Assembly: GCA_029561465.1 (NCBI GenBank)
Contig: JAKQIZ010000078.1
Coordinates: 6,638-70,637, forward strand
Direction: 5' to 3'
From: Deltaproteobacteria bacterium
GTDB taxonomy: Bacteria; Desulfobacterota; Syntrophia; Syntrophales; UBA8958
DNA length: 64,000 nt
Numbering within the stretch: the stretch's first letter is position 1; each line of letters opens with the position of its first letter. The position numbers and the translations under genes were made by a program. Of this stretch, positions 1 to 64,000 are shown in pieces. The notes below the pieces were generated by a model that worked only from the letters and a program-made list of their open reading frames with translations, searched no databases and was not told where the DNA came from.

Positions 1-1
1 G

Positions 2-874
2 GCGATCCTGCTGCAGAACGCCATCGAGGCTGTCATCATCGCCCGCCTCGCCGGAATCCCGATCCGGGCCGGATATAACACCGACGCCCGGAGCTGGCTT
101 TTGACCCATGCCGTCCGCCGGAGCCGGGCCATCCGCCGGGTCCATCAGATCTCTTACTATCTGGAGATGGTCAAGGCCCTGGGCTGCCTCGACCCCGGTG
201 ACGAATTACAGCTTGACCTCCAGGCCGAAACCGCGTCCCTGGCCGACAGCCTCCTCCCCGAACCGGCGGGGGGAAATGCCCTCTTTATCGGCATGGCCCC
301 GGGGGCCACCTACGGACCCGCCAAGCGCTGGCCGGTGGAACGCTTCACCTCCGTGGCCACGACATTGCACCGGCAATACCGGGAGGCGGTGTTTATCCTC
401 CTCGGCAGCGAACAGGATCGGGAGGTAACGGACACCATTGCGGCGGCCATGCCGGATCGGTGCATGAATCTCGCCGGCCGGACCTCGGTCCGGGAAGTCA
501 TGGCCCTCATCGCCCGCTGCCATGTCTTCCTCACCAACGATTCGGGATTGATGCACATCGCCGGTGCCCTGAACGTGCCGACAGTCGCCATATTCGGTTC
601 TACAAATCCTGCGACGACCTCTCCTCCCGGCCGCAGGAATGTCATCATTCGAAAGCCGGTGGATTGCAGCCCCTGTCTGAAAACCGTCTGTCCCACGGAT
701 TTCCGCTGCATGAATCTGATCGGCGGGGAGGAGGTAACCGCCGCGATCAACCGGATCATCACGGCTCAACATGTTTCCGGCCTCAGTGTCCCGGTGGGGG
801 AAGCCGCCGGTGCCGGGGGGAAGGACGCGTCTCTCATCGTCTTGCCGCCGGGAGAAGGAACCAGCGAAGCTTAA
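2..874 (+). CDS. ADP-heptose:LPS heptosyltransferase (GT9, WaaF-like), 5' end outside window
   Basis: Frame is open from the window edge (AILLQNAIEAVIIARLAGIPIRAGYNTDARSWLL...). GT9 C-terminal motifs FLTNDSGLMHIAGALNVPTVAIFGSTNP and CSPC are present. Confidence 0.85.
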   Translation, partial: AILLQNAIEAVIIARLAGIPIRAGYNTDARSWLLTHAVRRSRAIRRVHQISYYLEMVKALGCLDPGDELQLDLQAETASLADSLLPEPAGGNALFIGMAPGATYGPAKRWPVERFTSVATTLHRQYREAVFILLGSEQDREVTDTIAAAMPDRCMNLAGRTSVREVMALIARCHVFLTNDSGLMHIAGALNVPTVAIFGSTNPATTSPPGRRNVIIRKPVDCSPCLKTVCPTDFRCMNLIGGEEVTAAINRIITAQHVSGLSVPVGEAAGAGGKDASLIVLPPGEGTSEA

Positions 875-1034
875 TGTTCATAAAATGCCGGACCCATCCC
901 CATCTTGATCCTCCCCTTGAAGGGGAGGAAATTAATTGGTGAAGGAAGTCAAGCGCATAGGAACGCATTTTCAGATGAAATCCGAGGTGACAAGCGGCAT
1001 GAACAAGGGTCTTGATAAATCACCATAACCGGGT

Positions 1035-1616
1035 ATGCCGATGCCGAAGAAAACATCCGCCGCGGTCTTTCTGGATCGGGACGGCACGATCAATGAAGAG
1101 GTGGGCTATCTGGACCGCCTGGACAAGCTCCGCCTCCTCCCCGGAGCCGGCGAGGCCGTGCAGCTCATCAACCGCAGCGGGATGAAAGTCGTCGTCATAA
1201 CCAACCAGTCCGGCATCGGCCGGGGCTTGTTCGACGAAGTGTTCGTGGGAGCAGTGCATGCCGAGATGTCCCGGATGCTTGGAGAAGCTGGCGCGGTCAT
1301 CGACGGCTTCTATTTCTGCCCCCATCATCCGACGGAGGGCATTGGCGGATACCGCCGGTCCTGTTCCTGCCGGAAGCCGGCGCCGGGGCTGCTGCTGCGG
1401 GCCGCGTCAGAGCTGGCCATCGACCTGTCCCGTTCCTACATGATCGGCGATATGGCCAAAGACGTGGAGGCGGGACAGCGGGCGGGGGCGAAGGGCATCC
1501 TCGTCCGCACCGGCTACGGGAAAGACATGGAGGCGGGCTCTTCCGCCCCGGATCATATCGCATCGGACATTCTGGACGCCGTCCGCTGGATCCTCGGACA
1601 GGGCAAAACAAGATGA
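1035..1616 (+). CDS. gmhB: D-glycero-D-manno-heptose 1,7-bisphosphate phosphatase
   Basis: HAD motif I FLDRDGTIN, VVITNQSG, Zn-site pattern CPHHP...CSCRKP, MIGD. Length 193 aa is typical of GmhB. Confidence 0.9.
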   Translation: MPMPKKTSAAVFLDRDGTINEEVGYLDRLDKLRLLPGAGEAVQLINRSGMKVVVITNQSGIGRGLFDEVFVGAVHAEMSRMLGEAGAVIDGFYFCPHHPTEGIGGYRRSCSCRKPAPGLLLRAASELAIDLSRSYMIGDMAKDVEAGQRAGAKGILVRTGYGKDMEAGSSAPDHIASDILDAVRWILGQGKTR

Positions 1617-1785
1617 TTGTTATTTTTGTAACTACGGGCAGTTATGGTATTTGCGGAAAGAGATTTATAGGGGACTCGGAAAATACTCTCCGGGAGAAAG
1701 CGGACCAATCGGCTTCCCACCCGCGGGCATGGTGGCAAAAAAACAGCAATGGACACCCCCGCGGCAAATGTTCAGGGACAGGGCC

Positions 1786-2847
1786 ATGAACATCCTGATC
1801 GTCAAATTGAGCGCCATCGGGGATGTGGTTCACACCCTGCCTTCCCTGGCCGCCCTGCGGCGCCTCTATCCCCAGGCCCACATCACCTGGGTGATCGAAG
1901 CGGCCGCCGCAGATCTGATCACTGGACATCCCTGCCTGGACCTGGTCATCGTTTCCCATCGCAAGCGCTGGCAAAGGGAGGCGAAAAGTGGGCGTGTCAG
2001 GATAATTATGGAGGAAATAGTTTCTTTTATCAACGAGCTACGATCCAGGCCCTATGACCTGGTCATCGACTTTCACGGCCTTTTCAAGAGCGCCGTCCTG
2101 GTCGGATTGAGCGGCGGCATCCGGAAGCTGGGCTACGACAGCATGCAGGAGGGAAGCGGTCTGTTCTACAACGAGAAAATCCCGGAAGACATGAGCAAAC
2201 ACGCCGTGGATCGTTATCTGGACTTTCCGGCCTATCTGGCCGTAAAGGCAGGCAAGGCGCCGGTGGCTGGTCCGCACACCTTTCTCATCCCCTGGGATGA
2301 ACATAACGAGCAGAATGTCACCACCCTGCTGACGAAAAATCATCTTGACGAAGAGGCCGCCTTCGTGGCGATAAACCCCGTCGCCCTGTGGCCAACGAAG
2401 CTCTGGCGGGAGGATCTCTTCGCCGCCCTGGCCGACCGGATCTTGCGGGAGCTGGGAATCCCGGTGGTCTTCACCGGCAGCCGCGACGAGCAACTTTACA
2501 TTGACGCCATTGCGCAACATCTGCCGGCGGGACGTATCGTCAATCTTGCCGGTATGACGAGTCTGAAGGACCTGGCCTGCCTTTACCGCCGGGCCGCCCT
2601 AGTCGTGACCACCGATTCCGGACCGATGCATATCGCCGCCGCGGTGGGGACAGCCGTGGTCGCCCTGTTCGGCCCGACGGATCCACGGCGTACGGGCCCC
2701 TACGGTTTGCACCACACCGTCATCCGGAAGGAACTACCTTGCAGCCCCTGCTTCCGGAAAACATGTTCGACCCGGGAGTGTATGGAAGAAATAACGGTTG
2801 AAGAAGTTTGGGAAGGAGTAAAGGAAAAACTGGGGCGGGGAAAGTGA
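1786..2847 (+). CDS. LPS heptosyltransferase (GT9, WaaC-like)
   Basis: MNILIVKLSAIGDVVHTLP N-terminal GT9 signature. C-terminal TTDSGPMHIAAAVGTAVVALFGPTDP and CSPC. ATG 1786 is preferred to the ORF-track start 1651 because the homologous region begins there. Confidence 0.85.
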   Translation: MNILIVKLSAIGDVVHTLPSLAALRRLYPQAHITWVIEAAAADLITGHPCLDLVIVSHRKRWQREAKSGRVRIIMEEIVSFINELRSRPYDLVIDFHGLFKSAVLVGLSGGIRKLGYDSMQEGSGLFYNEKIPEDMSKHAVDRYLDFPAYLAVKAGKAPVAGPHTFLIPWDEHNEQNVTTLLTKNHLDEEAAFVAINPVALWPTKLWREDLFAALADRILRELGIPVVFTGSRDEQLYIDAIAQHLPAGRIVNLAGMTSLKDLACLYRRAALVVTTDSGPMHIAAAVGTAVVALFGPTDPRRTGPYGLHHTVIRKELPCSPCFRKTCSTRECMEEITVEEVWEGVKEKLGRGK

Positions 2848-2872
2848 TGTGGGACGGAAGGTTGTAACTCAT

Positions 2873-2908
2873 GGGGACCGAATAGACCGGCCCCGGAAGG
2901 TTTTTTTT
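2873..2908 (+). terminator. possible intrinsic terminator after the GT9 gene
   Basis: Imperfect GC stem (GGGGACC ... GGCCCC), then a 6-nt spacer and a T8 run at 2901..2908. The spacer between stem and T-run is atypical. Confidence 0.35.
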
Positions 2909-3007
2909 AGTAACCCCCATGCCCGTGTCGGGCACAACGAAAGACGAAAATATCCGGCCACTTGTGGATATTTTCACATAAATATACGGAAAAGGAGGAA
3001 AATTCTT

Positions 3008-3178
3008 ATGGCTATAGGTAAGGAACTGCTCGAGATTCTCGCCTGTCCCAAATGCAAGGGCGAGATCTCCCTCACGGAAGCTGGAGACGGTCTGATCTGT
3101 CAAACCTGCCGGCTTCTTTACGAAATCAGGGACGATATCCCCATCATGCTCATCGAAGAGGCAAAACCGCTTCCCTGA
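3008..3178 (+). CDS. Trm112/UPF0434-family small zinc-ribbon protein
   Basis: 56 aa, MAIGKELLEILACPKCKGEI...CQTCRLLYEIRDDIPIML. AAGGAGG Shine-Dalgarno about 9 nt upstream of the ATG. The longer ORF start at 2849 has no homology support. Confidence 0.8.
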   Translation: MAIGKELLEILACPKCKGEISLTEAGDGLICQTCRLLYEIRDDIPIMLIEEAKPLP

Positions 3179-3224
3179 TCGCCGCCTGTACCCCATACAT
3201 AAGGTGAGACAATCACACTCATGT

Positions 3225-4337
3225 TTATCGTGGCGGTAAAAACTTTTTTTTTATGGCTTCCCTTACCCTTTCGACCGGAATATTTTCGAGACAGCGGCTC
3301 CTCCCACTTCCCTCACATCCTTTCCGATGGCAGGGGGAGCAATCCATTTCCGATGTGACAACCTGGTGTTTATCACCCACGGGGGCCCAGTCCCGCCAGT
3401 CGGAAGGACCATAGATGGTGATCGTCGGCGTCCCCACGGCGGCGGCGATATGAGGGGCGGCGCTGTCCACACCTACGTGGAGGCGGCTTAAACTCAACAG
3501 GGCCGCCAGTTCCCCCAGCGTTGTCTCCCCCGCCAGATTGAACAACACTCCGGAAGTTGTCTTCACCAGTTCCTCCGCCCGGGCGCGCTCCCCCGCCGCA
3601 CCGACAAGGACGGAAATCAGTCCGTATTCCCGCCCCAGCCAGGCGGCGATTTCCGACCAGCGCTCCAGAGGCCACTCTTTATAAGCCCAGCGGGAAAAAG
3701 GGCTGATGGTGACGAATCCCCGGGGACCACCGTTTTTACCCTCGCCCTCCGCCAGTATATCCCGGGCGGCAAGGGCATCCTTCATGTGATCTACGGCCGT
3801 CGGGGAAAGAGCGAGCCGCGGCGTCGTCTCCGGGGTGGGGATGCCGAATTGCCTGACGATCCGGAGCGTTTGCTCACTGGCCCCCAGACGGACGCGGATG
3901 TTTTCATTGGTGGGATAGACCAGATGGGTAAACAAGCGGTTGCGATACCAGGGAGCGGTCGCGGCCCACAGCGACGCCCGGTACGGGGCGCCCGTCCACC
4001 GGGCCATAAAGGCCCCTCGTTCGTCGGAACGAAGATCGAAAACGAGCCCGAAGCGGACCTTGCGGATCCGGACGAGAAAAGGGATCTGCCTCATCAGGCG
4101 TTCCACAATATTTCCCGGGTATCTCTCGACCTCGAAAATCCCCGTAATGGCCGGATCGGCCTCCAAAAGAGACCCGATGCCTTTCCGGACTAAAAGAAAT
4201 ATTTCCGCCCGGGGCAGGGCGGCGCACACCGCCTGGAAGGCGGGAAGAGACCAGACGACGTCACCGATATCTCCCAACTGGATGACGAGGACATTACGGA
4301 GCTTGCCCGGAAGCGAAAAGCTTTCGCCGATGATCAT
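3225..4337 (-). CDS. glycosyltransferase family 9 (heptosyltransferase-like); last gene of the long minus-strand array
   Basis: VLVIQLGDIGDVVWSLPAF N-terminal motif. HVGVDSAAPHIAAAVGTPTITIYGPSD and CSPC near the C-terminus. ATGA overlap with the upstream gene at 4334..4337. Confidence 0.85.
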   Translation of the reverse strand: MIIGESFSLPGKLRNVLVIQLGDIGDVVWSLPAFQAVCAALPRAEIFLLVRKGIGSLLEADPAITGIFEVERYPGNIVERLMRQIPFLVRIRKVRFGLVFDLRSDERGAFMARWTGAPYRASLWAATAPWYRNRLFTHLVYPTNENIRVRLGASEQTLRIVRQFGIPTPETTPRLALSPTAVDHMKDALAARDILAEGEGKNGGPRGFVTISPFSRWAYKEWPLERWSEIAAWLGREYGLISVLVGAAGERARAEELVKTTSGVLFNLAGETTLGELAALLSLSRLHVGVDSAAPHIAAAVGTPTITIYGPSDWRDWAPVGDKHQVVTSEMDCSPCHRKGCEGSGRSRCLENIPVERVREAIKKKFLPPR

Positions 4338-6181
4338 TGCGGGGTGTACTCGGGGACGATGCCGCGGAGTTTCTCCTTGATGGCCCCGGCGTCATAGGTA
4401 TCGGCCACGGCGATCAGGGCGTCGATTTCGTCAGCGAGGAGCCGATAATCGCCCTGGTTCCCCTGGATCACCTTGATCTTTTCATGGGCGGTAGGCATTA
4501 TCCCTTCACCCACGGTGATCAGCTCCTCGAAAAGCTTCTCGCCGGGACGCAGGCCGATGTACTCGATAGGGATGTCCCGCTCCGGCTCCAAGCCGTGGAG
4601 ACGGATCACTTCCCGGGCCATAGCGGCGATCCTCACCGGTTTGCCCATATCAAGGATGAAGATCTCCCCGCCCTGTCCCATGGCCCCGGCCTGGAGAATC
4701 AACTGGGCCGCTTCGGGGATGCTCATGAAATAACGGGTCACCTCCGGGTGGGTAACCGTCACCGGCTTACCCTGACTGATCTGCTGCTGAAAAATCGGGA
4801 CGACGGAGCCGGAACTGCCCAGGACGTTGCCGAACCGTACCGAAACGAAACGGGTCGCCGAATGTCCCGTCAGCGTTGCCAAAAGCATCTCCGCCACCCG
4901 CTTTGCCGCCCCCATGACATTGGTGGGACGCACCGCCTTGTCCGTGGATACCAGGACAAAGCGTTCCGCCCCTGCCGCCATGGCCGCTGAGGCAAGATTG
5001 CGGGTGCCGGCGACGTTGTTGTAAATCGTCTCCCGGGGGTGCAGTTCCTGGAGAGGGACATGTTTGTACGCCGCCGCGTGAAAAACCACCTCGGGACGAA
5101 AGGACTCCATGGTTATCCGGACCGCCGCCGGATCGCGGATGTCCGTAAGATAGGTCTCGACGGGGATGTGGGGAAAATACTGGCGCTGCGTCATCTCGAT
5201 CTGGAAGAGGTTGAATTCGCTGAAATCCAGGAGACCGACCCCGGCCGGGTGAAACTGGCAGACCTGTCGGACCAGTTCGCTGCCGATGGATCCCCCGGCC
5301 CCGGTGATCAGGATGCGCTTACCCTCATAGGATACCCGCAGCAATTCTCTTTCGAGATGCACCTCCTCCCGGCCCAGGATATCCTCGATCCGGACCTCCC
5401 GCAGGGCCTTCACCGACACCTTACCGTCGATCAACTCGCCGATGCTGGGCATGGTCCGGAAACGCTTGCCCGTTCCTTCACAAAAGCGCACGATCCGGCG
5501 CATCTGCTCCCCCCGGGCCGAGGGAATGGCGATGAGGATCTCGTCGAAATCCTCCGGGAGGGTACCGATATCCTCCACCTTGCCTATCACCGCGACGCCA
5601 TGGATGGCCTTGCCCTGTTTGATGGGATCGTCATCGAGAAATCCCAGGGGATGCAATTTCAAACCGGGGTTTTCCAATATCTCCCGGACGGCCTTTTCCC
5701 CCGCGGCGCCGGCACCGATGATGAGGAGGCGTTTGTCTTGCTTCCCTTTTTTCGCCAAGAGCCAGAATGTACCGATATTGTTCGTCAACGCCAGCCGGAC
5801 GCCGATCCGGACGCCGCCGACAAAAAGGAGGGTCAGAAGCCAGTCGATGATGAAGGCGGCCCGGGAGTATCCCCGAAAATGATAGATGTACAGGACGGCC
5901 AAAACGAGGATCAGAGAGGAAACCACCGTGGCCTTGAGGACGTTTTTCATGTCTTCCAGGCTCGTGTAGCGCCACATCCCTCGGTAGAGGCCGAAAAGGG
6001 TGAAGCAGAGCAGCTTCATGGCCACGAGATAGGGCAGGATATGGATGATCCGCCGCCATTCGAAGTCCGGCAACTGCCCTTCGTACCGCAGGAGATAGGC
6101 ACAGATATAGGATGCCGCCACGAGGGCGGCATCGATGAGAAGCATGTAATAAAAATGCTTGTTTTGGATGAGCTTCTTCAT
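4334..6181 (-). CDS. membrane-anchored nucleotide-sugar 4,6-dehydratase (CapD/PglF/WbpM family)
   Basis: N-terminal hydrophobic helices, two Rossmann motifs (LLIIGAGAAGE and ILITGAGGSIGSEL), AAAYKHVP (YxxxK). The 615-aa architecture is typical of PglF/WbpM. Confidence 0.9.
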   Translation of the reverse strand: MKKLIQNKHFYYMLLIDAALVAASYICAYLLRYEGQLPDFEWRRIIHILPYLVAMKLLCFTLFGLYRGMWRYTSLEDMKNVLKATVVSSLILVLAVLYIYHFRGYSRAAFIIDWLLTLLFVGGVRIGVRLALTNNIGTFWLLAKKGKQDKRLLIIGAGAAGEKAVREILENPGLKLHPLGFLDDDPIKQGKAIHGVAVIGKVEDIGTLPEDFDEILIAIPSARGEQMRRIVRFCEGTGKRFRTMPSIGELIDGKVSVKALREVRIEDILGREEVHLERELLRVSYEGKRILITGAGGSIGSELVRQVCQFHPAGVGLLDFSEFNLFQIEMTQRQYFPHIPVETYLTDIRDPAAVRITMESFRPEVVFHAAAYKHVPLQELHPRETIYNNVAGTRNLASAAMAAGAERFVLVSTDKAVRPTNVMGAAKRVAEMLLATLTGHSATRFVSVRFGNVLGSSGSVVPIFQQQISQGKPVTVTHPEVTRYFMSIPEAAQLILQAGAMGQGGEIFILDMGKPVRIAAMAREVIRLHGLEPERDIPIEYIGLRPGEKLFEELITVGEGIMPTAHEKIKVIQGNQGDYRLLADEIDALIAVADTYDAGAIKEKLRGIVPEYTPQ

Positions 6182-7335
6182 TTCAAGGTCCGGAGCCGGG
6201 CCGCCGCTTCCGCGAGGACGGGGTCGTCTTTGGCGAAGCAGAAACGGGCCAGGTCCTCGCCGCCGCCTTCATGATAGAAGGCGCTGCCGGGAACGGCGGC
6301 CACGCCGGTCTCCCGCAGGAGATGCATGGCCCGTTCCTTGCTGTTTCCCCCGGGGAGCCGGGAAATATCCGCCAGGACATAGTAGGCCCCTTGCGGGACC
6401 AGGGGGGGCAGGCCGGCATCGGTCAGGGCCCGGCAGATCATATCCCGTTTATAGAGATACTGCCGGGCCAATCCTTCGTAATAATCTTCGCCCAGGGCGT
6501 TGAGACCCCGGGCCACCCCGATCTGCAGGGGCGCCGGCGCGCAGACATAAACCAGATCGTTGAAATGACCGATGGTCTGAAGCCAGCGGGCATCGCCCAG
6601 GGCATAGCCGACGCGCCAGCCGGTGATACTGAAGGTCTTCGACAGCCCGGAAATCGTGATGGTCCTTTCCCCCAGCCCCGGCAGGAGGGCCGGCGGCAGA
6701 TGGCGGCAGCCGTCGTAGAGAAAATGCTCGTAGATCTCGTCGGTAAAGACAAACAGATCGTGGTGGACGGCAAAGGCGGCGATCGTTTGCAGCTCCTCGG
6801 CGGTAAAGACCTTGCCGGAGGGGTTGGCGGGCGTATTGACGATGATGGCCCGGGTGCGGGAAGTCCATGCCCGCTCCAGGGATTCCCGCTGAAAGGACCA
6901 GTCCGGGGGGCACAGGGGGACATAGACCGGCGTCGCCCCCGTTGCCACCAGCGTGCTGATGTGATACCCGTAAAAGGGTTCGAATATGATGACCTCATCG
7001 CCGGGATTCAAAAGGGCCAGGCAGGTGCAGTACAGGGCCCCCGTCGCGCCGGCACTGACGACGATCTCCCCTTCGGGGTCCACCGCCATGCCGGTGAAAC
7101 GGCGCTGCTTGTCCGCGATGGCCTGGCGCAGCTCCACCAGGCCGTCGTACCGGGTATAGGTGTTAATCCCCTGATCCATCGCCTCCCGGGCGCCCTGGCG
7201 AACCACCGGAGGAACCTCCGTATCGCAGACCCCCTGGGAGAGGTTGATCCCGCCGACGCGATCGCATTCGATGGACATATTGCGGATCTCCGACTGGAGA
7301 ACCCAGGCGTGGCGTTCACTCAATCTTAAATTCAT
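6178..7335 (-). CDS. class I/II PLP-dependent (amino-acid type) aminotransferase
   Basis: NTPANPSGKVF and SGLSKTFSITGWRVGY (PLP-lysine motif). 385 aa. ATGA overlap with the downstream gene (6178..6181). Confidence 0.85.
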   Translation of the reverse strand: MNLRLSERHAWVLQSEIRNMSIECDRVGGINLSQGVCDTEVPPVVRQGAREAMDQGINTYTRYDGLVELRQAIADKQRRFTGMAVDPEGEIVVSAGATGALYCTCLALLNPGDEVIIFEPFYGYHISTLVATGATPVYVPLCPPDWSFQRESLERAWTSRTRAIIVNTPANPSGKVFTAEELQTIAAFAVHHDLFVFTDEIYEHFLYDGCRHLPPALLPGLGERTITISGLSKTFSITGWRVGYALGDARWLQTIGHFNDLVYVCAPAPLQIGVARGLNALGEDYYEGLARQYLYKRDMICRALTDAGLPPLVPQGAYYVLADISRLPGGNSKERAMHLLRETGVAAVPGSAFYHEGGGEDLARFCFAKDDPVLAEAAARLRTLK

Positions 7336-7356
7336 TCAACCTCGCTTATTGGCCTT

Positions 7357-8703
7357 TCAAGTCTTCCCGTAAAATGACCGGACCACCGTGATGACGTAAT
7401 CCACCTCGTCGTCGGCAATCTCCACGTTCATGGGCAGGGAGCAGACCTCCCGGCTCAAGGCCTCCGTTTCGGGAAAATCCCGATCCTCCAGCTTCAGGGC
7501 CTCGTGACGGTAATAAGGCTTGCGGAACTGGGTCAGCACCTCGACACCCCGGGACTTGAGGTACTCGGAAAAATCGTTCCCCTGCCGGGAGCGCACCGTA
7601 TAGTTCTGATAGACATGATCCCGGCGGGGATCGTCGTAATGGGGCAGGAGGAGATCGGAAAGATCGGACAGGGCGGCGCGGTACCTCGCGGCGATGGCCT
7701 GGCGCCGGATTATCCATTGGGGGAGATAGCGCAGCTTCACGTCGAGAAAGGCCGCCTGCAGGTTGTCCAGGAGGCAGGTAAAACCGTGGCCGTGGTATTC
7801 CCCGGTCTGCCGGTCTTCACCGTTGTAGCGCATCCGGGTGGCAAACAGGGCGATCTCGGGATTGTTGGTGGTGATGGCCCCGCCGTCGCCGTAACCGCCG
7901 AGGATCTTGAAGGGATAGAAACTCCAGCAGCCCGTCAGGCCCCAGGAACCCGCCCGGCCCCATCCGTCGCTGATTTTTTCCGGCGCCGGGGACACCGACC
8001 CAGTGACCGTCGCCTTCGGAGCTGCCGCACCGATCGCCACCGCACCTGTTGCTTCGCCAAAAAGGTCCCCGCTCTGTTTTGCCAATTTCTTCCTTCTCCG
8101 CCTCGCTTCGTGATGCGCCCCTGTTTCCTCCTGCCTGTCTCCTCCTGCCTGTTGTTGTCTGTGGACTGTATTCGTCCTTTCCATACCGGCCCCCAGGCTC
8201 TGGCAGGCGTCCTCGATGACCACGAGGCGGTATCGCTCCGCCAGTTCCATGACCCGCGCCATATCGGCCATGTAGCCGCTGAGATGGACGGGAATTATGG
8301 CCTTGATCCGTCCTTCGCCATCCCGGTCCGCCGTCGCCAGGAGTTCCTCCACCCGGTCGCAGTCGATGTTGAAATCCTTCCCCACATCCACCAGGACCGG
8401 CCGGGCGCCGACATTGACCACCGCCGAAGCCGTGGCCACAAAGGTATGGGCGGGAACGATCACCGCGTCGCCGGCGCCGATCCCCGCCGCCCGGAGGGAC
8501 ATGTGGAGGGCGTCATACCCGCTGTTCAGACCCACGGCGTACTTAGTCCCCACAAAGGCCGCGAGATTTTCCTCGAACCGTTTCAATTGCCCCCGGTCGA
8601 TCAGATCGCCCTTGCTCATGACTTCATAATAAGCGGCGTCCAGCTCTTCCTTGATCATCCCGTAGAGCTTCGCCGGCTCCACGAACTTCACTTGTCTATC
8701 CAT
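7357..8703 (-). CDS. DegT/DnrJ/EryC1/StrS-family sugar aminotransferase carrying a ~72-78-aa internal insertion
   Basis: Family blocks GLNSGYDALH, IIPVHLSG, VIEDACQSLGAG ... GSWGLTGCWSFYPFKILG (catalytic Lys). They are interrupted by a low-complexity stretch at aa ~173-250. Confidence 0.85.
   Translation of the reverse strand: MDRQVKFVEPAKLYGMIKEELDAAYYEVMSKGDLIDRGQLKRFEENLAAFVGTKYAVGLNSGYDALHMSLRAAGIGAGDAVIVPAHTFVATASAVVNVGARPVLVDVGKDFNIDCDRVEELLATADRDGEGRIKAIIPVHLSGYMADMARVMELAERYRLVVIEDACQSLGAGMERTNTVHRQQQAGGDRQEETGAHHEARRRRKKLAKQSGDLFGEATGAVAIGAAAPKATVTGSVSPAPEKISDGWGRAGSWGLTGCWSFYPFKILGGYGDGGAITTNNPEIALFATRMRYNGEDRQTGEYHGHGFTCLLDNLQAAFLDVKLRYLPQWIIRRQAIAARYRAALSDLSDLLLPHYDDPRRDHVYQNYTVRSRQGNDFSEYLKSRGVEVLTQFRKPYYRHEALKLEDRDFPETEALSREVCSLPMNVEIADDEVDYVITVVRSFYGKT
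8126..8152. repeat. tandem duplication TCCTCCTGCCTGT (13 nt, 14-nt period) inside the DegT insertion
   Basis: Identical 13-mers at 8126..8138 and 8140..8152, read directly from the sequence. Confidence 0.9.
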
Positions 8704-8825
8704 TCCATAACCTCATGCCTCTTGCCGTTTTTTATCGGTTGGGACCTTTACAGAATCTCCGACAAGAAGGAATAATGCAAAGATTCACAGCACTAATTGC
8801 TTCCCCGTCAGAAACGATGACGGTA

Positions 8826-9806
8826 TCAGAGGATACTCCGAACGGCCTGGATGATGTCCGTGCTGTTACGGTAATAGGCATTCTCCAGGGCGGTGCTGGC
8901 GGGGGCCGGACAATCGGGCAGGGTGACCCGTGCCACGGGTGCCCGCAGGGCCCCGAAGGCCCTCTCCGCCGCGAGGGCGGAAATTTCCGCCGCCACGCCA
9001 AAGGACCGCCAGCCGCCGTCGGCAACGACGAGCCGGCCGGTTTTCTTTACCGAGGCCAGCAGGGTTTCTCCATCCAGGGGCTTTATCGTCCGGAGATCGA
9101 TTATTTCCGCCGCGATCCCGGCCTCGGCCAACAGTTCCGATGCCTGGAGGGCCTCCTGAACCATAAACGACGAAGCCGCCACGGTTACATCCGTCCCCTC
9201 CCGGACAATTCTGGCCCGGCCGATCTCCACGGTATAGATCTCTTCCGGCACCGGTTCCTCAAGCCGATACAGCCAGCGGTCGTCGATGAAGACCACCGGA
9301 TTCGACTCCCGGATCGCCGCCACCATCAATCCCTTGGCGTCATAGGGGGTGGCGGGCATGACCACCTTCAACCCCGGCGCCTGGGCGAACATGCCGTGCA
9401 GGGCCTGGGAGTGCTGGGCCGCCTGTTCGCCGCCCCGGTTGAGAATCCCCCAGAAGACAACGGGTACGGGCAGGCTGCCGCCGCTCATGTAATACCAGTT
9501 CGCCGCTTCGTTGATGATGGGATCGAAGGCATAAAACATGAAATCCATACGGGGATGGACGACGACGGGCCGCATCCCCGCCAGGGCCGCCCCGACCGCG
9601 GCGCCGGTCATGGCGTTTTCGGATACCGGGGTGTCGATGACCCGTTCGTCGCCGAAGCGCTCCCGCAAGCCCTGAGCGGTGTTGCCCACATACCAGGGGC
9701 TTTTCACCCCCTGGCCGATGAGAAATACCGCGGGGTCCGCCGCCATCGTCTGATGGAGGGCTTCATTTATCGCCAGGCTGTAACTCAGGATTCTATGCGA
9801 AGACAT
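8826..9806 (-). CDS. TPP-dependent 2-oxoacid dehydrogenase E1 component, beta subunit (transketolase-like)
   Basis: LIGQGV, DTPVSENAMTGAAVGAALAGMRPVV and a transketolase C-terminal-like tail. ATG 9806 (MSSHRILSY) is chosen and overlaps the E1-alpha stop by 14 nt. Confidence 0.85.
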   Translation of the reverse strand: MSSHRILSYSLAINEALHQTMAADPAVFLIGQGVKSPWYVGNTAQGLRERFGDERVIDTPVSENAMTGAAVGAALAGMRPVVVHPRMDFMFYAFDPIINEAANWYYMSGGSLPVPVVFWGILNRGGEQAAQHSQALHGMFAQAPGLKVVMPATPYDAKGLMVAAIRESNPVVFIDDRWLYRLEEPVPEEIYTVEIGRARIVREGTDVTVAASSFMVQEALQASELLAEAGIAAEIIDLRTIKPLDGETLLASVKKTGRLVVADGGWRSFGVAAEISALAAERAFGALRAPVARVTLPDCPAPASTALENAYYRNSTDIIQAVRSIL

Positions 9807-10770
9807 ATCTTTCCAGCTCCTCTGTCTTGGGATGGGCGCCGGCTCTGGCAAAAGCGAACGCCTCTTCTACCTCCGCTTCAACTTCCGCCCTTATTCCGTC
9901 CAATTCCCCGGAAGAAAAAAGCCCCCCCGCCAGAAGATAATCGCGCAGCAGTATCAGCGGATCCTTTTTCATCCAGATGTCTATTTCCTCCGGGGGACGG
10001 ATATCGGTATGCTCCCCCTGGATATTGTCATCCGGGCCGACATGGCCTCGATAACGATAGGTCAAAAACTCCAGAAACACGGGACCTGCGCCACGACGGC
10101 ACTTTTCCGCCGCCGCGGTTGCCGCGTCGTAAACGGCCAGCACGTCGTTGCCTTCCACCTGCCGGCTTTCGATACCGAAGGGTGCCGCGATTTCAAAGAT
10201 ATCCCGATCCACTCGACATTCCCGGACCGGCATGTGGGTGGCATAGTAATTGTTTTCACAAACGAAAAGGATCGGCAGCTTCTTCAGGGCAGCAAAGTTC
10301 ATGCTTTCGTAAAGCACCCCCTCCCCCGTGGCCCCGTCACCGAAAAACGTCACGGCCACACGGCCGTCCCTCCTGATGACCGACGCCAGGGCCGCTCCCA
10401 GGGCCAGGGAGATCGTCCCCGCAACGATCGGCGCCGCCCCCAGCATGCCCACTTCCGGGGCGATGAGGTGCATGGATCCCCCGCGTCCCCGGGAACATCC
10501 CTCCTCCCGGCAGAAGATCTCCGCCGCCATCTTCTCCATGGAACCGCCCTTGGCCAGATAATGCCCGTGGGAGCGGTGGTTCCCGAAGACATAATCCCCA
10601 TCGGTCAGGGCCGCGCAGACACCCACGGCGACCCCTTCCTCTCCGCTGTACAGATGGCAGGGGCAGCGAATTTCGCCGCTGAGGATCGGCGCCACAAAGG
10701 TCTCCTCACAGAGGCGAATCCGCAGCATCCGACGGTAAAAATCTTTCAAGAGTTCACGCGAATATTTCAC
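9793..10770 (-). CDS. TPP-dependent 2-oxoacid dehydrogenase E1 component, alpha subunit
   Basis: TPP-binding motif GDGATGEGVLYESMNFAALKKLPILFVCENN. GTG start at 10770, preceded by GGAGG. Confidence 0.85.
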   Translation of the reverse strand: MKYSRELLKDFYRRMLRIRLCEETFVAPILSGEIRCPCHLYSGEEGVAVGVCAALTDGDYVFGNHRSHGHYLAKGGSMEKMAAEIFCREEGCSRGRGGSMHLIAPEVGMLGAAPIVAGTISLALGAALASVIRRDGRVAVTFFGDGATGEGVLYESMNFAALKKLPILFVCENNYYATHMPVRECRVDRDIFEIAAPFGIESRQVEGNDVLAVYDAATAAAEKCRRGAGPVFLEFLTYRYRGHVGPDDNIQGEHTDIRPPEEIDIWMKKDPLILLRDYLLAGGLFSSGELDGIRAEVEAEVEEAFAFARAGAHPKTEELERYVFA

Positions 10771-10798
10771 ATCTCCTCCGTAATACTTATTGAAATCG

Positions 10799-11431
10799 TC
10801 ATCTCAGGCCCCTTCTCATTTCCCGCACCGCCTGGCTTTCCGGTTGAACAACCGCCCGCAGGGTCAGGAAGATGATCTTCAGGTCCATCCAGAAAGATCG
10901 CTCCCTAACATATTTAATCTGTAATTTCAACTTTGTCGGTCTGATCAACTCCATATATGCCTGCTCCGGATCCGCGGCCCCGGCCAGGACCGCCCCCTCG
11001 TCGGCGTTCCAGATGGAGGCCCAATCGGTGATCCCGGGACGGATGGAAAGGATACCAAGCTCTTCCCCGGTAAACATATCCGTATAGTGTTTTACTTCCG
11101 GACGCGGTCCGACGATGCTCATTTCACCCCGAAAAACATTTATCAGTTGCGGCAGTTCATCGATCTTGTACTTGCGGATGAATCTGCCGGTGCGGGTTAT
11201 ACGGTGGTCGTCGGCGGCCGTCGAAGAGGCCCCGCGCTTCTCCGCATCCACCACCATGGTCCTAAATTTGTATATCCGGAACGGCCGGCCGTTTTTCCCC
11301 GTCCTCGCGCCCCGATAGAACACCGGCCCGCTATCTTCCCCCTTGATCATCACCGCGACCAGACACATCAAAGGGCTGAACACCACAAGGAGCAGGGAGG
11401 AGACGATAATGTCGAAGCCGCGTTTAATCAT
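10799..11431 (-). CDS. small monotopic initiating phosphoglycosyltransferase (bacterial sugar transferase, PglC-like)
   Basis: Single N-terminal hydrophobic helix followed by the KFRTM, DELPQL and SIVGPRPE motifs. 210 aa. Confidence 0.9.
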   Translation of the reverse strand: MIKRGFDIIVSSLLLVVFSPLMCLVAVMIKGEDSGPVFYRGARTGKNGRPFRIYKFRTMVVDAEKRGASSTAADDHRITRTGRFIRKYKIDELPQLINVFRGEMSIVGPRPEVKHYTDMFTGEELGILSIRPGITDWASIWNADEGAVLAGAADPEQAYMELIRPTKLKLQIKYVRERSFWMDLKIIFLTLRAVVQPESQAVREMRRGLR

Positions 11432-12243
11432 GTTCGTCCGTTGGTCGCCACGGCATAGATTATCTTGTGATCGCGATCAGGCCGGACAGCGGAAATGGCA
11501 ACCGGCGGTTCATAGTCGGTCATCCCCTCCTGCAGTTGCGCCGGCAATGCCCGGAGCGGTCCCAGAAAAAGACGCTTGAGATAGGTACGGGCGGCCAGAC
11601 TGCCGGGGATGAGATTCAGACGGACGGCGATCCGTTTTAACGCCGAGACAACCATTTGCAGGCGGCTTGGTTCGGGGATGGAAAATCCTCCATACAGAAC
11701 AACGGACGAAAAATCTCTCCTCAAAAGCTCGTAGAGCTCCGGAACGGAAAAATAGCGGTGTGTATAAGGCGAGGGGTGGAAATCCGCCCAGTCTTTATTG
11801 ACGGTACCGATAATCAACCGGCCGTTGCGGTTCAGCACCCGTTTTGCCTCCGTGACGAAAAGTTCCGGCTTGGCGAGATAATAGATTGCCTCGAATAAGA
11901 GCAGGAGGTCAAAGCTGCCGTCGGGAAATGTCAACTCATGGGCATCCAGCCAGATTATCTCCGGAGTCGCCGCAGATTCTTCACCCCTGGCCCAGTCACG
12001 ATAAATTCCTTTCGCAATCTCCAGATTTACCTCGTCGATGTCGCCCCCCACTACCCGCCTCGCGGAACACGCCAGGTAGCCCAACCCGATGCCGGCGCCG
12101 CAGGCCACCTCCAGGACGCTGGCCGCCCGGGCATAGTCAGCGGCAAAGCGATAGCGGTGATAGATACGTTCCAACTGTTCCCGGGTGGCCTTAAGGCCGG
12201 GTTTTTCCGTGACGGTGTGAAAAGATGAACCGGATGCCTTCAT
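11428..12243 (-). CDS. class I SAM-dependent methyltransferase
   Basis: Motif I LEVACGAGIGLGYLA. ATGA overlaps at both ends (11428..11431, 12240..12243). Confidence 0.8.
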   Translation of the reverse strand: MKASGSSFHTVTEKPGLKATREQLERIYHRYRFAADYARAASVLEVACGAGIGLGYLACSARRVVGGDIDEVNLEIAKGIYRDWARGEESAATPEIIWLDAHELTFPDGSFDLLLLFEAIYYLAKPELFVTEAKRVLNRNGRLIIGTVNKDWADFHPSPYTHRYFSVPELYELLRRDFSSVVLYGGFSIPEPSRLQMVVSALKRIAVRLNLIPGSLAARTYLKRLFLGPLRALPAQLQEGMTDYEPPVAISAVRPDRDHKIIYAVATNGRT

Positions 12244-13400
12244 ATTGCCCCGACATTATTTAGGATCGTTTTCACCACCCGGCGGTCATCAAACTCCCGC
12301 TCGATTTTTATCCGGGAATATTCCCCCATCCTCTCCCTTTTTCGATCATCATGGAATATCCGTAAAATAGCTTCCTTCAGCGCGCGCGTGTCCCGGGGGG
12401 GGATGAGATAGCCGTTGCGGCCGTGTTCCACCGGTCCCCGGCATTGGGGCAGATCGGTAGTGATTACCGGCTTGCCAAAGGCCATGGGTTCAAGGAGGGC
12501 CCGGGGATACCCCCCTTCGTTGTAGTAAGAGGGAAGCACGGCAAGATCGCTGAGGGCATAGATATTCTTGACGTCTTTCCGGAATCCCAGCCAGAAGAAA
12601 TTGTCAATTTTACCTTTTTCCTGAACAAACGCTGCCGGCACCTCGTCGGGATGCCCCCGCTCTTCCGGGGCAATCAAAACGAATTTGATGTCCGGTCGTT
12701 CGTCCACCAATGATGCCGCGGTTTCGATAAACTCCCGGATACCCTTCGACCAGATCAACCGGCCCACCATGACCACAAGCTTTTCATCCCCCCGCAGGGA
12801 CAGCTCCTGTCTGAGTCTGTCCAGTTCATCCCCGTCAATACAGTTTTGTGAATACTCGACAATATCGAGGGCATTGGTTGTCTTTACGACCTTTTCGTCT
12901 CCCACCAGCCCGGTCTTCAAGAAGAAATCCATATCCCCCTGATTGGTGAACCAGACGATGTCACTCATCCGGCAGGCCAAACGATACAGGCTTTTAACAA
13001 TTCCCTGCAGCAGGTGGCCCTTGAGGTCAGACTGCGGCAGGAAAGGTCCCCCCAGTCCCCTCACGGCACAGACGATCTTCTCCACCCCTGCCAGTCGGGC
13101 GGCAATCGCCCCCAAGACATTCGGCTTGGTGGTAAAATTTATCAAGACATCAAATTTCTCCCGGCGGCAAATATTATATACCGACCGGAAACAGTCCAAA
13201 TCCGACCAAGGATCGACATATCTGTTCAATCGCACGGGGTAGTGCCTGATGGCAAGCTTATCGAGCTGGTCGATGTAATTCATCAATACCGGACTGATCG
13301 TATATGCTTCGATATGATCCATGCCCGCGATGAACTTCAGGAAACTCTTGGCAAAAATTACGGTGGAAAGGTCGTCAGGACAAAAGAAGGCGATTTTCAT
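12240..13400 (-). CDS. glycosyltransferase family 4 (GT-B)
   Basis: C-terminal EGGYPRALLEPMAFGKPVITTD (EX7E-type motif). 386 aa. Confidence 0.8.
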   Translation of the reverse strand: MKIAFFCPDDLSTVIFAKSFLKFIAGMDHIEAYTISPVLMNYIDQLDKLAIRHYPVRLNRYVDPWSDLDCFRSVYNICRREKFDVLINFTTKPNVLGAIAARLAGVEKIVCAVRGLGGPFLPQSDLKGHLLQGIVKSLYRLACRMSDIVWFTNQGDMDFFLKTGLVGDEKVVKTTNALDIVEYSQNCIDGDELDRLRQELSLRGDEKLVVMVGRLIWSKGIREFIETAASLVDERPDIKFVLIAPEERGHPDEVPAAFVQEKGKIDNFFWLGFRKDVKNIYALSDLAVLPSYYNEGGYPRALLEPMAFGKPVITTDLPQCRGPVEHGRNGYLIPPRDTRALKEAILRIFHDDRKRERMGEYSRIKIEREFDDRRVVKTILNNVGAI

Positions 13401-15291
13401 TCATGTTTCCCCACATGGCCAGCATAAACAATATCCATACCCGCTTTGACCACCGGTCGGGATCAAGGGGCAATTTTTCGTCTAAAAGATCGTTTACATA
13501 CCGCCGGTCGAACAGATCCAGGACAATACCGTCTCTGGTAAGGCAGGCATCGTAAACCATATCCCGCAGATCTTCCCGCAGCCATTTGATCAGGGGGATT
13601 TCAAAGCCCCGCTTCGGGGCCAGGGAAATCTCCGCGGGCAAATACCTCTTTGCCAGCGATCTCAGGACCGGTTTGGTGCGGAGGTCGGCCAGCAGGATGT
13701 CCCTGGGCAGGCTGAATGCCCATTCGATCAGGCGGTGATCCAGGAAAGGATTTCGACCTTCCAGGCCGTGAGCCATCGTGGCGATATCCATCTTGACCAG
13801 CATGTCGTCATGCATGTTCAGAAAGAAATCCCAGGCCATGAACTGATCGAAGGGGGCGTCGGATGCATGATCGGCCGCTTTTGCCGCCAGCACCTGGGGG
13901 GAAGATTCCCGGATAAGGGGGCGGCACCGATAGAGGTCCCCTTTCTCCCGCTCATCGAAGCCATCCACGCACCAGGCAATGTAACGATCGTAAGGAGTTT
14001 TCCCCAAACCCCGCAGATAACGGTGGGCGAAGGCATATGCGGTGCGAAAATCCCCGGGCGGAGGGAGAATGCGGTTGGCCAAGGCAAAGATTGCCTCCGG
14101 AATCAACCGGAAGAGCGCACCGAATTGATCGTAAAACTTCATGGCCAGATGGCGGCGGTACCCGCAAAAGAGCTCATCTCCCCCTTCTCCGTTGATGACC
14201 ACCTTGACGTATTTTCTCGCCTCGGCGGCGATGCACAACGACGGCACGGCCGAGGCATCGGCAAATGGTTCATCATAAGCCTGGATCAGTTGCGGTAAGA
14301 GTTCCCGGATATCAGGTTTGATGGTGAGAACGTGATGTTCCGTTCCGTATTGTCTTGCCACCAGCGCCGCTCCCGGTCCCTCGTCGAACAGGCCGTCCTC
14401 GATGGCTACCGTGAAGGTCTGTAATTTCCTGTCCATTTGCAGGGCGGCGACGGCCGTCAGCAACCCGCTGTCCACGCCTCCCGAGAGGAAACATCCCACG
14501 GGCACGTCGGCCCGCAACCTGATCCTCACCGCCTCCTTCAGCAGCACCTCGGCCTCGTCGACGGCAGCGGCGAAAGAGATCCGTTCCCGTCTGTTTGATC
14601 GGGACAGGACCCAGTATGGCCGGGAGGCGGCGGACAAATCGCTGTTGAATACCACATAATGGCCGGCGGGAATTTCTTCTATACCCCGGTACACCGTTCC
14701 CGGCGCCGGCACATAACCGAACGTCAGATAATGATATATGGCTTCCGGGGCCACGGATAAATCGACGTTCTCAAGGACCTTGAAGGCCTTGATCTCCGAT
14801 GCAAAATACAAGGTCCGAGAGGCAATCATATAGTACAGGGGCTTTTTCCCCGCCCGGTCCCGGACCAGAGTCAGGCGGCGTTCACGGTCATCCCAAAGGG
14901 CAAAGGCAAACATTCCCGCCACTCGCGCCAGGGCCGCCTCCGTTCCCCAGTGGCTCAACGCCGCCAGCAGCACCTCCGTATCGGAATGGCCATGAAAGGC
15001 AAATCCCTCTTTACGGAGCTCATCTCGCAGCTCCAGGTAGTTGTATATCTCCCCGTTAAATACTATGACAAAACGTCCGCACGAAGAAACCATGGGCTGA
15101 TGCCCATCCCTGGTCAGATCGATGATGGACAGCCGGCGGTGTCCCAACGCCAGGGCGCCGGCGGCATCGGTCCAGCATCCCTCGTCGTCCGGTCCGCGAT
15201 GCTTGAGCGCCGCCGCCATTTTCCGCGCCGTGACCGCCAACGATTCCTTACTTTGAGAAAATGCTGAAAATATGCCGGCAATACCGCACAT
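13375..15291 (-). CDS. asparagine synthase (glutamine-hydrolysing)-family amidotransferase, copy 1
   Basis: MCGIAG N-terminal nucleophile Cys. PP-loop FLSGGVDS. 638 aa. Confidence 0.9.
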   Translation of the reverse strand: MCGIAGIFSAFSQSKESLAVTARKMAAALKHRGPDDEGCWTDAAGALALGHRRLSIIDLTRDGHQPMVSSCGRFVIVFNGEIYNYLELRDELRKEGFAFHGHSDTEVLLAALSHWGTEAALARVAGMFAFALWDDRERRLTLVRDRAGKKPLYYMIASRTLYFASEIKAFKVLENVDLSVAPEAIYHYLTFGYVPAPGTVYRGIEEIPAGHYVVFNSDLSAASRPYWVLSRSNRRERISFAAAVDEAEVLLKEAVRIRLRADVPVGCFLSGGVDSGLLTAVAALQMDRKLQTFTVAIEDGLFDEGPGAALVARQYGTEHHVLTIKPDIRELLPQLIQAYDEPFADASAVPSLCIAAEARKYVKVVINGEGGDELFCGYRRHLAMKFYDQFGALFRLIPEAIFALANRILPPPGDFRTAYAFAHRYLRGLGKTPYDRYIAWCVDGFDEREKGDLYRCRPLIRESSPQVLAAKAADHASDAPFDQFMAWDFFLNMHDDMLVKMDIATMAHGLEGRNPFLDHRLIEWAFSLPRDILLADLRTKPVLRSLAKRYLPAEISLAPKRGFEIPLIKWLREDLRDMVYDACLTRDGIVLDLFDRRYVNDLLDEKLPLDPDRWSKRVWILFMLAMWGNMNENRLLLS

Positions 15292-15305
15292 CGCTATCTC
15301 TTTAG

Positions 15306-15992
15306 TTAAGAAGGGATCTTTTCGAGCAGCAAGAGGACTTCCGATGACAGCATCGGAACGACCGGCATTATCTTCCTGATGGCCAATCCTTCCCTATGCA
15401 CCTCCCGCCGCAATTCTTCCCTCTTCAGCGGATAGGGCGCAAACCGATGGCATTGGTTGGCAAACCTCACCATCCGGCGCTTGAAACGCTGGGCGGGACT
15501 ATCCAGGCTGTAAGAAAGGATGAGGAATCTTTCGGTGAGGCGGCAAAGCGCCCGGAGCGACTCCGCCCTGATCAGGGGAGGGACACGATGCATGAAACCC
15601 AGCACGACGACGCATCCATAGGCATCGTTTTTGAAGGGCGGACAGGTAATGTCGGCCTGCACGAATCCTCGGCATTGTCCCTTTTTGTAAGCATAAACAG
15701 CGAGCCGCATCATCTCCCGGGATATATCGGCCGCCACGACCCGGAAGGGAAATTCAGCGAGCGTCTCAGCCAAAACACCCGTGCCGCAGGGAATATCGAG
15801 AATGATTTCTTGCGGCCCCAGGTCACATAACCTGAGCAGCGCCGCGACTCCGCGCTTCTCTCTCGCCGTGGCAAAACGGGCCCAAGTAAGTTGATCCGTA
15901 TGTTGCCGCCGGTATTCAGCCGCTTTGTAACGATCCCGGTAAGCCCGGCGCGTCTGCCGTTCATAATCGCTTTCCGGCACCGAGCCCTTCAA
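15306..15992 (-). CDS. class I SAM-dependent methyltransferase
   Basis: Motif I ILDIPCGTGVLAE. The start codon is TTG (15992) or GTG (15980). There is no nearby in-frame ATG. Confidence 0.75.
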   Translation of the reverse strand: MKGSVPESDYERQTRRAYRDRYKAAEYRRQHTDQLTWARFATAREKRGVAALLRLCDLGPQEIILDIPCGTGVLAETLAEFPFRVVAADISREMMRLAVYAYKKGQCRGFVQADITCPPFKNDAYGCVVVLGFMHRVPPLIRAESLRALCRLTERFLILSYSLDSPAQRFKRRMVRFANQCHRFAPYPLKREELRREVHREGLAIRKIMPVVPMLSSEVLLLLEKIPS

Positions 15993-17052
15993 CCTCCCTG
16001 CGCAATTGTTCCTTATAGAATGGATCGATGTACGTCTTTCGCAAAATCATCTTGATCAGACCGGGCCACGTTTTCAAATCCAGGGCGACATTCGCCAAAT
16101 ACCAGTGTTTAAGAAGCTCCTTGATGATTAGAAGCCCAAGAAGCCTGCTTTGGTGAGGAATCTCATCCCCATAGTAACCGTCAAGAAACCTCTTTTCGTA
16201 CTGATATCCCGGACTGAGACGCAGAAACAGCAAAGGGGTTCCCCAGAAGATGATCCGACAGGTCACAATGAATCGCGCCAGATCCGCCTCGGGAAAATCC
16301 ACCTTGCTTTTCCCGGGGTCAAGGATAAAACATCTGCCGTTGCCATCGGCAAGGATATTTCTGATATCCAACCCTTTGAGGGTTAAAGCGGCTCCGGCAC
16401 CTCCGGTGGGAGCTCCCATCGCTTTCAGGACGCGGTCCAATTGATCCAGAAATTTCCTTTCCCGACCGCGGGACTGGAGTCGGCACAAATATTTATCGAT
16501 CTTGTGAAAAGTCTCGTACGGCACCGTCGCCATTCTCTTTTCCGAGGCGCGATGGTAAAAACGAACCGTTTTCCCCAAGCGATCGAGGCAATCATCCATA
16601 AAATCCGCTTGACCTCGGGGATCGATCCGCTTGCGCAATGCGCAACGACGGAAAGATGCCAATATGGGCCTCCCGGCGACCCTTTCCGTTACAATGGCAT
16701 TATCGTCCGCCAGATAGGCAACCGGTTTGACAAAGGCCACCGCCAGGCTGTCGGGTAGATCGAGCTTCGCTAACGACGAAAGGCTGTCGTATTCATTTTT
16801 CCCGAGGGCCCTGTCCGCTTGAGACAAGGGGCAAATATTCCTTGCTTCCTTTTTATGCAGATCCATTTTGGGTATCTTGACGTAGTATCCTCTTCCCCTC
16901 TCGTCACCCCTTTTTTCCAGCCAGAAGCAGACGGAAAAATCATTGATTTCCAACGGCCCGACGCATATTCCGTTGTCGGGATCCGTATTCGGCCAGATCC
17001 GCCGGGCCACTCGCCTTGACAGCGAGGAACGGACTTCCGCATTGGTGAGCAT
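15961..17052 (-). CDS. hypothetical protein, possibly protein-kinase-like/LPS-kinase-like fold
   Basis: GRGYYVKIPK (Gly-rich loop plus Lys), LDIRNIL (catalytic-loop-like but with atypical D-N spacing), ILDPG (DFG-like). Coding is likely; the function is weakly supported. Confidence 0.5.
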   Translation of the reverse strand: MLTNAEVRSSLSRRVARRIWPNTDPDNGICVGPLEINDFSVCFWLEKRGDERGRGYYVKIPKMDLHKKEARNICPLSQADRALGKNEYDSLSSLAKLDLPDSLAVAFVKPVAYLADDNAIVTERVAGRPILASFRRCALRKRIDPRGQADFMDDCLDRLGKTVRFYHRASEKRMATVPYETFHKIDKYLCRLQSRGRERKFLDQLDRVLKAMGAPTGGAGAALTLKGLDIRNILADGNGRCFILDPGKSKVDFPEADLARFIVTCRIIFWGTPLLFLRLSPGYQYEKRFLDGYYGDEIPHQSRLLGLLIIKELLKHWYLANVALDLKTWPGLIKMILRKTYIDPFYKEQLRREVEGLGAGKRL

Positions 17053-17134
17053 AGCCCGTCTATCGCTTTAACCGACCGGACCGGCAAATTCGTGTCTGCA
17101 TCTCATGTACCGATCACGCCGAAGGATGAAATGA

Positions 17135-17677
17135 TCAGGAAGAGAACTCCTGCCACTTTTCATTGACAAAACCGTACAACGCCGCCGTCGACTGTTCGAT
17201 AGTCTCGATGCGGGAATCGATTGTCAGGTCGGGAGAATCCGGCGGCTCGTAAATATTGGAGGGAGAAAAACCGATGAGGTTGTTCAGCTTGTTTTCCCGG
17301 GCCAGTTTGTATAGCCCCTTGACGTCGCGCCGCATGACGGTGTCAAGATCGGCGGCGAAGAATATCTCATAAAAACGGTCGCCCAGAAGAGAACGGGCAT
17401 GCGCCCGAGATGATTGGTAAGGGGAGATGATGGGAACCAGGATGATATCGTAACCGCCGCTCGCTTCCAGACAAAGATCCGCGATCAGCCGGTTGTTTTC
17501 GATTATATCCGCCACTGAGAATCCGAGCTGGATGTGCAGCCGGTTCCGGACATCATCGCCGTCCAGGATGAGCACCGTCCTGCCGGCTGCCTCCAAACGG
17601 CTTTTGACGGCGGTGGCGACGGTGGTCTTTCCCGAACCGGAAAGGCCGGTGAACCAAAACACGAGCGCCGTTTTCAT
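17135..17677 (-). CDS. cysC: adenylyl-sulfate (APS) kinase
   Basis: P-loop FTGLSGSGKTT, LDGDDVR, 180 aa. ATG 17677 forms an ATGA overlap with the upstream stop. The longer ORF start at 17854 is rejected. Confidence 0.9.
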   Translation of the reverse strand: MKTALVFWFTGLSGSGKTTVATAVKSRLEAAGRTVLILDGDDVRNRLHIQLGFSVADIIENNRLIADLCLEASGGYDIILVPIISPYQSSRAHARSLLGDRFYEIFFAADLDTVMRRDVKGLYKLARENKLNNLIGFSPSNIYEPPDSPDLTIDSRIETIEQSTAALYGFVNEKWQEFSS

Positions 17678-19941
17678 GCCACGAACACTTCCTTCCCCTC
17701 CCGCGCCTCCCGGATGATGAGCTCCGAAATCTCCTTGCGCATGAACCACTCCGGAGGGCGCTTTCCCCTGGCAAGCATTTTTCGGCCGGCCGTACCGCTG
17801 ATGTTGAGTAGATGGTCGTCGCCATGCCGGCATTGTTCCACATATTCGTGGCATGCCTCACAGTAATGCTGGGTAGGGAAAAACAGCGGCACGATCCCGA
17901 GATCACCGACGCGTTCGAAAAGTCGCTCCACGTCCCCGGGTTGGTAATAGTCCCCCACCCCGGTATGATCCCTGCCGACAATGAAATGACTGCAACCAAA
18001 ATTCTTTCGACACAGGGCCGTAAAAACAGCCTCGCGGGGGCCGGCGTAGCGGGAATAATTCTGAAACGCCCCGATCATGACCTTTCCGGGCGGATAGTAT
18101 TTTTGGATCATGAGCTCATAGCCTCTGATGATGACGTCGAAGTTGTAATCCCCCTTTTTCTTGGGACCGGCGACGGGGTGGGCGAAGAGGCCGTCGCAAT
18201 GGGTCCGCTCCAGGGCCAGCCTTTGGATATGCTCGTGGGCGCAATGGATTACGTTACGGGTATGGAAGCCGACCACCTTGCTCCAACCCCGGTGCGCGAA
18301 GATCGTCCGTACCTGCCGGGGCGTGAGTTCGTAATGTTTGTATGGGGAAGGCAATCTCCGGACCAGTTGCACCGGTCCCCCTAAGAACCATTCGCCCCGT
18401 TGGTACAAAAGCGCCACCCCGGGGTGATTGCGGTCCGTGACCCCAAAGGTATCCCTGGCCGTCTGTTCCAGGTCCGGTTTGAAGATCTGTTGGATGTCCA
18501 TGGTGGCATAGATTTCCTTGGTGCCTTTGAGCCGCAGGGCGACCTTATCCCCGGCACGAAGCTTCCCGGCCATTTTCCCGGGTACCTGCAATACTATTGG
18601 TAAAGGCCATATCACCCCGCTGGGAAGGCGATATTCCCTCAATACCGTCTCCATTTCCTCCTTGGTCATAAATCCCGTCAAGGGGGAAAAGGTGCCCAGG
18701 GCAATTTGCTCGGCGCTCATCAGGACCGATACATCGACATCCAGCGGGATTAATCCGGCCATTTCTTCCGGCGCCGGGTTTTCCTGCCAGGCATTCACCA
18801 GTCTGCCGCCGTGCGGTTCGATCAGCAGCAAGGAGCCCTTGCCGTCTAGATCCGGAAGGAAGGTATTGTTCAGGTGCTCATCATACTGTTGGATCATCTT
18901 GCGGACCATCATGGCACAATGCACCGGATAGGACCCGATGGCCGTTTCCGCGGCCAGAACCAAGCCATCCGCCCCGTCGCACAGGGTATTGAAAATGTCG
19001 TTTACTTCGGCCCGGGTGGGGTTTGATGATTTGACCATGGACTCCAAGAGGTTGGTGGCCACGTAAACCTTAACCCCCACCTTTTTTGCCCTGCTGATAA
19101 TCAGTTTTTGCATCCGCGGGATCATGTCGATGGGCACCTGCCGGGACAGATCGCCCCGATCTATGAGGAGGGCATCCGATTTTTCAGCAATCTCTTTCAG
19201 GTTACGAAAGCCTGCCGTCGATTCGATTTTCGAGATGACACGGGTGTCCTCACCCACATGGCGGCGAATCACATCCACATCCGCACCGCGATTGGCGAAC
19301 GACAGCGCCGCGTGCCTGAGGCCGTATCGCTGTCCTATCTCCAGGGCCTGCCGGTCCTTCTCCGTCAGAACCGGCAACAGGACGTCGCGATTCAGGATCG
19401 TGACGGCCTTGTTCGGACCGACCCGGCCGCCGATCAGTATCTTCAGCCGGAGGCCCGGAGCGGAATTCTCGACGATCTGGGCCAGAACGGAGTTGAAATC
19501 GATGCTGACCAGGTCTCCCTCCACAAAGAAGGAGGCTATATCGGGAGGATAGAAGCTGAGCTGCGGGGCATCGCTTCTTCCCCCGCCGCCGGGGATCAAG
19601 AGCATCTCGTTCTCCGGCAGGTGCAGGGTCTCCCCCGCCATGTCGCCGGTCCTTATCTGCGCCCCTTCGGTATCCAGGCAGATGGGCAAAGATGTCCGCT
19701 CCTGAATGAAACCGATGATTCCCGGTAAATCATCAATCTTGGTGTGGGACAGGTTGATCCGCAGCAGATCCACACCGAGTTCGGCAAGCCGCGCCAGGGT
19801 GTAATCATTCAGGGAAGCCGGTCCCAAGGTGCAGAGAATCTCTTTTTTGTCTTTATGGTCTTTATGGTCTTTATGGTCTTTCTTCAAATCTTCCTTCCTT
19901 TCAAAGGTCAGACGGCCTCGTGACGCCCACTGCCCCGACAA
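17674..19941 (-). CDS. fusion protein: pyruvate-kinase-like barrel domain (aa ~34-352) plus ATP sulfurylase / sulfate adenylyltransferase (aa ~371-755)
   Basis: PK motifs ILCTLGPAS, LRINLSH, ISKIES, LIDRGDL, NPTRAEVND, VLAAETA. Sulfurylase motifs LIEPHGG, HTRNVIHCAHE, HPVAGPKKKGD, GRDHTGVG. The start is TTG 19941. An alternative TTG at 19887 is preceded by AGGAAGGAAG. Confidence 0.85.
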   Translation of the reverse strand: MSGQWASRGRLTFERKEDLKKDHKDHKDHKDKKEILCTLGPASLNDYTLARLAELGVDLLRINLSHTKIDDLPGIIGFIQERTSLPICLDTEGAQIRTGDMAGETLHLPENEMLLIPGGGGRSDAPQLSFYPPDIASFFVEGDLVSIDFNSVLAQIVENSAPGLRLKILIGGRVGPNKAVTILNRDVLLPVLTEKDRQALEIGQRYGLRHAALSFANRGADVDVIRRHVGEDTRVISKIESTAGFRNLKEIAEKSDALLIDRGDLSRQVPIDMIPRMQKLIISRAKKVGVKVYVATNLLESMVKSSNPTRAEVNDIFNTLCDGADGLVLAAETAIGSYPVHCAMMVRKMIQQYDEHLNNTFLPDLDGKGSLLLIEPHGGRLVNAWQENPAPEEMAGLIPLDVDVSVLMSAEQIALGTFSPLTGFMTKEEMETVLREYRLPSGVIWPLPIVLQVPGKMAGKLRAGDKVALRLKGTKEIYATMDIQQIFKPDLEQTARDTFGVTDRNHPGVALLYQRGEWFLGGPVQLVRRLPSPYKHYELTPRQVRTIFAHRGWSKVVGFHTRNVIHCAHEHIQRLALERTHCDGLFAHPVAGPKKKGDYNFDVIIRGYELMIQKYYPPGKVMIGAFQNYSRYAGPREAVFTALCRKNFGCSHFIVGRDHTGVGDYYQPGDVERLFERVGDLGIVPLFFPTQHYCEACHEYVEQCRHGDDHLLNISGTAGRKMLARGKRPPEWFMRKEISELIIREAREGKEVFVA
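19851..19877 (-). repeat. 3 x 9-bp perfect tandem repeat (CTTTATGGT) encoding (KDH)3 in the N-terminal tail of the fusion protein
   Basis: Read directly from the sequence. The protein track shows KDHKDHKDHKDKK. Confidence 0.95.
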
Positions 19942-19993
19942 GTATGCCCCCGGCGGGACGGCCGCGATTACGAAACCGATCGGCGCGCGGCCC

Positions 19994-20809
19994 CTAATTG
20001 TCCCGGCGCTTCACCTCAACTACATAATAGTCTTCGCAGCGACCGTAGGTTTGGTAGGTCTGCCGCATAAAAAGGATCAATAACAGGAGATAGAATACGA
20101 GATAGCCACAGAGGGCGATCTCGAGCCATCCCAAGACGGCCGCCAAAAGAAAAATGAGGGCCTGAAGTCCGCCGGTGGTTTCCAGATTCCGCACCAGGAG
20201 GTTGACGAGTTCCTTGATCGACATCCTTTGGTTACGGTCCTTCTCGTCCCACTGGGAAAAGGAGTCTCCGAATCTGATAAACAGCACCCGGTTCACCAGC
20301 CGCATGAGGAGCGAAATAACGGCGATGCCGGCGCCGGCGGCGAGGGAAAGGACCGCCGGAACGGAAACGGCAATTCCCATCGAGCCGAGGAATGCATCGA
20401 GGCTCCCTTCCGGCCAGAGGAAGACTCCCATGCCGAGCGCGAAAGGCAGAAAGGCGATGAGAACGACGCCGGCGGCATAGTCGAGGAAACCGCCAAAGTT
20501 GTCCCGCTTGCGCAGCGCCCTCGCCATGCTGCCATCCGTCACATCGACGGCCTCCCAAAACAGGACCATGACCAAGGCGGCAACCGCTCCCCCGGGACCA
20601 CCGAATGCTGCGGTAAAAACGATAACCCAGGAAAACAAAAAAGAGGCGAAGGTCACCTGCCGGGGCGTCAATCCCAGTTTCAGCGCCAGCCACGCCAGAT
20701 ACACCCCCGCGGGACGTACCATCATCATCAGTATATAACCGCGGAGGGCCGCACCGGAACCGACATTCCGCTTTCTGATCAGCTCGAGACCGATGTTGTC
20801 AGTTGACAT
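19994..20809 (-). CDS. integral membrane protein, CDP-alcohol phosphatidyltransferase-like
   Basis: Multiple hydrophobic segments. Motif DVTDGSMAR-x8-G-x3-D at aa 89-110 matches D-x2-DG-x2-AR-x8-G-x3-D. The final conserved Asp position is Gly. Confidence 0.65.
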   Translation of the reverse strand: MSTDNIGLELIRKRNVGSGAALRGYILMMMVRPAGVYLAWLALKLGLTPRQVTFASFLFSWVIVFTAAFGGPGGAVAALVMVLFWEAVDVTDGSMARALRKRDNFGGFLDYAAGVVLIAFLPFALGMGVFLWPEGSLDAFLGSMGIAVSVPAVLSLAAGAGIAVISLLMRLVNRVLFIRFGDSFSQWDEKDRNQRMSIKELVNLLVRNLETTGGLQALIFLLAAVLGWLEIALCGYLVFYLLLLILFMRQTYQTYGRCEDYYVVEVKRRDN

Positions 20810-22736
20810 ACCACTTCTCCGCCCACATTTGAAAATTCATCATCATCCAGATCTTTTCCGCGCGGCCGCCGTGATGCCGATAGAACCCGCTCACTTCCCG
20901 TTGCACCTTTTTCTCGTCCAGGATCCCCACCTTCCTGATTTTTTCCGGAGACAGATATTCCCTCACGAACGGTTCCCAGACCCCGCGCAGCCAATAATAC
21001 AGGGGGATCATAAAACCACGCTTCGGAGCGGAGATAATGTCTTCGCCGACCCACTTCCGGAGAATCTTCTTCAAGATGCGCTTATGCTCCCCATCGCCGT
21101 ACAGATAAGCCACCGGCAGGCTGAAGGCAAACTCGGCAATCCGATGGTCCAGAAACGGGTCCCGGCATTCCAGGGAGACGGCCATGGACGCCCGGTCCAC
21201 CTTGACCAGAATGTCGTCCCGCAGAAAGGCCTGATAATCCGTGCGCATCATGGCGTCCACAGTTTCCGCGCGGTAACTGTGGAGATAGTCTCGATCCAGA
21301 ACCGTATCCGCGAAAAGATCGCCCGACGCCCCGGGGAGAAAGCCGGGGAGCGATGCTTCGGACCAGGCCTTTTCATTCATGAGTCGCAACAGGTCCCCCT
21401 CGCTGCGGACTTTCAGCAGGCGCAGCATTTTTTCGTAGCGGGCCGCATGCTGGGGGAAAAAAGACTCCGCCCGGGATATGGCGCCCGGCAGCGATAAGAG
21501 CAAGCGATACGGCAACCCGTGCGCCAGGGTTTGGGAAACAATCCGGCGCAAGGCGAGAGGCCATCTTCCCAGCCACCGGTAACGGTCGGCATAAGCCCGG
21601 TAGTCTTCATAACCGCAGAACTGCTCGTCGCCGCCGTCCGCCGACAGGGCGACCTTGACGTGCCTTCGGGCCAGCCGGCAGAGAATGTAGGTGGGAATCC
21701 CCGAGGTATCCCCGTATGGTTCATCGTAAATATCGCAGAATCTATCCAGCGAGTCCTGCACTTCCTGCTCAGAGACATAATGGACGATCTGTTTTAGATC
21801 CAGCGCTTCCGAAACCTTTCTGGCCTTGGCCGCTTCGTCATAGGCTTTCTCCTGAAAACCGATGGTTATATTGAGGATATCGGCATTTGCCTTTTTCCGG
21901 AGGATAGCTGAAACCAGAGAAGAATCGATCCCCCCGGAAAGGAACATGCCGACGGGCACGTCGGAGACCAGGCGATAGCGGAAGGCATCCAGAAGCAGCG
22001 ACTCCAGTTGTTCCGCCGCTGCGGAGAAACTGCCCTGATAGGAGTCCCGGACTATGTCGGCAAGACGCCAGTAGGCCTTCATCGTCATCCGGCCAAAACG
22101 GTCTATGACCAGATAATGGCCGGGCAGAAGTTTGTACACATCTTTGAAGATACTGCGGGGGGCGAGGATGTATCCGTTGATGAAATGCTGGCCCAAGGCC
22201 GTCCGGTCCAGTTCCTTTACCAGGGTGGGATGGGCGCATAAGGACTTCAACTCCGACCCGAACAGCAGGCGGCTGCTGTCGCAAGAGTAATAGAGGGGCT
22301 TGATGCCCGCCCGGTCGCGGCACAGGATCAGTTCCCGCTCGCTTTCGTTCCACAAGGCAAAGGCGAACATGCCGATAAAACGCTTCAAGGCTCTGTCCAT
22401 ACCCCAGCACTGGATGGCATGGATAACGACTTCCGTATCGGAGGCCCCGCTGAACCGGCAGCCTTGCTTAATCAGCTCCCCTCTGATTTCCCGGTAATTG
22501 TAAACCTCGCCGTTGAAGACGATGCAGAAGCGCCGGTCCGCGGACCACAGCGGCTGATTGCCCCCGGGCGACAGATCGATTATCGCCAGCCGGGTATGCC
22601 CCAAACCAATCTCACCCTGGCAATAAATCCCCCGGGCATCGGGACCGCGGTGCTGCAAGCTGTCGACCATCGCCTCAACATGCGCCTGCTCCACCGTTGC
22701 GCCGGTAAAACTGTATTCGCCGCAAATGCCGCACAT
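20799..22736 (-). CDS. asparagine synthase (glutamine-hydrolysing)-family amidotransferase, copy 2
   Basis: MCGICGE N-terminal Cys. PP-loop FLSGGIDS. 645 aa. Confidence 0.9.
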   Translation of the reverse strand: MCGICGEYSFTGATVEQAHVEAMVDSLQHRGPDARGIYCQGEIGLGHTRLAIIDLSPGGNQPLWSADRRFCIVFNGEVYNYREIRGELIKQGCRFSGASDTEVVIHAIQCWGMDRALKRFIGMFAFALWNESERELILCRDRAGIKPLYYSCDSSRLLFGSELKSLCAHPTLVKELDRTALGQHFINGYILAPRSIFKDVYKLLPGHYLVIDRFGRMTMKAYWRLADIVRDSYQGSFSAAAEQLESLLLDAFRYRLVSDVPVGMFLSGGIDSSLVSAILRKKANADILNITIGFQEKAYDEAAKARKVSEALDLKQIVHYVSEQEVQDSLDRFCDIYDEPYGDTSGIPTYILCRLARRHVKVALSADGGDEQFCGYEDYRAYADRYRWLGRWPLALRRIVSQTLAHGLPYRLLLSLPGAISRAESFFPQHAARYEKMLRLLKVRSEGDLLRLMNEKAWSEASLPGFLPGASGDLFADTVLDRDYLHSYRAETVDAMMRTDYQAFLRDDILVKVDRASMAVSLECRDPFLDHRIAEFAFSLPVAYLYGDGEHKRILKKILRKWVGEDIISAPKRGFMIPLYYWLRGVWEPFVREYLSPEKIRKVGILDEKKVQREVSGFYRHHGGRAEKIWMMMNFQMWAEKWYVN

Positions 22737-22804
22737 GATCTATTTACCGAACTGCCAAATGGACGCACCCGTAACGATCGACAGAGAAGACACCGACGCA
22801 GGCA

Positions 22805-23995
22805 TCATTTCCGTAAGGTCATCCCGGACCATATATCCTCAAGCTCCCGGACCCTGCCGGTTATCTCGTAATCGGAAAAGACGCGCCGCCGCGCTTCTTC
22901 CCCCATATCTTCCCGGAACGACCGGTCCGCGAGCAAGCGGCGAAGCCCTGCGGCGATCATGGACGGATTTCCCGGCTCCACCAGCAGCCCGTTTACATCG
23001 TCTTCAATCAGTTCCCGCAATCCTCCCACCCGGGAGGCAATGACCGCCTTGCCCAAAGCCATGCCTTCCAGGACCGCCCGGCCAAAACCTTCGCTCAGGG
23101 ATGGGTGCACGAGGATATCCATGAGTGAAACTATGGCCAGGGCATCAGGACGCCAGCCCGTGAAGAAAACCATTTCCCGCAAACCCCGCCTCTCGATGAG
23201 ACCGGTCAGTTCTTCCCGATAATCCTTGTAGGCGTCGATTATGTGGTCTCCCAAGATATAGAGCCGCGTCCGGGGAAATTCATCCTTGACCATGGACAGG
23301 GCCTCGATCAGGAAGTGCACCCCCTTGGGAGGATATAGCTGCCCCACATACACGCAATTGACATAACTGCCGTCCAGATCCAATTCCCGGGACAAGGAGG
23401 TCTTGTCCCCGCGCTCGATCTCCCGGATCTCCTCCAGATCGATTCCTATCCTCAGGATGCCGATCTTCCCGGCAAATAACGCGACCAGCAGCGGATATTT
23501 ATCGTCCCGGTTGGCCGCGCAAAAGAAACATATCCGGCTGGCAAGGATGAACCCCAGCGGATCGAGAAGTGGGTTCTGCAGTTCTCCCTTGACATACAAA
23601 AAAACGGGGACTCCGGCGAACCGGGCCGCCAGCCCGACGGTAAGAATGCTCCGGATGGAGTTGCAGTAAACCAGATCGATTTTCTTCTGTTTCAATATCT
23701 TGCTCAAGTTCCAATTGTAACGGATTAGATCAAAGGCGCTGAGCGTCTTTTCCCAAAAGCCGTCTCGCAGACATTCACCGCCGTAACGGTTCAACCGGCG
23801 TGAGGGCGGAACGATCAATGTTTCGACACCCCATCCCGCGCTTCGCCGGGTAAATTCCGTTTCGAAAGAACTCAGCAGCGACAACTGGAAGCGCTTTTGG
23901 TCCGTCAACCTGATTATGTAACTTTGGGTCCGCAGGTTGCCCGCGATCTTGCCGAACGGATATGGTTCGTGGATTAGGACCCGGATGGGAGTCAT
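22805..23995 (-). CDS. glycosyltransferase family 4 (GT-B)
   Basis: EGFGRAVLEGMALGKAVIASRVGG motif. ATG 23995 (MTPIRVLIHEPYPF) is preferred to ORF start 24178, which would overlap the upstream gene. Confidence 0.8.
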   Translation of the reverse strand: MTPIRVLIHEPYPFGKIAGNLRTQSYIIRLTDQKRFQLSLLSSFETEFTRRSAGWGVETLIVPPSRRLNRYGGECLRDGFWEKTLSAFDLIRYNWNLSKILKQKKIDLVYCNSIRSILTVGLAARFAGVPVFLYVKGELQNPLLDPLGFILASRICFFCAANRDDKYPLLVALFAGKIGILRIGIDLEEIREIERGDKTSLSRELDLDGSYVNCVYVGQLYPPKGVHFLIEALSMVKDEFPRTRLYILGDHIIDAYKDYREELTGLIERRGLREMVFFTGWRPDALAIVSLMDILVHPSLSEGFGRAVLEGMALGKAVIASRVGGLRELIEDDVNGLLVEPGNPSMIAAGLRRLLADRSFREDMGEEARRRVFSDYEITGRVRELEDIWSGMTLRK

Positions 23996-24032
23996 GGGAT
24001 GCGTCTGCAATGATGTCCGTCGCGGGGGGACA

Positions 24033-25046
24033 TTAAAAACCGATGGTCTTTTGAAGCCGGGAAAGTAACTGCGCCGCCGCCAGTTCATGTCCGGCCGGAC
24101 TGAGATGGTTGTCCCAGGGATACAGATATAATTTGTCGGTCTCTTCGCGGTTCCAGAAGCCCTCGGCCAGATCGACAAACTCTATGCCGTTTGTTGCACA
24201 GAATTTCTCCAGGTGCGCCATGTATTTGACCGAACCGCGCGGAAACCAGAAATAATTGATCGCCGGGATGGAGGCCAGGATGCACTTGATGCCCCTTGCA
24301 TCACATATGCTTTTAATCTCCGTCAGATACTCGTAGGTCACCTTGACGCTTTCGTCATTGTCCAGGTCGATTTGATTTTTCAGCAAGCGGCTGCCGAAAT
24401 CGTTTCCCCCTTCCCAGACCACCGCGATGCGATCCCGCAGATAGGTGATCAAAGCGGAACGTTTGATGAGAAAAATATACCTGTAGGGCAGCCATTGAAG
24501 CCACGACGGTCTGGCATCCCACCGGCCTTCATTGGTCAGGTTTTGGGAAGCATCGCAACGCACGGTAAAGTCATTCATGTAGAAACCGATGATCACCGCA
24601 TCGGGCTCGTATTTCAGCCCTTCGGCCTTAAGAAAATCGAGTTCGATAAAGGTCGCCCAGCCGCCGACCGCCGCGGAGATAACCTCATAGTTGGCATTCA
24701 GGTCTTTCAGTTTCCGTTCCAGGACCTTGGGATAGGTCTCTTCTCCCCGCACGGCGTTCCCGAACGTAAGGGAGTCGCCAAGGCACATGATCCGGTATGT
24801 CCCCCGCTGCTTCGGCACGGGCCATTCATAATCCCGAAAACCATAGGAGTTAGAGCTGACCGGCTTATCGAGGGTATAGGTTCCCTGCTGATTCGGTTTC
24901 AATTTGTAACCATAACTCGTCGGGACGTGCATGACCTGAGGATAGATAAAAACGGGTTGATTGCCATAGACGATCCGCAGCAGCGCCTCGAGAACAAGGC
25001 AGGTCGCCAAAACTGAGGCCATGAAAAGGACGATGTTCTTCTTCAT
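24033..25046 (-). CDS. SGNH/GDSL-family hydrolase or acyl-esterase with N-terminal membrane anchor/signal
   Basis: MKKNIVLFMASVLATCLVL hydrophobic N-terminus. Block I CLGDSLTFGN. ATGA overlap at 25043..25046. Confidence 0.75.
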   Translation of the reverse strand: MKKNIVLFMASVLATCLVLEALLRIVYGNQPVFIYPQVMHVPTSYGYKLKPNQQGTYTLDKPVSSNSYGFRDYEWPVPKQRGTYRIMCLGDSLTFGNAVRGEETYPKVLERKLKDLNANYEVISAAVGGWATFIELDFLKAEGLKYEPDAVIIGFYMNDFTVRCDASQNLTNEGRWDARPSWLQWLPYRYIFLIKRSALITYLRDRIAVVWEGGNDFGSRLLKNQIDLDNDESVKVTYEYLTEIKSICDARGIKCILASIPAINYFWFPRGSVKYMAHLEKFCATNGIEFVDLAEGFWNREETDKLYLYPWDNHLSPAGHELAAAQLLSRLQKTIGF

Positions 25047-26095
25047 CCAGCAAATCCAATGACGTCCTTGACCCGGTTGAACCACGTGTGTTCCCGCATG
25101 ACCCGCTGATGACCTTTCGCGACGATCGCCTCCCGTTCCTCGTCATGCGCCAGATAATAGGTGACCAAACTCTTCAGTTCTTCTTCACTTTTATAACAGA
25201 CAATTTCTTTCCCGACCGCGAATAAATCTTCGAGGCCATGGACATGATTGACGATTTCGAATGCTCCACAACAGGGGATTTCAAAGGTTCTCGCGTTGAC
25301 GCCATGCCGCGATTGGGGATGATTGATGTTCAGGACTATTTTGGACGCACCGTAAATCTTCCGCACCGTCTCACCTGAAGCCTTGCCGCGATAATAGTCT
25401 CCCACCATTTTATCTCGATATCTTTCCCAGTAATCTCCAAACACCCCCAAATGGAATCCGCTCAAGGCATTCAGGATCTCGATCCTGTTGTCGTAAGGCA
25501 TCCCGACAAAACAGACATCGAAGGACCATTTCGCCCGCTCATCTTCAGACATATCAAGGTGTTGAAACAGTTCGTCATCCGCGGCCAGGGGCAGATAACT
25601 CACTTTTTTGCCGCCTTTTTCGCGCAACTCCTCCGTATAATGATCGTCGAAAATAAAGATGTGATCGTAATCGTTCAGGCTGTTGCGGAAATTGACGTCG
25701 CGGTAATCGTTGCCACCGGCGGTGCCGATATAAGTGGGAAAGGGGTTGTCCCACTGATATGAAAGGCAGGGGATGCCGAGCTCACCCCTTAAATATCTTA
25801 GGGTTTCGGGGAAAACGGCATCGCCTTTGACGATGAAGGCAAAGGCGGGGGAATGTATCCTGGCCTTGGAAATATATTGCCTGTTTTCTTTTTGCAGGGC
25901 GGCCCGAATAAAAGGGTTGCAGATTCTTTTTGTCTTCGGAAACACCCTGCTGAACTTACTAAGCAACCGCTCCAGCGAATCCATCCGCGCATTGATGAAT
26001 ACCGGCTCAAAACCGTTTCTGGCGAAAGCCCGGGCAATGGATCTTTCAATACCGTAATAATCGGTAGAGATCATCAACATCTTTTTATTTTTCAT
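25043..26095 (-). CDS. CgeB/DUF3880-like glycosyltransferase-family protein
   Basis: The C-terminal region TFEIPCCGAFEIV...YKSEEELKSLVTYYLAHDEEREAIVAKG resembles the CgeB-type glycosyltransferase tail. Assigned by eye only. Confidence 0.6.
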   Translation of the reverse strand: MKNKKMLMISTDYYGIERSIARAFARNGFEPVFINARMDSLERLLSKFSRVFPKTKRICNPFIRAALQKENRQYISKARIHSPAFAFIVKGDAVFPETLRYLRGELGIPCLSYQWDNPFPTYIGTAGGNDYRDVNFRNSLNDYDHIFIFDDHYTEELREKGGKKVSYLPLAADDELFQHLDMSEDERAKWSFDVCFVGMPYDNRIEILNALSGFHLGVFGDYWERYRDKMVGDYYRGKASGETVRKIYGASKIVLNINHPQSRHGVNARTFEIPCCGAFEIVNHVHGLEDLFAVGKEIVCYKSEEELKSLVTYYLAHDEEREAIVAKGHQRVMREHTWFNRVKDVIGFAG

Positions 26096-27023
26096 CGTCC
26101 GGCGGCCGCCTGCTCTTCATGTACGCAAGGCCTTCCTTCACTCCCTGCGGTTTCAGCCCCAACTCCGTTTCCATCTTGGTCGTATCGAAAGAGGTATCCC
26201 GGGGACGGGGAGCGATCTCCGGGAAATAGGAATCCGGCACCGGCTCGATGAGGCGGGGATTCAAATCGAAAACCTCCGCCGTCACGAGGGCAAATTCATA
26301 AAGAGAGATATGGTCGCGCCCCGCGATGTGGTAAATGCCGGCGGCGCTGCGCCGGACGATCGTCCAGACCGCCTCCGCACATGACCATACGGACAGGGGC
26401 TTGCTGAAGACATTGTCCACCACCTTGATCCCCTTGCCGCTCTCCAGCGACCGGACCCACCAAACCACCGGGTTGTCCCGTTCCCCCGGATAAGGCCAGC
26501 CGTACATCAGGATGGGCCGGACGATGGCCCAGGGGACGCCGCTGTTACGGATGACGTCTTCCGCATCGACCTTCAAGCGACCATAGCGGTTTATGGGATT
26601 GACGGGATCCGTTTCGGCGTACAGAGGATTTTCGCCGTCAAAGACCGCGTTAGAGGAAATATAAACGACGGCGGCCTGAAAAATCCGGCAGAGCTCGGCC
26701 ACCACCTTCGTTCCCCCCACGTTGACCATGGCGGTTTCATCGCCATGGGATTGAGCATAATCCACGCTGCCGATGGCCGCCGTATGAATGACCAAATCCG
26801 GCCTGGCCCACGCGAATATCGATCTCATTTGTTCGGGGTTTGATACGTCGGCGGCGCGCATGGGGAAAGGCAGCGGCAGCGGCAGGGGACGTTCCGGGTA
26901 ATAGACGGAAAAACAAGCGATATCCCCGGGGGCAAAATACTGGAGAGCCGCCCCCAGCAACCCCGTGCCGCCGGTGATCAGGATTCTTACCGCTTTATCT
27001 TTGTGACCGTATCCCTGCTTCAT
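26085..27023 (-). CDS. NAD(P)-dependent sugar reductase/epimerase (RmlD-like SDR)
   Basis: Rossmann motif ILITGGTGLLGAAL. ATG at 27023 (the ORF-track start at 27029 is TTG). Confidence 0.75.
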   Translation of the reverse strand: MKQGYGHKDKAVRILITGGTGLLGAALQYFAPGDIACFSVYYPERPLPLPLPFPMRAADVSNPEQMRSIFAWARPDLVIHTAAIGSVDYAQSHGDETAMVNVGGTKVVAELCRIFQAAVVYISSNAVFDGENPLYAETDPVNPINRYGRLKVDAEDVIRNSGVPWAIVRPILMYGWPYPGERDNPVVWWVRSLESGKGIKVVDNVFSKPLSVWSCAEAVWTIVRRSAAGIYHIAGRDHISLYEFALVTAEVFDLNPRLIEPVPDSYFPEIAPRPRDTSFDTTKMETELGLKPQGVKEGLAYMKSRRPPDDEK

Positions 27024-27078
27024 ATCCAAACAACCGTTGACCTTTCCATGTGAAGATTTCCGCTGTCCGCAGCGGTCA

Positions 27079-28821
27079 TCAGCGGCGCAACAATTTTAAC
27101 ACCGCGGTTCTCGTAACGGGACTAAAGTATCTATCCCTTATCTGGCCGCCTATTTCGGCAAACCGTTTTTGGTCCTTTCCGGCCGACGTCATGAAATGAT
27201 CGAGGGACAGGAGGAGCTCTTCCTTTGTATATGCCAGGCGCCAGATATCCCCGGACAACGATTCCGGCAGGGGATTGGTGGTAATGCCGCGGCGGCTGCC
27301 GATGACGATGACGGGAATACCCATGGCCGCGGCTTCGAGCAGGGCGCTCGACGTGTTGCCCATGATCAAATCCGTCTGATTCCAGTATGCGGAGATATTT
27401 CCGCCGACAACCTTCAGCAGCGAAGTCAGATGAGCGACATCTCCGTATATCGACTCCAGGCGCATGGCCGGATGGGGTTTCAAAAAAAAGCGGACTCTTT
27501 CTCCCGGCCCCGCTTCGATCGCTTCCAGGAGCAAGCGGAGAATCTCCATGGCACTTTGCGCCTCCAGAGGGAGAATGATCAAGACCCGGAAGAAAGGCGC
27601 TTCAGTTTTTCTCGTTTCCCCTCTCCACACATTCATGTAACGGAAAGCCGGCGCGGTTTCCACCGGCAGATCGCGGCAGAACTGTCGGCGCTCCTCCATA
27701 AGGGCGGGACCGCAGACGGCCAGGCTATGGGGCAAAACGCCGCTGCGGCGCTCCACCTCCGTGGGATAGGCGCACAAGAAATACTTCTGGGTGTCGAACC
27801 CCTGATAGCCCACAACCGCCGTCTCGGGGAAGTAGCGGCGCAAGGCCATATTAAATGCCTTATCCATATCCTGGTTCTCAAACCAGTCGATGACGAGCCG
27901 CAGGGTCGCGCCAGACTTCTTGAGCCTCTTGACGAGACCGAACTTTAGGATGGCCTCCAGGGAACGGCTGGAGAAGAGATGTTTCAACCAGGCGCGGCGC
28001 AACAGGGGGGTCACGTCGATCCCGGAGAGGAGCGCCCGCCGCGGAAACAGGGGCCAACAGCGCAGGGGATACGACCAGGCATGGACAAAGTCGCTGGTCT
28101 GCAGAATTTCTTCCTGGATCAGGAAGCGTTTCGTCGCCGCTCGCAGGCGCTCCACCGTCCCGGCAAGATTCTTGAACCTTACCGCCAGGTTTGCCAAATA
28201 TACATGGTCCTTCTCCTCCTCCTGGCGCAGGCAACCGCCGAAATTCTCATAATAACGGTCCTGGAAATCGCCCGCAGCGAAACTTCCGTCCAGGACGAAA
28301 AGCTCGACGAGCGTGCAGTTTGCCGGCAGAGGTCCTTTCCGGGAAGGGAACCTGATCCGGCAGAGCCAAAAACGGTAGATTTGCCGGGCCATGTCTCTCC
28401 CGCAATCCCAGGCGCTTTTCCACAGTATCTTTAGGGGTTCGAAAAAACTCTCTTTCGCGACGACCCTCACCGCCGCACCCTGGGCCCGGCAAACGGAACG
28501 GATGGTCTTGGCGAGGGGCCTGGATGCCGTTACAATCTCCGCGATGTCCTGGTCCGCCAGCAGGTCCCGGATCAAAACAACGTGGCAGCATTCGACGAAA
28601 AGGGAACAGACATAGGTATTGCGGCCGGCGATCCCCGAAACCCACCAGTCGAGATCGTCCTCCTTGCCGATCGCCATTCGGGAGATCATATCATTGTAGT
28701 GAACGCGCGTGCGATCCGCCACCTCATTGAGCCGTTTCGCCTGCTCGGGGGTCAAAAGGCCGTCCCTGGAAAGATCAATACGCAAGAAGAAAAACCCCCG
28801 GTCGATTATAGGGCGACACAA
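27079..28821 (-). CDS. large hypothetical protein (580 aa), possible GT-B-type transferase
   Basis: The C-terminal pattern FLKPHPAM ... LIMGNTSSALLEAAAMGIPVIVIG resembles a GT-B nucleotide-sugar-binding half. No family recognised. TTG start, uncertain. Confidence 0.5.
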   Translation of the reverse strand: MCRPIIDRGFFFLRIDLSRDGLLTPEQAKRLNEVADRTRVHYNDMISRMAIGKEDDLDWWVSGIAGRNTYVCSLFVECCHVVLIRDLLADQDIAEIVTASRPLAKTIRSVCRAQGAAVRVVAKESFFEPLKILWKSAWDCGRDMARQIYRFWLCRIRFPSRKGPLPANCTLVELFVLDGSFAAGDFQDRYYENFGGCLRQEEEKDHVYLANLAVRFKNLAGTVERLRAATKRFLIQEEILQTSDFVHAWSYPLRCWPLFPRRALLSGIDVTPLLRRAWLKHLFSSRSLEAILKFGLVKRLKKSGATLRLVIDWFENQDMDKAFNMALRRYFPETAVVGYQGFDTQKYFLCAYPTEVERRSGVLPHSLAVCGPALMEERRQFCRDLPVETAPAFRYMNVWRGETRKTEAPFFRVLIILPLEAQSAMEILRLLLEAIEAGPGERVRFFLKPHPAMRLESIYGDVAHLTSLLKVVGGNISAYWNQTDLIMGNTSSALLEAAAMGIPVIVIGSRRGITTNPLPESLSGDIWRLAYTKEELLLSLDHFMTSAGKDQKRFAEIGGQIRDRYFSPVTRTAVLKLLRR

Positions 28822-29447
28822 TAATCATGCAGTCCGGTAAGATCGGGAAGAACCGTCACCTCGGGCGGGAAAAAAGAGACCGAACCTGATTTGCGTCCCA
28901 CAAAGAGGATCCCCGCCTTCCGTGCGCCTTCATAATCCGTCTGGGAATCACCGACCATGAGAACGCAATCGCGGTCATAGCGATGATCGAGACAGATGTC
29001 CGTGATTATTTCTGCTTTCGACGCCGGCGAGCCGTGAACGGAAACAAAAAAATGTTCCACCTCCCGGCGCTTGACGATCGCGATCATTTCCGGCTCGGGA
29101 GTCCCCGACGCCACATAGAGGTCCTGCGTGCGATAATGGGCGGACAAGAAATCATACGCCCCGGGCACCCAGGGGGCATGGACCACGGCCTCCACGACCA
29201 GCGCGGAAAACATCTCCCCCAATCGTTTCTCCTCCCCGGGGCCGATATGGTGTCCCAGGAGGATCTTTTCATAGTAGCGGAATTTTTCGTATCGCGACAT
29301 GCCGCCGTGCCGCAGGTGATAATCGACGACCTGAGCGACGGTCTCGGGCCCGTATTTTTCATACATACGGGCAAAGGCAGCCGTTTTGACGTCCAGAGAT
29401 TCCACGAGCACGCCGTCGAAATCAAAAATGATCGCTTCGATCGGCAA
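28806..29447 (-). CDS. HAD-superfamily phosphatase
   Basis: Motif I IIFDFDGVLVES. Motif IV MVGDSQTDYEGA. TTG start preceded by GGAGGGG. Confidence 0.8.
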   Translation of the reverse strand: MPIEAIIFDFDGVLVESLDVKTAAFARMYEKYGPETVAQVVDYHLRHGGMSRYEKFRYYEKILLGHHIGPGEEKRLGEMFSALVVEAVVHAPWVPGAYDFLSAHYRTQDLYVASGTPEPEMIAIVKRREVEHFFVSVHGSPASKAEIITDICLDHRYDRDCVLMVGDSQTDYEGARKAGILFVGRKSGSVSFFPPEVTVLPDLTGLHDYCVAL

Positions 29448-29450
29448 GCG

Positions 29451-30113
29451 CTACCCCTCCACCCAACCAAGTACGGAACATGGCGCCCCGTCTCCCCCCT
29501 GGAAGCGCAACGGCAGGGCGATAATCTTCGTGAGCCGTTCTTTAGGTTGGAGATTCCCCAGCGCCAGGTCTTCGAAGATCAGGATTTCTCTTTCCAGGAG
29601 GGCGCGATGCGCCTCCCTCCCCTCCTCCCTTCTCGCCAGGCTGGAAACAGACAGGAAATCCACACCCACCGCCCGGAGACCGGAAATGCCGTTTTTTAAA
29701 TACTCCCCAAGAGCAGGGGAAAGCCCGGGCCCCTGCCGCCAGTAGATCTCCTCCTGTCGCCGCAGGGAAAAACCCGTCTTCACGAGGAGAATATCAATGG
29801 GTTGATCCAGGGGCAATTTCGGGGTGACATCTTCCGGCCTTATCAACTCGCCCGGCGGCACCGAGATTTCGATCAATAGCGGCGAGTGGAACAGCCATGT
29901 CTCGGGCGGGTAGTGTTCAACGGCGCCACCCGCCGGGAGAAAATGCCGGGGAACATCCACATGGGTGCCCGCATGGCTCGATAGGCCGAGCAGAGTGGTA
30001 TTGCAGGAGTCGCCCCGGGCCATCGATCTGGGGTGCGTAAAACCGATCTTGTCCCCGCCGCCGTAGAGGGGGGTATCAGGGGCCAGGACATGGGACAGCC
30101 AGACGACCTTCAT
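29451..30113 (-). CDS. cyclase-family protein (kynurenine-formamidase-like metallohydrolase)
   Basis: HAGTHVDVPRH matches the HxGTHxDxPxH motif. 220 aa. Confidence 0.8.
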   Translation of the reverse strand: MKVVWLSHVLAPDTPLYGGGDKIGFTHPRSMARGDSCNTTLLGLSSHAGTHVDVPRHFLPAGGAVEHYPPETWLFHSPLLIEISVPPGELIRPEDVTPKLPLDQPIDILLVKTGFSLRRQEEIYWRQGPGLSPALGEYLKNGISGLRAVGVDFLSVSSLARREEGREAHRALLEREILIFEDLALGNLQPKERLTKIIALPLRFQGGDGAPCSVLGWVEG

Positions 30114-30123
30114 TTAGAGTCCC

Positions 30124-31023
30124 TCATTGCCGGCCCGAACCGATTTCCCGATAAACCTCCTCGATAAGTTCGAGGATGCCCTGGCCGATGTCGATAAACA
30201 CATTCGATACCATTTTTTTCCCCTCCCGGGGCGTGAAGCGGTAGGGGGTAATGTCGTAATGGACGGGATCTCTCCCTTCTTTCTTGAACTCTATCCGGAC
30301 ATGTTCATTCATTATCTCCTGAATCATTCTCAGCAATTCCCGGGAGTTCAACGCATGGGTCCCCGTGAGAATCAAGCGCTGATTGATGAATTCAGCGGCC
30401 AGGGCGGCAATGCTCAATTGCGCCGCGTCTTTGACATGAATATACTCCCGCCTTTCCTCACCCGTCCCGGGATAGACGATTACCCCGTCCCGCACCGCCT
30501 GGGTTATATAACGTTTCATCCCGTTCCATTCCTGGGAGCGAGGACCGTAGAGAGATCCGTAGCGCAGAATCGTGTATTTCAGCGCGTACTGTTCGTAGTA
30601 TGCCTCGAGCATATGCTCCACCGTCTGTTTGCTTACCCGGTAAAACGAGCCGTGCTGGCTGTAAACATAAATCGTGGAGGCATACATGAGCCGCTCGATG
30701 CCCGCCTGGACGCAGGCATCAAAGACATTCGCGCTGCCGATGATATTCTTCTCGAGGGTTTCCCGGGGCGATTCCACGGACTTGCCGATATCGGCGATGC
30801 CGGCCAGATGATAGACGTAATGAGCCCCCGCCAGCGCTTTCCGCACCTCCCCCTCGTCCAGGACATTGCCGACGATCATCTCCTGTTCGGGCCGCAGCCA
30901 CGGCGAAGGACGCACATCGAATACCGTTACGCGGTATCCCCGATCGGTCAAGGCATCGGCGAGATGACTTCCGAGAAAGCCGGACCCACCGATAACGACG
31001 ACGTTCTTTTTACTCATAAGCAT
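30124..31023 (-). CDS. NAD-dependent epimerase/dehydratase family protein
   Basis: VVVIGGSGFLGSHLADAL Rossmann motif and YRVSK (YxxxK). An alternative ATG at 31017 forms an ATGA overlap with the upstream stop. Confidence 0.8.
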   Translation of the reverse strand: MLMSKKNVVVIGGSGFLGSHLADALTDRGYRVTVFDVRPSPWLRPEQEMIVGNVLDEGEVRKALAGAHYVYHLAGIADIGKSVESPRETLEKNIIGSANVFDACVQAGIERLMYASTIYVYSQHGSFYRVSKQTVEHMLEAYYEQYALKYTILRYGSLYGPRSQEWNGMKRYITQAVRDGVIVYPGTGEERREYIHVKDAAQLSIAALAAEFINQRLILTGTHALNSRELLRMIQEIMNEHVRIEFKKEGRDPVHYDITPYRFTPREGKKMVSNVFIDIGQGILELIEEVYREIGSGRQ

Positions 31024-31940
31024 CCGGTCTCCTTCAAACCACGATAAAGGTTGGCCAGGGCCCGCGACTCCATTTCCGCCCTGGCTTCCCGGGCATAGGA
31101 ACCGATATGGGGCGTCAATAAAACATTGTCGAACGCCAGCAGGGGCCCCGCATACGGTTCCTGCTCAAAAACATCCAGACAGGCGAAACCGACCTGACCG
31201 GAGGCTAAATGCCGCACCAGTGCCCTTTCATCAACCAACGTCCCCCGGGCCGTATTGATCAGGATGACCCCCCGGCGGCATGACTTCAGTTCCCCATCCC
31301 CCATGATCACCTCCCGGCCGCCGGCATGGAGCGAGATGATCTCGGCCCTTTCCATAAGTTCCGCCCGGGATACCGGACCGGCCCAGGTCACCGCGGCTTG
31401 GGGGCATGGATCGTAATAAATCACCTCCGCGCCGAAGGTCCTGGCCAACGTCCCCACCCGTTGACCGATGGCACCGAAACCGATGATCCCCAGCAGCTTC
31501 CCGGCCAGCAAAGAGCCCATCTGCTTTTGCCAGCGCGCCTCCCGGAGCCGGCGGTCATGACCGGCGAGATTGCGCAAGGCCGAAAGGATCATGCCCAAGG
31601 TCAATTCCGCCACGGCCTGGGTAAGGACGTGCTCCGTGCGGTAAACCCTGATGCCCAAGGCGGCGGCGGCGGCGAGATCCACATTGTCCCAGCCCACGCC
31701 GACCCTGGAAATCACCCGCAGATGATCCTTGGCGGCGCCCAGAACGGCGCCATCGATCCTCTCCGTGCCCGCCAGGATGCCCACGGGCCGGTGTCGATCA
31801 AGGAGTCCGACCAGTTCATCCCCCGTGAGCACCCGCCCGTAAGGATTCAAAACGTACGGAAATCCCCGGTCTTTCAAGTCGTCCAGGAGTTCCGGGGTCC
31901 CGGCGGCAAACGACGAGGTCGTGATCAGTATCGTTCCCAT
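31014..31940 (-). CDS. D-isomer-specific 2-hydroxyacid dehydrogenase (phosphoglycerate-dehydrogenase-like)
   Basis: GIIGFGAIGQRVG NAD motif. INTARG and TPHIGSY catalytic-region motifs. Confidence 0.85.
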   Translation of the reverse strand: MGTILITTSSFAAGTPELLDDLKDRGFPYVLNPYGRVLTGDELVGLLDRHRPVGILAGTERIDGAVLGAAKDHLRVISRVGVGWDNVDLAAAAALGIRVYRTEHVLTQAVAELTLGMILSALRNLAGHDRRLREARWQKQMGSLLAGKLLGIIGFGAIGQRVGTLARTFGAEVIYYDPCPQAAVTWAGPVSRAELMERAEIISLHAGGREVIMGDGELKSCRRGVILINTARGTLVDERALVRHLASGQVGFACLDVFEQEPYAGPLLAFDNVLLTPHIGSYAREARAEMESRALANLYRGLKETGCL

Positions 31941-31956
31941 TTCCCCCCTGATCGCT

Positions 31957-32853
31957 TCATGACCAGCTTCGGTACTGGGCGGCCTTTTCCGGACGCCGGG
32001 TCAATATCACCCCCAGGAAACCGTCGAAGTCTTTCCTTCGCCATAGATATTTAGTGAGCTTCAATAATCCGGCCGACGGATACTGGGTATAACAATCCTG
32101 GCAAACGATCTCCCAGCCCGCAAAGTTGAAAATCAATCCCCAATCTTCCGGGCATAACTCAAATATGTGGGTGTTTTCGGCATATACAGGATCCGGAGAT
32201 CTTCGTCGCAGATGATGCAAACCGACCCGGCTTCGCCGCACGTAGGGAACCGTGATCACGAAATAGGAGCAGGAAGAATGGATAGCGATGTCGTGGAGGA
32301 AACCGATGGGGTCAAAGAGGTGTTCCAGCGTTTCATAGGAAATGAAAATGTCGGCGGATAAGCCGTCTTTGAGCAGGTGTAATTTCTCCGCCCGACACTG
32401 CCGGGCCGCCATCCCCTGCGCCTGGATCTTTTTTACCGCCTCGGGATCGAGGTTCACGGACATGGACCGAATGGCGATGCCCTTCTCCTTCACTAATTCA
32501 TTTAGATAACGGAGATGCGCACCGGAAGAATCGCCCACGTCGACCACATGGACAATCTCCCTCTTTGCGTCTTGGACATAAATGTCCATGGCCTTCAAGA
32601 GCAGCTCCATCTGAAAGGCATGCTGATTTCTCAATTTTTCCTGTAAAAAGACGTCCTGGGGGTTTACCTGAAGAAACGAATACTGATTCGATATGTCGGG
32701 GATAATCTCCTCGAGCCTTTGCTTCAATTCCCCGTACCCCCGTTGCGCGCCGCTCGCCCGCAATGACCTGACCAACAATTTGCCGACCAGCCGGCGGATC
32801 TGTGTCTGGAGTGGGGATGGTGTTTCCATGGCCGGCTGCAATAGAACGGTCAA
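31957..32853 (-). CDS. probable class I methyltransferase-fold protein
   Basis: VVDVGDSSGAH (motif I-like) and ETLEHLFDP (motif post-II-like). Start is TTG 32853 (TTGA overlap) or ATG 32829. Confidence 0.55.
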   Translation of the reverse strand: MTVLLQPAMETPSPLQTQIRRLVGKLLVRSLRASGAQRGYGELKQRLEEIIPDISNQYSFLQVNPQDVFLQEKLRNQHAFQMELLLKAMDIYVQDAKREIVHVVDVGDSSGAHLRYLNELVKEKGIAIRSMSVNLDPEAVKKIQAQGMAARQCRAEKLHLLKDGLSADIFISYETLEHLFDPIGFLHDIAIHSSCSYFVITVPYVRRSRVGLHHLRRRSPDPVYAENTHIFELCPEDWGLIFNFAGWEIVCQDCYTQYPSAGLLKLTKYLWRRKDFDGFLGVILTRRPEKAAQYRSWS

Positions 32854-33602
32854 TCGCCTCCGGCGACGGTAATGATCTCGCCCGTGATGAAATCCGCGTC
32901 ATCGGACATAAGATATTCAAAAGCGGCGGCGATTTCATTGGTCTTGCCCGCCCGTCCCAGGGGGATTTTGGCGATTCGTTCCTCCTGCTCCTCCTCGGTG
33001 CGACCCGTCCGCTGCTGGGGAGTCATGACAAAACCCGCCCGCACCCCGTTGATGCGGACGCCGGTCCTCGCTACTTCTCGCGCCAGACCGCGCATGGCAA
33101 TCTCCAAGGCCCCCTTGGCGGCGGCATAATGAATGGATCGGGAAGAACCGGCATACTTAGGGGCAATGGAACTCAAATAGACGATCCTGCCGAAGCCGGC
33201 GGCGATCATAGACGGGAGGGCGTGTGTCGCCAGGGTGTAAGCGGCCAGGCAATGTTGTCGGAAGATGGTTTCCCAATCCGCCCACTCCAGATCACGCCAC
33301 CCCTTCCAGCCTACGTCGCCGTGGCAGATGGCCAGGAGGTCCAGGGAGCCAAGCGCTTGGCGACATTCCGCCACCAGCCCGGAACAGGCCTTTTCGCTCC
33401 CCAGGTCGGCCTGAAAAATATGGCCCCGGTTGGCATCGATCCCCAGGTCCCGGCAGAGGCTCGCGACGGAACCGGGATTTTTAAAGCAATGCAATCCCAT
33501 GGTCGTTTCTTTCCGGGCCAGACGGCGGACCACCGCGGACCCGATGGCGCCGGAAGCGCCCACAACGAGACATGACCTTTGCCGCCCGTGCTCATTCTCC
33601 AT
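32850..33602 (-). CDS. short-chain dehydrogenase/reductase (SDR)
   Basis: CLVVGASGAIGSAV (TGxxxGxG-like) and YAAAKGA (YxxxK). 250 aa. Confidence 0.8.
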   Translation of the reverse strand: MENEHGRQRSCLVVGASGAIGSAVVRRLARKETTMGLHCFKNPGSVASLCRDLGIDANRGHIFQADLGSEKACSGLVAECRQALGSLDLLAICHGDVGWKGWRDLEWADWETIFRQHCLAAYTLATHALPSMIAAGFGRIVYLSSIAPKYAGSSRSIHYAAAKGALEIAMRGLAREVARTGVRINGVRAGFVMTPQQRTGRTEEEQEERIAKIPLGRAGKTNEIAAAFEYLMSDDADFITGEIITVAGGD

Positions 33603-34581
33603 TTTTCTTTACCTGCGTCGCCCGCCAGGGACATCCCCGGCATGCATCGAGAAGATGAGACTCTCCGCGCCTATGCATTTCCCTCGCTCGTTGCACCAGG
33701 GGATCATGCCAACATGAATATATATCCCGGTTCCGTACATTTCCCGGGGACAGAAGACGAAAATCATCGTTGTTACAGGGAATTATCGCCCCGTTCCATT
33801 CCACGGTCATCCGTTGCCAAAGCTGGGGGCAGGCCCATCCCGGATCGATCAGATTTTCATCCCGCTGCACGGCGTCCTTGTAGTCGATGGCGGCGGCCTC
33901 ATCACAGCGGTAGCGCCAATAATCACGGTACTCATCGAGATCTACATAGGGCAGACAGACCGTCTGGACCCTGACTTTGGGATGAGAACAGTTCCTTCTG
34001 ACCTTGAGATCCATCAATGTCTCTATATTCCTCGCAATACGATCATATTTGGCGCCTACCCGCTCCTTTTCAAAACGAACCGGGTCCACACCTTCCACGG
34101 AGATGGAAATGCGATCCAGGCCCGCCGCGATCAGTTTATCCGCCATATTCTCGGTAAGCAGCATGCCGTTGGAATTGAAATAGATGTCCACGATTCCCCT
34201 TTTCTTCGCATAGGCCACCATCTCCGCAATGCGGGGATTGAGCAGCGGCTCGCCGCGATAACTGAGTTTCACGCTCCATAACTGCCTTTCCTCCCCTTCA
34301 TCGATAATCTTCCGATATAGATCGAAGTCCATATCCCCCAACTGATCCCGGGAAAGCAGGGGCAGTTTGTCGCAAAAGGTGCAGCGAAGGTTGCAGCGGC
34401 TCGAGGCTTCGAGATCCAGGTGCACGGGAAATTCCCGGACCTGGAAGCGGGACGGATATGCCATCCAGCAATGCCGGTATTCGTCATAACGGGCCGTTCT
34501 GTCCTCCGGGTCCGACGAGCCCCAGAGGGAATAAAAATTGGCGTTGGCTTGCGCTTGAACTCTTTTTTCCATCCTGGTCAT
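33592..34581 (-). CDS. radical SAM protein with SPASM/twitch-type C-terminal Cys-rich domain
   Basis: CNLRCTFC (CX3CX2C). C-terminal cysteines in CPQLW...IPCNND...CRGCPW. Paralogous by eye to 40211..41227. Confidence 0.85.
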   Translation of the reverse strand: MTRMEKRVQAQANANFYSLWGSSDPEDRTARYDEYRHCWMAYPSRFQVREFPVHLDLEASSRCNLRCTFCDKLPLLSRDQLGDMDFDLYRKIIDEGEERQLWSVKLSYRGEPLLNPRIAEMVAYAKKRGIVDIYFNSNGMLLTENMADKLIAAGLDRISISVEGVDPVRFEKERVGAKYDRIARNIETLMDLKVRRNCSHPKVRVQTVCLPYVDLDEYRDYWRYRCDEAAAIDYKDAVQRDENLIDPGWACPQLWQRMTVEWNGAIIPCNNDDFRLLSPGNVRNRDIYSCWHDPLVQRAREMHRRGESHLLDACRGCPWRATQVKKNGE

Positions 34582-35342
34582 CTCATTTCATAGGGGGTGG
34601 CAGCCGCGGAAAACCCCTGCTGCGCCAGCCAGTATTCCACGCCGGCAAGCTGCCATTCGAAGTCCACGTCACACCCACCCCATTGCTGGAGGGGAAAGAT
34701 CTTCCTCCCCATCCATTTCTGGGGCAGCAGTCCCTCCTCCAGATTATCCAGGCACCGGGGCCGAACGATGGATACCCCCATATCGGCAAACCAGACATCG
34801 CCTTGCGAATCGCGGTCACAGTTCAGAGTCGCCGGATCGCCGAAGGTTTCGAAAGGAACGAAGGGATGCAACAGTCCGTCCGCGCCGATTTTCCTCGCCC
34901 GCAGCGGGCTCCACATATTGTAGCAGGAAACGGTCACCGCGGAATCGTACTCCTCATTTTTCCTGAGGATTTCTATTCCCGCGTCGATGGTCGCCGCCAG
35001 GATCGTCGCCGCGTTGCAAAACAGCAGCACGATCAATTCGATTTCTTTTCCCTCCTTGCCCAAGCTCTCCTTTATGACGCGGTAACCGTGGACGTACGCG
35101 TGTTCCCCCAGGGCGGCCCGGGAGGCAAGTTCGGGAGGGCGGACAATGATCCGGGCGCCGTGTTTTTCCCCGAGCGCCATAATCCGTTCATCATCCGTCG
35201 ATACATAGACCTGGTCCACATTCCGGGCGTATTTCGCCGCCAGGAGGGGATATTCCATCAAGGGTCTGCCCAACACGGGATAAAGGTTCTTGCCGGGAAA
35301 ACCGACACTCCCCTTTCTTCCCAACAAAAGCGCTACGATCAT
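34578..35342 (-). CDS. acylneuraminate-cytidylyltransferase-family (CMP-sugar synthetase-like) protein
   Basis: N-terminal LLLGRKGSVGFPGKNL (GSxxxPxKN-type motif). 254 aa. ATGA overlap at 34578..34581. Confidence 0.8.
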   Translation of the reverse strand: MIVALLLGRKGSVGFPGKNLYPVLGRPLMEYPLLAAKYARNVDQVYVSTDDERIMALGEKHGARIIVRPPELASRAALGEHAYVHGYRVIKESLGKEGKEIELIVLLFCNAATILAATIDAGIEILRKNEEYDSAVTVSCYNMWSPLRARKIGADGLLHPFVPFETFGDPATLNCDRDSQGDVWFADMGVSIVRPRCLDNLEEGLLPQKWMGRKIFPLQQWGGCDVDFEWQLAGVEYWLAQQGFSAAATPYEMR

Positions 35343-35366
35343 TTTCCCACCTCCCCGTTATGCGTT

Positions 35367-36887
35367 CTATGTCTTCCATCTTGCCATGCGTTCCCTGATG
35401 CCCGCGGTGACGATGTTCCTTGTCTCGCGGTAGCGCCTGGAAATCCTGCTCAGGAGATAATCCAGCGTCAATGCATACAAAAGAACCACCGAAAGTTTCA
35501 ACAAGAATAAATATGCCGCGGACAAAGCGACGGCGTCCAAGGAATAGACCAGGGCGAGCACCGCCAAGAGGGGCCACAGGTTGCGGATCAATCCGTAATC
35601 CGTCCGGTGGAGCCGCTGCGATATGTACAAGGTGATGAAAAATAGGATCACTTCGGATAATGTCTTGGCCAGGGCGGCGCCATAGACGAAAAAAATCGGG
35701 ATCAGCGTGTAATTAAAGTAAACGTTGAGGAGGGCGGAAAAAAACAGGGTCACGGGAAACCAGATCGTCTGATTCCGGAAGACAAACTTCAATTGAAAAA
35801 TGCCGGTGGCCTCAGAAAGGATAATGCTCAATAAAAAAATCGGCACGATCCGATAGCATTCATGAAAGCGGGCATTCATCAATAACTGCACGACTTCCTT
35901 GCTGAAAAGAGATATGACAAGGTAGAGGAACAGGGAAAACTGCACGAAGATGAGAAAAGCGTCCTTGATGTCGGACTGGATTTCCCGGTCTTGGGCATCG
36001 AGGCGTTTCGATATCTCCGGTTTGATGGCGGTCATCACCGGCCGGGACAAAAATGAATACTGGGTGGCGATATTCACCCCGGCCGTGTAGATGCCCACCG
36101 AATTAAGGGAAATCATATTGTTCAAGTAAACCTTATCAATCCGGTCCTGAACCCAGGAAAGGAAATTCAACGGCACCATGGGGAGGGAATAACGCATCGC
36201 CTCTTTAAAGATCGAAAGCTTATGCCAGGAAAAAGACAGCCACTCCCGAATCAGCCAGAGCCCATAGACCGTTATGGCCACCTGCACCGCCGCCTGGAGG
36301 ACGATGACATCCCACACATCGAAGCCCCAGTAACACAGGCCGACGATCTGCAAGGGCATAAAGAGGACAAACTGCACGATTTCCAGGTAGAAGATCTTCT
36401 TGTTTATCTGCAAGCTCAAGATGTTATCACTGATGAAACCGTAGATTGCCAAAAGCATCGCCATCAGTACCGGGATATACAGGTAAATCCGGTGGGGAAA
36501 GATTATGTCCTTGATAAAGAAATTTACCAACCGATCGATAAACAGGGAAGAAACAACCACGCCCACCGTGGAAAACATCAAGATATAAAAGAGGACCACG
36601 CCCAGACATTCCCGGCATTCCCGCCGGTCGCTTCTTTCATAACGATAGATGATCCGGCTGGAGTAAGAAACGAGTCCCATGCTGAAAATCCCGCTCAGAA
36701 AGGCCTGGACGACGCTGACCATGGCGATGACGCCGAAGTCCTGGGGGGAAAGATAGTAGGTAATGATCGGCAAGGTCAGCAGGGCGGCGACCTTGGTAAA
36801 GATGCGCACCGCGCTCAGCCAGAAGATATTGCCGAGGATGAACTTGTAGCCGTTCAAAGGGATCTTTTGCTCCGGACGGCGTCCCAC
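35367..36887 (-). CDS. wzx: oligosaccharide flippase (Wzx / MOP superfamily)
   Basis: About 12 hydrophobic segments across 506 aa, with locally lower GC. Start is GTG 36887, or TTG 36857 (TTGA overlap with the upstream stop). Confidence 0.8.
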   Translation of the reverse strand: MGRRPEQKIPLNGYKFILGNIFWLSAVRIFTKVAALLTLPIITYYLSPQDFGVIAMVSVVQAFLSGIFSMGLVSYSSRIIYRYERSDRRECRECLGVVLFYILMFSTVGVVVSSLFIDRLVNFFIKDIIFPHRIYLYIPVLMAMLLAIYGFISDNILSLQINKKIFYLEIVQFVLFMPLQIVGLCYWGFDVWDVIVLQAAVQVAITVYGLWLIREWLSFSWHKLSIFKEAMRYSLPMVPLNFLSWVQDRIDKVYLNNMISLNSVGIYTAGVNIATQYSFLSRPVMTAIKPEISKRLDAQDREIQSDIKDAFLIFVQFSLFLYLVISLFSKEVVQLLMNARFHECYRIVPIFLLSIILSEATGIFQLKFVFRNQTIWFPVTLFFSALLNVYFNYTLIPIFFVYGAALAKTLSEVILFFITLYISQRLHRTDYGLIRNLWPLLAVLALVYSLDAVALSAAYLFLLKLSVVLLYALTLDYLLSRISRRYRETRNIVTAGIRERMARWKT

Positions 36888-38701
36888 AGGATGGCGTTGA
36901 TTTTACTGATATCCTTTTCCGGACGGGAGTAGCGGCGGAGGAAGTCCCGATTCTTCGTCATGGGGTTGCCGTTTTGGACATCCGCCTGCAAGGCCGCCAG
37001 CGTCATGGGGAAATCCGCGACGTCGAAAGCGATCCGGATCCTTCGCCGCAGCAGCTCCAGCGCCGCGGCCTCGAGGCGGACCTGGTTTCCGTCCAAAAGG
37101 AGGGCGATGGGCTTGTCGGTCAGCAGACACTCCTGGAGAACGGTGGAGGGATAGTCGAGGATGAAGGCGGCGGCGCCGCCAAGAACCTCCTCCAGGGGCC
37201 TTGTCTCCATCCGGAGACGATCGCCGGCGCCGATATGGGAAGCATAGAGATTTTCCCGGCCGCGGACGGTTTTCAGTATGAATCGGCCTGAACCCGTATC
37301 CCCCACGGCCCGGAGAATCCTTTCCTGATGCCGATATGCCTGAAAAAAGGCGCCGCCGTTGAAGGGATAATGCTGCCAAGTACCGGTCTTGATATTGTCG
37401 AGAACGATATAGATTCCCTGGGCCCGTGTATCGCGCTTTGCGGTTGACAGCCGCTGCTCCACTTCCGCAAGATACGGGGAGCCGACGGGAATGATTCCGG
37501 CCGGACGGCCGTCGAAAAAAGGGCTTGCCGCCACGCCCTCGCCATAGACGAAAAAATAATCGGCAAGTTCCGCATCGAGATTGAACAGGGGCCAATCGAG
37601 ATAACCGGCACCGCCCCCCTCCTGGTAGGTCGCCACGGGCACCCCCAGGGACTTCGCCACGCCCATGATCAAGGCGTCTTTCAGATCCATGCGGCAGGCC
37701 GCCGTGCAGAGGAGAAGAGGCGATTCATCGGCCAGGAGCTTCCTGACCGCCGTCCCCAACCCGGTGATATTTTTCCCCAGGGAGAAGCGGAGGTATCCTT
37801 CCAGGCAGGCGAAGGCAAAACGGCACAGGGAGGCATGGCCGCGAAAAATTCGGTGCCCCGCCAGTTCCTTCTCCGCCGCCCGAAACGCCGCGGCGATGTC
37901 CCGATCATCCCCGTCGCCCCCGACGATGCCCGCCGTCCGCACGCGTCTTGAATGCAGGGATTTCAGGGCCACCAGCCTCGGCAGGAAAAATAGTTTGTAA
38001 AACTCCCGCTCCCCGCGGCAGTAGTCGGCCCAGACCTTGACGTCATACCGGTCATCGAGAAGGATCACTCCGCCCTGCTTGCCCGCCTTGCCCGCCCCCC
38101 GCGGCCAGCTCCGCCAACAGCTCTTCAGCAGCCCCGCCCACTCCCGATAGTCATCCTTCCTGTCCGGCCACGCCTTATTCCTTCCGACCCGGCGGACGGA
38201 AACGCCCTCGTGAACCGGCATAAAGACCTTTTCGGCGAGCGCGGGCACGAGGGGGTGTTCCCCGCCGATAATCCGTCCGAGGGCATATTCAGCGGCGATT
38301 ACCGTCGTACGACCGCCCGCCGCGTGGTTCAGCAACGCCGCGAAAATCAAATAGGAGGTAATGAGGCTGTCGAAAAAAATCTTGACCGGGAAAAAGGCAT
38401 GCCGGAAAAGATCGATGCCGTGGGCGCGGAAAAAGGCAAGGCGCGCCCGCAGTTCATCGTCGATGACGGCACAGATCTCGTTTGCCAAGGCCATGTTTTC
38501 CATCCCGATGGCATTCAGATCCGGCACCTCGACGAGGTCGTCGGGAAACAGACAGCTTATATGGTCTCTTTCCAGGGCCAGCTTTGCCCCCACGGAAAAA
38601 GAGACCACAGTGTCATCGGCTTGGCCGGGCCTCATTCCGGCCATGGGGAGCGCCGGTTCGGGAGCGGCGACGACAATCAGATTTCGCTTCTTGTTAGGCA
38701 T
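36854..38701 (-). CDS. large hypothetical protein (615 aa)
   Basis: Long ORF in operon context starting with ATG. No recognised motifs except a GT-B-like tail (AAFILDYPSTVLQECLLTDKPIALL). Confidence 0.5.
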   Translation of the reverse strand: MPNKKRNLIVVAAPEPALPMAGMRPGQADDTVVSFSVGAKLALERDHISCLFPDDLVEVPDLNAIGMENMALANEICAVIDDELRARLAFFRAHGIDLFRHAFFPVKIFFDSLITSYLIFAALLNHAAGGRTTVIAAEYALGRIIGGEHPLVPALAEKVFMPVHEGVSVRRVGRNKAWPDRKDDYREWAGLLKSCWRSWPRGAGKAGKQGGVILLDDRYDVKVWADYCRGEREFYKLFFLPRLVALKSLHSRRVRTAGIVGGDGDDRDIAAAFRAAEKELAGHRIFRGHASLCRFAFACLEGYLRFSLGKNITGLGTAVRKLLADESPLLLCTAACRMDLKDALIMGVAKSLGVPVATYQEGGGAGYLDWPLFNLDAELADYFFVYGEGVAASPFFDGRPAGIIPVGSPYLAEVEQRLSTAKRDTRAQGIYIVLDNIKTGTWQHYPFNGGAFFQAYRHQERILRAVGDTGSGRFILKTVRGRENLYASHIGAGDRLRMETRPLEEVLGGAAAFILDYPSTVLQECLLTDKPIALLLDGNQVRLEAAALELLRRRIRIAFDVADFPMTLAALQADVQNGNPMTKNRDFLRRYSRPEKDISKINAILWDAVRSKRSL

Positions 38702-38728
38702 CGGCCCGAGAAATCGTCCCGAAAGGAT

Positions 38729-40195
38729 CTACACGCCGCGGCGATGGTAAACGGTCCGTAAACCCGCAAAGACGGATTCGGGAAGTATTTGCCGGAGATT
38801 TACGGCGAACAGCCGGACCAGGAGCGTCTTCAGATACAGCCGGTAATGGCCGCGGCGCCTCAGCCAGATCAGGTAGGGATCGTAGTGCACCTTCGCCACC
38901 AGACTGAGGAGCTCCCGGTCGGAAAAACCGGTAAGGTTGATAAACACCCCCCGCCGGTAGCCGAGCACGAATTCTTCCTTGTCCTTGATCAACCCGCGCT
39001 TTACGGCGTAGTCCCAAAGGGGCGTCTCGGGAAAGGGGATGGGGGTGTTGATGGAAAAAGACCACGTATCCAACCGTTTGAGAAAATCGATGGTTTCCTC
39101 CACGGTGGCCCGCGTTTCCGACGGAAAGCCGACGATGATCTCCGGGATGTTGATGATGCCCGCCTTCTTGGTCAGCAATCCCGTCTCCAGGGCCTTCTCC
39201 CGGGTGACCCCTTTCCTGATTTCCTTCAGGATGTCATTGGCCCCGCTTTCATAACCGTAATTGATCATGATGCAATTGACTTCCTTCAGCAACGAAAGGA
39301 TTTCAGCATCCACGTTATCGACCCGGGCGCTCAGGACAATCAGGGCGATGGGAAGCCCCTCCTTTTTCAGGGCGGCGCAGAACGCACGGATCCACGCTTT
39401 GCTGCCCGTGGTCAATTCATCGTTTATCTGAAAGACGTCCACGCCGTAAGTTTCGTGGAGATGCCTGATCATGGCGATCACATATCCGACGCTGTGCTGC
39501 CGCAGCCCCCGGTGATGACGATAGCAGAAGATGCACTTATGGGTGCAGCCCCGGGCCGTAATGATGGGAAACATGTACCGCTTCCCGGCCAGAACCTTCC
39601 GGACCGACTTGTTGACGTCGTCTTCGATCCGCAGATAGTGGGCAATCCATTTGTCCAGTGTTTCCAGATAATTTTCCATCTTCAGCAGGCCGTAGTGGGG
39701 CATGGGGATAGCGTCGAGATCCCTGATCTGCTCCTGATGCGCCGTCCGCCGGAGCTGTCCGTCCCGGAGGAAAGAAATCCCCGCCACCAAAGCGACATCG
39801 GCCTGGGCCTCCAGGGCCTGGATGAGATTGGGAAAGGAAATCTCCCCCTCGCCGTGGACCACGTAATCGACGCCGGCCCGGGTGAGGAGGAGATCGGCCA
39901 CGGAAGCGATCACCCCTCCGGCCACGATGGGAACGGCGGGAAAATCCTTTTTGATCAGGGCCACGAGTTCCTTGCACCGGCCGTAACTGGAGGTGATGCC
40001 CCCCATGCCGATCACCCCGGGGGCGAAATCCCTGATCATCCGGAGCAATTCATCATCCCGGAGGTCTTCCTTGACGAGATCGACGATCCGCACCTCGTGC
40101 CCCCGCCGGTGCGCGCTGCTCGCCGCATAGAGTAGCCCGAAGGGCACGGAACCGTCCCGTTCCCGGGTCGGCACTTCCATCATGAGAACTTTCAT
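38729..40195 (-). CDS. B12-binding-domain radical SAM enzyme (class B)
   Basis: N-terminal Rossmann-like B12-binding region (VRIVDL...VIGMGGITSS...VAGG). CTHKCIFC (CX3CX2C). Confidence 0.85.
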   Translation of the reverse strand: MKVLMMEVPTRERDGSVPFGLLYAASSAHRRGHEVRIVDLVKEDLRDDELLRMIRDFAPGVIGMGGITSSYGRCKELVALIKKDFPAVPIVAGGVIASVADLLLTRAGVDYVVHGEGEISFPNLIQALEAQADVALVAGISFLRDGQLRRTAHQEQIRDLDAIPMPHYGLLKMENYLETLDKWIAHYLRIEDDVNKSVRKVLAGKRYMFPIITARGCTHKCIFCYRHHRGLRQHSVGYVIAMIRHLHETYGVDVFQINDELTTGSKAWIRAFCAALKKEGLPIALIVLSARVDNVDAEILSLLKEVNCIMINYGYESGANDILKEIRKGVTREKALETGLLTKKAGIINIPEIIVGFPSETRATVEETIDFLKRLDTWSFSINTPIPFPETPLWDYAVKRGLIKDKEEFVLGYRRGVFINLTGFSDRELLSLVAKVHYDPYLIWLRRRGHYRLYLKTLLVRLFAVNLRQILPESVFAGLRTVYHRRGV

Positions 40196-40210
40196 GGCGT
40201 CATCAGCTAG

Positions 40211-41227
40211 CTATAGGAAGTTCAAGGCGCATTGTTTACAGATCTTGTTCCGGAAGTATTCGCCCTCCCGGTGCATCCGCCGCAACGCCTTCATTTTCTT
40301 GGCATTCCAGAGTTGATAAACGGACTCTTCCCCGGCATTGCCCATGGCCATCTGCAAGGAATAACCCAGGAGGCAACAGGGGAGGACCCGGCCATCGGTG
40401 AGGACCACGACGCGAAACCACGGCTGGGTGCACCGGAAATCGGGATTCTTGATCCTCTTCTCGCCCGGGGCGGGATTCAGTTCCCCCGCGTCGGGAAAGG
40501 CGCGGTTGTACTCCTGGATGGCGATGGCATCGACGCGCTCCGTCCAAAAGGCGGTAAAGTCATCCATTTCGTGTTCGTTTTCCTTCATCTTCACGAAACT
40601 CACCCGGGTGATGGGGAGTACCTTGCCCAGCTCTTGCTTACGTTTGCAGAAATACAGGATATTCTCCATTACCCGGGAAAAATTGGAACCGATCCGGATC
40701 TTGTCGTAGGTTGCTTCCGTAATCGCGTCGAGAGAGAAGTGTATCCGCGTCAACCCCGAATGGAGCAGCGCCTCCGTCTTCTCCCGATCGAGGAGGGTGG
40801 CGTTGGTGTTGATCATGATATCGAGGATGCCTTTTTGCTTTGCATAGGCGATGTAATCGAGAAGATTGCCGACCAGCAGGGGCTCCCCTTCCTGGTCCAG
40901 GCCGATGGAAGACAAGCCGTACTGAACGCCTTCCTCGATAACCCCCTTGAACAGATTGATATCCATGAGCCGCTGCCGCTGGGGATACCGGTCCTTGTGG
41001 GCATGGGTGCACATGATGCACCGGAGGTTGCACCCGAAGATCGTTTCGAAATCGATATGGATGGGATACTCCGGTTCGACGGCGAAGGCCGCCGCCGCCT
41101 CGAACCGCTCCCGATACCGGCGGAAATCTTCTCCGAGCTCCTCGCTGAGGATATCGTTGACATTGACGCGGTAACTGAACTGTTCCGTTTGTTTGGAGCT
41201 GTCCTGACGTGAGAATTTTTTTTCCAT
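40211..41227 (-). CDS. radical SAM protein with SPASM-type C-terminal domain
   Basis: CNLRCIMC (CX3CX2C). C-terminal CTQPW...LPCC...CKQC. Confidence 0.85.
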   Translation of the reverse strand: MEKKFSRQDSSKQTEQFSYRVNVNDILSEELGEDFRRYRERFEAAAAFAVEPEYPIHIDFETIFGCNLRCIMCTHAHKDRYPQRQRLMDINLFKGVIEEGVQYGLSSIGLDQEGEPLLVGNLLDYIAYAKQKGILDIMINTNATLLDREKTEALLHSGLTRIHFSLDAITEATYDKIRIGSNFSRVMENILYFCKRKQELGKVLPITRVSFVKMKENEHEMDDFTAFWTERVDAIAIQEYNRAFPDAGELNPAPGEKRIKNPDFRCTQPWFRVVVLTDGRVLPCCLLGYSLQMAMGNAGEESVYQLWNAKKMKALRRMHREGEYFRNKICKQCALNFL

Positions 41228-41239
41228 TCCTATAGGTCC

Positions 41240-42052
41240 CTACAAATCCTTTTTTGCATAGACGATCATCATGTTACCGAAAAAGGCGGGCGTTTCCCGA
41301 TCCTGGAAAATACATTTCACCAGCTCGATAATATCGCGGGCCAAAGCGGCATAGGGCGTTTCGAGATAGGGATAATTAATGCTCGTAATGCTGAAACCAG
41401 CCTTCTTCAGCATGGCCCCGATCGTCTCCGGCGAGAAATAATAGAGATGCTCGCCGGGCTTGACCTGATTGAACTTGGTCCGGAAGAGCACCGCGCTGAT
41501 GCTGCCGATATTGGGAAGCTGACTTATCCTCAGGACGCCCTCATCCTTCAGCGCCCGGCGCATGCTGAGGAGATCCTCGTAGGGATTCTGGGAATGTTCC
41601 AGGACCCCCCGCATCTGGACAATATCGAAATATTTTTCCGGTAGTTCGATGTTGCGCACCTGGCCGGTGATGATGTTCAACCCGAATTTCTCCCTCCCGA
41701 TCCGGGCGGCGGCGGCGGAAAATTCCGTTCCCCACTTCTCGAAGGTATCCGGCAGGGTCAGCAGGAACTTGCCCACGGCACAGCCGACGTCGAGAAAGCG
41801 TCCCCGGCGGGCGACATTGGCCAGGATCTCCTCGATCTCGATCTCGTACATCCGCTGCCGCAGCTCATCGCCGGCATAGTGTCCGTCGTCGAAATAGTCT
41901 GCGGAGTAAAAGGCCTGCAACTCCTCGTTGTCCGGACGGGGATTGCAGTATATCAGTCCGCACTTACGGCACTTGACGATATCGATGCCCGCCTTTTTTC
42001 CCCAAAATTCGGTTTCACTGCTTCCGCAGAGATTGCAGTTTACATTTTCCAT
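41240..42052 (-). CDS. class I SAM-dependent methyltransferase with N-terminal Cys4 zinc ribbon
   Basis: CNLCGS...CRKCG then FLDVGCAVGKF. ATG 42052 has a GGGAGA SD. The longer ATG at 42091 abuts its SD and overlaps the upstream gene. Confidence 0.8.
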   Translation of the reverse strand: MENVNCNLCGSSETEFWGKKAGIDIVKCRKCGLIYCNPRPDNEELQAFYSADYFDDGHYAGDELRQRMYEIEIEEILANVARRGRFLDVGCAVGKFLLTLPDTFEKWGTEFSAAAARIGREKFGLNIITGQVRNIELPEKYFDIVQMRGVLEHSQNPYEDLLSMRRALKDEGVLRISQLPNIGSISAVLFRTKFNQVKPGEHLYYFSPETIGAMLKKAGFSITSINYPYLETPYAALARDIIELVKCIFQDRETPAFFGNMMIVYAKKDL

Positions 42053-42074
42053 GTTGTCTCCCTGTTCACAGGCC

Positions 42075-42839
42075 TCACTTGGATCCGACATCCTCCCCCC
42101 GGGCCTGCTCCCAGGTCCGCTTGACCTGGCGGTTCAGCTCCAGCCACTCGGGGTGTTCCTTGAGGAGACCGATGATATCCATGGTGGTAAAGGCGGGATT
42201 CTTGGGGTAGAGATGCTCGTAGATCGCCTTGATCAATTCATAGTCGGCATACTCGTCCAGTTCGAGGTGCCAGTCGGGATAATGGAGCTCCGGCGGGGCA
42301 TAGACGTTATGCATCTTGAAAAGCTCCGGATTCTTGAGGATATAGAGGGTGACATGCTCCCGGAACTTCGCCTCCTTCGCCGCGCGATGCATCCGCTCCA
42401 AAGCGGCGAAAGCGAAAATCTGCACATCGATCCCGGGAGGATAGGACTGTTCAATGAAATTGCTCAGGTAATCGTAATCGGCCTTCAGAAACACGTCGAT
42501 GCAGGCGTCGATGAGCCAGGGGTCCAGGAGGGGGCAATCGCCCGTAACCTCCACGATCACGTCGGTCCGATGTTCCCGGGCGGCATGATAGACCCGGGCC
42601 AGGACGTCCTCCGAAGAGCCGCGAAAGCACTTCACGCCGTAATCGAGGCAGAACGCGGCGATGACGTCGTCCTCGGCGTTCACCGTCGTGGCCATGACGA
42701 TGTCCGTAATCCTCCGCGCCCGCCGCAATCTTTCCATCAGCAGCTCGATGGAGGGTTTCCCCAGGATCTCCATCATAGTTTTACCCGGCAGGCGGGAAGA
42801 ACCCATCCGCGCCTCGATAATGGCATTTACCCTTTTCAT
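42075..42839 (-). CDS. cytidylyltransferase, SpsF/PseF-like (acylneuraminate cytidylyltransferase family)
   Basis: AIIEARMGSSRLPGKTM N-terminal motif. 254 aa. Confidence 0.8.
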   Translation of the reverse strand: MKRVNAIIEARMGSSRLPGKTMMEILGKPSIELLMERLRRARRITDIVMATTVNAEDDVIAAFCLDYGVKCFRGSSEDVLARVYHAAREHRTDVIVEVTGDCPLLDPWLIDACIDVFLKADYDYLSNFIEQSYPPGIDVQIFAFAALERMHRAAKEAKFREHVTLYILKNPELFKMHNVYAPPELHYPDWHLELDEYADYELIKAIYEHLYPKNPAFTTMDIIGLLKEHPEWLELNRQVKRTWEQARGEDVGSK

Positions 42840-42842
42840 GCT

Positions 42843-44144
42843 CTACATCCCTTCCGTCGCCGCGTATTTCAGTAGTTGATCTTTCTCCGCCAGCACCTTC
42901 TCCACCCCCCGGGCGATTTCCTCCATATCGGCAAAGGTCTGGGGCGGCCGGACGATTTCCGTGGAGATCACCATCTTTTCCAGCTCCTCCGCCTGGGGAC
43001 AGATCCCCCGCTCATAGCTCACCTCCCCCCGGTAAAAGGGGCAGGAAAACGGGCAGCCCTTGTCGCCGTAGCCGATCCGCCGCTGGTAGAGGGGCTGGAG
43101 ATAGAGGGGTTTCATATAGCTCACATAAAAGTCCAGGCCTTCGGCGTTCAGGGCCTTGACGAACAGGGGCGCATCGATGGGGATGACCTCCCGGTCTATC
43201 TTCAGGGCATAGCGGTAATAAACATGGGTGGAATCGGGCCGCGCTCCGGGCAACCCCAGGCCGGGGATGCCCCGCAGCCTTTCGTTGAGGTAGGATACCA
43301 GCTCCCGCCGCCTTTGGGTGAGGTCGTCCAGTTTCCGCAATTGTTCCCTGGCGATCGCCGCCTCGATCTCCGTCATGCGGTAATTGCCGCCGATCATGTT
43401 GACCAGGCTCCCCACGGCCATGCCCGCCGCAATCACCGCCTCGCCGTGGTTGCGGATCAGACGGAGCCGCTGGGCCAGATCGTCATCGTCCGTCACGGCG
43501 ATTCCCCCTTCGCCGCATTGAATGACCTTGTTGCAGTTGAGACTGTAAACGCCGATAGCTCCGATCGTCCCGGAGAGCTTGCCGTTGTACAACGCCCCGG
43601 GCGACTGGGCGGCGTCTTCGATGACCCGCAGGCCGTGCTTTTTGGCCAGATCCATGATGGGACCCATCGCCGCCGGGTGGCCGAAGATATGGGTGACGAA
43701 GATCGCCCGGCTCCGGGCGGTGATCCTCTCCTCCAACCCGGCGGGATCGAGATTGTAATGGTCCAATTCCACGTCGGCAAAAACGGGAATGCCGTTGAAG
43801 GCCAGAATCGCCGTCGCCGTGGCGCTCATGGTGAAAGGCGTGATCAACACCTCGTCTCCCGGCCCCACCGCGCAGGCGCCGACAGCGGCAAACAGGGCCG
43901 ACGTGGCGGAGTTGAAGCTCACGGCATACCGGACGCCGAACTTCTCCGCCCACTCTCCTTCCAGGGCCTTTACCTGCTCACCCCCCAGGAAGTATTGATT
44001 GTTCGTCCCCTCGAACTCGGAAAGGATCGCCCTTTCCAAGACGGCCAGGACCGCCTTCTTTTCCTCTTCCCCCGTCGTGGCATGGACGGGATAGCCTTTC
44101 GTCCGCAGCGGTTTACCCCCCAGCAGGGCTAATTGTGCGTGCAC
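42843..44144 (-). CDS. DegT-family aminotransferase, long (~430-aa) subtype
   Basis: LALLGGKP start, VIEDAAQSPGA, NCNKVIQCGEGG (Lys). GTG start at 44144. Confidence 0.85.
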   Translation of the reverse strand: MHAQLALLGGKPLRTKGYPVHATTGEEEKKAVLAVLERAILSEFEGTNNQYFLGGEQVKALEGEWAEKFGVRYAVSFNSATSALFAAVGACAVGPGDEVLITPFTMSATATAILAFNGIPVFADVELDHYNLDPAGLEERITARSRAIFVTHIFGHPAAMGPIMDLAKKHGLRVIEDAAQSPGALYNGKLSGTIGAIGVYSLNCNKVIQCGEGGIAVTDDDDLAQRLRLIRNHGEAVIAAGMAVGSLVNMIGGNYRMTEIEAAIAREQLRKLDDLTQRRRELVSYLNERLRGIPGLGLPGARPDSTHVYYRYALKIDREVIPIDAPLFVKALNAEGLDFYVSYMKPLYLQPLYQRRIGYGDKGCPFSCPFYRGEVSYERGICPQAEELEKMVISTEIVRPPQTFADMEEIARGVEKVLAEKDQLLKYAATEGM

Positions 44145-45127
44145 TTCCCCGGACCTCCCTGTCTTTCTATTTCTTCGATTACCCTTTGAATATCCAGATA
44201 CCTTTGGGGAGATACGACCGGGATGAGTTCGGGCGCGCCGGCCAGACGCACCAGCTGCGCCACGGCTCCGCCCAGGGCATAACCGATGGTGCTCCTGATC
44301 CCCCGCCGGACCCGCCGCAGCTCCCTGGCCCCCGTCTCCGCCCGGTTTTCCCCCGCTTCCCAGACGACGATCTTCAGTCCCTCGTCCAATATCTGTATTC
44401 TCCCCTCCGTACAGACGAAATCCATCTCGAAGAGACGGAATTTGTCAAAATCGCAGCTCTGAATGAGGCAAGGGATATCCCCCGGAAACACCAGATAGAC
44501 ATCGTAGGAATATTCCCTGGCAGCGGGGGAGTAACGCCGGTCGAGGACGGTTATCCGCTCCGGCGCCCCCAGGGTATGAATGAGGTAGCCCAGCAGATGG
44601 GTCCCCATATTCCGGAGTCCCTTGCCGATATAGCAGTTCACCCGCTGGATGGCCCCGTATTCACCCCGCTGCAGGAGGGATCGGACCTGGAGGTGGGACT
44701 TGTCGTACTCCCGATAGAGGTTGATCGTGATCTTCGCGTCGTCCTGTTCCGTCCAGCGGGCGACCGCCTCGATCTCCGCCGTTCCCCGGGTAAAGGGTTT
44801 TTCGCAGAAGATCACGGGAACGGATTTCCTGGCCGCCTGGAGAATCTCCAAATGGGTTTCCGGGTGGGTGCAGACGCTCAGGATGTCCAGGGGGTTTTCC
44901 GCCAGCATTTGCCGGTAGTCGGAATATAATTTCGCCACGCCCCACTGCGCGCCGAACCGCCGCCGCCGCTCCGCGTCGATATCGGCCCCGCAAACCATCT
45001 CCACCGCCGGATGGCGGGCGTAGGACCCGGCATGGGTCAGGCACGGATAAAAGACCTTCGCCCGGGCGTCCTCCTCGTAGAGGGAGGCGATGCGGCCCAG
45101 GCCGACAATCCCCGCCTTGATCTTCAT
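44129..45127 (-). CDS. Gfo/Idh/MocA-family NAD(P) oxidoreductase
   Basis: MKIKAGIVGLGRIA Rossmann motif and FCEKP. 332 aa. Confidence 0.85.
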   Translation of the reverse strand: MKIKAGIVGLGRIASLYEEDARAKVFYPCLTHAGSYARHPAVEMVCGADIDAERRRRFGAQWGVAKLYSDYRQMLAENPLDILSVCTHPETHLEILQAARKSVPVIFCEKPFTRGTAEIEAVARWTEQDDAKITINLYREYDKSHLQVRSLLQRGEYGAIQRVNCYIGKGLRNMGTHLLGYLIHTLGAPERITVLDRRYSPAAREYSYDVYLVFPGDIPCLIQSCDFDKFRLFEMDFVCTEGRIQILDEGLKIVVWEAGENRAETGARELRRVRRGIRSTIGYALGGAVAQLVRLAGAPELIPVVSPQRYLDIQRVIEEIERQGGPGKCTHN

Positions 45128-45398
45128 TTTTCTTCTCTTAGGCTTTTTGAAAACATTATCGATGATTGTGAATTATGTAAGCTTATCCATTCAATAATAA
45201 CGACATCGTAAAAGGTCAAAAAATGTTCCATTTGGGACGGCATCGTAAAAAGATCCGCAGGCGAGGCGCGCGAATCCTGAGGAATGAGGCGTACTTGTGC
45301 GTACGTCGCAGTGACGAGGGATGAAGCGCAACGAAGCATCCGGACTTTTTACGATGCCGTCAATAATACTAAAATGCTTTTTACATTTAGCAACTAAA
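45128..45398 (-). promoter_or_regulatory. AT-rich 271-nt intergenic region splitting the array; probable terminator/promoter/operator zone
   Basis: Largest non-coding gap in the window and visibly AT-rich. Contains three copies of a ~17-nt motif (CG[A/G]CATCGTAAAA[G/A]) at 45201..45217, 45238..45255 and, inverted, 45342..45359. Confidence 0.55.
45236..45361. repeat. long-range inverted repeat (21 bp with one bulge) enclosing an ~83-nt GC-rich core
   Basis: GACGGCATCGTAAAAAG(A)TCCG at 45236..45257 is the reverse complement of CGGACTTTTTACGATGCCGTC at 45341..45361. Confidence 0.85.
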
Positions 45399-47420
45399 TC
45401 AAATGAAACGTCGAACCATTTTATCTTCTCTTCCTTTTTCTATCTCCAGATTAAAGAAGGCCTCGACGACCTCGATGGGGATCTTCCAGAAATCGATGAG
45501 GCGGATGTCGAGATGGCTCCCCGTGAACCGCCGCTGCCGCCATTCTTCGTAGGAGATGCCCGCCGGCGTGTTCGGATAGGGATTGTAGAGGCTTACGGTA
45601 TAGCCGTCGGCACGGAGGGCTTTTGTGTTCGCGAACATCTCCTCGTACTGGGCGCGATTGAACCATTTACCCCCCAGCATGAGGTAGATGACGCAGTTGA
45701 TCCCCACCTCCTGAATGACCTTGATCCATTCCGCCGCCCCGGCGAGGCTCACCCGCTTGGTCTTGACCTGGTGCCTTTCGCTGAGGGCGTTTTCCAAGCC
45801 CAGTTTGAGATGGGTGCATCCCGCGGCCTTCATCGACCGCAGGAGCTCCACATCCAGGGTATCGTAGCGGCTCTCCACCCGCCAGGTGATGCCGGGGAAT
45901 TTTTCCGTAACCTCCCGGCAGAACTCCAGGGCCATGGCTTTGTCGGCGGTGAAGTTGGCGTCGATGATATAGAAGTTACGGATGCCATAGTTCTCGTACC
46001 GAATCCGGATGTCTTCCATAACCGCCGCCCGGGGGCGGCAGCGGATTTTACCTTTGTTGATCTCCGCCACCCGGCAGAAATCGCAGGTCCCGGCGCATCC
46101 CCGGCGCCAGAGGATCGTATCCAGGGAGGGGGGAGAGATTTCCGTAGCCATCGTCTCAAACCGGAAGGGCGGCAGACTTTTCAACCCGTGCTCGGAGAGG
46201 AGCCCGCCGTTGATCCGGCCCCGTTGATGGTTTTCCAGGATGGCCGGCAGGAGGCTTTCCACCTCGCCATGAACGATCAGGTCGAAATCCTCGGAGGCCA
46301 ACCCCACCTCGGGGCCGACGGCGACGATATAGGCCCGGGGATTCACTTTCCGGACGATCTTGGCGATTTTCTGGGAGGAATCCCAATTCCCGCTGTCAAA
46401 AGAGGGGTTCAGGATATCCCCGCAGGTAACGAACACCGTATCTGAGCCATGGGCGCGGAAATATTCCTCGAACGCCGGGAAGGCCTCGCTTCCGGCCAGG
46501 TGGTCATAGAATTCGACGGAATTGAAGACCATCTGGTAGCGGGTCACATAGTTTTCATGGGGTTCGGAATCGCAGTGGTAGGTCCGGTTGGGGATGTGCA
46601 GGGAATCCAGACGGGAGGAGATGAAGGCCGCCCCCATGTTGAGGCGGTTGTTATGGCTCCCCAGAAGCTTGTAGAACGGGGGTATCACCAGGAGGACATC
46701 CCGCCGGCCCCCTTGGGCAACAAAACTCCTCCTGGCAATGGGGGCGGCGACGCCGTCCAGTTCCTCCTCGATCATCCGCGTGATCTTTTCCGGAAAGATC
46801 ATGTTGTTTTCATAGGTGATCCGGATCGCGCTGATATCGGCGTTGACGGCGGGGACGATATCGTACTCGTAGGAACGTCCCACATAAACCATGTCCCGGG
46901 TATCCGCGGAAAGGATTTCGCCCAGTTGCCGAAGGATATCGTTTTTGTCCATACCCAGGTCGCAGGAAAAGAGACAGCGGTCGAAACAATCGCCCACGGC
47001 GAGCTTGTGGGAGAGGAATTCCTTCTGATAGGCCCAGAGATTGGAAACCACCACGAGGGTGTATTTCTTCTTCAGCGCCGCGAGCAGTTCCATGGCCCCG
47101 GGAACCCAGCGTATCTCCCGGGCGTCGTTGTCCATGAGGGCACGGAACTTCTGGATGATTTTCTCTTTCAAAGGCGACCGGGGATTCTTCAGGCTCAGCA
47201 GCATGGACGACGTCTGCGACGGGGTGACATTTTCAAAGAATCTTTCCAGAAAGCGGGCCGGCTCCGTCTCGGCAATCAACAGGCACCGTTTCTGCTGTTC
47301 CGGGGAGATCTCCTCGCCCGTAATATCCTGGTAAAATATGGAGATAGCCGAATCCTCCGTACCGAAGATCAGGGTTTCCCACAAGTCAAAAACTACAATT
47401 TTCTTTTTTTTATCAACCAT
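45399..47420 (-). CDS. fusion protein: degenerate HAD-like domain (N-terminal ~215 aa) plus B12-binding radical SAM domain
   Basis: VVFDLWETLIF (HAD motif I with the second Asp replaced), VVSNLW, YVGRSYEYD (degenerate motif IV). This is followed by a Rossmann-like region and CAGTCDFC (CX3CX2C). Confidence 0.8.
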   Translation of the reverse strand: MVDKKKKIVVFDLWETLIFGTEDSAISIFYQDITGEEISPEQQKRCLLIAETEPARFLERFFENVTPSQTSSMLLSLKNPRSPLKEKIIQKFRALMDNDAREIRWVPGAMELLAALKKKYTLVVVSNLWAYQKEFLSHKLAVGDCFDRCLFSCDLGMDKNDILRQLGEILSADTRDMVYVGRSYEYDIVPAVNADISAIRITYENNMIFPEKITRMIEEELDGVAAPIARRSFVAQGGRRDVLLVIPPFYKLLGSHNNRLNMGAAFISSRLDSLHIPNRTYHCDSEPHENYVTRYQMVFNSVEFYDHLAGSEAFPAFEEYFRAHGSDTVFVTCGDILNPSFDSGNWDSSQKIAKIVRKVNPRAYIVAVGPEVGLASEDFDLIVHGEVESLLPAILENHQRGRINGGLLSEHGLKSLPPFRFETMATEISPPSLDTILWRRGCAGTCDFCRVAEINKGKIRCRPRAAVMEDIRIRYENYGIRNFYIIDANFTADKAMALEFCREVTEKFPGITWRVESRYDTLDVELLRSMKAAGCTHLKLGLENALSERHQVKTKRVSLAGAAEWIKVIQEVGINCVIYLMLGGKWFNRAQYEEMFANTKALRADGYTVSLYNPYPNTPAGISYEEWRQRRFTGSHLDIRLIDFWKIPIEVVEAFFNLEIEKGREDKMVRRFI

Positions 47421-47440
47421 TTATCAACCTCTTCACCGGC

Positions 47441-48238
47441 TTATTGCCGGCCACTGAATCTGTTCCTCAGGAACTCCTGGTTTTGCCGCTCCGCGTCGGT
47501 CATGGTCTTTTCGTCCGTTCCCAGCATGGAAACGATCATCCGCTTGTATTCCACCAGCATCTTCAGCTCCAGGGGATCGGCGGAAAGGATATGATCCGTG
47601 CCGAAATAGGTCTTCGAAAGGGTAATGTGCTTCTCGATGACCGCCGCCCCCCGGGCCACCGCCACCAGGGGCGCCACGATGCCCAAGGTATGATCGGAGT
47701 AACCAACCTGGCACCGGTAACGCTCCCGGAGGTAGTCCATGGTCCGCATGTTGACCCGTTCATCCGGGAGGGGATATTCCGATACACAATGGAGGAGATA
47801 GAGGTCCACTTTTTTTAGCATTGCCACCGCCGCGTCGATCTCCGCCACGGAGGACATCCCGGTGGACAGGAAGACCTTGTCCGCCCGGTCGTTGACCAGT
47901 TTGAGGAGATCATGATCGGTGATATGAAAGGAGGCGATCTTCATGTCCCGCACCCCCAAAGAAAAGAGGTCCGCCGCCTTGGCGGCGTCCCAGGGGGTGC
48001 AGAGAAAGGCGATGCCCCGCTGGCGGGCTATCCCGTAGAGATAGCGCAACTGGTCCATGTCGAGCTGCACCTTCCGGAACCATTCCTTTTCCGGATCGCT
48101 GTCGGCACAGGCCTCGGCGTCATAGTACTGGAACTTCACATAGTCGGCTCCCGCCTCCCGGGAGACATCGATCATCTTCCGGGCGAGATCCATGTCCCCC
48201 AGGTGATTTTCCCCCGCTTCCGCAATGATGATGCACAT
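47441..48238 (-). CDS. NeuB/SpsE-family PEP-dependent sugar synthase homologue lacking the C-terminal SAF domain
   Basis: MCIIIAEAGENHLGDMDLARKMIDVSREAGADYVKFQ and GYSDHTLG motifs. Only 265 aa from ATG 48238. Confidence 0.8.
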   Translation of the reverse strand: MCIIIAEAGENHLGDMDLARKMIDVSREAGADYVKFQYYDAEACADSDPEKEWFRKVQLDMDQLRYLYGIARQRGIAFLCTPWDAAKAADLFSLGVRDMKIASFHITDHDLLKLVNDRADKVFLSTGMSSVAEIDAAVAMLKKVDLYLLHCVSEYPLPDERVNMRTMDYLRERYRCQVGYSDHTLGIVAPLVAVARGAAVIEKHITLSKTYFGTDHILSADPLELKMLVEYKRMIVSMLGTDEKTMTDAERQNQEFLRNRFSGRQ

Positions 48239-48254
48239 TTTCCTATCTACCCCC

Positions 48255-49226
48255 TCAGCCGAAGATTTTTCGCAACCGGACGACGGCCTCGTATTGGGAG
48301 ACATTATGCCCATGATCGCCGTTTTCCGGATCGATTTCCATGATCAGGGTCTCATCGCCCCGCACCTTTCCCAGCAGTTCCGCAAAATCCACATTGCCCC
48401 GACCGATGGGGAGACCCTCCGTGTAGAGATATTTGTCCATTTCGTCAAGGCCATCATCCGGCCGCCAGCGGCAGGCGTCGGAAACGTGAAAATATTCGAT
48501 GAAACCATTAACGAAGTCCGCCGCCGTCAGATACTCCGCCTGGGCAAGGTCTTCGGCGTAGATGTTGCCGAAGCGTACATCGCCGGCCAAATGCCCGTGG
48601 CGTTGCCGCATGTTGAACATGTTGGCCGACAGGACGGCATGGGCCGTATCGAGGAGAAAGCCCACCGATCCCAATCCCAGCTTCCCGACCGCTTCCGCCA
48701 GTATGGCCATATCCCAGGGAAAACAGTGATCCAGGGGGCTTACCGCATATTCCGCCCCCAATCCCGGCGGCAGCCACACGAATCCGTAGTTTTCCAGGAG
48801 GATCCTCACTCCCTTTGGCGCGGCGAGATCGTTCCACCGGGCCACCCGCTCGATGAATCCCCGCCGGGCCTCTTGCTTGGGGATATCGCGGTTAAATCCG
48901 TAACAGCAGTGCATGACCAGTTCGGCGGCGCCGATCCCCTCCGTAAAGGCCAAAACCTTCGTAAGTTTATCCGGATCATCGTCGATGGCGTCAAAGAGGT
49001 AACCTGTCTCGACATCCATGATGGGGAAATGGACGATAAACCGGCAGGCCTCGCCAAGCCGCCGCACCCCGGACATAAAAGCCGCCGCTTCCGGATGGAA
49101 GACATCCCTGGCGCCGAACAGATGGAGTTCGATGACCGGCGGGAGTCCCAGACGCCGAAAGCTCTCCCGGCGGTCCTGCAACTGGGAGGGAAAGACCGCC
49201 GCCTTCATACCGTATTTAAAAGCCAA
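48255..49226 (-). CDS. xylose-isomerase-like TIM-barrel protein (sugar phosphate isomerase/epimerase family)
   Basis: The overall pattern (LLDTAH, LLENYG, HVSD) resembles the AP-endonuclease-2/xylose-isomerase-like TIM family. Start is TTG 49226 or ATG 49208. Confidence 0.7.
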   Translation of the reverse strand: MAFKYGMKAAVFPSQLQDRRESFRRLGLPPVIELHLFGARDVFHPEAAAFMSGVRRLGEACRFIVHFPIMDVETGYLFDAIDDDPDKLTKVLAFTEGIGAAELVMHCCYGFNRDIPKQEARRGFIERVARWNDLAAPKGVRILLENYGFVWLPPGLGAEYAVSPLDHCFPWDMAILAEAVGKLGLGSVGFLLDTAHAVLSANMFNMRQRHGHLAGDVRFGNIYAEDLAQAEYLTAADFVNGFIEYFHVSDACRWRPDDGLDEMDKYLYTEGLPIGRGNVDFAELLGKVRGDETLIMEIDPENGDHGHNVSQYEAVVRLRKIFG

Positions 49227-49241
49227 GCCGGCCTCGCGGGG

Positions 49242-50306
49242 TTATTCTGACAAAACTCTTTCAAACTGTTCCATAATTGTTTTAACCGGGTCGCCTGACG
49301 ACGGAAGGGAATGACCGGGGGCATCCCCGCCCCGGCCTGCAAAAACGGCGTCGAGGCGTTCATATAGTTCGGCGGCCGTCGTTACGAGGCGGTCGGCGAT
49401 CAGGCGGTTGTGGGCATGAGGCGCCTTCCCCGGGCCGACGGGTTGAAAACTGATCACGGGGAGGCCGAGCAGGTGGGCCTCCGTGAGGATCGTGGAGGTC
49501 ATGCCAATGACGACGTCCGCCGCCTGGAGGAAACGGCATGCGGCGTCCCCTTCTTCAAAGGCCCAGTCGCTGCCGCCTCCCGGAGGGGCGAAAAAATCTA
49601 CGTAAAGCGCCCGGTCATCGCGGGGGTGGAGCCTGATCCGGAGGGAAAAGCCACCCCGGCCCCGCGCTGCGATGTAGGCGGAGAGGATATTCAGGATGTG
49701 GAGTTCGTCATAGCCGTACTTCTCCGTCTCCCCGGCGGCGGCGATGTATTCCGTACAGAAGGTGATCAGCCGTTTGCCGCCTAACCGCAACTCCTCCCGG
49801 AGCAGCTCTCTCTCCCCGGCGGCAAGTCGGCGTGCGGCTACCGCCGCGAGATAGGGCGAACCGGCAACGCTGATCCGCTCCCGGGGGACGCCGAGACGGG
49901 CCACGTCCGCCGCCGCCGCCTCGTCCGCCACGATGATCAGGTCGGGGAAGACCAGCTCGCCGTTCTTTTCAAATCGCTCCCGGCAGTGTTTCACCATGTC
50001 GAGAAGGCAGACGCTCTTCTTTCCCCACCCCCGGGCCGCGCGCCACAGGCGGTGCTCCACGTCCGACGTAGGCGCAGTGCCCGTCACGATCAGGTCGAAA
50101 TCCTTCCCCAAGCCATCGTCGAGCACCGCCTCCTCGTCGATCACCCGCCGGCAGAGATAATCTCCCGGTTCGATCTCCCGGGGCCCCAGGCAGCCCACGG
50201 CGTAACGTTCCCGGCAGGCGCGGAGGACCGGATGGATCATGTTGAAGGAACCGTGCTGGGTCGCCGCGAACAGGATGCGCTTCTTATCCCGCATCTCCGT
50301 CCGCAT
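49242..50306 (-). CDS. hypothetical GT-B-like protein (PseG/epimerase/transferase-like?)
   Basis: IRLHPRDD and VVIGMTSTILTEAHLLGLPVISF resemble a GT-B C-terminal half. Family not recognised. Confidence 0.45.
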   Translation of the reverse strand: MRTEMRDKKRILFAATQHGSFNMIHPVLRACRERYAVGCLGPREIEPGDYLCRRVIDEEAVLDDGLGKDFDLIVTGTAPTSDVEHRLWRAARGWGKKSVCLLDMVKHCRERFEKNGELVFPDLIIVADEAAAADVARLGVPRERISVAGSPYLAAVAARRLAAGERELLREELRLGGKRLITFCTEYIAAAGETEKYGYDELHILNILSAYIAARGRGGFSLRIRLHPRDDRALYVDFFAPPGGGSDWAFEEGDAACRFLQAADVVIGMTSTILTEAHLLGLPVISFQPVGPGKAPHAHNRLIADRLVTTAAELYERLDAVFAGRGGDAPGHSLPSSGDPVKTIMEQFERVLSE

Positions 50307-51270
50307 TGCCTTTGTAGTACAGCGGGGGGCACCAGTGATGGCCCGCCACCCAATCGGTGTTGGGAAAATCGCCGCCCTTCTTCATGATCCGGTGGCAGGG
50401 GGTATCGTAAACCTTTCCCGTCGATCTCTCCACGGGATCGAAGACGATGTACTTGTAATAACCCGACTCCATCCCGGCGGGAAAGAGGACCCGGTTCGGG
50501 AAGCGGGGATCGAGATGCCGCTCGGCGTACGCCCGTTTCCAGGCGACGATCTCGGCCAGCCGGTCCGTCTGGACGCAGCCCAAGGCGGCGGCAAACTCGC
50601 TCATCCGGTAGTTGAAACCCGCTACGCCGTAATCGGGTTTCCCGTAATTCCGGTATTGCCGGGCAAATTCGGCAAGGCCTTTGTCGGCCGTTACCAGCAT
50701 GCCTCCCTCGCCGGTGGAAATCGTCTTGGTGGCATAGAAGGAGTAAACGCCGGCCTCACCCCAGGAACCGGGGCGCTTCCCCCGCCAGGAGGCGCCGTGG
50801 GCGTGGGCGCAATCCTCGATCAGGACGATCCCCTTCTTTTTGCACAGGGCGGCGATCGCCTCGATCTCGAAGGCCACGTGGCCGCCGATATGGACCACCC
50901 ACACCGCGGCGGGCCGATGGGCCTCGATCTTCGCCTGCAAATCCGCGTATGACATGCACAGGTCATGGCGGTTGCAGTCCACGAACTCCACCGCGGCCCC
51001 GGCCTTGATCACACTCAGGGGCGTCGCCATGAAGGTGTTGGACGGGCAGAGGACCGTTTTCCCCGCCAATTGGAAATATTCCAGGGCCGCCAGGGCCGCC
51101 CCCGCCCAACTGGAAAAGGAAACGGACTCCAGACCGTTGTATTCCGACCATTTTTCCTCGAAGGTCCGGGTGAACCTCCCCTCCGTCCACTGATGGGTGG
51201 CGACGATGCTGTCCCAGTACTCATGGAGGGTCTTCAGGTCCTCCGTTTCGAAACCGATGGTAAATTTCAT
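50284..51270 (-). CDS. DegT-family aminotransferase (short, 328 aa)
   Basis: LIEDCAHAHGA and GVYSFYATKTISTGEGG (catalytic Lys). Confidence 0.85.
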   Translation of the reverse strand: MKFTIGFETEDLKTLHEYWDSIVATHQWTEGRFTRTFEEKWSEYNGLESVSFSSWAGAALAALEYFQLAGKTVLCPSNTFMATPLSVIKAGAAVEFVDCNRHDLCMSYADLQAKIEAHRPAAVWVVHIGGHVAFEIEAIAALCKKKGIVLIEDCAHAHGASWRGKRPGSWGEAGVYSFYATKTISTGEGGMLVTADKGLAEFARQYRNYGKPDYGVAGFNYRMSEFAAALGCVQTDRLAEIVAWKRAYAERHLDPRFPNRVLFPAGMESGYYKYIVFDPVERSTGKVYDTPCHRIMKKGGDFPNTDWVAGHHWCPPLYYKGNADGDAG

Positions 51271-51274
51271 GATC

Positions 51275-53218
51275 TCATGCTCCTCGTAATTCAGCGACTA
51301 CGGCCTTGACGGCATCGGCGCCGGCAAAAGGGGCGCCGATGTTGTTTTCCCGGAGATACCTTTCCGCCGCGCGATCCAGGGACGGGGGCATGGCGCCGGA
51401 AGCTTCCCGATCACGCAGAAAATCATTCATGAATCTCCCCACCCGGCGTGAGGCGTCGAAATCACCGAAATAATTATAACTTTCTTTCCATCGAGAAAAG
51501 TCCCCCACCGTTTTATCCCCATCCGCCGCCCGGATGATTGCCGCTTCCAGATCTTGCCGGCGCCGGAAGATAAACCGCTGTTCACCGTCGCGATAAAACG
51601 GATGCCGATACCATCGGGAGCAATCCCAATGCACCACTTTGTGCCCATGGACGGCGCAGACAATACCGGCGGAATTCAGACCGTAACACACGGAAAGATG
51701 GGCCCGGGCCGCCGCGGCCAAAGGAGAGGCGGTGGGGGCGAGCGCCTTCAGGCGCCGATCGGCAAGCAGCCGGTGGATATTATCCTGCCCCTCCGCGCCG
51801 GTGATGAAGGACGCCATGTCATCCAAGCGCCAGTTTTTGCTTTTGACGATGAGCCCCCAGGAGGGCCGCCGGACGGCGAGGGAGAGGAGCCAACGGTAAA
51901 ACGCCGCCAGCGTCGCTTCGGTCTGATGGATGTTGTAAGACGCCGACGAATCGAAAACGGCCAACACGAAATCCACCTCCGGCGGGAAAGGCGCCGGGTC
52001 TTCGTTTTCGTCCGTCCCGGAGGCGCCCAGCCACATCCCCGCGGGAAGGAGATAACGGCTCGTGTGACCCGTCTGGCGGACAAAATCATATATCGCCTGC
52101 CCCCAGACAAAGAAGACGTGAAAGGGAAAGAGGTGGTTTTGGGTCATGACGGTAGGATAATTCGACCAGTGCAGGCCCATGAGGATGCCTCCGGCCGCTT
52201 CCACCGCCCGTGCCCACATCTCCTGCCGCCACGATGTGTCGTGATGCTGGATGAGGATGCGGACTTGAAACTTGCGAAACAGCGACGCATAAATTGCATA
52301 GTTCAGATTATAGAGAAAAAACAGATAGCCGATGAGGAGCGGATAACGTCGGAGGGCCGTCCACCCCGTGGCGAAAATCCTCGCCAGCCCCCGGAAGGTC
52401 ATCCCGCTCATCCGCACCGCCGCAAGGAAGTGGGCGTCCACCCATTTGCATCCTTGCCGGTTCAGCAGGCGGATCGTCGCCTCATCGGCCGGGGTGTCGC
52501 CGCGAAAGAGGAAATAAACGAGATCGTAATGATGCAGATCGACGTGCTCCCGCCAAAAGGTGAAATCAAGGCCGCTGCTGTGTTCAAATTCCACCCAGAT
52601 AGCCGGCTTGTCCCCGGTGATGTTGGCACGGACCTTCCCGCCGGTCGACATTCCATATATCAGCAGGGGGATGTAAAGCAGCAACCTCAGCAATATTCCC
52701 GGCTTCTCGTTCTTTAACCCGCCGTTTTTGATGATCAGACCGGTCTGCTCGTAGAGGCGGGCGATGAAAATATTCAAGGAGTGATTTTTCAGGTAGATTT
52801 CATCGACCAGGGCTTCTTTTTCCGCCCGGCCGCGGATCTTTTCCCGCACCATCTCGATGAAGGCGATCCGCTTGTAGAGGCTGTCGAAAAGAAAACTCCT
52901 CACCATGTTCATCTGGGCGGGATGCTCCGGCCAGGCCAGTTCCCGGCCCAGGGTCGCCAGGCATTGTTCGATCTTGTCCCGGACCTCATAGGCCAGCCCC
53001 TCCCCCTCCTCATCGCGGCGATCCAGGCAGAGGGACGCCGCCCGTGCGACCAGGGGCAAACCGATCTTTTCCATCAGCCCGATAACAAATATCGGCCCCG
53101 GGGAAGCCTGGTGCTCATCGTAATGGACGATCAGGCGGTTTCCGAGGGACCGGAGGAGGATGGTCAAGAGGGCGCCGGGGCCTAATTTCTGGATCCAGAG
53201 CGCGCGCGTGGGTTTCAT
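51275..53218 (-). CDS. large hypothetical protein (~647 aa)
   Basis: Long ORF in operon context. ATG 53218 (MKPTRALWIQKLG) is preferred over TTG 53347 and ATG 53329, whose extra residues look non-coding. No family recognised. Confidence 0.5.
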   Translation of the reverse strand: MKPTRALWIQKLGPGALLTILLRSLGNRLIVHYDEHQASPGPIFVIGLMEKIGLPLVARAASLCLDRRDEEGEGLAYEVRDKIEQCLATLGRELAWPEHPAQMNMVRSFLFDSLYKRIAFIEMVREKIRGRAEKEALVDEIYLKNHSLNIFIARLYEQTGLIIKNGGLKNEKPGILLRLLLYIPLLIYGMSTGGKVRANITGDKPAIWVEFEHSSGLDFTFWREHVDLHHYDLVYFLFRGDTPADEATIRLLNRQGCKWVDAHFLAAVRMSGMTFRGLARIFATGWTALRRYPLLIGYLFFLYNLNYAIYASLFRKFQVRILIQHHDTSWRQEMWARAVEAAGGILMGLHWSNYPTVMTQNHLFPFHVFFVWGQAIYDFVRQTGHTSRYLLPAGMWLGASGTDENEDPAPFPPEVDFVLAVFDSSASYNIHQTEATLAAFYRWLLSLAVRRPSWGLIVKSKNWRLDDMASFITGAEGQDNIHRLLADRRLKALAPTASPLAAAARAHLSVCYGLNSAGIVCAVHGHKVVHWDCSRWYRHPFYRDGEQRFIFRRRQDLEAAIIRAADGDKTVGDFSRWKESYNYFGDFDASRRVGRFMNDFLRDREASGAMPPSLDRAAERYLRENNIGAPFAGADAVKAVVAELRGA

Positions 53219-53411
53219 TGCCGGAAGGCTTTGCGTAACCGGGGTCCTTGCCTGACGCCGCCCCCAGGGACCGAACGATGGTGGAGATGCCGGTTTCCCC
53301 GCGCAAAAGGCAGGGAAAGACCCGGACATGACGCGAGACCTTTGCAAAACTCTGTTCCCGCCTCCATATTGTCATTCCTGCAAAAGCGGTAATCCAGTAT
53401 TATCAAGGAGT

Positions 53412-54905
53412 TCATGGATTCCGGGTCGAGCAGCTCTCCCGCTGCCGCTCGTAGGCGTCTATCCGCCGCAGATCCAGATTCACCATGAGCTCCCGCAGGC
53501 CCAGGAGTTCCACCGCGTTGAACCGGCTGGAAATGACCGCCGTGATCTTCGTCGCGTCGCCCAAATCGAGGAGAAAATCTTCGAGCCGGTGGTCATACTG
53601 GGCCAGGATCTTCTCCTTGAAGAGGGAATACCATTCCGAACCGGGATAAGGGGTGGCGAAAAAGGGATAGGCCCGAATCCCCAGTTTCTTCCAGGCGACG
53701 ACATTGCCCCGGATACTGTCAAAGGACTCCTCGGGAAAACCGATGATCTGGTTCGGGATAGGCCTGATCCCCGCCTTCATCGTCTCGATCACGGCCTGGG
53801 CATTGAGCTTGGCCGTACTCCCCTTGTCGATGGAGGTCAGGATGGCGTCGGAAAAAGATTCCAGGCCGTAGTCGAGATGGGCGCAGCCCAGTTCCTTGAA
53901 TCCGCGCAGCAACTCCGGGGTTACCACCGCCGGATGGGCCGTTGTACCCCAGTGAATGCCCCCGCAGGTCTCCGGATCATGATCCCGGCGCTCCGTGATG
54001 CAGCGGGGCCGCAGCCCCGCCCGGACCCAGAGGGCGCGGAAGGTGTCGAACCATTTTTTCCTCTTGGCCAGGACGGCGAAATTTTCATCCAGAAAGGAAA
54101 CGAAATCGATGCCGAATCTCTTCTTGGCCTCCGCGACCATCGCCACGACGTACTCCGGCGAATGGGCCCGCACCTTCCGCTTGGAGGTGAGACACAGCCG
54201 CCGTCCCGCCGGTCCTTCCACAATCTCGATCTCCCCGCTCAAGCCGAGATGGAAACAGTACTTGCACCGGTAGGGACAGCCGTAGCTGGCGATCACGCCG
54301 AGATGGCGCTTCGCCAGCATGGCCTCCTCGCTCAGCAACAAGCCGCTGTTGCGGAAGTAGATGTCCAGGGGAAACAGGTCCCAGGCGGGAAAGGGCAGCG
54401 TGTCCACCTCCTCCAGGAGGGGCCGGCCGGCCGTCAACTGGCAAACGCCGTCCCGGTCTCTATAAATGAGGCCGGGAATCTCATGCCAGTCTTCCTCGGC
54501 GGCATCGACCCGGGCCAACACGTCCGGCAAGGTGACATATCCCTCCCCGATCACCCCCAGATCGATTTCGGGAAGCAAGGCCATCACCTCATGCGGGATC
54601 GGGGTGAGGAAACCGCCGCCGGCGACCGTCAGGGCCTGGGGACAGGCCTTTTTCACGTACCGCAACACCTTCTTGACGAAGCCGTAGGTGGTGACGAGGC
54701 CGCCGATGGCAACCACCCGCCATTCATCCGCCTTCAGTACCGCGAGGATTTCGTCGTCCGTCGGACGCCAGGCATTGGCATCGAATACCTGCACCTGATG
54801 CCCCGCCCGGACGCAAATGGCAACCAGTTGCGCCATCCCGAAAGGGACATGGGCGGGTTTTTCGTTTTCCCGAATCACGGGATTGATAAAGAGAATCTTC
54901 GCCAT
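53412..54905 (-). CDS. B12-binding-domain radical SAM enzyme (class B)
   Basis: N-terminal Rossmann-like region (VQVFDANA...VVAIGGLVTT...VAGG). CPYRCKYC (CX3CX2C). Confidence 0.85.
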   Translation of the reverse strand: MAKILFINPVIRENEKPAHVPFGMAQLVAICVRAGHQVQVFDANAWRPTDDEILAVLKADEWRVVAIGGLVTTYGFVKKVLRYVKKACPQALTVAGGGFLTPIPHEVMALLPEIDLGVIGEGYVTLPDVLARVDAAEEDWHEIPGLIYRDRDGVCQLTAGRPLLEEVDTLPFPAWDLFPLDIYFRNSGLLLSEEAMLAKRHLGVIASYGCPYRCKYCFHLGLSGEIEIVEGPAGRRLCLTSKRKVRAHSPEYVVAMVAEAKKRFGIDFVSFLDENFAVLAKRKKWFDTFRALWVRAGLRPRCITERRDHDPETCGGIHWGTTAHPAVVTPELLRGFKELGCAHLDYGLESFSDAILTSIDKGSTAKLNAQAVIETMKAGIRPIPNQIIGFPEESFDSIRGNVVAWKKLGIRAYPFFATPYPGSEWYSLFKEKILAQYDHRLEDFLLDLGDATKITAVISSRFNAVELLGLRELMVNLDLRRIDAYERQRESCSTRNP

Positions 54906-54907
54906 GA

Positions 54908-55954
54908 TTATGTGGTCCTGGTTGCTGCGGAGTAGTCCCGACCGTCGTGAAAAAGCGACAGGATCTCGACCAGAGGCCGGAATTCTATCCCCGGGCCGAA
55001 CAGTATCCCCCCTTCCGTACAGTTGAACGTCGGGGCCGGCGCCATCTGGACCAGCTTGAGAAAGATCTGGGCGTACCAGTAATAGCCCGGATCCGTAAGC
55101 CAGGTTTCCCGGAGGTGGGGATTGTAGATATTGACCAGCCCCCGGGCGGGGTCATCGGGGAAAATTTCCTTTAAATGCTCATAGTACTGGGTGTTTTCCG
55201 GTTTCGTCCCCGGCGGATAGGAACAGTCCATCCCCACGACGGCCACCGCGGCGCTCCGGAGGATGGATTGCGCGAAGACCCAGGCGGAAGTGCCGACGTT
55301 TCCCCCCGTCACCATGCAGGAAACCTTGTTCAGGCGGAAAACCGTCCGGGAAACGCTGTCCGGTCGGTCATAATCGTCATAGAGAGGATTCCACCAATAA
55401 AGTTCCATCCCGGCGGCACGGCATCGTTGCGCGATCTCGGGAGAGGAGCTGGTGGCGATGATCAGCTTTATCCGGGACGCGTAACGGTTCACCAGGGCGA
55501 TCATTTCCTCGTTTTTCCGTTCTTCGTCCTTATGGAGGGCGGGATCGAGGTCCTGACGGCGAAAATAATCGTCGGCGGGGCGTTCCGTCAAGCGGGGATC
55601 GCCGAACCAGCGAATGATCCGATGCGGGTCGGGATCGACGGTGAGGACATACTCGGGGATCAGCCCGTTACGGAGACAATGCCCCAAGGCCCCGTCGGCG
55701 CATACGATGGGTCCTTCAAAACCGCGGTCCTTGATCTTCCCGATCGAATTCCGTTTGTGGAGGCTGGGGCCCGCCGAGATGACCAGGGCGGGCCGGCGGG
55801 GCGCCGGCGCCAATTCCGCCTGCAAGTCCCGGATGGTCTTTTGCAGATAGGGAAGGTTCGCCCGGGCATGCTCCAGACCCCGGGCCGCCGTCTTCCTCAG
55901 GGTGGCCTCGGAAAGGAGACGGAACTGTTCTTCACTTAACGTCATCGTCGCCAT
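54908..55954 (-). CDS. DUF115 / Maf (motility-accessory-factor)-like protein, putative nonulosonic-acid transferase
   Basis: PALVISAGPSLHK ... IVCADGALGHCLRNGLIPEYVLTVDPD matches the DUF115 core. Start is uncertain (ATG 55954 or 55945; the ORF-track start 55984 is TTG). Confidence 0.7.
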   Translation of the reverse strand: MATMTLSEEQFRLLSEATLRKTAARGLEHARANLPYLQKTIRDLQAELAPAPRRPALVISAGPSLHKRNSIGKIKDRGFEGPIVCADGALGHCLRNGLIPEYVLTVDPDPHRIIRWFGDPRLTERPADDYFRRQDLDPALHKDEERKNEEMIALVNRYASRIKLIIATSSSPEIAQRCRAAGMELYWWNPLYDDYDRPDSVSRTVFRLNKVSCMVTGGNVGTSAWVFAQSILRSAAVAVVGMDCSYPPGTKPENTQYYEHLKEIFPDDPARGLVNIYNPHLRETWLTDPGYYWYAQIFLKLVQMAPAPTFNCTEGGILFGPGIEFRPLVEILSLFHDGRDYSAATRTT

Positions 55955-56117
55955 CCCAGACGAATTGATCCGCCTTGACCACAAAGGCGATGCTGCCGCC
56001 CAGTTTTTCCAGGGCCTTGCTTTCGAACACCTTGGTAAAATCGTTGTTCGCCGCCGCGGCGGTTTCGTTGTCTTCCTTGCGGTCTATTTCATAATTTCCC
56101 TTCAGCAGCTTACTCAT
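55932..56117 (-). CDS. small acidic hypothetical protein (61 aa)
   Basis: ATG preceded by AAGGAG with a 6-nt spacer. Overlaps the upstream stop by 8 nt and the downstream start. The composition does not look like a GC-rich shadow ORF. Confidence 0.55.
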   Translation of the reverse strand: MSKLLKGNYEIDRKEDNETAAAANNDFTKVFESKALEKLGGSIAFVVKADQFVWDGDDDVK

Positions 56118-56829
56118 GGATCACTCCTTTGGTGAGCAAAAACTCGGCAAATAAAAAGTCTATCGGTTCGTCGATGTCCACGGACCGTTCCGCCGGCATG
56201 ACACTCACCCCGGTCTTGTCGGCAATAATGACCCCCTCGTCAAAAAGGGTATCCCGCCGGGTGGCATAGACGGCGCCGTTGGGAATGACGAGTTCCGACA
56301 AGGATTGAAAGATCCCCCGCTCCCCCTTCATGGCCCCCGCCAGAAGCAGTTCCGCCCGCTGGTTTTCCCGCCGGCGGAACATCCATTCCGGTCGTTCGGT
56401 AACCGTTTTTGCGGTGAAGGACGATTTCAGTTCCTTGTCCGCCAAAAGAACCTCGATACAGGCGTCGATATCCGCGCCGGTACAAAACGGCGTGGTGGGC
56501 TGCATGGTGACGGCGATATCGACCGGCCGGCCTTCCTGGGACTCGATAAATTCCACGGCATGCCGGCTGACCCATTCCGACGGGCAGTCCTCCGCCAGGT
56601 GGGCCGGCCGGGTAAAGGGGACCTCCGCGCCGTAGCGCCGGGAAATGCTCCGGATCTCGTCGTGATCGGTGGAAACGATGACCCGGCGCAGATGCCGACT
56701 GGCCAGGGCGGCCTTGATCAGGTAGGCGATCAAAGGTTCCTCCCCCAGTAATTTTATGTTTTTCAAGGGGATGCGCTTCGACCCCCCCCGGGCGTGGATG
56801 ATACCGACAATATTTAAATCGTTTTCCAT
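56110..56829 (-). CDS. neuA: CMP-nonulosonic acid synthetase (acylneuraminate cytidylyltransferase, NeuA/LegF-like)
   Basis: VGIIHARGGSKRIPLKNI N-terminal motif. 239 aa. Confidence 0.85.
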   Translation of the reverse strand: MENDLNIVGIIHARGGSKRIPLKNIKLLGEEPLIAYLIKAALASRHLRRVIVSTDHDEIRSISRRYGAEVPFTRPAHLAEDCPSEWVSRHAVEFIESQEGRPVDIAVTMQPTTPFCTGADIDACIEVLLADKELKSSFTAKTVTERPEWMFRRRENQRAELLLAGAMKGERGIFQSLSELVIPNGAVYATRRDTLFDEGVIIADKTGVSVMPAERSVDIDEPIDFLFAEFLLTKGVIHE

Positions 56830-56833
56830 AGCT

Positions 56834-58204
56834 TCACCATTTGTACGGGATCGTAAAGTCCCCTGTTGCCGCCCGTAAGTCCTCCAGATTCATAAAAACC
56901 TTGCGGAAGGCGACGGCCACCTCCTCCATATCCGCGGCCGTATTGGGGCGGTGGATATGATAAAACCAGAGGAAGCGCCGGCGCAGCAACGCTTCGCCCA
57001 CGGGGCACTGCCCGGGAAGGTAGCGGCGCTCCCGGCCGTAGAGATGGCAGGACCAGGGGCAGCCGTGCTTGCCGTAGGCGATCTTCCTCAGGAAAAGGGG
57101 ATTTTCATACATGAGCCGGAGATAACCCGAGCCCACCGGGATGCCTTCCGCCCGCAACGCCGCCAGGACCTTCTGCCGGGGAACGCCCGTGGCCGCTTCG
57201 TCATAAAGCATGGGAAAGACGTGGGGCACCGTCCCCGGCGGGATATCCGGCCTGGTCAGTCCGGGCAGGTCCGGGAGGCGATCCCGGAGCAAGAGGGCGT
57301 TTTCCGTCCGGATTCGGTTGTTCTCCGCAAGCTTGGCGAGTTGCGCCCGCCCCAGGGCCGCCGTCAGTTCCGTCATCCGGAAGTTGAGGCCCACAAGATT
57401 GGTCAGGGATTCGTCATCCCAGGTCTCGTCGGGGATACCTTCCCCGTGATTCCGGATCAACCGGGCCTTTTTGGCCAGCGCCGGATCATTGGTCACGATC
57501 ATCCCGCCCTCACCGGTCATCATGTTTTTCGTCTCCTGAAAGCTGAAGACGCCCATATCGCCCAGGGTGCCCACCCAGCGGCGCCGGTAGGTCGTTCCCG
57601 GCGCCTGGGCGGCGTCTTCCACGACCTTCAGGCCATGCCTCCCGGCTATGGCCAGCAGGGCATCCATATCCGCGGCGTTGCCCAGGAGATGGACCACCAG
57701 GATCGCCTTCGTCCGGGGGGTGATCGCCCGCTCCACCGCCTCGGGGTCCAGACAAAACGTCCGTGCATCCACATCGACAAACACCGGCACGGCATTGAAC
57801 AGCAGGATGCTCATCGCCGTGGCGTTGAAGGACATGCACGTCGTGATCACCTCGTCACCCGGACCGATCCCCGCCGCTCCCAGGGCGGCGGCCAGCCCCG
57901 AGGTGGCGGCGTTGACGGAAATTGCGTAGGTCACGCCGAATCGAGCGGCGAATTCCGCCTCGAAGCGCCGGACCGTCCTCCCCCCGAGAAAACTGAAATA
58001 CTGCCCTTCCAGGTCGGCTGCCGCCGCCGAGGGCATCACGAGGAGCTTGTCGATATCCGGCGTGGGGCTGCCCATGAAACGGGAAAACTCCTCCCTTTTG
58101 AGGACGTTCCGCAGCTCTTCCCATTCCCGGTCGTCGATGACCACGGAACTGCGAAAGGGGGTGCGACGCACCGGCGTTCCCCCTAATAATGCCAATTCAC
58201 TCAT
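56834..58204 (-). CDS. DegT-family aminotransferase, long (~456-aa) subtype
   Basis: LALLGGTPVRR start, VVEDAAQAPG, FSFQETKNMMTGEGG (Lys). Paralogous by eye to 42843..44144. Confidence 0.85.
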   Translation of the reverse strand: MSELALLGGTPVRRTPFRSSVVIDDREWEELRNVLKREEFSRFMGSPTPDIDKLLVMPSAAAADLEGQYFSFLGGRTVRRFEAEFAARFGVTYAISVNAATSGLAAALGAAGIGPGDEVITTCMSFNATAMSILLFNAVPVFVDVDARTFCLDPEAVERAITPRTKAILVVHLLGNAADMDALLAIAGRHGLKVVEDAAQAPGTTYRRRWVGTLGDMGVFSFQETKNMMTGEGGMIVTNDPALAKKARLIRNHGEGIPDETWDDESLTNLVGLNFRMTELTAALGRAQLAKLAENNRIRTENALLLRDRLPDLPGLTRPDIPPGTVPHVFPMLYDEAATGVPRQKVLAALRAEGIPVGSGYLRLMYENPLFLRKIAYGKHGCPWSCHLYGRERRYLPGQCPVGEALLRRRFLWFYHIHRPNTAADMEEVAVAFRKVFMNLEDLRAATGDFTIPYKW

Positions 58205-58266
58205 AATTCCCCTTTCTATACCTTTGAAAACAGGCTTCGCCGCGGCTCAGAAATCTTTTTCCTTTC

Positions 58267-59274
58267 CTATCCTTCGACGGCGACCGGCCGGCCGTGGCGC
58301 CGCGCCGAGGCTGCCAGGGCTGCCGCGAGACGGAGGGCCACCAGACCGTCGGCGCCGGTGCAGTTCACCTTGTCCTTCCGGCCGCCGATGACCATCGCCA
58401 TGTCCGTCACCGCCTCCACCAGTCTATCCCGCTCCGGGGGCGCGGGCAATTCCCGCCGCCGCAGCACCTCGTAGCCGTCATATTGGTCGCTGTGGACAAA
58501 GGCGGCGCCCTCCAGGGACTCCCCGTTGTCCGAGATCCTGACCCGGCCGCGCGCACCGATAAAATCCAGTTCAAAGACGAGGAGCTCCCGCCGGCCCAGG
58601 GCGTTTATCGTGCAAACCGTGCCGTCATCGAGGCGCAACCAGCCGCTGAGATGGGGGTCGTCGCCCCCGCCGGGCAACGCCACCCCGGACACGCACACCG
58701 GCGCCCGACCGGTGATCATGCAGACCACATCCATCAGATGGGTGCCGATATTGAACACCTGCCCGGGGTAAACGGCATGCACAGCCCGGATCGCCCCCAG
58801 TTCTCCCCGACGCACCAGCTCCTGGACGCGGAGGAATCCGGGGTCCCACCGGCGGGTGTGATTGACGGCCAGGACGATCCCGTGCGCCGCGGCGGCGCGG
58901 ACCATTTCCAGCCCCTCCGCCGCGTTTGCCGCCAGGGGTTTCTCACAGAAAACCCCCCGCAGCGGGTAGACCAGCAATTCCTTCAGCAGGGGATAATGGC
59001 TCTCCGTGGGGGTGCAGATGGAAACGATCTCGGGCCGGCATGCGGTCATCAAACGGCCGATATCATCATATACCGGCACGGCCGGGTAATGTTTCCGAAA
59101 GAGATCGGCCTTGTTGCCATCCAGTTCCACAGCGCCCACCAGCTCCGTCTCCGGGCTGCGGGTGTAGGCCGCCGCGTGGCTCCAGGTTCCCCGCCGCCGG
59201 CTCTGGAGGTCGAAGCGGAAACCGATGTTGCCCAAACCGATGATGGCCGCCCGCCGGGGTTGTTCACAGGTCAT
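58267..59274 (-). CDS. Gfo/Idh/MocA-family NAD(P) oxidoreductase
   Basis: AAIIGLGNIG Rossmann motif and FCEKP. Paralogous by eye to 44129..45127. Confidence 0.85.
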   Translation of the reverse strand: MTCEQPRRAAIIGLGNIGFRFDLQSRRRGTWSHAAAYTRSPETELVGAVELDGNKADLFRKHYPAVPVYDDIGRLMTACRPEIVSICTPTESHYPLLKELLVYPLRGVFCEKPLAANAAEGLEMVRAAAAHGIVLAVNHTRRWDPGFLRVQELVRRGELGAIRAVHAVYPGQVFNIGTHLMDVVCMITGRAPVCVSGVALPGGGDDPHLSGWLRLDDGTVCTINALGRRELLVFELDFIGARGRVRISDNGESLEGAAFVHSDQYDGYEVLRRRELPAPPERDRLVEAVTDMAMVIGGRKDKVNCTGADGLVALRLAAALAASARRHGRPVAVEG

Positions 59275-60334
59275 AGTCGCGGATCGCCTTTTTGTACTGA
59301 TCCCACTGGCCGATGTCCAGCCAGCCGGAATGGATGGGATATACCGACACCTTTTCCCCGGCGGCGATCATCTTCCCGATCAGGCCGTCCATATGCACCT
59401 CTTCACCAGCGGGGATATAATCGATCGCCCGGGGCTCCAGGACGTAGATACCGGTATTGATTATCGTATCGTGGCTCGGCTTCTCCAGGATCCTCCGCAG
59501 CCGCCCCTCCCCCAACTCCAGAACGCCGAAGTGTATCTTCACCTCGTGGTAGCAGCCGATCACCGTCATGATCGCCCCCTGGTCACGATGCCAGGCCAGC
59601 ACCTCGGCGACATCCAGGTCCAGGAGGGAATCGCAATTGGCGACGACAAAGGTATCCCCCAGGTGATCCTTGAGGAGGGACAAGCTCCCTGCCGTACCGA
59701 GAAACTCCGGCTCATCGATCCAGTCTACCCCGTAGGGCAGTTCCGCCTCCTGGAGAAAGACCTTTATATACTCCTTTTTGTAGTTGAGGGTCAGGATGAA
59801 ATGCTGAAAGCCCCAGCGGTGGAACTGGTCCATGATCATCTCGACCACGGTCTTCTTGCCGATGGGAATCAACGGTTTGGGGAAAATCCTCGTAAACGGG
59901 TCCATGCGGGTGCCCTTGCCCCCCGCCATAATGACCACGCGGTTCTCATGGCGGGAAACCGGGACGTCGGCGCCTTTCTTCTCCAGGATGTCGGTCCACA
60001 GGATCACGTCCCGGACCGCCCCGTCCTCGTCAAGCACCGGCAATTGCTCGATCTCCCGGGCGATCATCAGTTCTTTCGCCGCGGCGAGCAGGGCGGGCGC
60101 ACCCCGGGTAAGGAAGGCGAATTTGCGGTACATGATCTTCGCCACCGGATCGGAAAAACCGTTGCCGCCGATGATCGCCCGCCGGATATCGCCATCGGTC
60201 ACCGTGCCCACCAGCCGCTGCCGTCCGTCGATGACAAAGAGGATCTTCTGTGCCGATTCGTTGAGTTTCTGCATCGCCTCCTTGATCGTCAGCTCGGGAG
60301 GCACGAGGAGTGATTGCAATTTATTCTGTTCCAT
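59264..60334 (-). CDS. CBS-domain sugar-phosphate nucleotidyltransferase (PtmE-like)
   Basis: Tandem CBS-like N-terminus, then VIMAGGKGTRMDPFTRIFPKPLIPIG (G-x-G-T-R nucleotidyltransferase motif). Confidence 0.85.
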   Translation of the reverse strand: MEQNKLQSLLVPPELTIKEAMQKLNESAQKILFVIDGRQRLVGTVTDGDIRRAIIGGNGFSDPVAKIMYRKFAFLTRGAPALLAAAKELMIAREIEQLPVLDEDGAVRDVILWTDILEKKGADVPVSRHENRVVIMAGGKGTRMDPFTRIFPKPLIPIGKKTVVEMIMDQFHRWGFQHFILTLNYKKEYIKVFLQEAELPYGVDWIDEPEFLGTAGSLSLLKDHLGDTFVVANCDSLLDLDVAEVLAWHRDQGAIMTVIGCYHEVKIHFGVLELGEGRLRRILEKPSHDTIINTGIYVLEPRAIDYIPAGEEVHMDGLIGKMIAAGEKVSVYPIHSGWLDIGQWDQYKKAIRDYDL

Positions 60335-61499
60335 CCGCCCCTTCGTAAAACCTCTTCTTCAACAATTGTTTGTCCAGGGGAACCGTCTTGAGGGCCTCCT
60401 TGATCTTCCCGCTCGCATCGCCATGACCGTAGGGGTTTTCCATCGTCTCGATACTCGCTGCGAAAGCCGCCGATCTGGCACTGCCGATCCCCGCCGCTAT
60501 CGCGGCGACGGTGCAGCGGGGTACGTCAATGACGTTGGCGGCCCGCTCTCTCCCCTCCTGCCGGGCGCCGATATTCACCACCGGCAGCCGGAAGGAGGGC
60601 GCTTCAATAAGGCCGCTCGATGAATTGCCCACCATTACCAGGGAATTTTTCAATAGGGAGAGATAGTACAACTGCCCCAAAGAGGCAAAGAGGGTGCCGA
60701 CCTCCGGCCGCCGCTCCAGGTACTCCCTGATCATCCCGCCCAGTTCCCGGCCCCCTTGGTCGGCATTGGGAAGGGTAAATAGCCAATATATGTCATCAAA
60801 ACCACTTACAGCCGTCAAGACGGCGTTTATTTGCTCCGCTGCCGGTTCCACGCCCCGGGTCTCGGGGTGATAGGTCACCACGCCTAAATTCCGCCTGGCC
60901 GTGGTCAATCCCAGCTCCTCCCGTAAGGCGGCGGCCGTAAGGAGGGGCAGTCTCCCGATGTTGTCCAGTCCCGGCGCCCCATAACAGAAGACCCGGTCCG
61001 GCGCCTCGCCCATCTGGATTATCCGCCGCCGGTACCGGGGCGTCGCGGCAAAGTGGAGAAAACTCAGTTTCGTGATGGCATGGCGGAAATACTCATCGAT
61101 GGCCCCTTCCGTCGCCTCCCCGCCGTGGATATGCGCCACCGGAATCGCCAGGGGCAGGGCGGCCGCCGCCGCGGCAAAGATCTCGAAGCGGTCGCCGAGG
61201 AGGACGATCAGCTCCGGCTGGAGCCTTTGGTATGCCTTGGCCAAGCCGATCAGGCCCAAACCCATGGAAATGGCCACGGCCGCGTCGGAATCGGCGGACA
61301 GCAGCATCTCCACTCTTTCGGCGATGGGAAAGCCATCCCTTTCGATCACCTTTACGGTCATCCCGAATTCCGGCGCCAGATGCATCCCGGTGACGATCAA
61401 TTGCAGCTCCAGGTCGACATCTTCCTGGATCTCCTTCATGAGCCAGTACAACAGGCCGTATTCCGCCCGTGATCCGGTCACGACCGCTATTCTACGCAT
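60321..61499 (-). CDS. neuC: hydrolysing UDP/GDP-N-acetylhexosamine 2-epimerase (NeuC/LegG-like)
   Basis: MRRIAVVTGSRAEYGLLYWLM start and HIHGGE. 392 aa. Confidence 0.9.
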   Translation of the reverse strand: MRRIAVVTGSRAEYGLLYWLMKEIQEDVDLELQLIVTGMHLAPEFGMTVKVIERDGFPIAERVEMLLSADSDAAVAISMGLGLIGLAKAYQRLQPELIVLLGDRFEIFAAAAAALPLAIPVAHIHGGEATEGAIDEYFRHAITKLSFLHFAATPRYRRRIIQMGEAPDRVFCYGAPGLDNIGRLPLLTAAALREELGLTTARRNLGVVTYHPETRGVEPAAEQINAVLTAVSGFDDIYWLFTLPNADQGGRELGGMIREYLERRPEVGTLFASLGQLYYLSLLKNSLVMVGNSSSGLIEAPSFRLPVVNIGARQEGRERAANVIDVPRCTVAAIAAGIGSARSAAFAASIETMENPYGHGDASGKIKEALKTVPLDKQLLKKRFYEGADGTE

Positions 61500-62550
61500 T
61501 TTTCAGATCCTCCCAGGACAGGTGCGCATCCTTCTGCAGATCCCGGACGGCCCGCATGCCGAGGACAATCGCACGGAATTCACCGGCAATGCCCTTTCCA
61601 GGCCGCTTGAGGGACAGATCCGGAAGGGCGATCTTTTCGCCCGCCCGGATATCCCTGGTCAACACCAGGCTCCTCCGGACGATGTCCCGGTAGGGGAGTT
61701 CCGACGGCGCCGGTTTTTTGATCCCGTCCCCCAGCCCCGCCTCGACGTTTCTGACCGCCCGGACCAGGGCGGCGAACTCGGCGGGCTCCAGGGAGGCCCG
61801 GTGATCCGGACCCGCCATCTCCCGGCTCAAGGTGAGGTGCTTCTCGATAACCACGGCGCCCAAGGCGACGGCCGCCACGGCCATCTCCATCCCCGGCGTG
61901 TGGTCGGAGTAGCCGACCGGCAGGTGGAAGGCCTCCTTCATGGTCTGCATGGCGCGGAGGTTGACCGCCGCTGGCGCGGCGGGATAGTTGGTCACGCAGT
62001 GCAGCAGGACCAGGGGATAGGGGAACGTCCGGCGGGACGGACCGGGGGGGTCCTTTGCCGCCGCCCGTGCCTCTTCCAGCCACTGGACGGCCCGGGCGAC
62101 CTCATAGAGATAAGACATCCCCGTGGAGACAACCATCGGCCTCCCCTTCCGGGCGATATGCTCGAGGAGGGGCCGGTTGGTCAGTTCCCCGGATCCGATC
62201 TTGAATATCTCCATCCCCAGCTCCGCGAGCAGGTCGGCGCTTTCCTCGTCAAAGGGGGTGGACATGAAGATGATATCTTTTTCTTGGGCATACCTCCAGA
62301 GGGCCCGATGATCATCCCGGGACAACTCCAGCTTCCTCAACATCTCGAATTGCGATTCATCGCCGCCGGTATTCTCGAGCTGGTACGCCGCCTTCGCCGC
62401 GGCGGCGGTCACGAGCTTTTCCGCCTGGAAAGTCTGAAACTTCACGGCGTCCGCCCCCGCAGCCACCGCCGCATCGATGATTTCCCGGGCCGTAGCGAGG
62501 ACGCCGTTGTGGTTGACGCCCGCTTCGGCGATAATGAAGGTACGGTTCAT
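61492..62550 (-). CDS. neuB: nonulosonic acid synthase (NeuB/LegI-like) with C-terminal SAF domain
   Basis: FIIAEAGVNHNG, ADAVKFQTF, GYSDHTPG and a SAF-like tail (RDIRAGEKI...LKRPGKGI). ATG 62550 forms an ATGA overlap. Confidence 0.9.
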   Translation of the reverse strand: MNRTFIIAEAGVNHNGVLATAREIIDAAVAAGADAVKFQTFQAEKLVTAAAAKAAYQLENTGGDESQFEMLRKLELSRDDHRALWRYAQEKDIIFMSTPFDEESADLLAELGMEIFKIGSGELTNRPLLEHIARKGRPMVVSTGMSYLYEVARAVQWLEEARAAAKDPPGPSRRTFPYPLVLLHCVTNYPAAPAAVNLRAMQTMKEAFHLPVGYSDHTPGMEMAVAAVALGAVVIEKHLTLSREMAGPDHRASLEPAEFAALVRAVRNVEAGLGDGIKKPAPSELPYRDIVRRSLVLTRDIRAGEKIALPDLSLKRPGKGIAGEFRAIVLGMRAVRDLQKDAHLSWEDLKNA

Positions 62551-63137
62551 CGTTTTTCCGGATAGATGCCGCCGGCCTTGATGAAACTTCCGGGCGGTAT
62601 GGTCGTGTATTCTTTCGATACGGCACAACTTCCGTAAAATGTGCCGCTGCCCATCGTTACGCCCCCGTTGACCACCGCCCCGGTGGCGATATGGCAATGA
62701 TCGTCGATAACCGCGTCATGTTCGATCAGGGCCCGGGTGTTGACGATGCAATTTTTTCCCACCCGCGCCCCGGCATTGACCAGGGCGTGATGCATGACGA
62801 TCGTCCCCGCCCCCACCCGGGCATGGGGAGAGACATAGGCCAGGGGGGACCGGATGACCGGGAAATCCGCCCCCATGTCCTCCAGCTCCCCAAACAGTTC
62901 CATTCTCCGCCGCGGAGAACGGATATGACCCAGCGTAATCAGCACCTGGGGATACAGTTTGATCAATGCGGGCAGATCCCCATCGGAACCGATCACCGGG
63001 TAACCGAGAACGGTTTGATTCCTTTTTTCCAATACATCCACAATCCCGGCCACGACAAAGCGGTCTTCCCGTTCGATCACATCGATGCAGGACCGGCAGT
63101 GGCCGCCGCCGCCGATGAGGAGGATTTGTTTCTTCAT
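62547..63137 (-). CDS. neuD: hexapeptide-repeat sugar N-acetyltransferase (NeuD/PglD/LegH-like)
   Basis: ILLIGGGGHCRSCIDVI N-terminal Rossmann-like motif plus left-handed beta-helix repeats. ATG 63137 forms an ATGA overlap. Confidence 0.85.
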   Translation of the reverse strand: MKKQILLIGGGGHCRSCIDVIEREDRFVVAGIVDVLEKRNQTVLGYPVIGSDGDLPALIKLYPQVLITLGHIRSPRRRMELFGELEDMGADFPVIRSPLAYVSPHARVGAGTIVMHHALVNAGARVGKNCIVNTRALIEHDAVIDDHCHIATGAVVNGGVTMGSGTFYGSCAVSKEYTTIPPGSFIKAGGIYPEKR

Positions 63138-64000
63138 ATCCGCACGCTGCTGGGGATGTTTGCCAGCCGCCCTTCCAGACGGCGGGCGGTTTCCAGGCCA
63201 TCGCGGCGGCAATGGCGATACATGGGCAGATCGGAGACCAGCGACCAGACAGGCCGGGTCTGGATACCCTTTCCCCGGGAAAAGGCGAGAAAGGCATCCC
63301 GCTCCTCCCGGTCCTTCAGGACCAAGGCATTGAGCCAGTAATTGGATTGGGCGTGGGCGGGTTCCACAACGAATTCCATGCCGGACGCCGCGAAAAACCG
63401 CCGGTACAACTCCGCGGTGACGCGCTTGTTCTCCCGGACGCCGGCAAAGCGTTCCATCTGGGCGCAGCCCACGGCGGCGTTGATGTTCGGCAGACGATAG
63501 TTGTAACCCACCTCATCGTGGAAGAATTCCCAGGTATGCTGCCGCTTCGCCGTGGTGGTGAGGTGTTTCGCCCTGGCCGCCAGGGTGTCGCTGCCGGTGA
63601 TGATCATGCCGCCGCCGCCGGTCGTCACGGGCTTGTTGCCGTTGAAGCTCAGGATGCCCACCTCCCCGAACGTTCCGGCATGACGCCCCCGGTAAAAACT
63701 GCCCAAGGCCTCGGCGGCGTCCTCGACGACGGGAAGCCCATAGTGTCCGCAGATCTCCAGGATGCGGTCGATCCGCGCCGGATGCCCGAAGGTATGCACG
63801 GGGACGCAGGCGGCTATCCTCCCCCCCGTCGTCCGGTCGCGGCAGCCGCCGTGGGGATCCGGGCGGGCGTGGGCAGCCAGGAAATCCGCCAATTTGTCGG
63901 GATCGAGACCCAGCGTCGTCTGCTCCACATCGACGAACACCGGCCGGGCGCCGCAGTAGGCAATGGCATTGGCGGTGGCCACAAAGGTCAGCGGCTGGGT
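63134..64000 (-). CDS. DegT-family aminotransferase (LegC/PglE-like), 5' end outside window
   Basis: VVEDAAEALGS, ILSFNGNKPVTTGGGG (Lys), GYNYRLPNINAA. The frame stays open to the window edge. Confidence 0.85.
   Translation of the reverse strand, partial: TQPLTFVATANAIAYCGARPVFVDVEQTTLGLDPDKLADFLAAHARPDPHGGCRDRTTGGRIAACVPVHTFGHPARIDRILEICGHYGLPVVEDAAEALGSFYRGRHAGTFGEVGILSFNGNKPVTTGGGGMIITGSDTLAARAKHLTTTAKRQHTWEFFHDEVGYNYRLPNINAAVGCAQMERFAGVRENKRVTAELYRRFFAASGMEFVVEPAHAQSNYWLNALVLKDREERDAFLAFSRGKGIQTRPVWSLVSDLPMYRHCRRDGLETARRLEGRLANIPSSVRI

Follow-up and report, generated by a model that had tools for sequence, protein, structure and literature searches.

A NeuB homologue that lacks the SAF domain lies at the centre of a conserved gene block in a Syntrophales polysaccharide locus

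The SAF domain of the synthase NmNeuB, including residue Arg314, has been reported to be essential (PMC11339185). A 2021 survey found the domain in only 70% of 13,941 NulO synthases (PMC8208679). NeuB proteins that lack SAF are therefore already known (about 30% of sequences, and PDB 6ncs) and not new as such, but those known from the survey and from PDB 6ncs are uncharacterised and have not been assigned as ordinary NulO synthases. Leptospira interrogans offers a precedent: its second synthase gene, neuB2, encodes an extra, non-SAF domain, and downstream of it lie an aminotransferase gene and neuA2, which encodes a second CMP-synthetase (PMC3438082, PMC4758666).

The window we analysed, a 64,000-nucleotide stretch of a Syntrophales genome, is a Wzx-type polysaccharide locus that contains a canonical, complete-looking legionaminic-acid (Leg)-type gene set at 56110..63982. 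As originally predicted, the canonical neuB carries a SAF domain, and it exceeds the NCBIfam NeuB cut-off of 399.65 with a TIGR03569 score of 454 bits. The original prediction also coupled a second, short synthase (NeuB-short) to a TIM barrel, a GT-B-like protein and a short DegT; all four open reading frames were recovered on the minus strand and their linkage is conserved. Packing is tight: neighbouring genes are 15-20 nt apart or show a slight overlap. The relevant features are:

36854..38701, minus strand: LIC12162-like protein, 615 aa, distant LIC12162-family candidate transferase; syntenic
38729..40195, minus strand: B12-binding radical SAM enzyme, 488 aa; syntenic
40211..41227, minus strand: radical SAM/SPASM enzyme, 338 aa; syntenic
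41240..42091, minus strand: SAM-dependent methyltransferase, 283 aa; syntenic
42075..42839, minus strand: CTP_transf_3 cytidylyltransferase, 254 aa; syntenic at 67-88% identity
42843..44144, minus strand: DegT-433, full-length DegT aminotransferase of 433 aa with a Cys-rich insert; syntenic
44129..45127, minus strand: Gfo/Idh/MocA oxidoreductase, 332 aa, by Pfam/NCBIfam match
45399..47420, minus strand: HAD-like domain fused to a B12-type radical SAM enzyme (HAD-rSAM), 673 aa, by Pfam and NCBIfam matches; directly downstream of NeuB-short
47441..48238, minus strand: NeuB-short, 265 aa, NeuB-family TIM-barrel PEP-condensing synthase without SAF domain
48255..49226, minus strand: xylose-isomerase-like TIM barrel, 323 aa (PF01261, 47.4 bits against a cut-off of 31)
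49242..50306, minus strand: GT-B-fold protein, 354 aa, likely start 50294; contains IRLHPRDD
50284..51270, minus strand: DegT-short, DegT-family PLP aminotransferase of 328 aa with a reduced C-terminal domain (PF01041 positions 9-250 of 360)
51275..53347, minus strand: PFTS protein, 690 aa, candidate polysaccharide-assembly or transferase protein; syntenic
53412..54905, minus strand: B12-binding radical SAM enzyme, 497 aa, by Pfam/NCBIfam matches and synteny
61492..62697, minus strand: canonical NeuB/LegI-type synthase with NeuB and SAF domains (PF08666, E = 1e-10), used as comparator

The maximal open reading frame of NeuB-short spans 47441..48313 (290 aa). Translation almost certainly begins at the ATG at 48238 (MCIIIAEAGENH), which yields 265 aa; GGGGGTAGATAGGAAA precedes this codon, which lies 16 nt past the TGA stop of the gene upstream, and a database protein of 100% identity (P0001) is likewise called at 265 aa. 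Consistent with the predicted NeuB homologue that ends before SAF, the protein contains the motifs IIAEAGENH, YVKFQ and GYSDHT, covers positions 1-240 of the 241 in the Pfam NeuB profile (PF03102, E = 4e-67) and shows no SAF domain in a Pfam search. It falls below both the NeuB and PseI equivalog cut-offs of NCBIfam. The one point in favour of a truncated, frameshifted or decayed gene is its short length, and this reading is refuted by several observations. The TAA stop (47441-47443) is separated by just 20 nt from the ATG of the next gene. A SAF profile derived from 42 canonical NeuBs and run on a six-frame translation of the window matched the canonical neuB alone, and near NeuB-short or in syntenic loci it returned nothing at E < 0.1 other than the canonical NeuB of locus L087 and a 37-aa relic in L093; it also revealed no free-standing SAF, either in the window or in those loci. 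The best 120 database homologues are all 253-290 aa long and NeuB-only, those sampled for an NJ tree were monophyletic with respect to 42 SAF-containing NeuBs, and the best PDB match, the solved 290-aa chain of 6ncs, aligned to its end without a SAF-length extension. In addition, catalytic residues are invariant and the surrounding synteny is conserved. The absence of SAF is therefore genuine and not an error.

Residues corresponding to NmNeuB E25, K53, Q55, K129, S132, Y186, H215, E234, H236 and D247 are all retained in NeuB-short, and its metal and PEP site is intact. In NeuB-short, Glu134 of NmNeuB is replaced by His and Phe112 by Trp, changes that each recur in 35 of 41 clade members, and the SAF residue Arg314 is absent. 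An FLRNRF tail is also conserved in the clade. These signatures imply an altered sugar pocket, as opposed to an enzyme in decay.

The TIM barrel is a candidate metal-dependent sugar epimerase or isomerase. Its AF2 model (pLDDT 93) gave ketose 3-epimerases, MJ1311 and IolI (1i60) as best Foldseek matches (TM 0.53-0.59), and the invariant residues E145, D193, H247 and E297 are placed at strand ends. The family is small: a search of 1.84 billion representatives gave 35 clusters at E <= 1e-10, and its members lie on contigs whose lengths recur among the NeuB-short matches. For the GT-B-fold protein, which had been left unassigned, the presence of the fold and of IRLHPRDD was borne out and an assignment can now be proposed. 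Pfam returned just sub-threshold Glyco_trans_4_4 and Epimerase_2 matches, and orthologues have a weak precomputed PF02350 match. The AF2 model (pLDDT 86) matched UDP-GlcNAc 2-epimerases, including the hydrolysing NeuC 6vlb, at TM 0.69, with GT4 and TagF/TarL-type enzymes matching almost equally well. H227-P228 is invariant. Most Epimerase_2 catalytic motifs are missing, and profile similarity is marginal (hhalign probability 14%, PDB profile E 0.26). By its modelled fold the protein is nearest to UDP-sugar 2-epimerases and is a candidate NDP-sugar hydrolase or epimerase of a divergent, Epimerase_2-like kind. Such a step is part of the usual logic of NulO pathways, which makes the module less alien than the original prediction had it. 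A more distant SAF-less locus has a PseG-type Glyco_tran_28_C gene in the equivalent position. DegT-short has PseC as its top NCBIfam match, under the cut-off, and perosamine synthase, QdtB and KdnA among its PDB matches; it keeps the Schiff-base Lys182, which is conserved together with the C-terminal deletions in 8 orthologues.

Instead of a self-contained four-gene module, these genes form the centre of a conserved, uncharacterised block of at least 13 genes that is seen in several anaerobic bacteria. The order PFTS, DegT-short, GT-B, TIM barrel, NeuB-short, HAD-rSAM, Gfo, DegT-433, KdsB-like cytidylyltransferase, methyltransferase, radical SAM/SPASM, B12 radical SAM and LIC12162-like is kept on ten contigs (about seven distinct organisms), judged where a contig covers the position, with NeuB-short 61-88% identical among them. 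Exceptions are L100, where GT-B is missing, L083, where the methyltransferase has diverged, and L098, which lacks the Gfo gene that is otherwise syntenic (6/7 covering contigs). Where NeuB-short is at least 61% identical, it directly adjoins the TIM barrel in 10/10 covering contigs and DegT-short lies just upstream in 8/8; HAD-rSAM adjoins NeuB-short in 10/10 syntenic loci. In the wider SAF-less clade, too, the gene immediately upstream of NeuB-short encodes a DegT from the lineage of DegT-short. As had been proposed, the combination does not resemble the Neu, Leg or Pse pathways: none of 80 canonical NeuB+SAF loci had homologues of the TIM barrel, GT-B, HAD-rSAM, PFTS or 615-aa LIC12162-like proteins. 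The four genes are nonetheless not an indivisible unit, since the distant locus L103 has a trio of DegT-short-like, TIM barrel and GT-B-like genes without an adjacent NeuB, and no TIM-barrel gene adjoins the more distant SAF-less NeuBs (54-59% identity).

The block is an operon-like cassette of about 13-17 genes, covering approximately 36854..54905 of the window and possibly extending up to 58204. Besides a Gfo/Idh/MocA protein and a cytidylyltransferase and second DegT of its own, it encodes radical SAM enzymes (three B12-type, one SPASM), a methyltransferase and two candidate transferases. The cytidylyltransferase, a candidate CMP-ulosonate synthetase, is more KdsB-like than PseF-like, through KdsB matches that span just ~120 residues, so both an 8- and a 9-carbon product are possible. 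DegT-433 is matched best in the PDB by Fic25 8gyh (E 3e-61, full length) and is 39% identical to a paralogue at 56834..58204. Motif I of the HAD domain reads FDLWETL, with an invariant Trp at D+2. The PFTS protein had no match in local Pfam or NCBIfam copies, and its orthologues are annotated PF27878 (PFTS_polysacc).

We consider it slightly better than an even bet (roughly 0.55) that the products of the cassette assemble a second, extensively tailored ulosonic (sialic-acid-like) sugar, convert it to its CMP form and transfer it, supplying the surface polysaccharide that this Syntrophales locus encodes, parallel to the legionaminic-acid-type pathway. The short span of the KdsB matches, the marginal Epimerase_2 similarity of the GT-B protein, the divisibility of the four-gene set and the reported need for SAF in NmNeuB count against this. 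Given a gene set unlike Neu, Leg and Pse and a complete-looking Leg-type set alongside, the different PEP-derived ulosonic acid of the original prediction is the most economical reading. Family- and fold-level gene identities, SAF absence, the intact metal/PEP site, clade-specific active-site changes and synteny are directly supported; for the substrates, order of steps and product we infer the following. A nucleotide-sugar intermediate would be aminated by the PseC/LegC-like DegT-short with its catalytic Lys, keto groups coming from the Gfo/Idh/MocA oxidoreductase and perhaps also a radical-SAM dehydrogenase, and DegT-433 would add a second amino group. The very divergent Epimerase_2-like GT-B protein might then remove the nucleotide, as NeuC, LegG and PseG do in their pathways, and the metallo-TIM barrel could epimerise or isomerise the free sugar before NeuB-short condenses it with PEP. 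The KdsB-like enzyme would make the CMP-sugar, the B12 and SPASM radical SAM enzymes and the methyltransferase would tailor it, and the PFTS and LIC12162-like proteins would be responsible for transfer. As the conserved block contains neither a 4,6-dehydratase nor an N-acetyltransferase, the early steps could follow the Leg/Pse scheme only if the adjacent pathway supplied intermediates.

That gap also fits an explanation we regard as unlikely, namely that NeuB-short works only with a cap partner, either the canonical NeuB in a heterodimer (SAF in trans) or the TIM barrel as replacement cap or channelling partner, and that the cassette modulates or diversifies the Leg pathway without making a separate sugar from scratch. 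SAF-containing NeuBs occur near NeuB-short in the window, L087 and L042, a second NeuB in L088 is fused to CTP_transf_3 without significant SAF, and the NmNeuB report, the lack of a detectable free-standing SAF and the different C-terminal domain in the SAF position of Leptospira neuB2 (PMC3438082) point the same way. However, L081, L083 and L093 have no canonical NeuB within ±10 kb, a limited reach, no fusion of the TIM family to NeuB occurs among 105 matches, the SAF-less NeuBs at 54-59% identity manage without a TIM-barrel neighbour, and the cassette encodes a distinct cytidylyltransferase of its own. Somewhat less probable still is a division of the block in which DegT-short, GT-B and the TIM barrel produce or alter a polysaccharide hexosamine without feeding NeuB-short, which would instead act on another substrate in concert with HAD-rSAM, DegT-433 and the cytidylyltransferase. 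The L103 trio, which adjoins NTP-transferase and SDR dehydratase-like genes, would suit such a unit, as would L104, where a GT-B-like gene adjoins a Gfo gene without TIM barrel or NeuB, and the pair of DegT-433 and KdsB-like cytidylyltransferase that recurs alone in L087, L089 and L104. It is opposed by the adjacency of the TIM barrel to NeuB-short in all 10 covering contigs at 61% identity or more and by the position of DegT-short upstream, also across the wider clade.

The cyclitol-derived product of the original prediction, by contrast, is unsupported, because the block has no cyclase (neither inositol-phosphate synthase nor 2-deoxy-scyllo-inosose synthase) and NeuB chemistry requires an aldehyde acceptor. 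An aminocyclitol or cyclitol route would combine IolG-like oxidation, IolI/IolE-like TIM chemistry, inosose-type transamination and BtrN-/AprD4-like radical SAM steps. Each has some counterpart here: the Gfo protein has IolG as top NCBIfam match (partial region), the TIM model matches IolI 1i60, scyllo-inosose and 2-deoxy-scyllo-inosose aminotransferases are among the top PDB matches of both DegTs, and the radical SAM proteins have weak AprD4 and twitch-domain matches. These matches are all far under family cut-offs, nucleotide-sugar enzymes match equally well and the cytidylyltransferase is of CMP-ulosonate type, leaving this route very improbable.

Two further observations concern proteins of the cassette. 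The 615-aa protein matches TIGR04331 under the cut-off (E 7.5e-6), and its L081 orthologue bears PF27859. The radical SAM/SPASM enzyme and the cytidylyltransferase together match the spirochaete 'spiro-SPASM' fusion.

Four consecutive ORFs on the minus strand occupy 47441..51270 of the window, and the last of them encodes a short homologue of the nonulosonic acid (NulO) synthase NeuB:

50284..51270, minus strand, DegT-family protein of 328 aa (DegT-short)
49242..50306, minus strand, 354-aa protein with an IRLHPRDD motif (GT-B); orthologues point to a start at 50294
48255..49226, minus strand, xylose-isomerase-like TIM barrel of 323 aa (TIM)
47441..48313, minus strand, maximal ORF of the NeuB homologue (NeuB-short); likely start ATG 48238

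Translated from this ATG, which is the most likely start and lies 16 nt past the TGA of the TIM gene, NeuB-short has 265 aa and the N-terminus MCIIIAEAGENH; P0001, a database protein 100% identical to it, has likewise been called as 265 aa. Pfam assigned NeuB-short the NeuB domain alone, with a complete barrel (PF03102, profile positions 1-240 of 241, E 4e-67) and no match to the SAF domain PF08666. The canonical neuB of the window (61492..62697) encodes both NeuB and SAF domains and scores above the NCBIfam NeuB equivalog cut-off. NeuB-short is 36% identical to this protein and falls below the equivalog cut-offs for NeuB (TIGR03569, 249 vs 399.65 bits) and PseI (TIGR03586, 191 vs 340.25 bits).

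The next gene begins, with ATG, 20 nt past the TAA stop codon of NeuB-short. We built a SAF profile (HMM) from 42 canonical NeuBs and ran it on the window and 10 related loci, each translated in six frames. In the six frames of the window, canonical neuB was the only match. A free-standing SAF ORF was found neither in the window nor in the 10 related loci, where the profile matched canonical NeuBs and a 37-aa relic, and provision of SAF in trans from a small ORF was rejected on this basis. The relic, an open stretch at L093:5296-5406 (E 7e-9), lies in a syntenic locus between the DegT-short gene and the gene for a protein termed PFTS (690 aa in the window), and probably derives from a canonical NeuB.

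The best 120 homologues of NeuB-short among 5.8 billion proteins were all 253-290 aa long and contained the NeuB domain only, with named sources including Dissulfurispiraceae, Elusimicrobia, Omnitrophica, Dehalococcoidia and Rokubacteria MAGs. When we computed a neighbour-joining tree from the barrel columns, 41 sampled short NeuBs formed one clade, apart from 42 SAF-containing sequences. In the alignment the short NeuBs end ~45-47 residues ahead of the canonical C-termini; their conserved FLRNRF tail corresponds to the strand with which SAF would begin. The 20-nt gap, the lack of SAF-like sequence in any frame except at canonical neuB and the uniform length of the best 120 homologues exclude that the SAF domain was lost to a frameshift or truncation. 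Together with the separate clade and the solved relative 6ncs, which also has no SAF-length extension, they leave a negligible chance that the short neuB is a truncated gene or reflects a sequencing error. The original prediction, that a 265-aa NeuB homologue ends before the SAF domain, is thus borne out by Pfam, residue alignment and the SAF profile, and the loss of SAF by sequencing error, which it had considered, is excluded by these results.

To our knowledge, every characterised NulO synthase relies on a SAF cap domain. A survey of 13,941 NulO synthases found SAF in only 70%, placed the SAF-less ones in 'environmental' branches and stated that the consequence of lacking SAF 'remains to be investigated' (PMC8208679). 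SAF-less homologues are therefore known to exist (PMC8208679; 6ncs) but are uncharacterised, rather than being established as ordinary NulO synthases, a possibility that the original prediction had allowed for. Since such proteins were already known, what is new here is the cassette, as defined below, with its private partner families.

We aligned NeuB-short to the characterised Neisseria meningitidis synthase (NmNeuB, PDB 1xuu) and counted residues across the 41 short NeuBs and the canonical set. The metal ligands His215 and His236 are kept in NeuB-short and in 41/41 sampled SAF-less members, as are the PEP-binding or catalytic residues Lys53, Lys129, Ser132, Glu234 and Asp247 in 41/41 and Glu25 in 40/41 (NmNeuB numbering throughout); Gln55 and Tyr186 are also conserved in the clade. 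Two positions differ. Glu134 is replaced by His in 35 of the 41 short NeuBs, where 40/41 canonical sequences have Glu or Asp, and Phe112 is replaced by Trp, again in 35/41. In canonical synthases the SAF domain gives Arg314 to the active site of the partner subunit, and NeuB-short, having no SAF domain, has no equivalent of this residue. Glu134 is one of three proposed catalytic glutamates of NulO synthases, and the change of Phe112 to Trp in SAF-less sequences has already been remarked on (PMC8208679). According to a passage in PMC11339185 that cites Joseph et al., the SAF domain is essential for NmNeuB catalysis. With the metal and PEP residues kept, Glu134 and Phe112 changed and Arg314 absent, the sequence of NeuB-short looks like that of a competent PEP- and metal-dependent enzyme with a remodelled and open sugar-binding side.

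NeuB-short therefore has in common with the canonical NulO synthases (NeuB 1xuu, PseI 8h2c, LegI, SpsE) the PF03102 barrel, the His-His metal site, the PEP-binding Lys, Ser and Glu, and a NulO-type neighbourhood with a DegT and a cytidylyltransferase. Unlike them, it is devoid of SAF, has His for Glu134 and Trp for Phe112, and ends with the FLRNRF tail. Its best solved relative is PDB 6ncs (E 5e-45), deposited as 'N-acetylneuraminic acid (sialic acid) synthetase', which we take to be a structural-genomics entry from Leptospira borgpetersenii. The alignment reaches residue 283 of the 290-aa 6ncs chain, leaving no room for a SAF domain, but in contrast to NeuB-short 6ncs has Asp at the Glu134 position and Phe at the Phe112 position. 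Our literature search retrieved no functional study of 6ncs; the one citing paper found uses it solely as a modelling template (PMC11339185).

Sequence-profile searches of TIM and GT-B against PDB sequences were only marginal, so fold searches were needed. TIM scores 47.4 bits against PF01261 (gathering score 31.1) and has no NCBIfam match, and a 100% identical protein from a Syntrophales MAG is named just 'TIM barrel protein'. Its AF2 model (pLDDT 93) retrieved ketose 3-epimerases, MJ1311 and IolI in Foldseek (TM 0.53-0.59, E ~1e-10). Four invariant residues, E145, D193, H247 and E297, map to the ends of predicted strands; by our reading of the model, they would fit the Glu-Asp-His-Glu metal site of the superfamily as a candidate site. 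TIM shares fold and PF01261 membership with the D-allulose and D-tagatose 3-epimerases, the inosose isomerase IolI and MJ1311, but is only 13-18% identical to them, is longer (323 vs ~290 aa) and belongs to a small separate family. A profile search of 1.84 billion representatives yielded 35 clusters at E <= 1e-10, beyond which the matches fell off sharply to generic barrels, and a Rosetta-stone search with the family profile in the same set found NeuB-TIM fusions in 0/105 matches.

GT-B showed no significant match to a sequence family in Pfam, NCBIfam or a PDB sequence-profile search (E 0.26). It scores 17.3 bits against Epimerase_2 (PF02350, cut-off 30.6), its orthologues carry a weak precomputed Epimerase_2 match, and comparison of its family with the window's own Epimerase_2 protein gave an hhalign probability of 14%. 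The AF2 model (pLDDT 86) has the two-Rossmann GT-B fold and resembles UDP-GlcNAc 2-epimerases (1f6d, 6vlb, 7vyy, 3ot5; TM 0.62-0.69), hydrolysing NeuC among them, with GT4 and TagF/TarL structures scoring only slightly below. GT-B thus has its fold in common with the hydrolysing UDP/GDP-HexNAc 2-epimerases NeuC and LegG and with the hydrolase PseG (NeuC 6vlb and 5xvs are among the best TM scores), and its gene, like those of NeuC, LegG or PseG in NulO clusters, lies just upstream of the synthase. As we read the alignment, the His-Pro motif occupies the place of the histidine in the epimerase VHLNP motif. Unlike NeuC and LegG, the protein falls below the Pfam cut-off and most epimerase catalytic acid motifs are unrecognisable; the four catalytic residues of Epimerase_2 (Asp, two Glu and His) have plausible counterparts only in the HP histidine and a single Asp.

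DegT-short belongs to PF01041 (E 3.5e-63) but covers only profile positions 9-250 of 360, and its C-terminal domain is not full-length. Eight orthologues of 324-332 aa have conserved deletions in this domain, and internal and terminal deletions are apparent relative to the DegTs of three other loci (L086, L087, L089) and the 433-aa paralogue of the window (DegT-433). The Schiff-base Lys182, within ATKTIS, is kept in all orthologues. The nearest NCBIfam families, PseC and LegC, are both under cut-off, and the nearest structures are perosamine synthase, QdtB and KdnA.

The four genes lie within one large Wzx-type polysaccharide locus that extends from ~10.8 kb to the right end of the window and encodes an initiating Bac_transf, GT4s, a flippase, AsnB-like amidotransferases, PAPS supply and several SDRs. 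It also contains a canonical legionaminic acid (Leg)-type set comprising a CBS-NTP-transferase, Epimerase_2, NeuB with SAF, a PglD-like acetyltransferase, DegT and a PseF-like cytidylyltransferase. We compared the window with contigs carrying NeuB-short relatives at 61-88% identity, which represent ~7 distinct organisms: MAG contigs L081 and L083 (the latter repeated by L084 and L085) and metagenome contigs L090-L094, L096, L098 and L100 (L101 repeats L094). Wherever a contig covers the position, the order is constant: PFTS_polysacc, DegT-short, GT-B, TIM, NeuB-short, a HAD-B12-radical-SAM fusion, Gfo-Idh-MocA, DegT-433, CTP_transf_3, methyltransferase, rSAM-SPASM, B12-rSAM and a 615-aa LIC12162-like protein. 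The exceptions are L100, without GT-B, L098, without Gfo, and L083, in which the methyltransferase has diverged. In several loci the block continues upstream into a B12-rSAM, a Maf-like protein, a PseF-like cytidylyltransferase and a 456-aa DegT.

A profile scan of genome contigs with the family alignment returned mostly canonical NeuB loci at 35-45% identity, which served as a control (n=80). Homologues of the TIM, GT-B, HAD-B12-radical-SAM, PFTS and 615-aa genes were found in 0/80 of these canonical NeuB+SAF loci. A 4,6-dehydratase (LegB/PseB) and an N-acetyltransferase (LegH/PseH) are absent from the conserved block in all syntenic loci, and in the window these functions are confined to the neighbouring canonical set (PglD-like gene 62547..63212). 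The survey of other genomes suggested with the original prediction thus produced a clade of short NeuBs and a syntenic cassette in ~7 organisms. The four genes had been proposed to form a module; they are indeed coupled, but the real unit is bigger, with a 13-gene order kept. The gene combination is, as had been noted, unlike the neuraminic (Neu), Leg and pseudaminic (Pse) pathways.

Beyond the four genes, the cassette cytidylyltransferase (42075..42839, minus strand; PF02348, E 6e-32) is syntenic at 67-88% identity and closer to KdsB than to PseF. It matches positions 21-226 of TIGR04321 'spiro-SPASM protein', and the rSAM-SPASM protein (40211..41227, minus strand) matches positions 230-502. 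The two genes thus look like a split version of a spirochaete fusion, which suggests that the radical SAM enzyme acts on a cytidylylated substrate. DegT-433 (42843..44144, minus strand) and the 456-aa DegT (56834..58204, minus strand) are paralogues with 39% identity and a common Cys-rich C-terminal insert (GCPFSCPFY, GCPWSCHLY). The best solved relative of DegT-433 is Fic25 (8gyh), which has been grouped with the homodimeric aminotransferases AziC7 and GDP-perosamine synthase (PMC11726168).

The HAD motif I of the HAD-B12-radical-SAM fusion (45399..47420, minus strand) reads FDLWETL, with Trp at D+2 invariant in 9 orthologues. Classical HAD phosphatases have DxD in motif I, with a nucleophile Asp and a general acid/base Asp at +2, and a Trp in place of the second Asp indicates that this domain is no classical DxD phosphatase. 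This DLW motif weakens the idea, modelled on animal NANS/NANP and a 2012 Leptospira proposal, that the substrate is a phospho-sugar on which a HAD phosphatase acts afterwards.

Among more distant relatives, SAF-less NeuBs at 54-59% identity occur in the context small ORF, DegT, NeuB-short, GT2, SDRs and cytidylyltransferase, with no TIM, and a 46%-identical SAF-less NeuB of 268 aa (L088) comes after a PseG-type Glyco_tran_28_C gene. Two genes downstream of the latter, L088:11856-13640 encodes a 594-aa NeuB and CTP_transf_3 fusion. Partner-like genes also occur with no adjacent NeuB: L103:1-3044 contains a DegT-short-like gene, TIM (34% identity) and a GT-B-like gene (29%), and L104:8984-11071, inside a Pse-like cluster, contains Gfo, a GT-B-like gene (32%) and a gene for a 748-aa protein. 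What stays constant in the wider SAF-less clade is NeuB-short paired with a DegT from the lineage of DegT-short; the TIM and GT-B genes were added in the subclade to which the window belongs.

The cassette is a genuine variant of a NulO biosynthetic cluster, conserved and uncharacterised. Our favoured reading, with a probability of about 0.55, is that it forms a second pathway whose product is a tailored ulosonic acid activated with CMP. From family and fold assignments, conservation and synteny, we infer the substrates, step order and product as follows. DegT-short and DegT-433 would carry out amination, and Gfo, perhaps with a radical SAM enzyme, oxidation. The GT-B protein would strip the nucleotide, TIM would epimerise or isomerise the freed sugar, and NeuB-short would join that sugar to PEP. 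The KdsB-like cytidylyltransferase would then attach CMP, the radical SAM enzymes and the methyltransferase would tailor the sugar, and PFTS and the LIC12162-like protein may carry out transfer. The main weaknesses are that the block is without a 4,6-dehydratase or acetyltransferase, that the predicted GT-B assignment is at fold level only, and that sugar binding by a SAF-less barrel has no explanation so far.

On this last point, NeuB-short might depend on a partner cap, which we consider unlikely. The block might also consist of two independent sub-modules, which seems quite improbable. A cyclitol pathway, the source of one product suggested in the original prediction, carries very little weight because the block has no cyclase and NeuB needs an aldehyde. 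The observation underlying that prediction was confirmed and its interpretation only in part. As an extension of the CMP-activated ulosonic acid pathway, the SAF-less NeuB clade and its private partners could tentatively define a new ulosonic acid class, radical-SAM-tailored and made by a capless synthase. Candidate private partners are the metallo-TIM epimerase/isomerase, the Epimerase_2-like GT-B, the HAD-B12-radical-SAM fusion, the split 'spiro-SPASM' pair and the KdsB-like cytidylyltransferase. If so, the product might be a C-methylated, deoxygenated or extra-aminated 8- or 9-carbon sugar made by anaerobic radical-SAM-dependent chemistry, and the SAF cap would be replaced by other substrate recognition, possibly a protein partner.

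The literature search found no paper on the cassette or the TIM family, and the nearest described analogue of the second, atypical synthase sub-module is that of Leptospira interrogans. There, a second synthase gene, neuB2/sas (NP_711794), is accompanied by an aminotransferase (LA_1614) and neuA2 (LA_1615), and encodes a C-terminal extra domain that has been read as phosphatase- or endonuclease-like (PMC3438082, PMC4758666). Like NeuB-short, NeuB2 is an additional NulO synthase paralogue, encoded next to a complete Leg pathway and distant from other synthases; its extra domain is not SAF, and its own DegT-type aminotransferase and a second CMP-synthetase come after it. Counterparts of the LIC12162 and spiro-SPASM families, which were defined on spirochaetes, exist in the window in split or distant form. 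NeuB2 of Leptospira carries its extra domain as a C-terminal fusion, whereas in the window TIM is a separate upstream gene, and since the TIM-family profile search found no NeuB fusions, homology of the two is unproven.

The recognition of bacterial surfaces depends in large part on nonulosonic acids such as sialic, legionaminic and pseudaminic acid. SAF is missing from about 30% of database NulO synthases, and this locus is a clean and conserved example that lends itself to experiment, with an intact PEP/metal site, defined substitutions, its own activating and radical-SAM enzymes and an adjacent canonical pathway as internal control. Solving it would give function to a large NeuB branch and a small orphan TIM family, inform the PFTS, LIC12162 and spiro-SPASM families, present too in the Leptospira NulO/O-antigen region, and could uncover new anaerobic sugar-tailoring chemistry.

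In addition, several other genes of the polysaccharide locus stood out. Four minus-strand proteins had no match in our local Pfam copy: 27079..28821 (580 aa), 15961..17052 (363 aa), 36854..38701 (615 aa) and 51275..53347 (690 aa). Orthologues of the 615-aa and 690-aa proteins carry the recent families PF27859 (LIC12162) and PF27878 (PFTS_polysacc), respectively. The gene for a short MptE-like/Maf-type protein of 358 aa (54908..55984, minus strand) separates the canonical Leg set from the second cassette; the protein is kept at 62-65% identity in L083, L092 and L094; its weak match to the flagellin modification protein PseD implies that the target may be protein as well as polysaccharide. The two AsnB-like glutamine amidotransferases (20799..22736, 645 aa; 13375..15291, 638 aa; both minus strand) suggest amidated uronic or ulosonic acid residues. 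Finally, a 755-aa protein (17674..19941, minus strand) fuses a pyruvate-kinase barrel (PF00224) to PUA_2 and ATP-sulfurylase, an unusual combination, and adjoins an APS kinase gene (17135..17854, minus strand). The pair looks like a PAPS supply within the glycan locus, which points to a sulfated polysaccharide.
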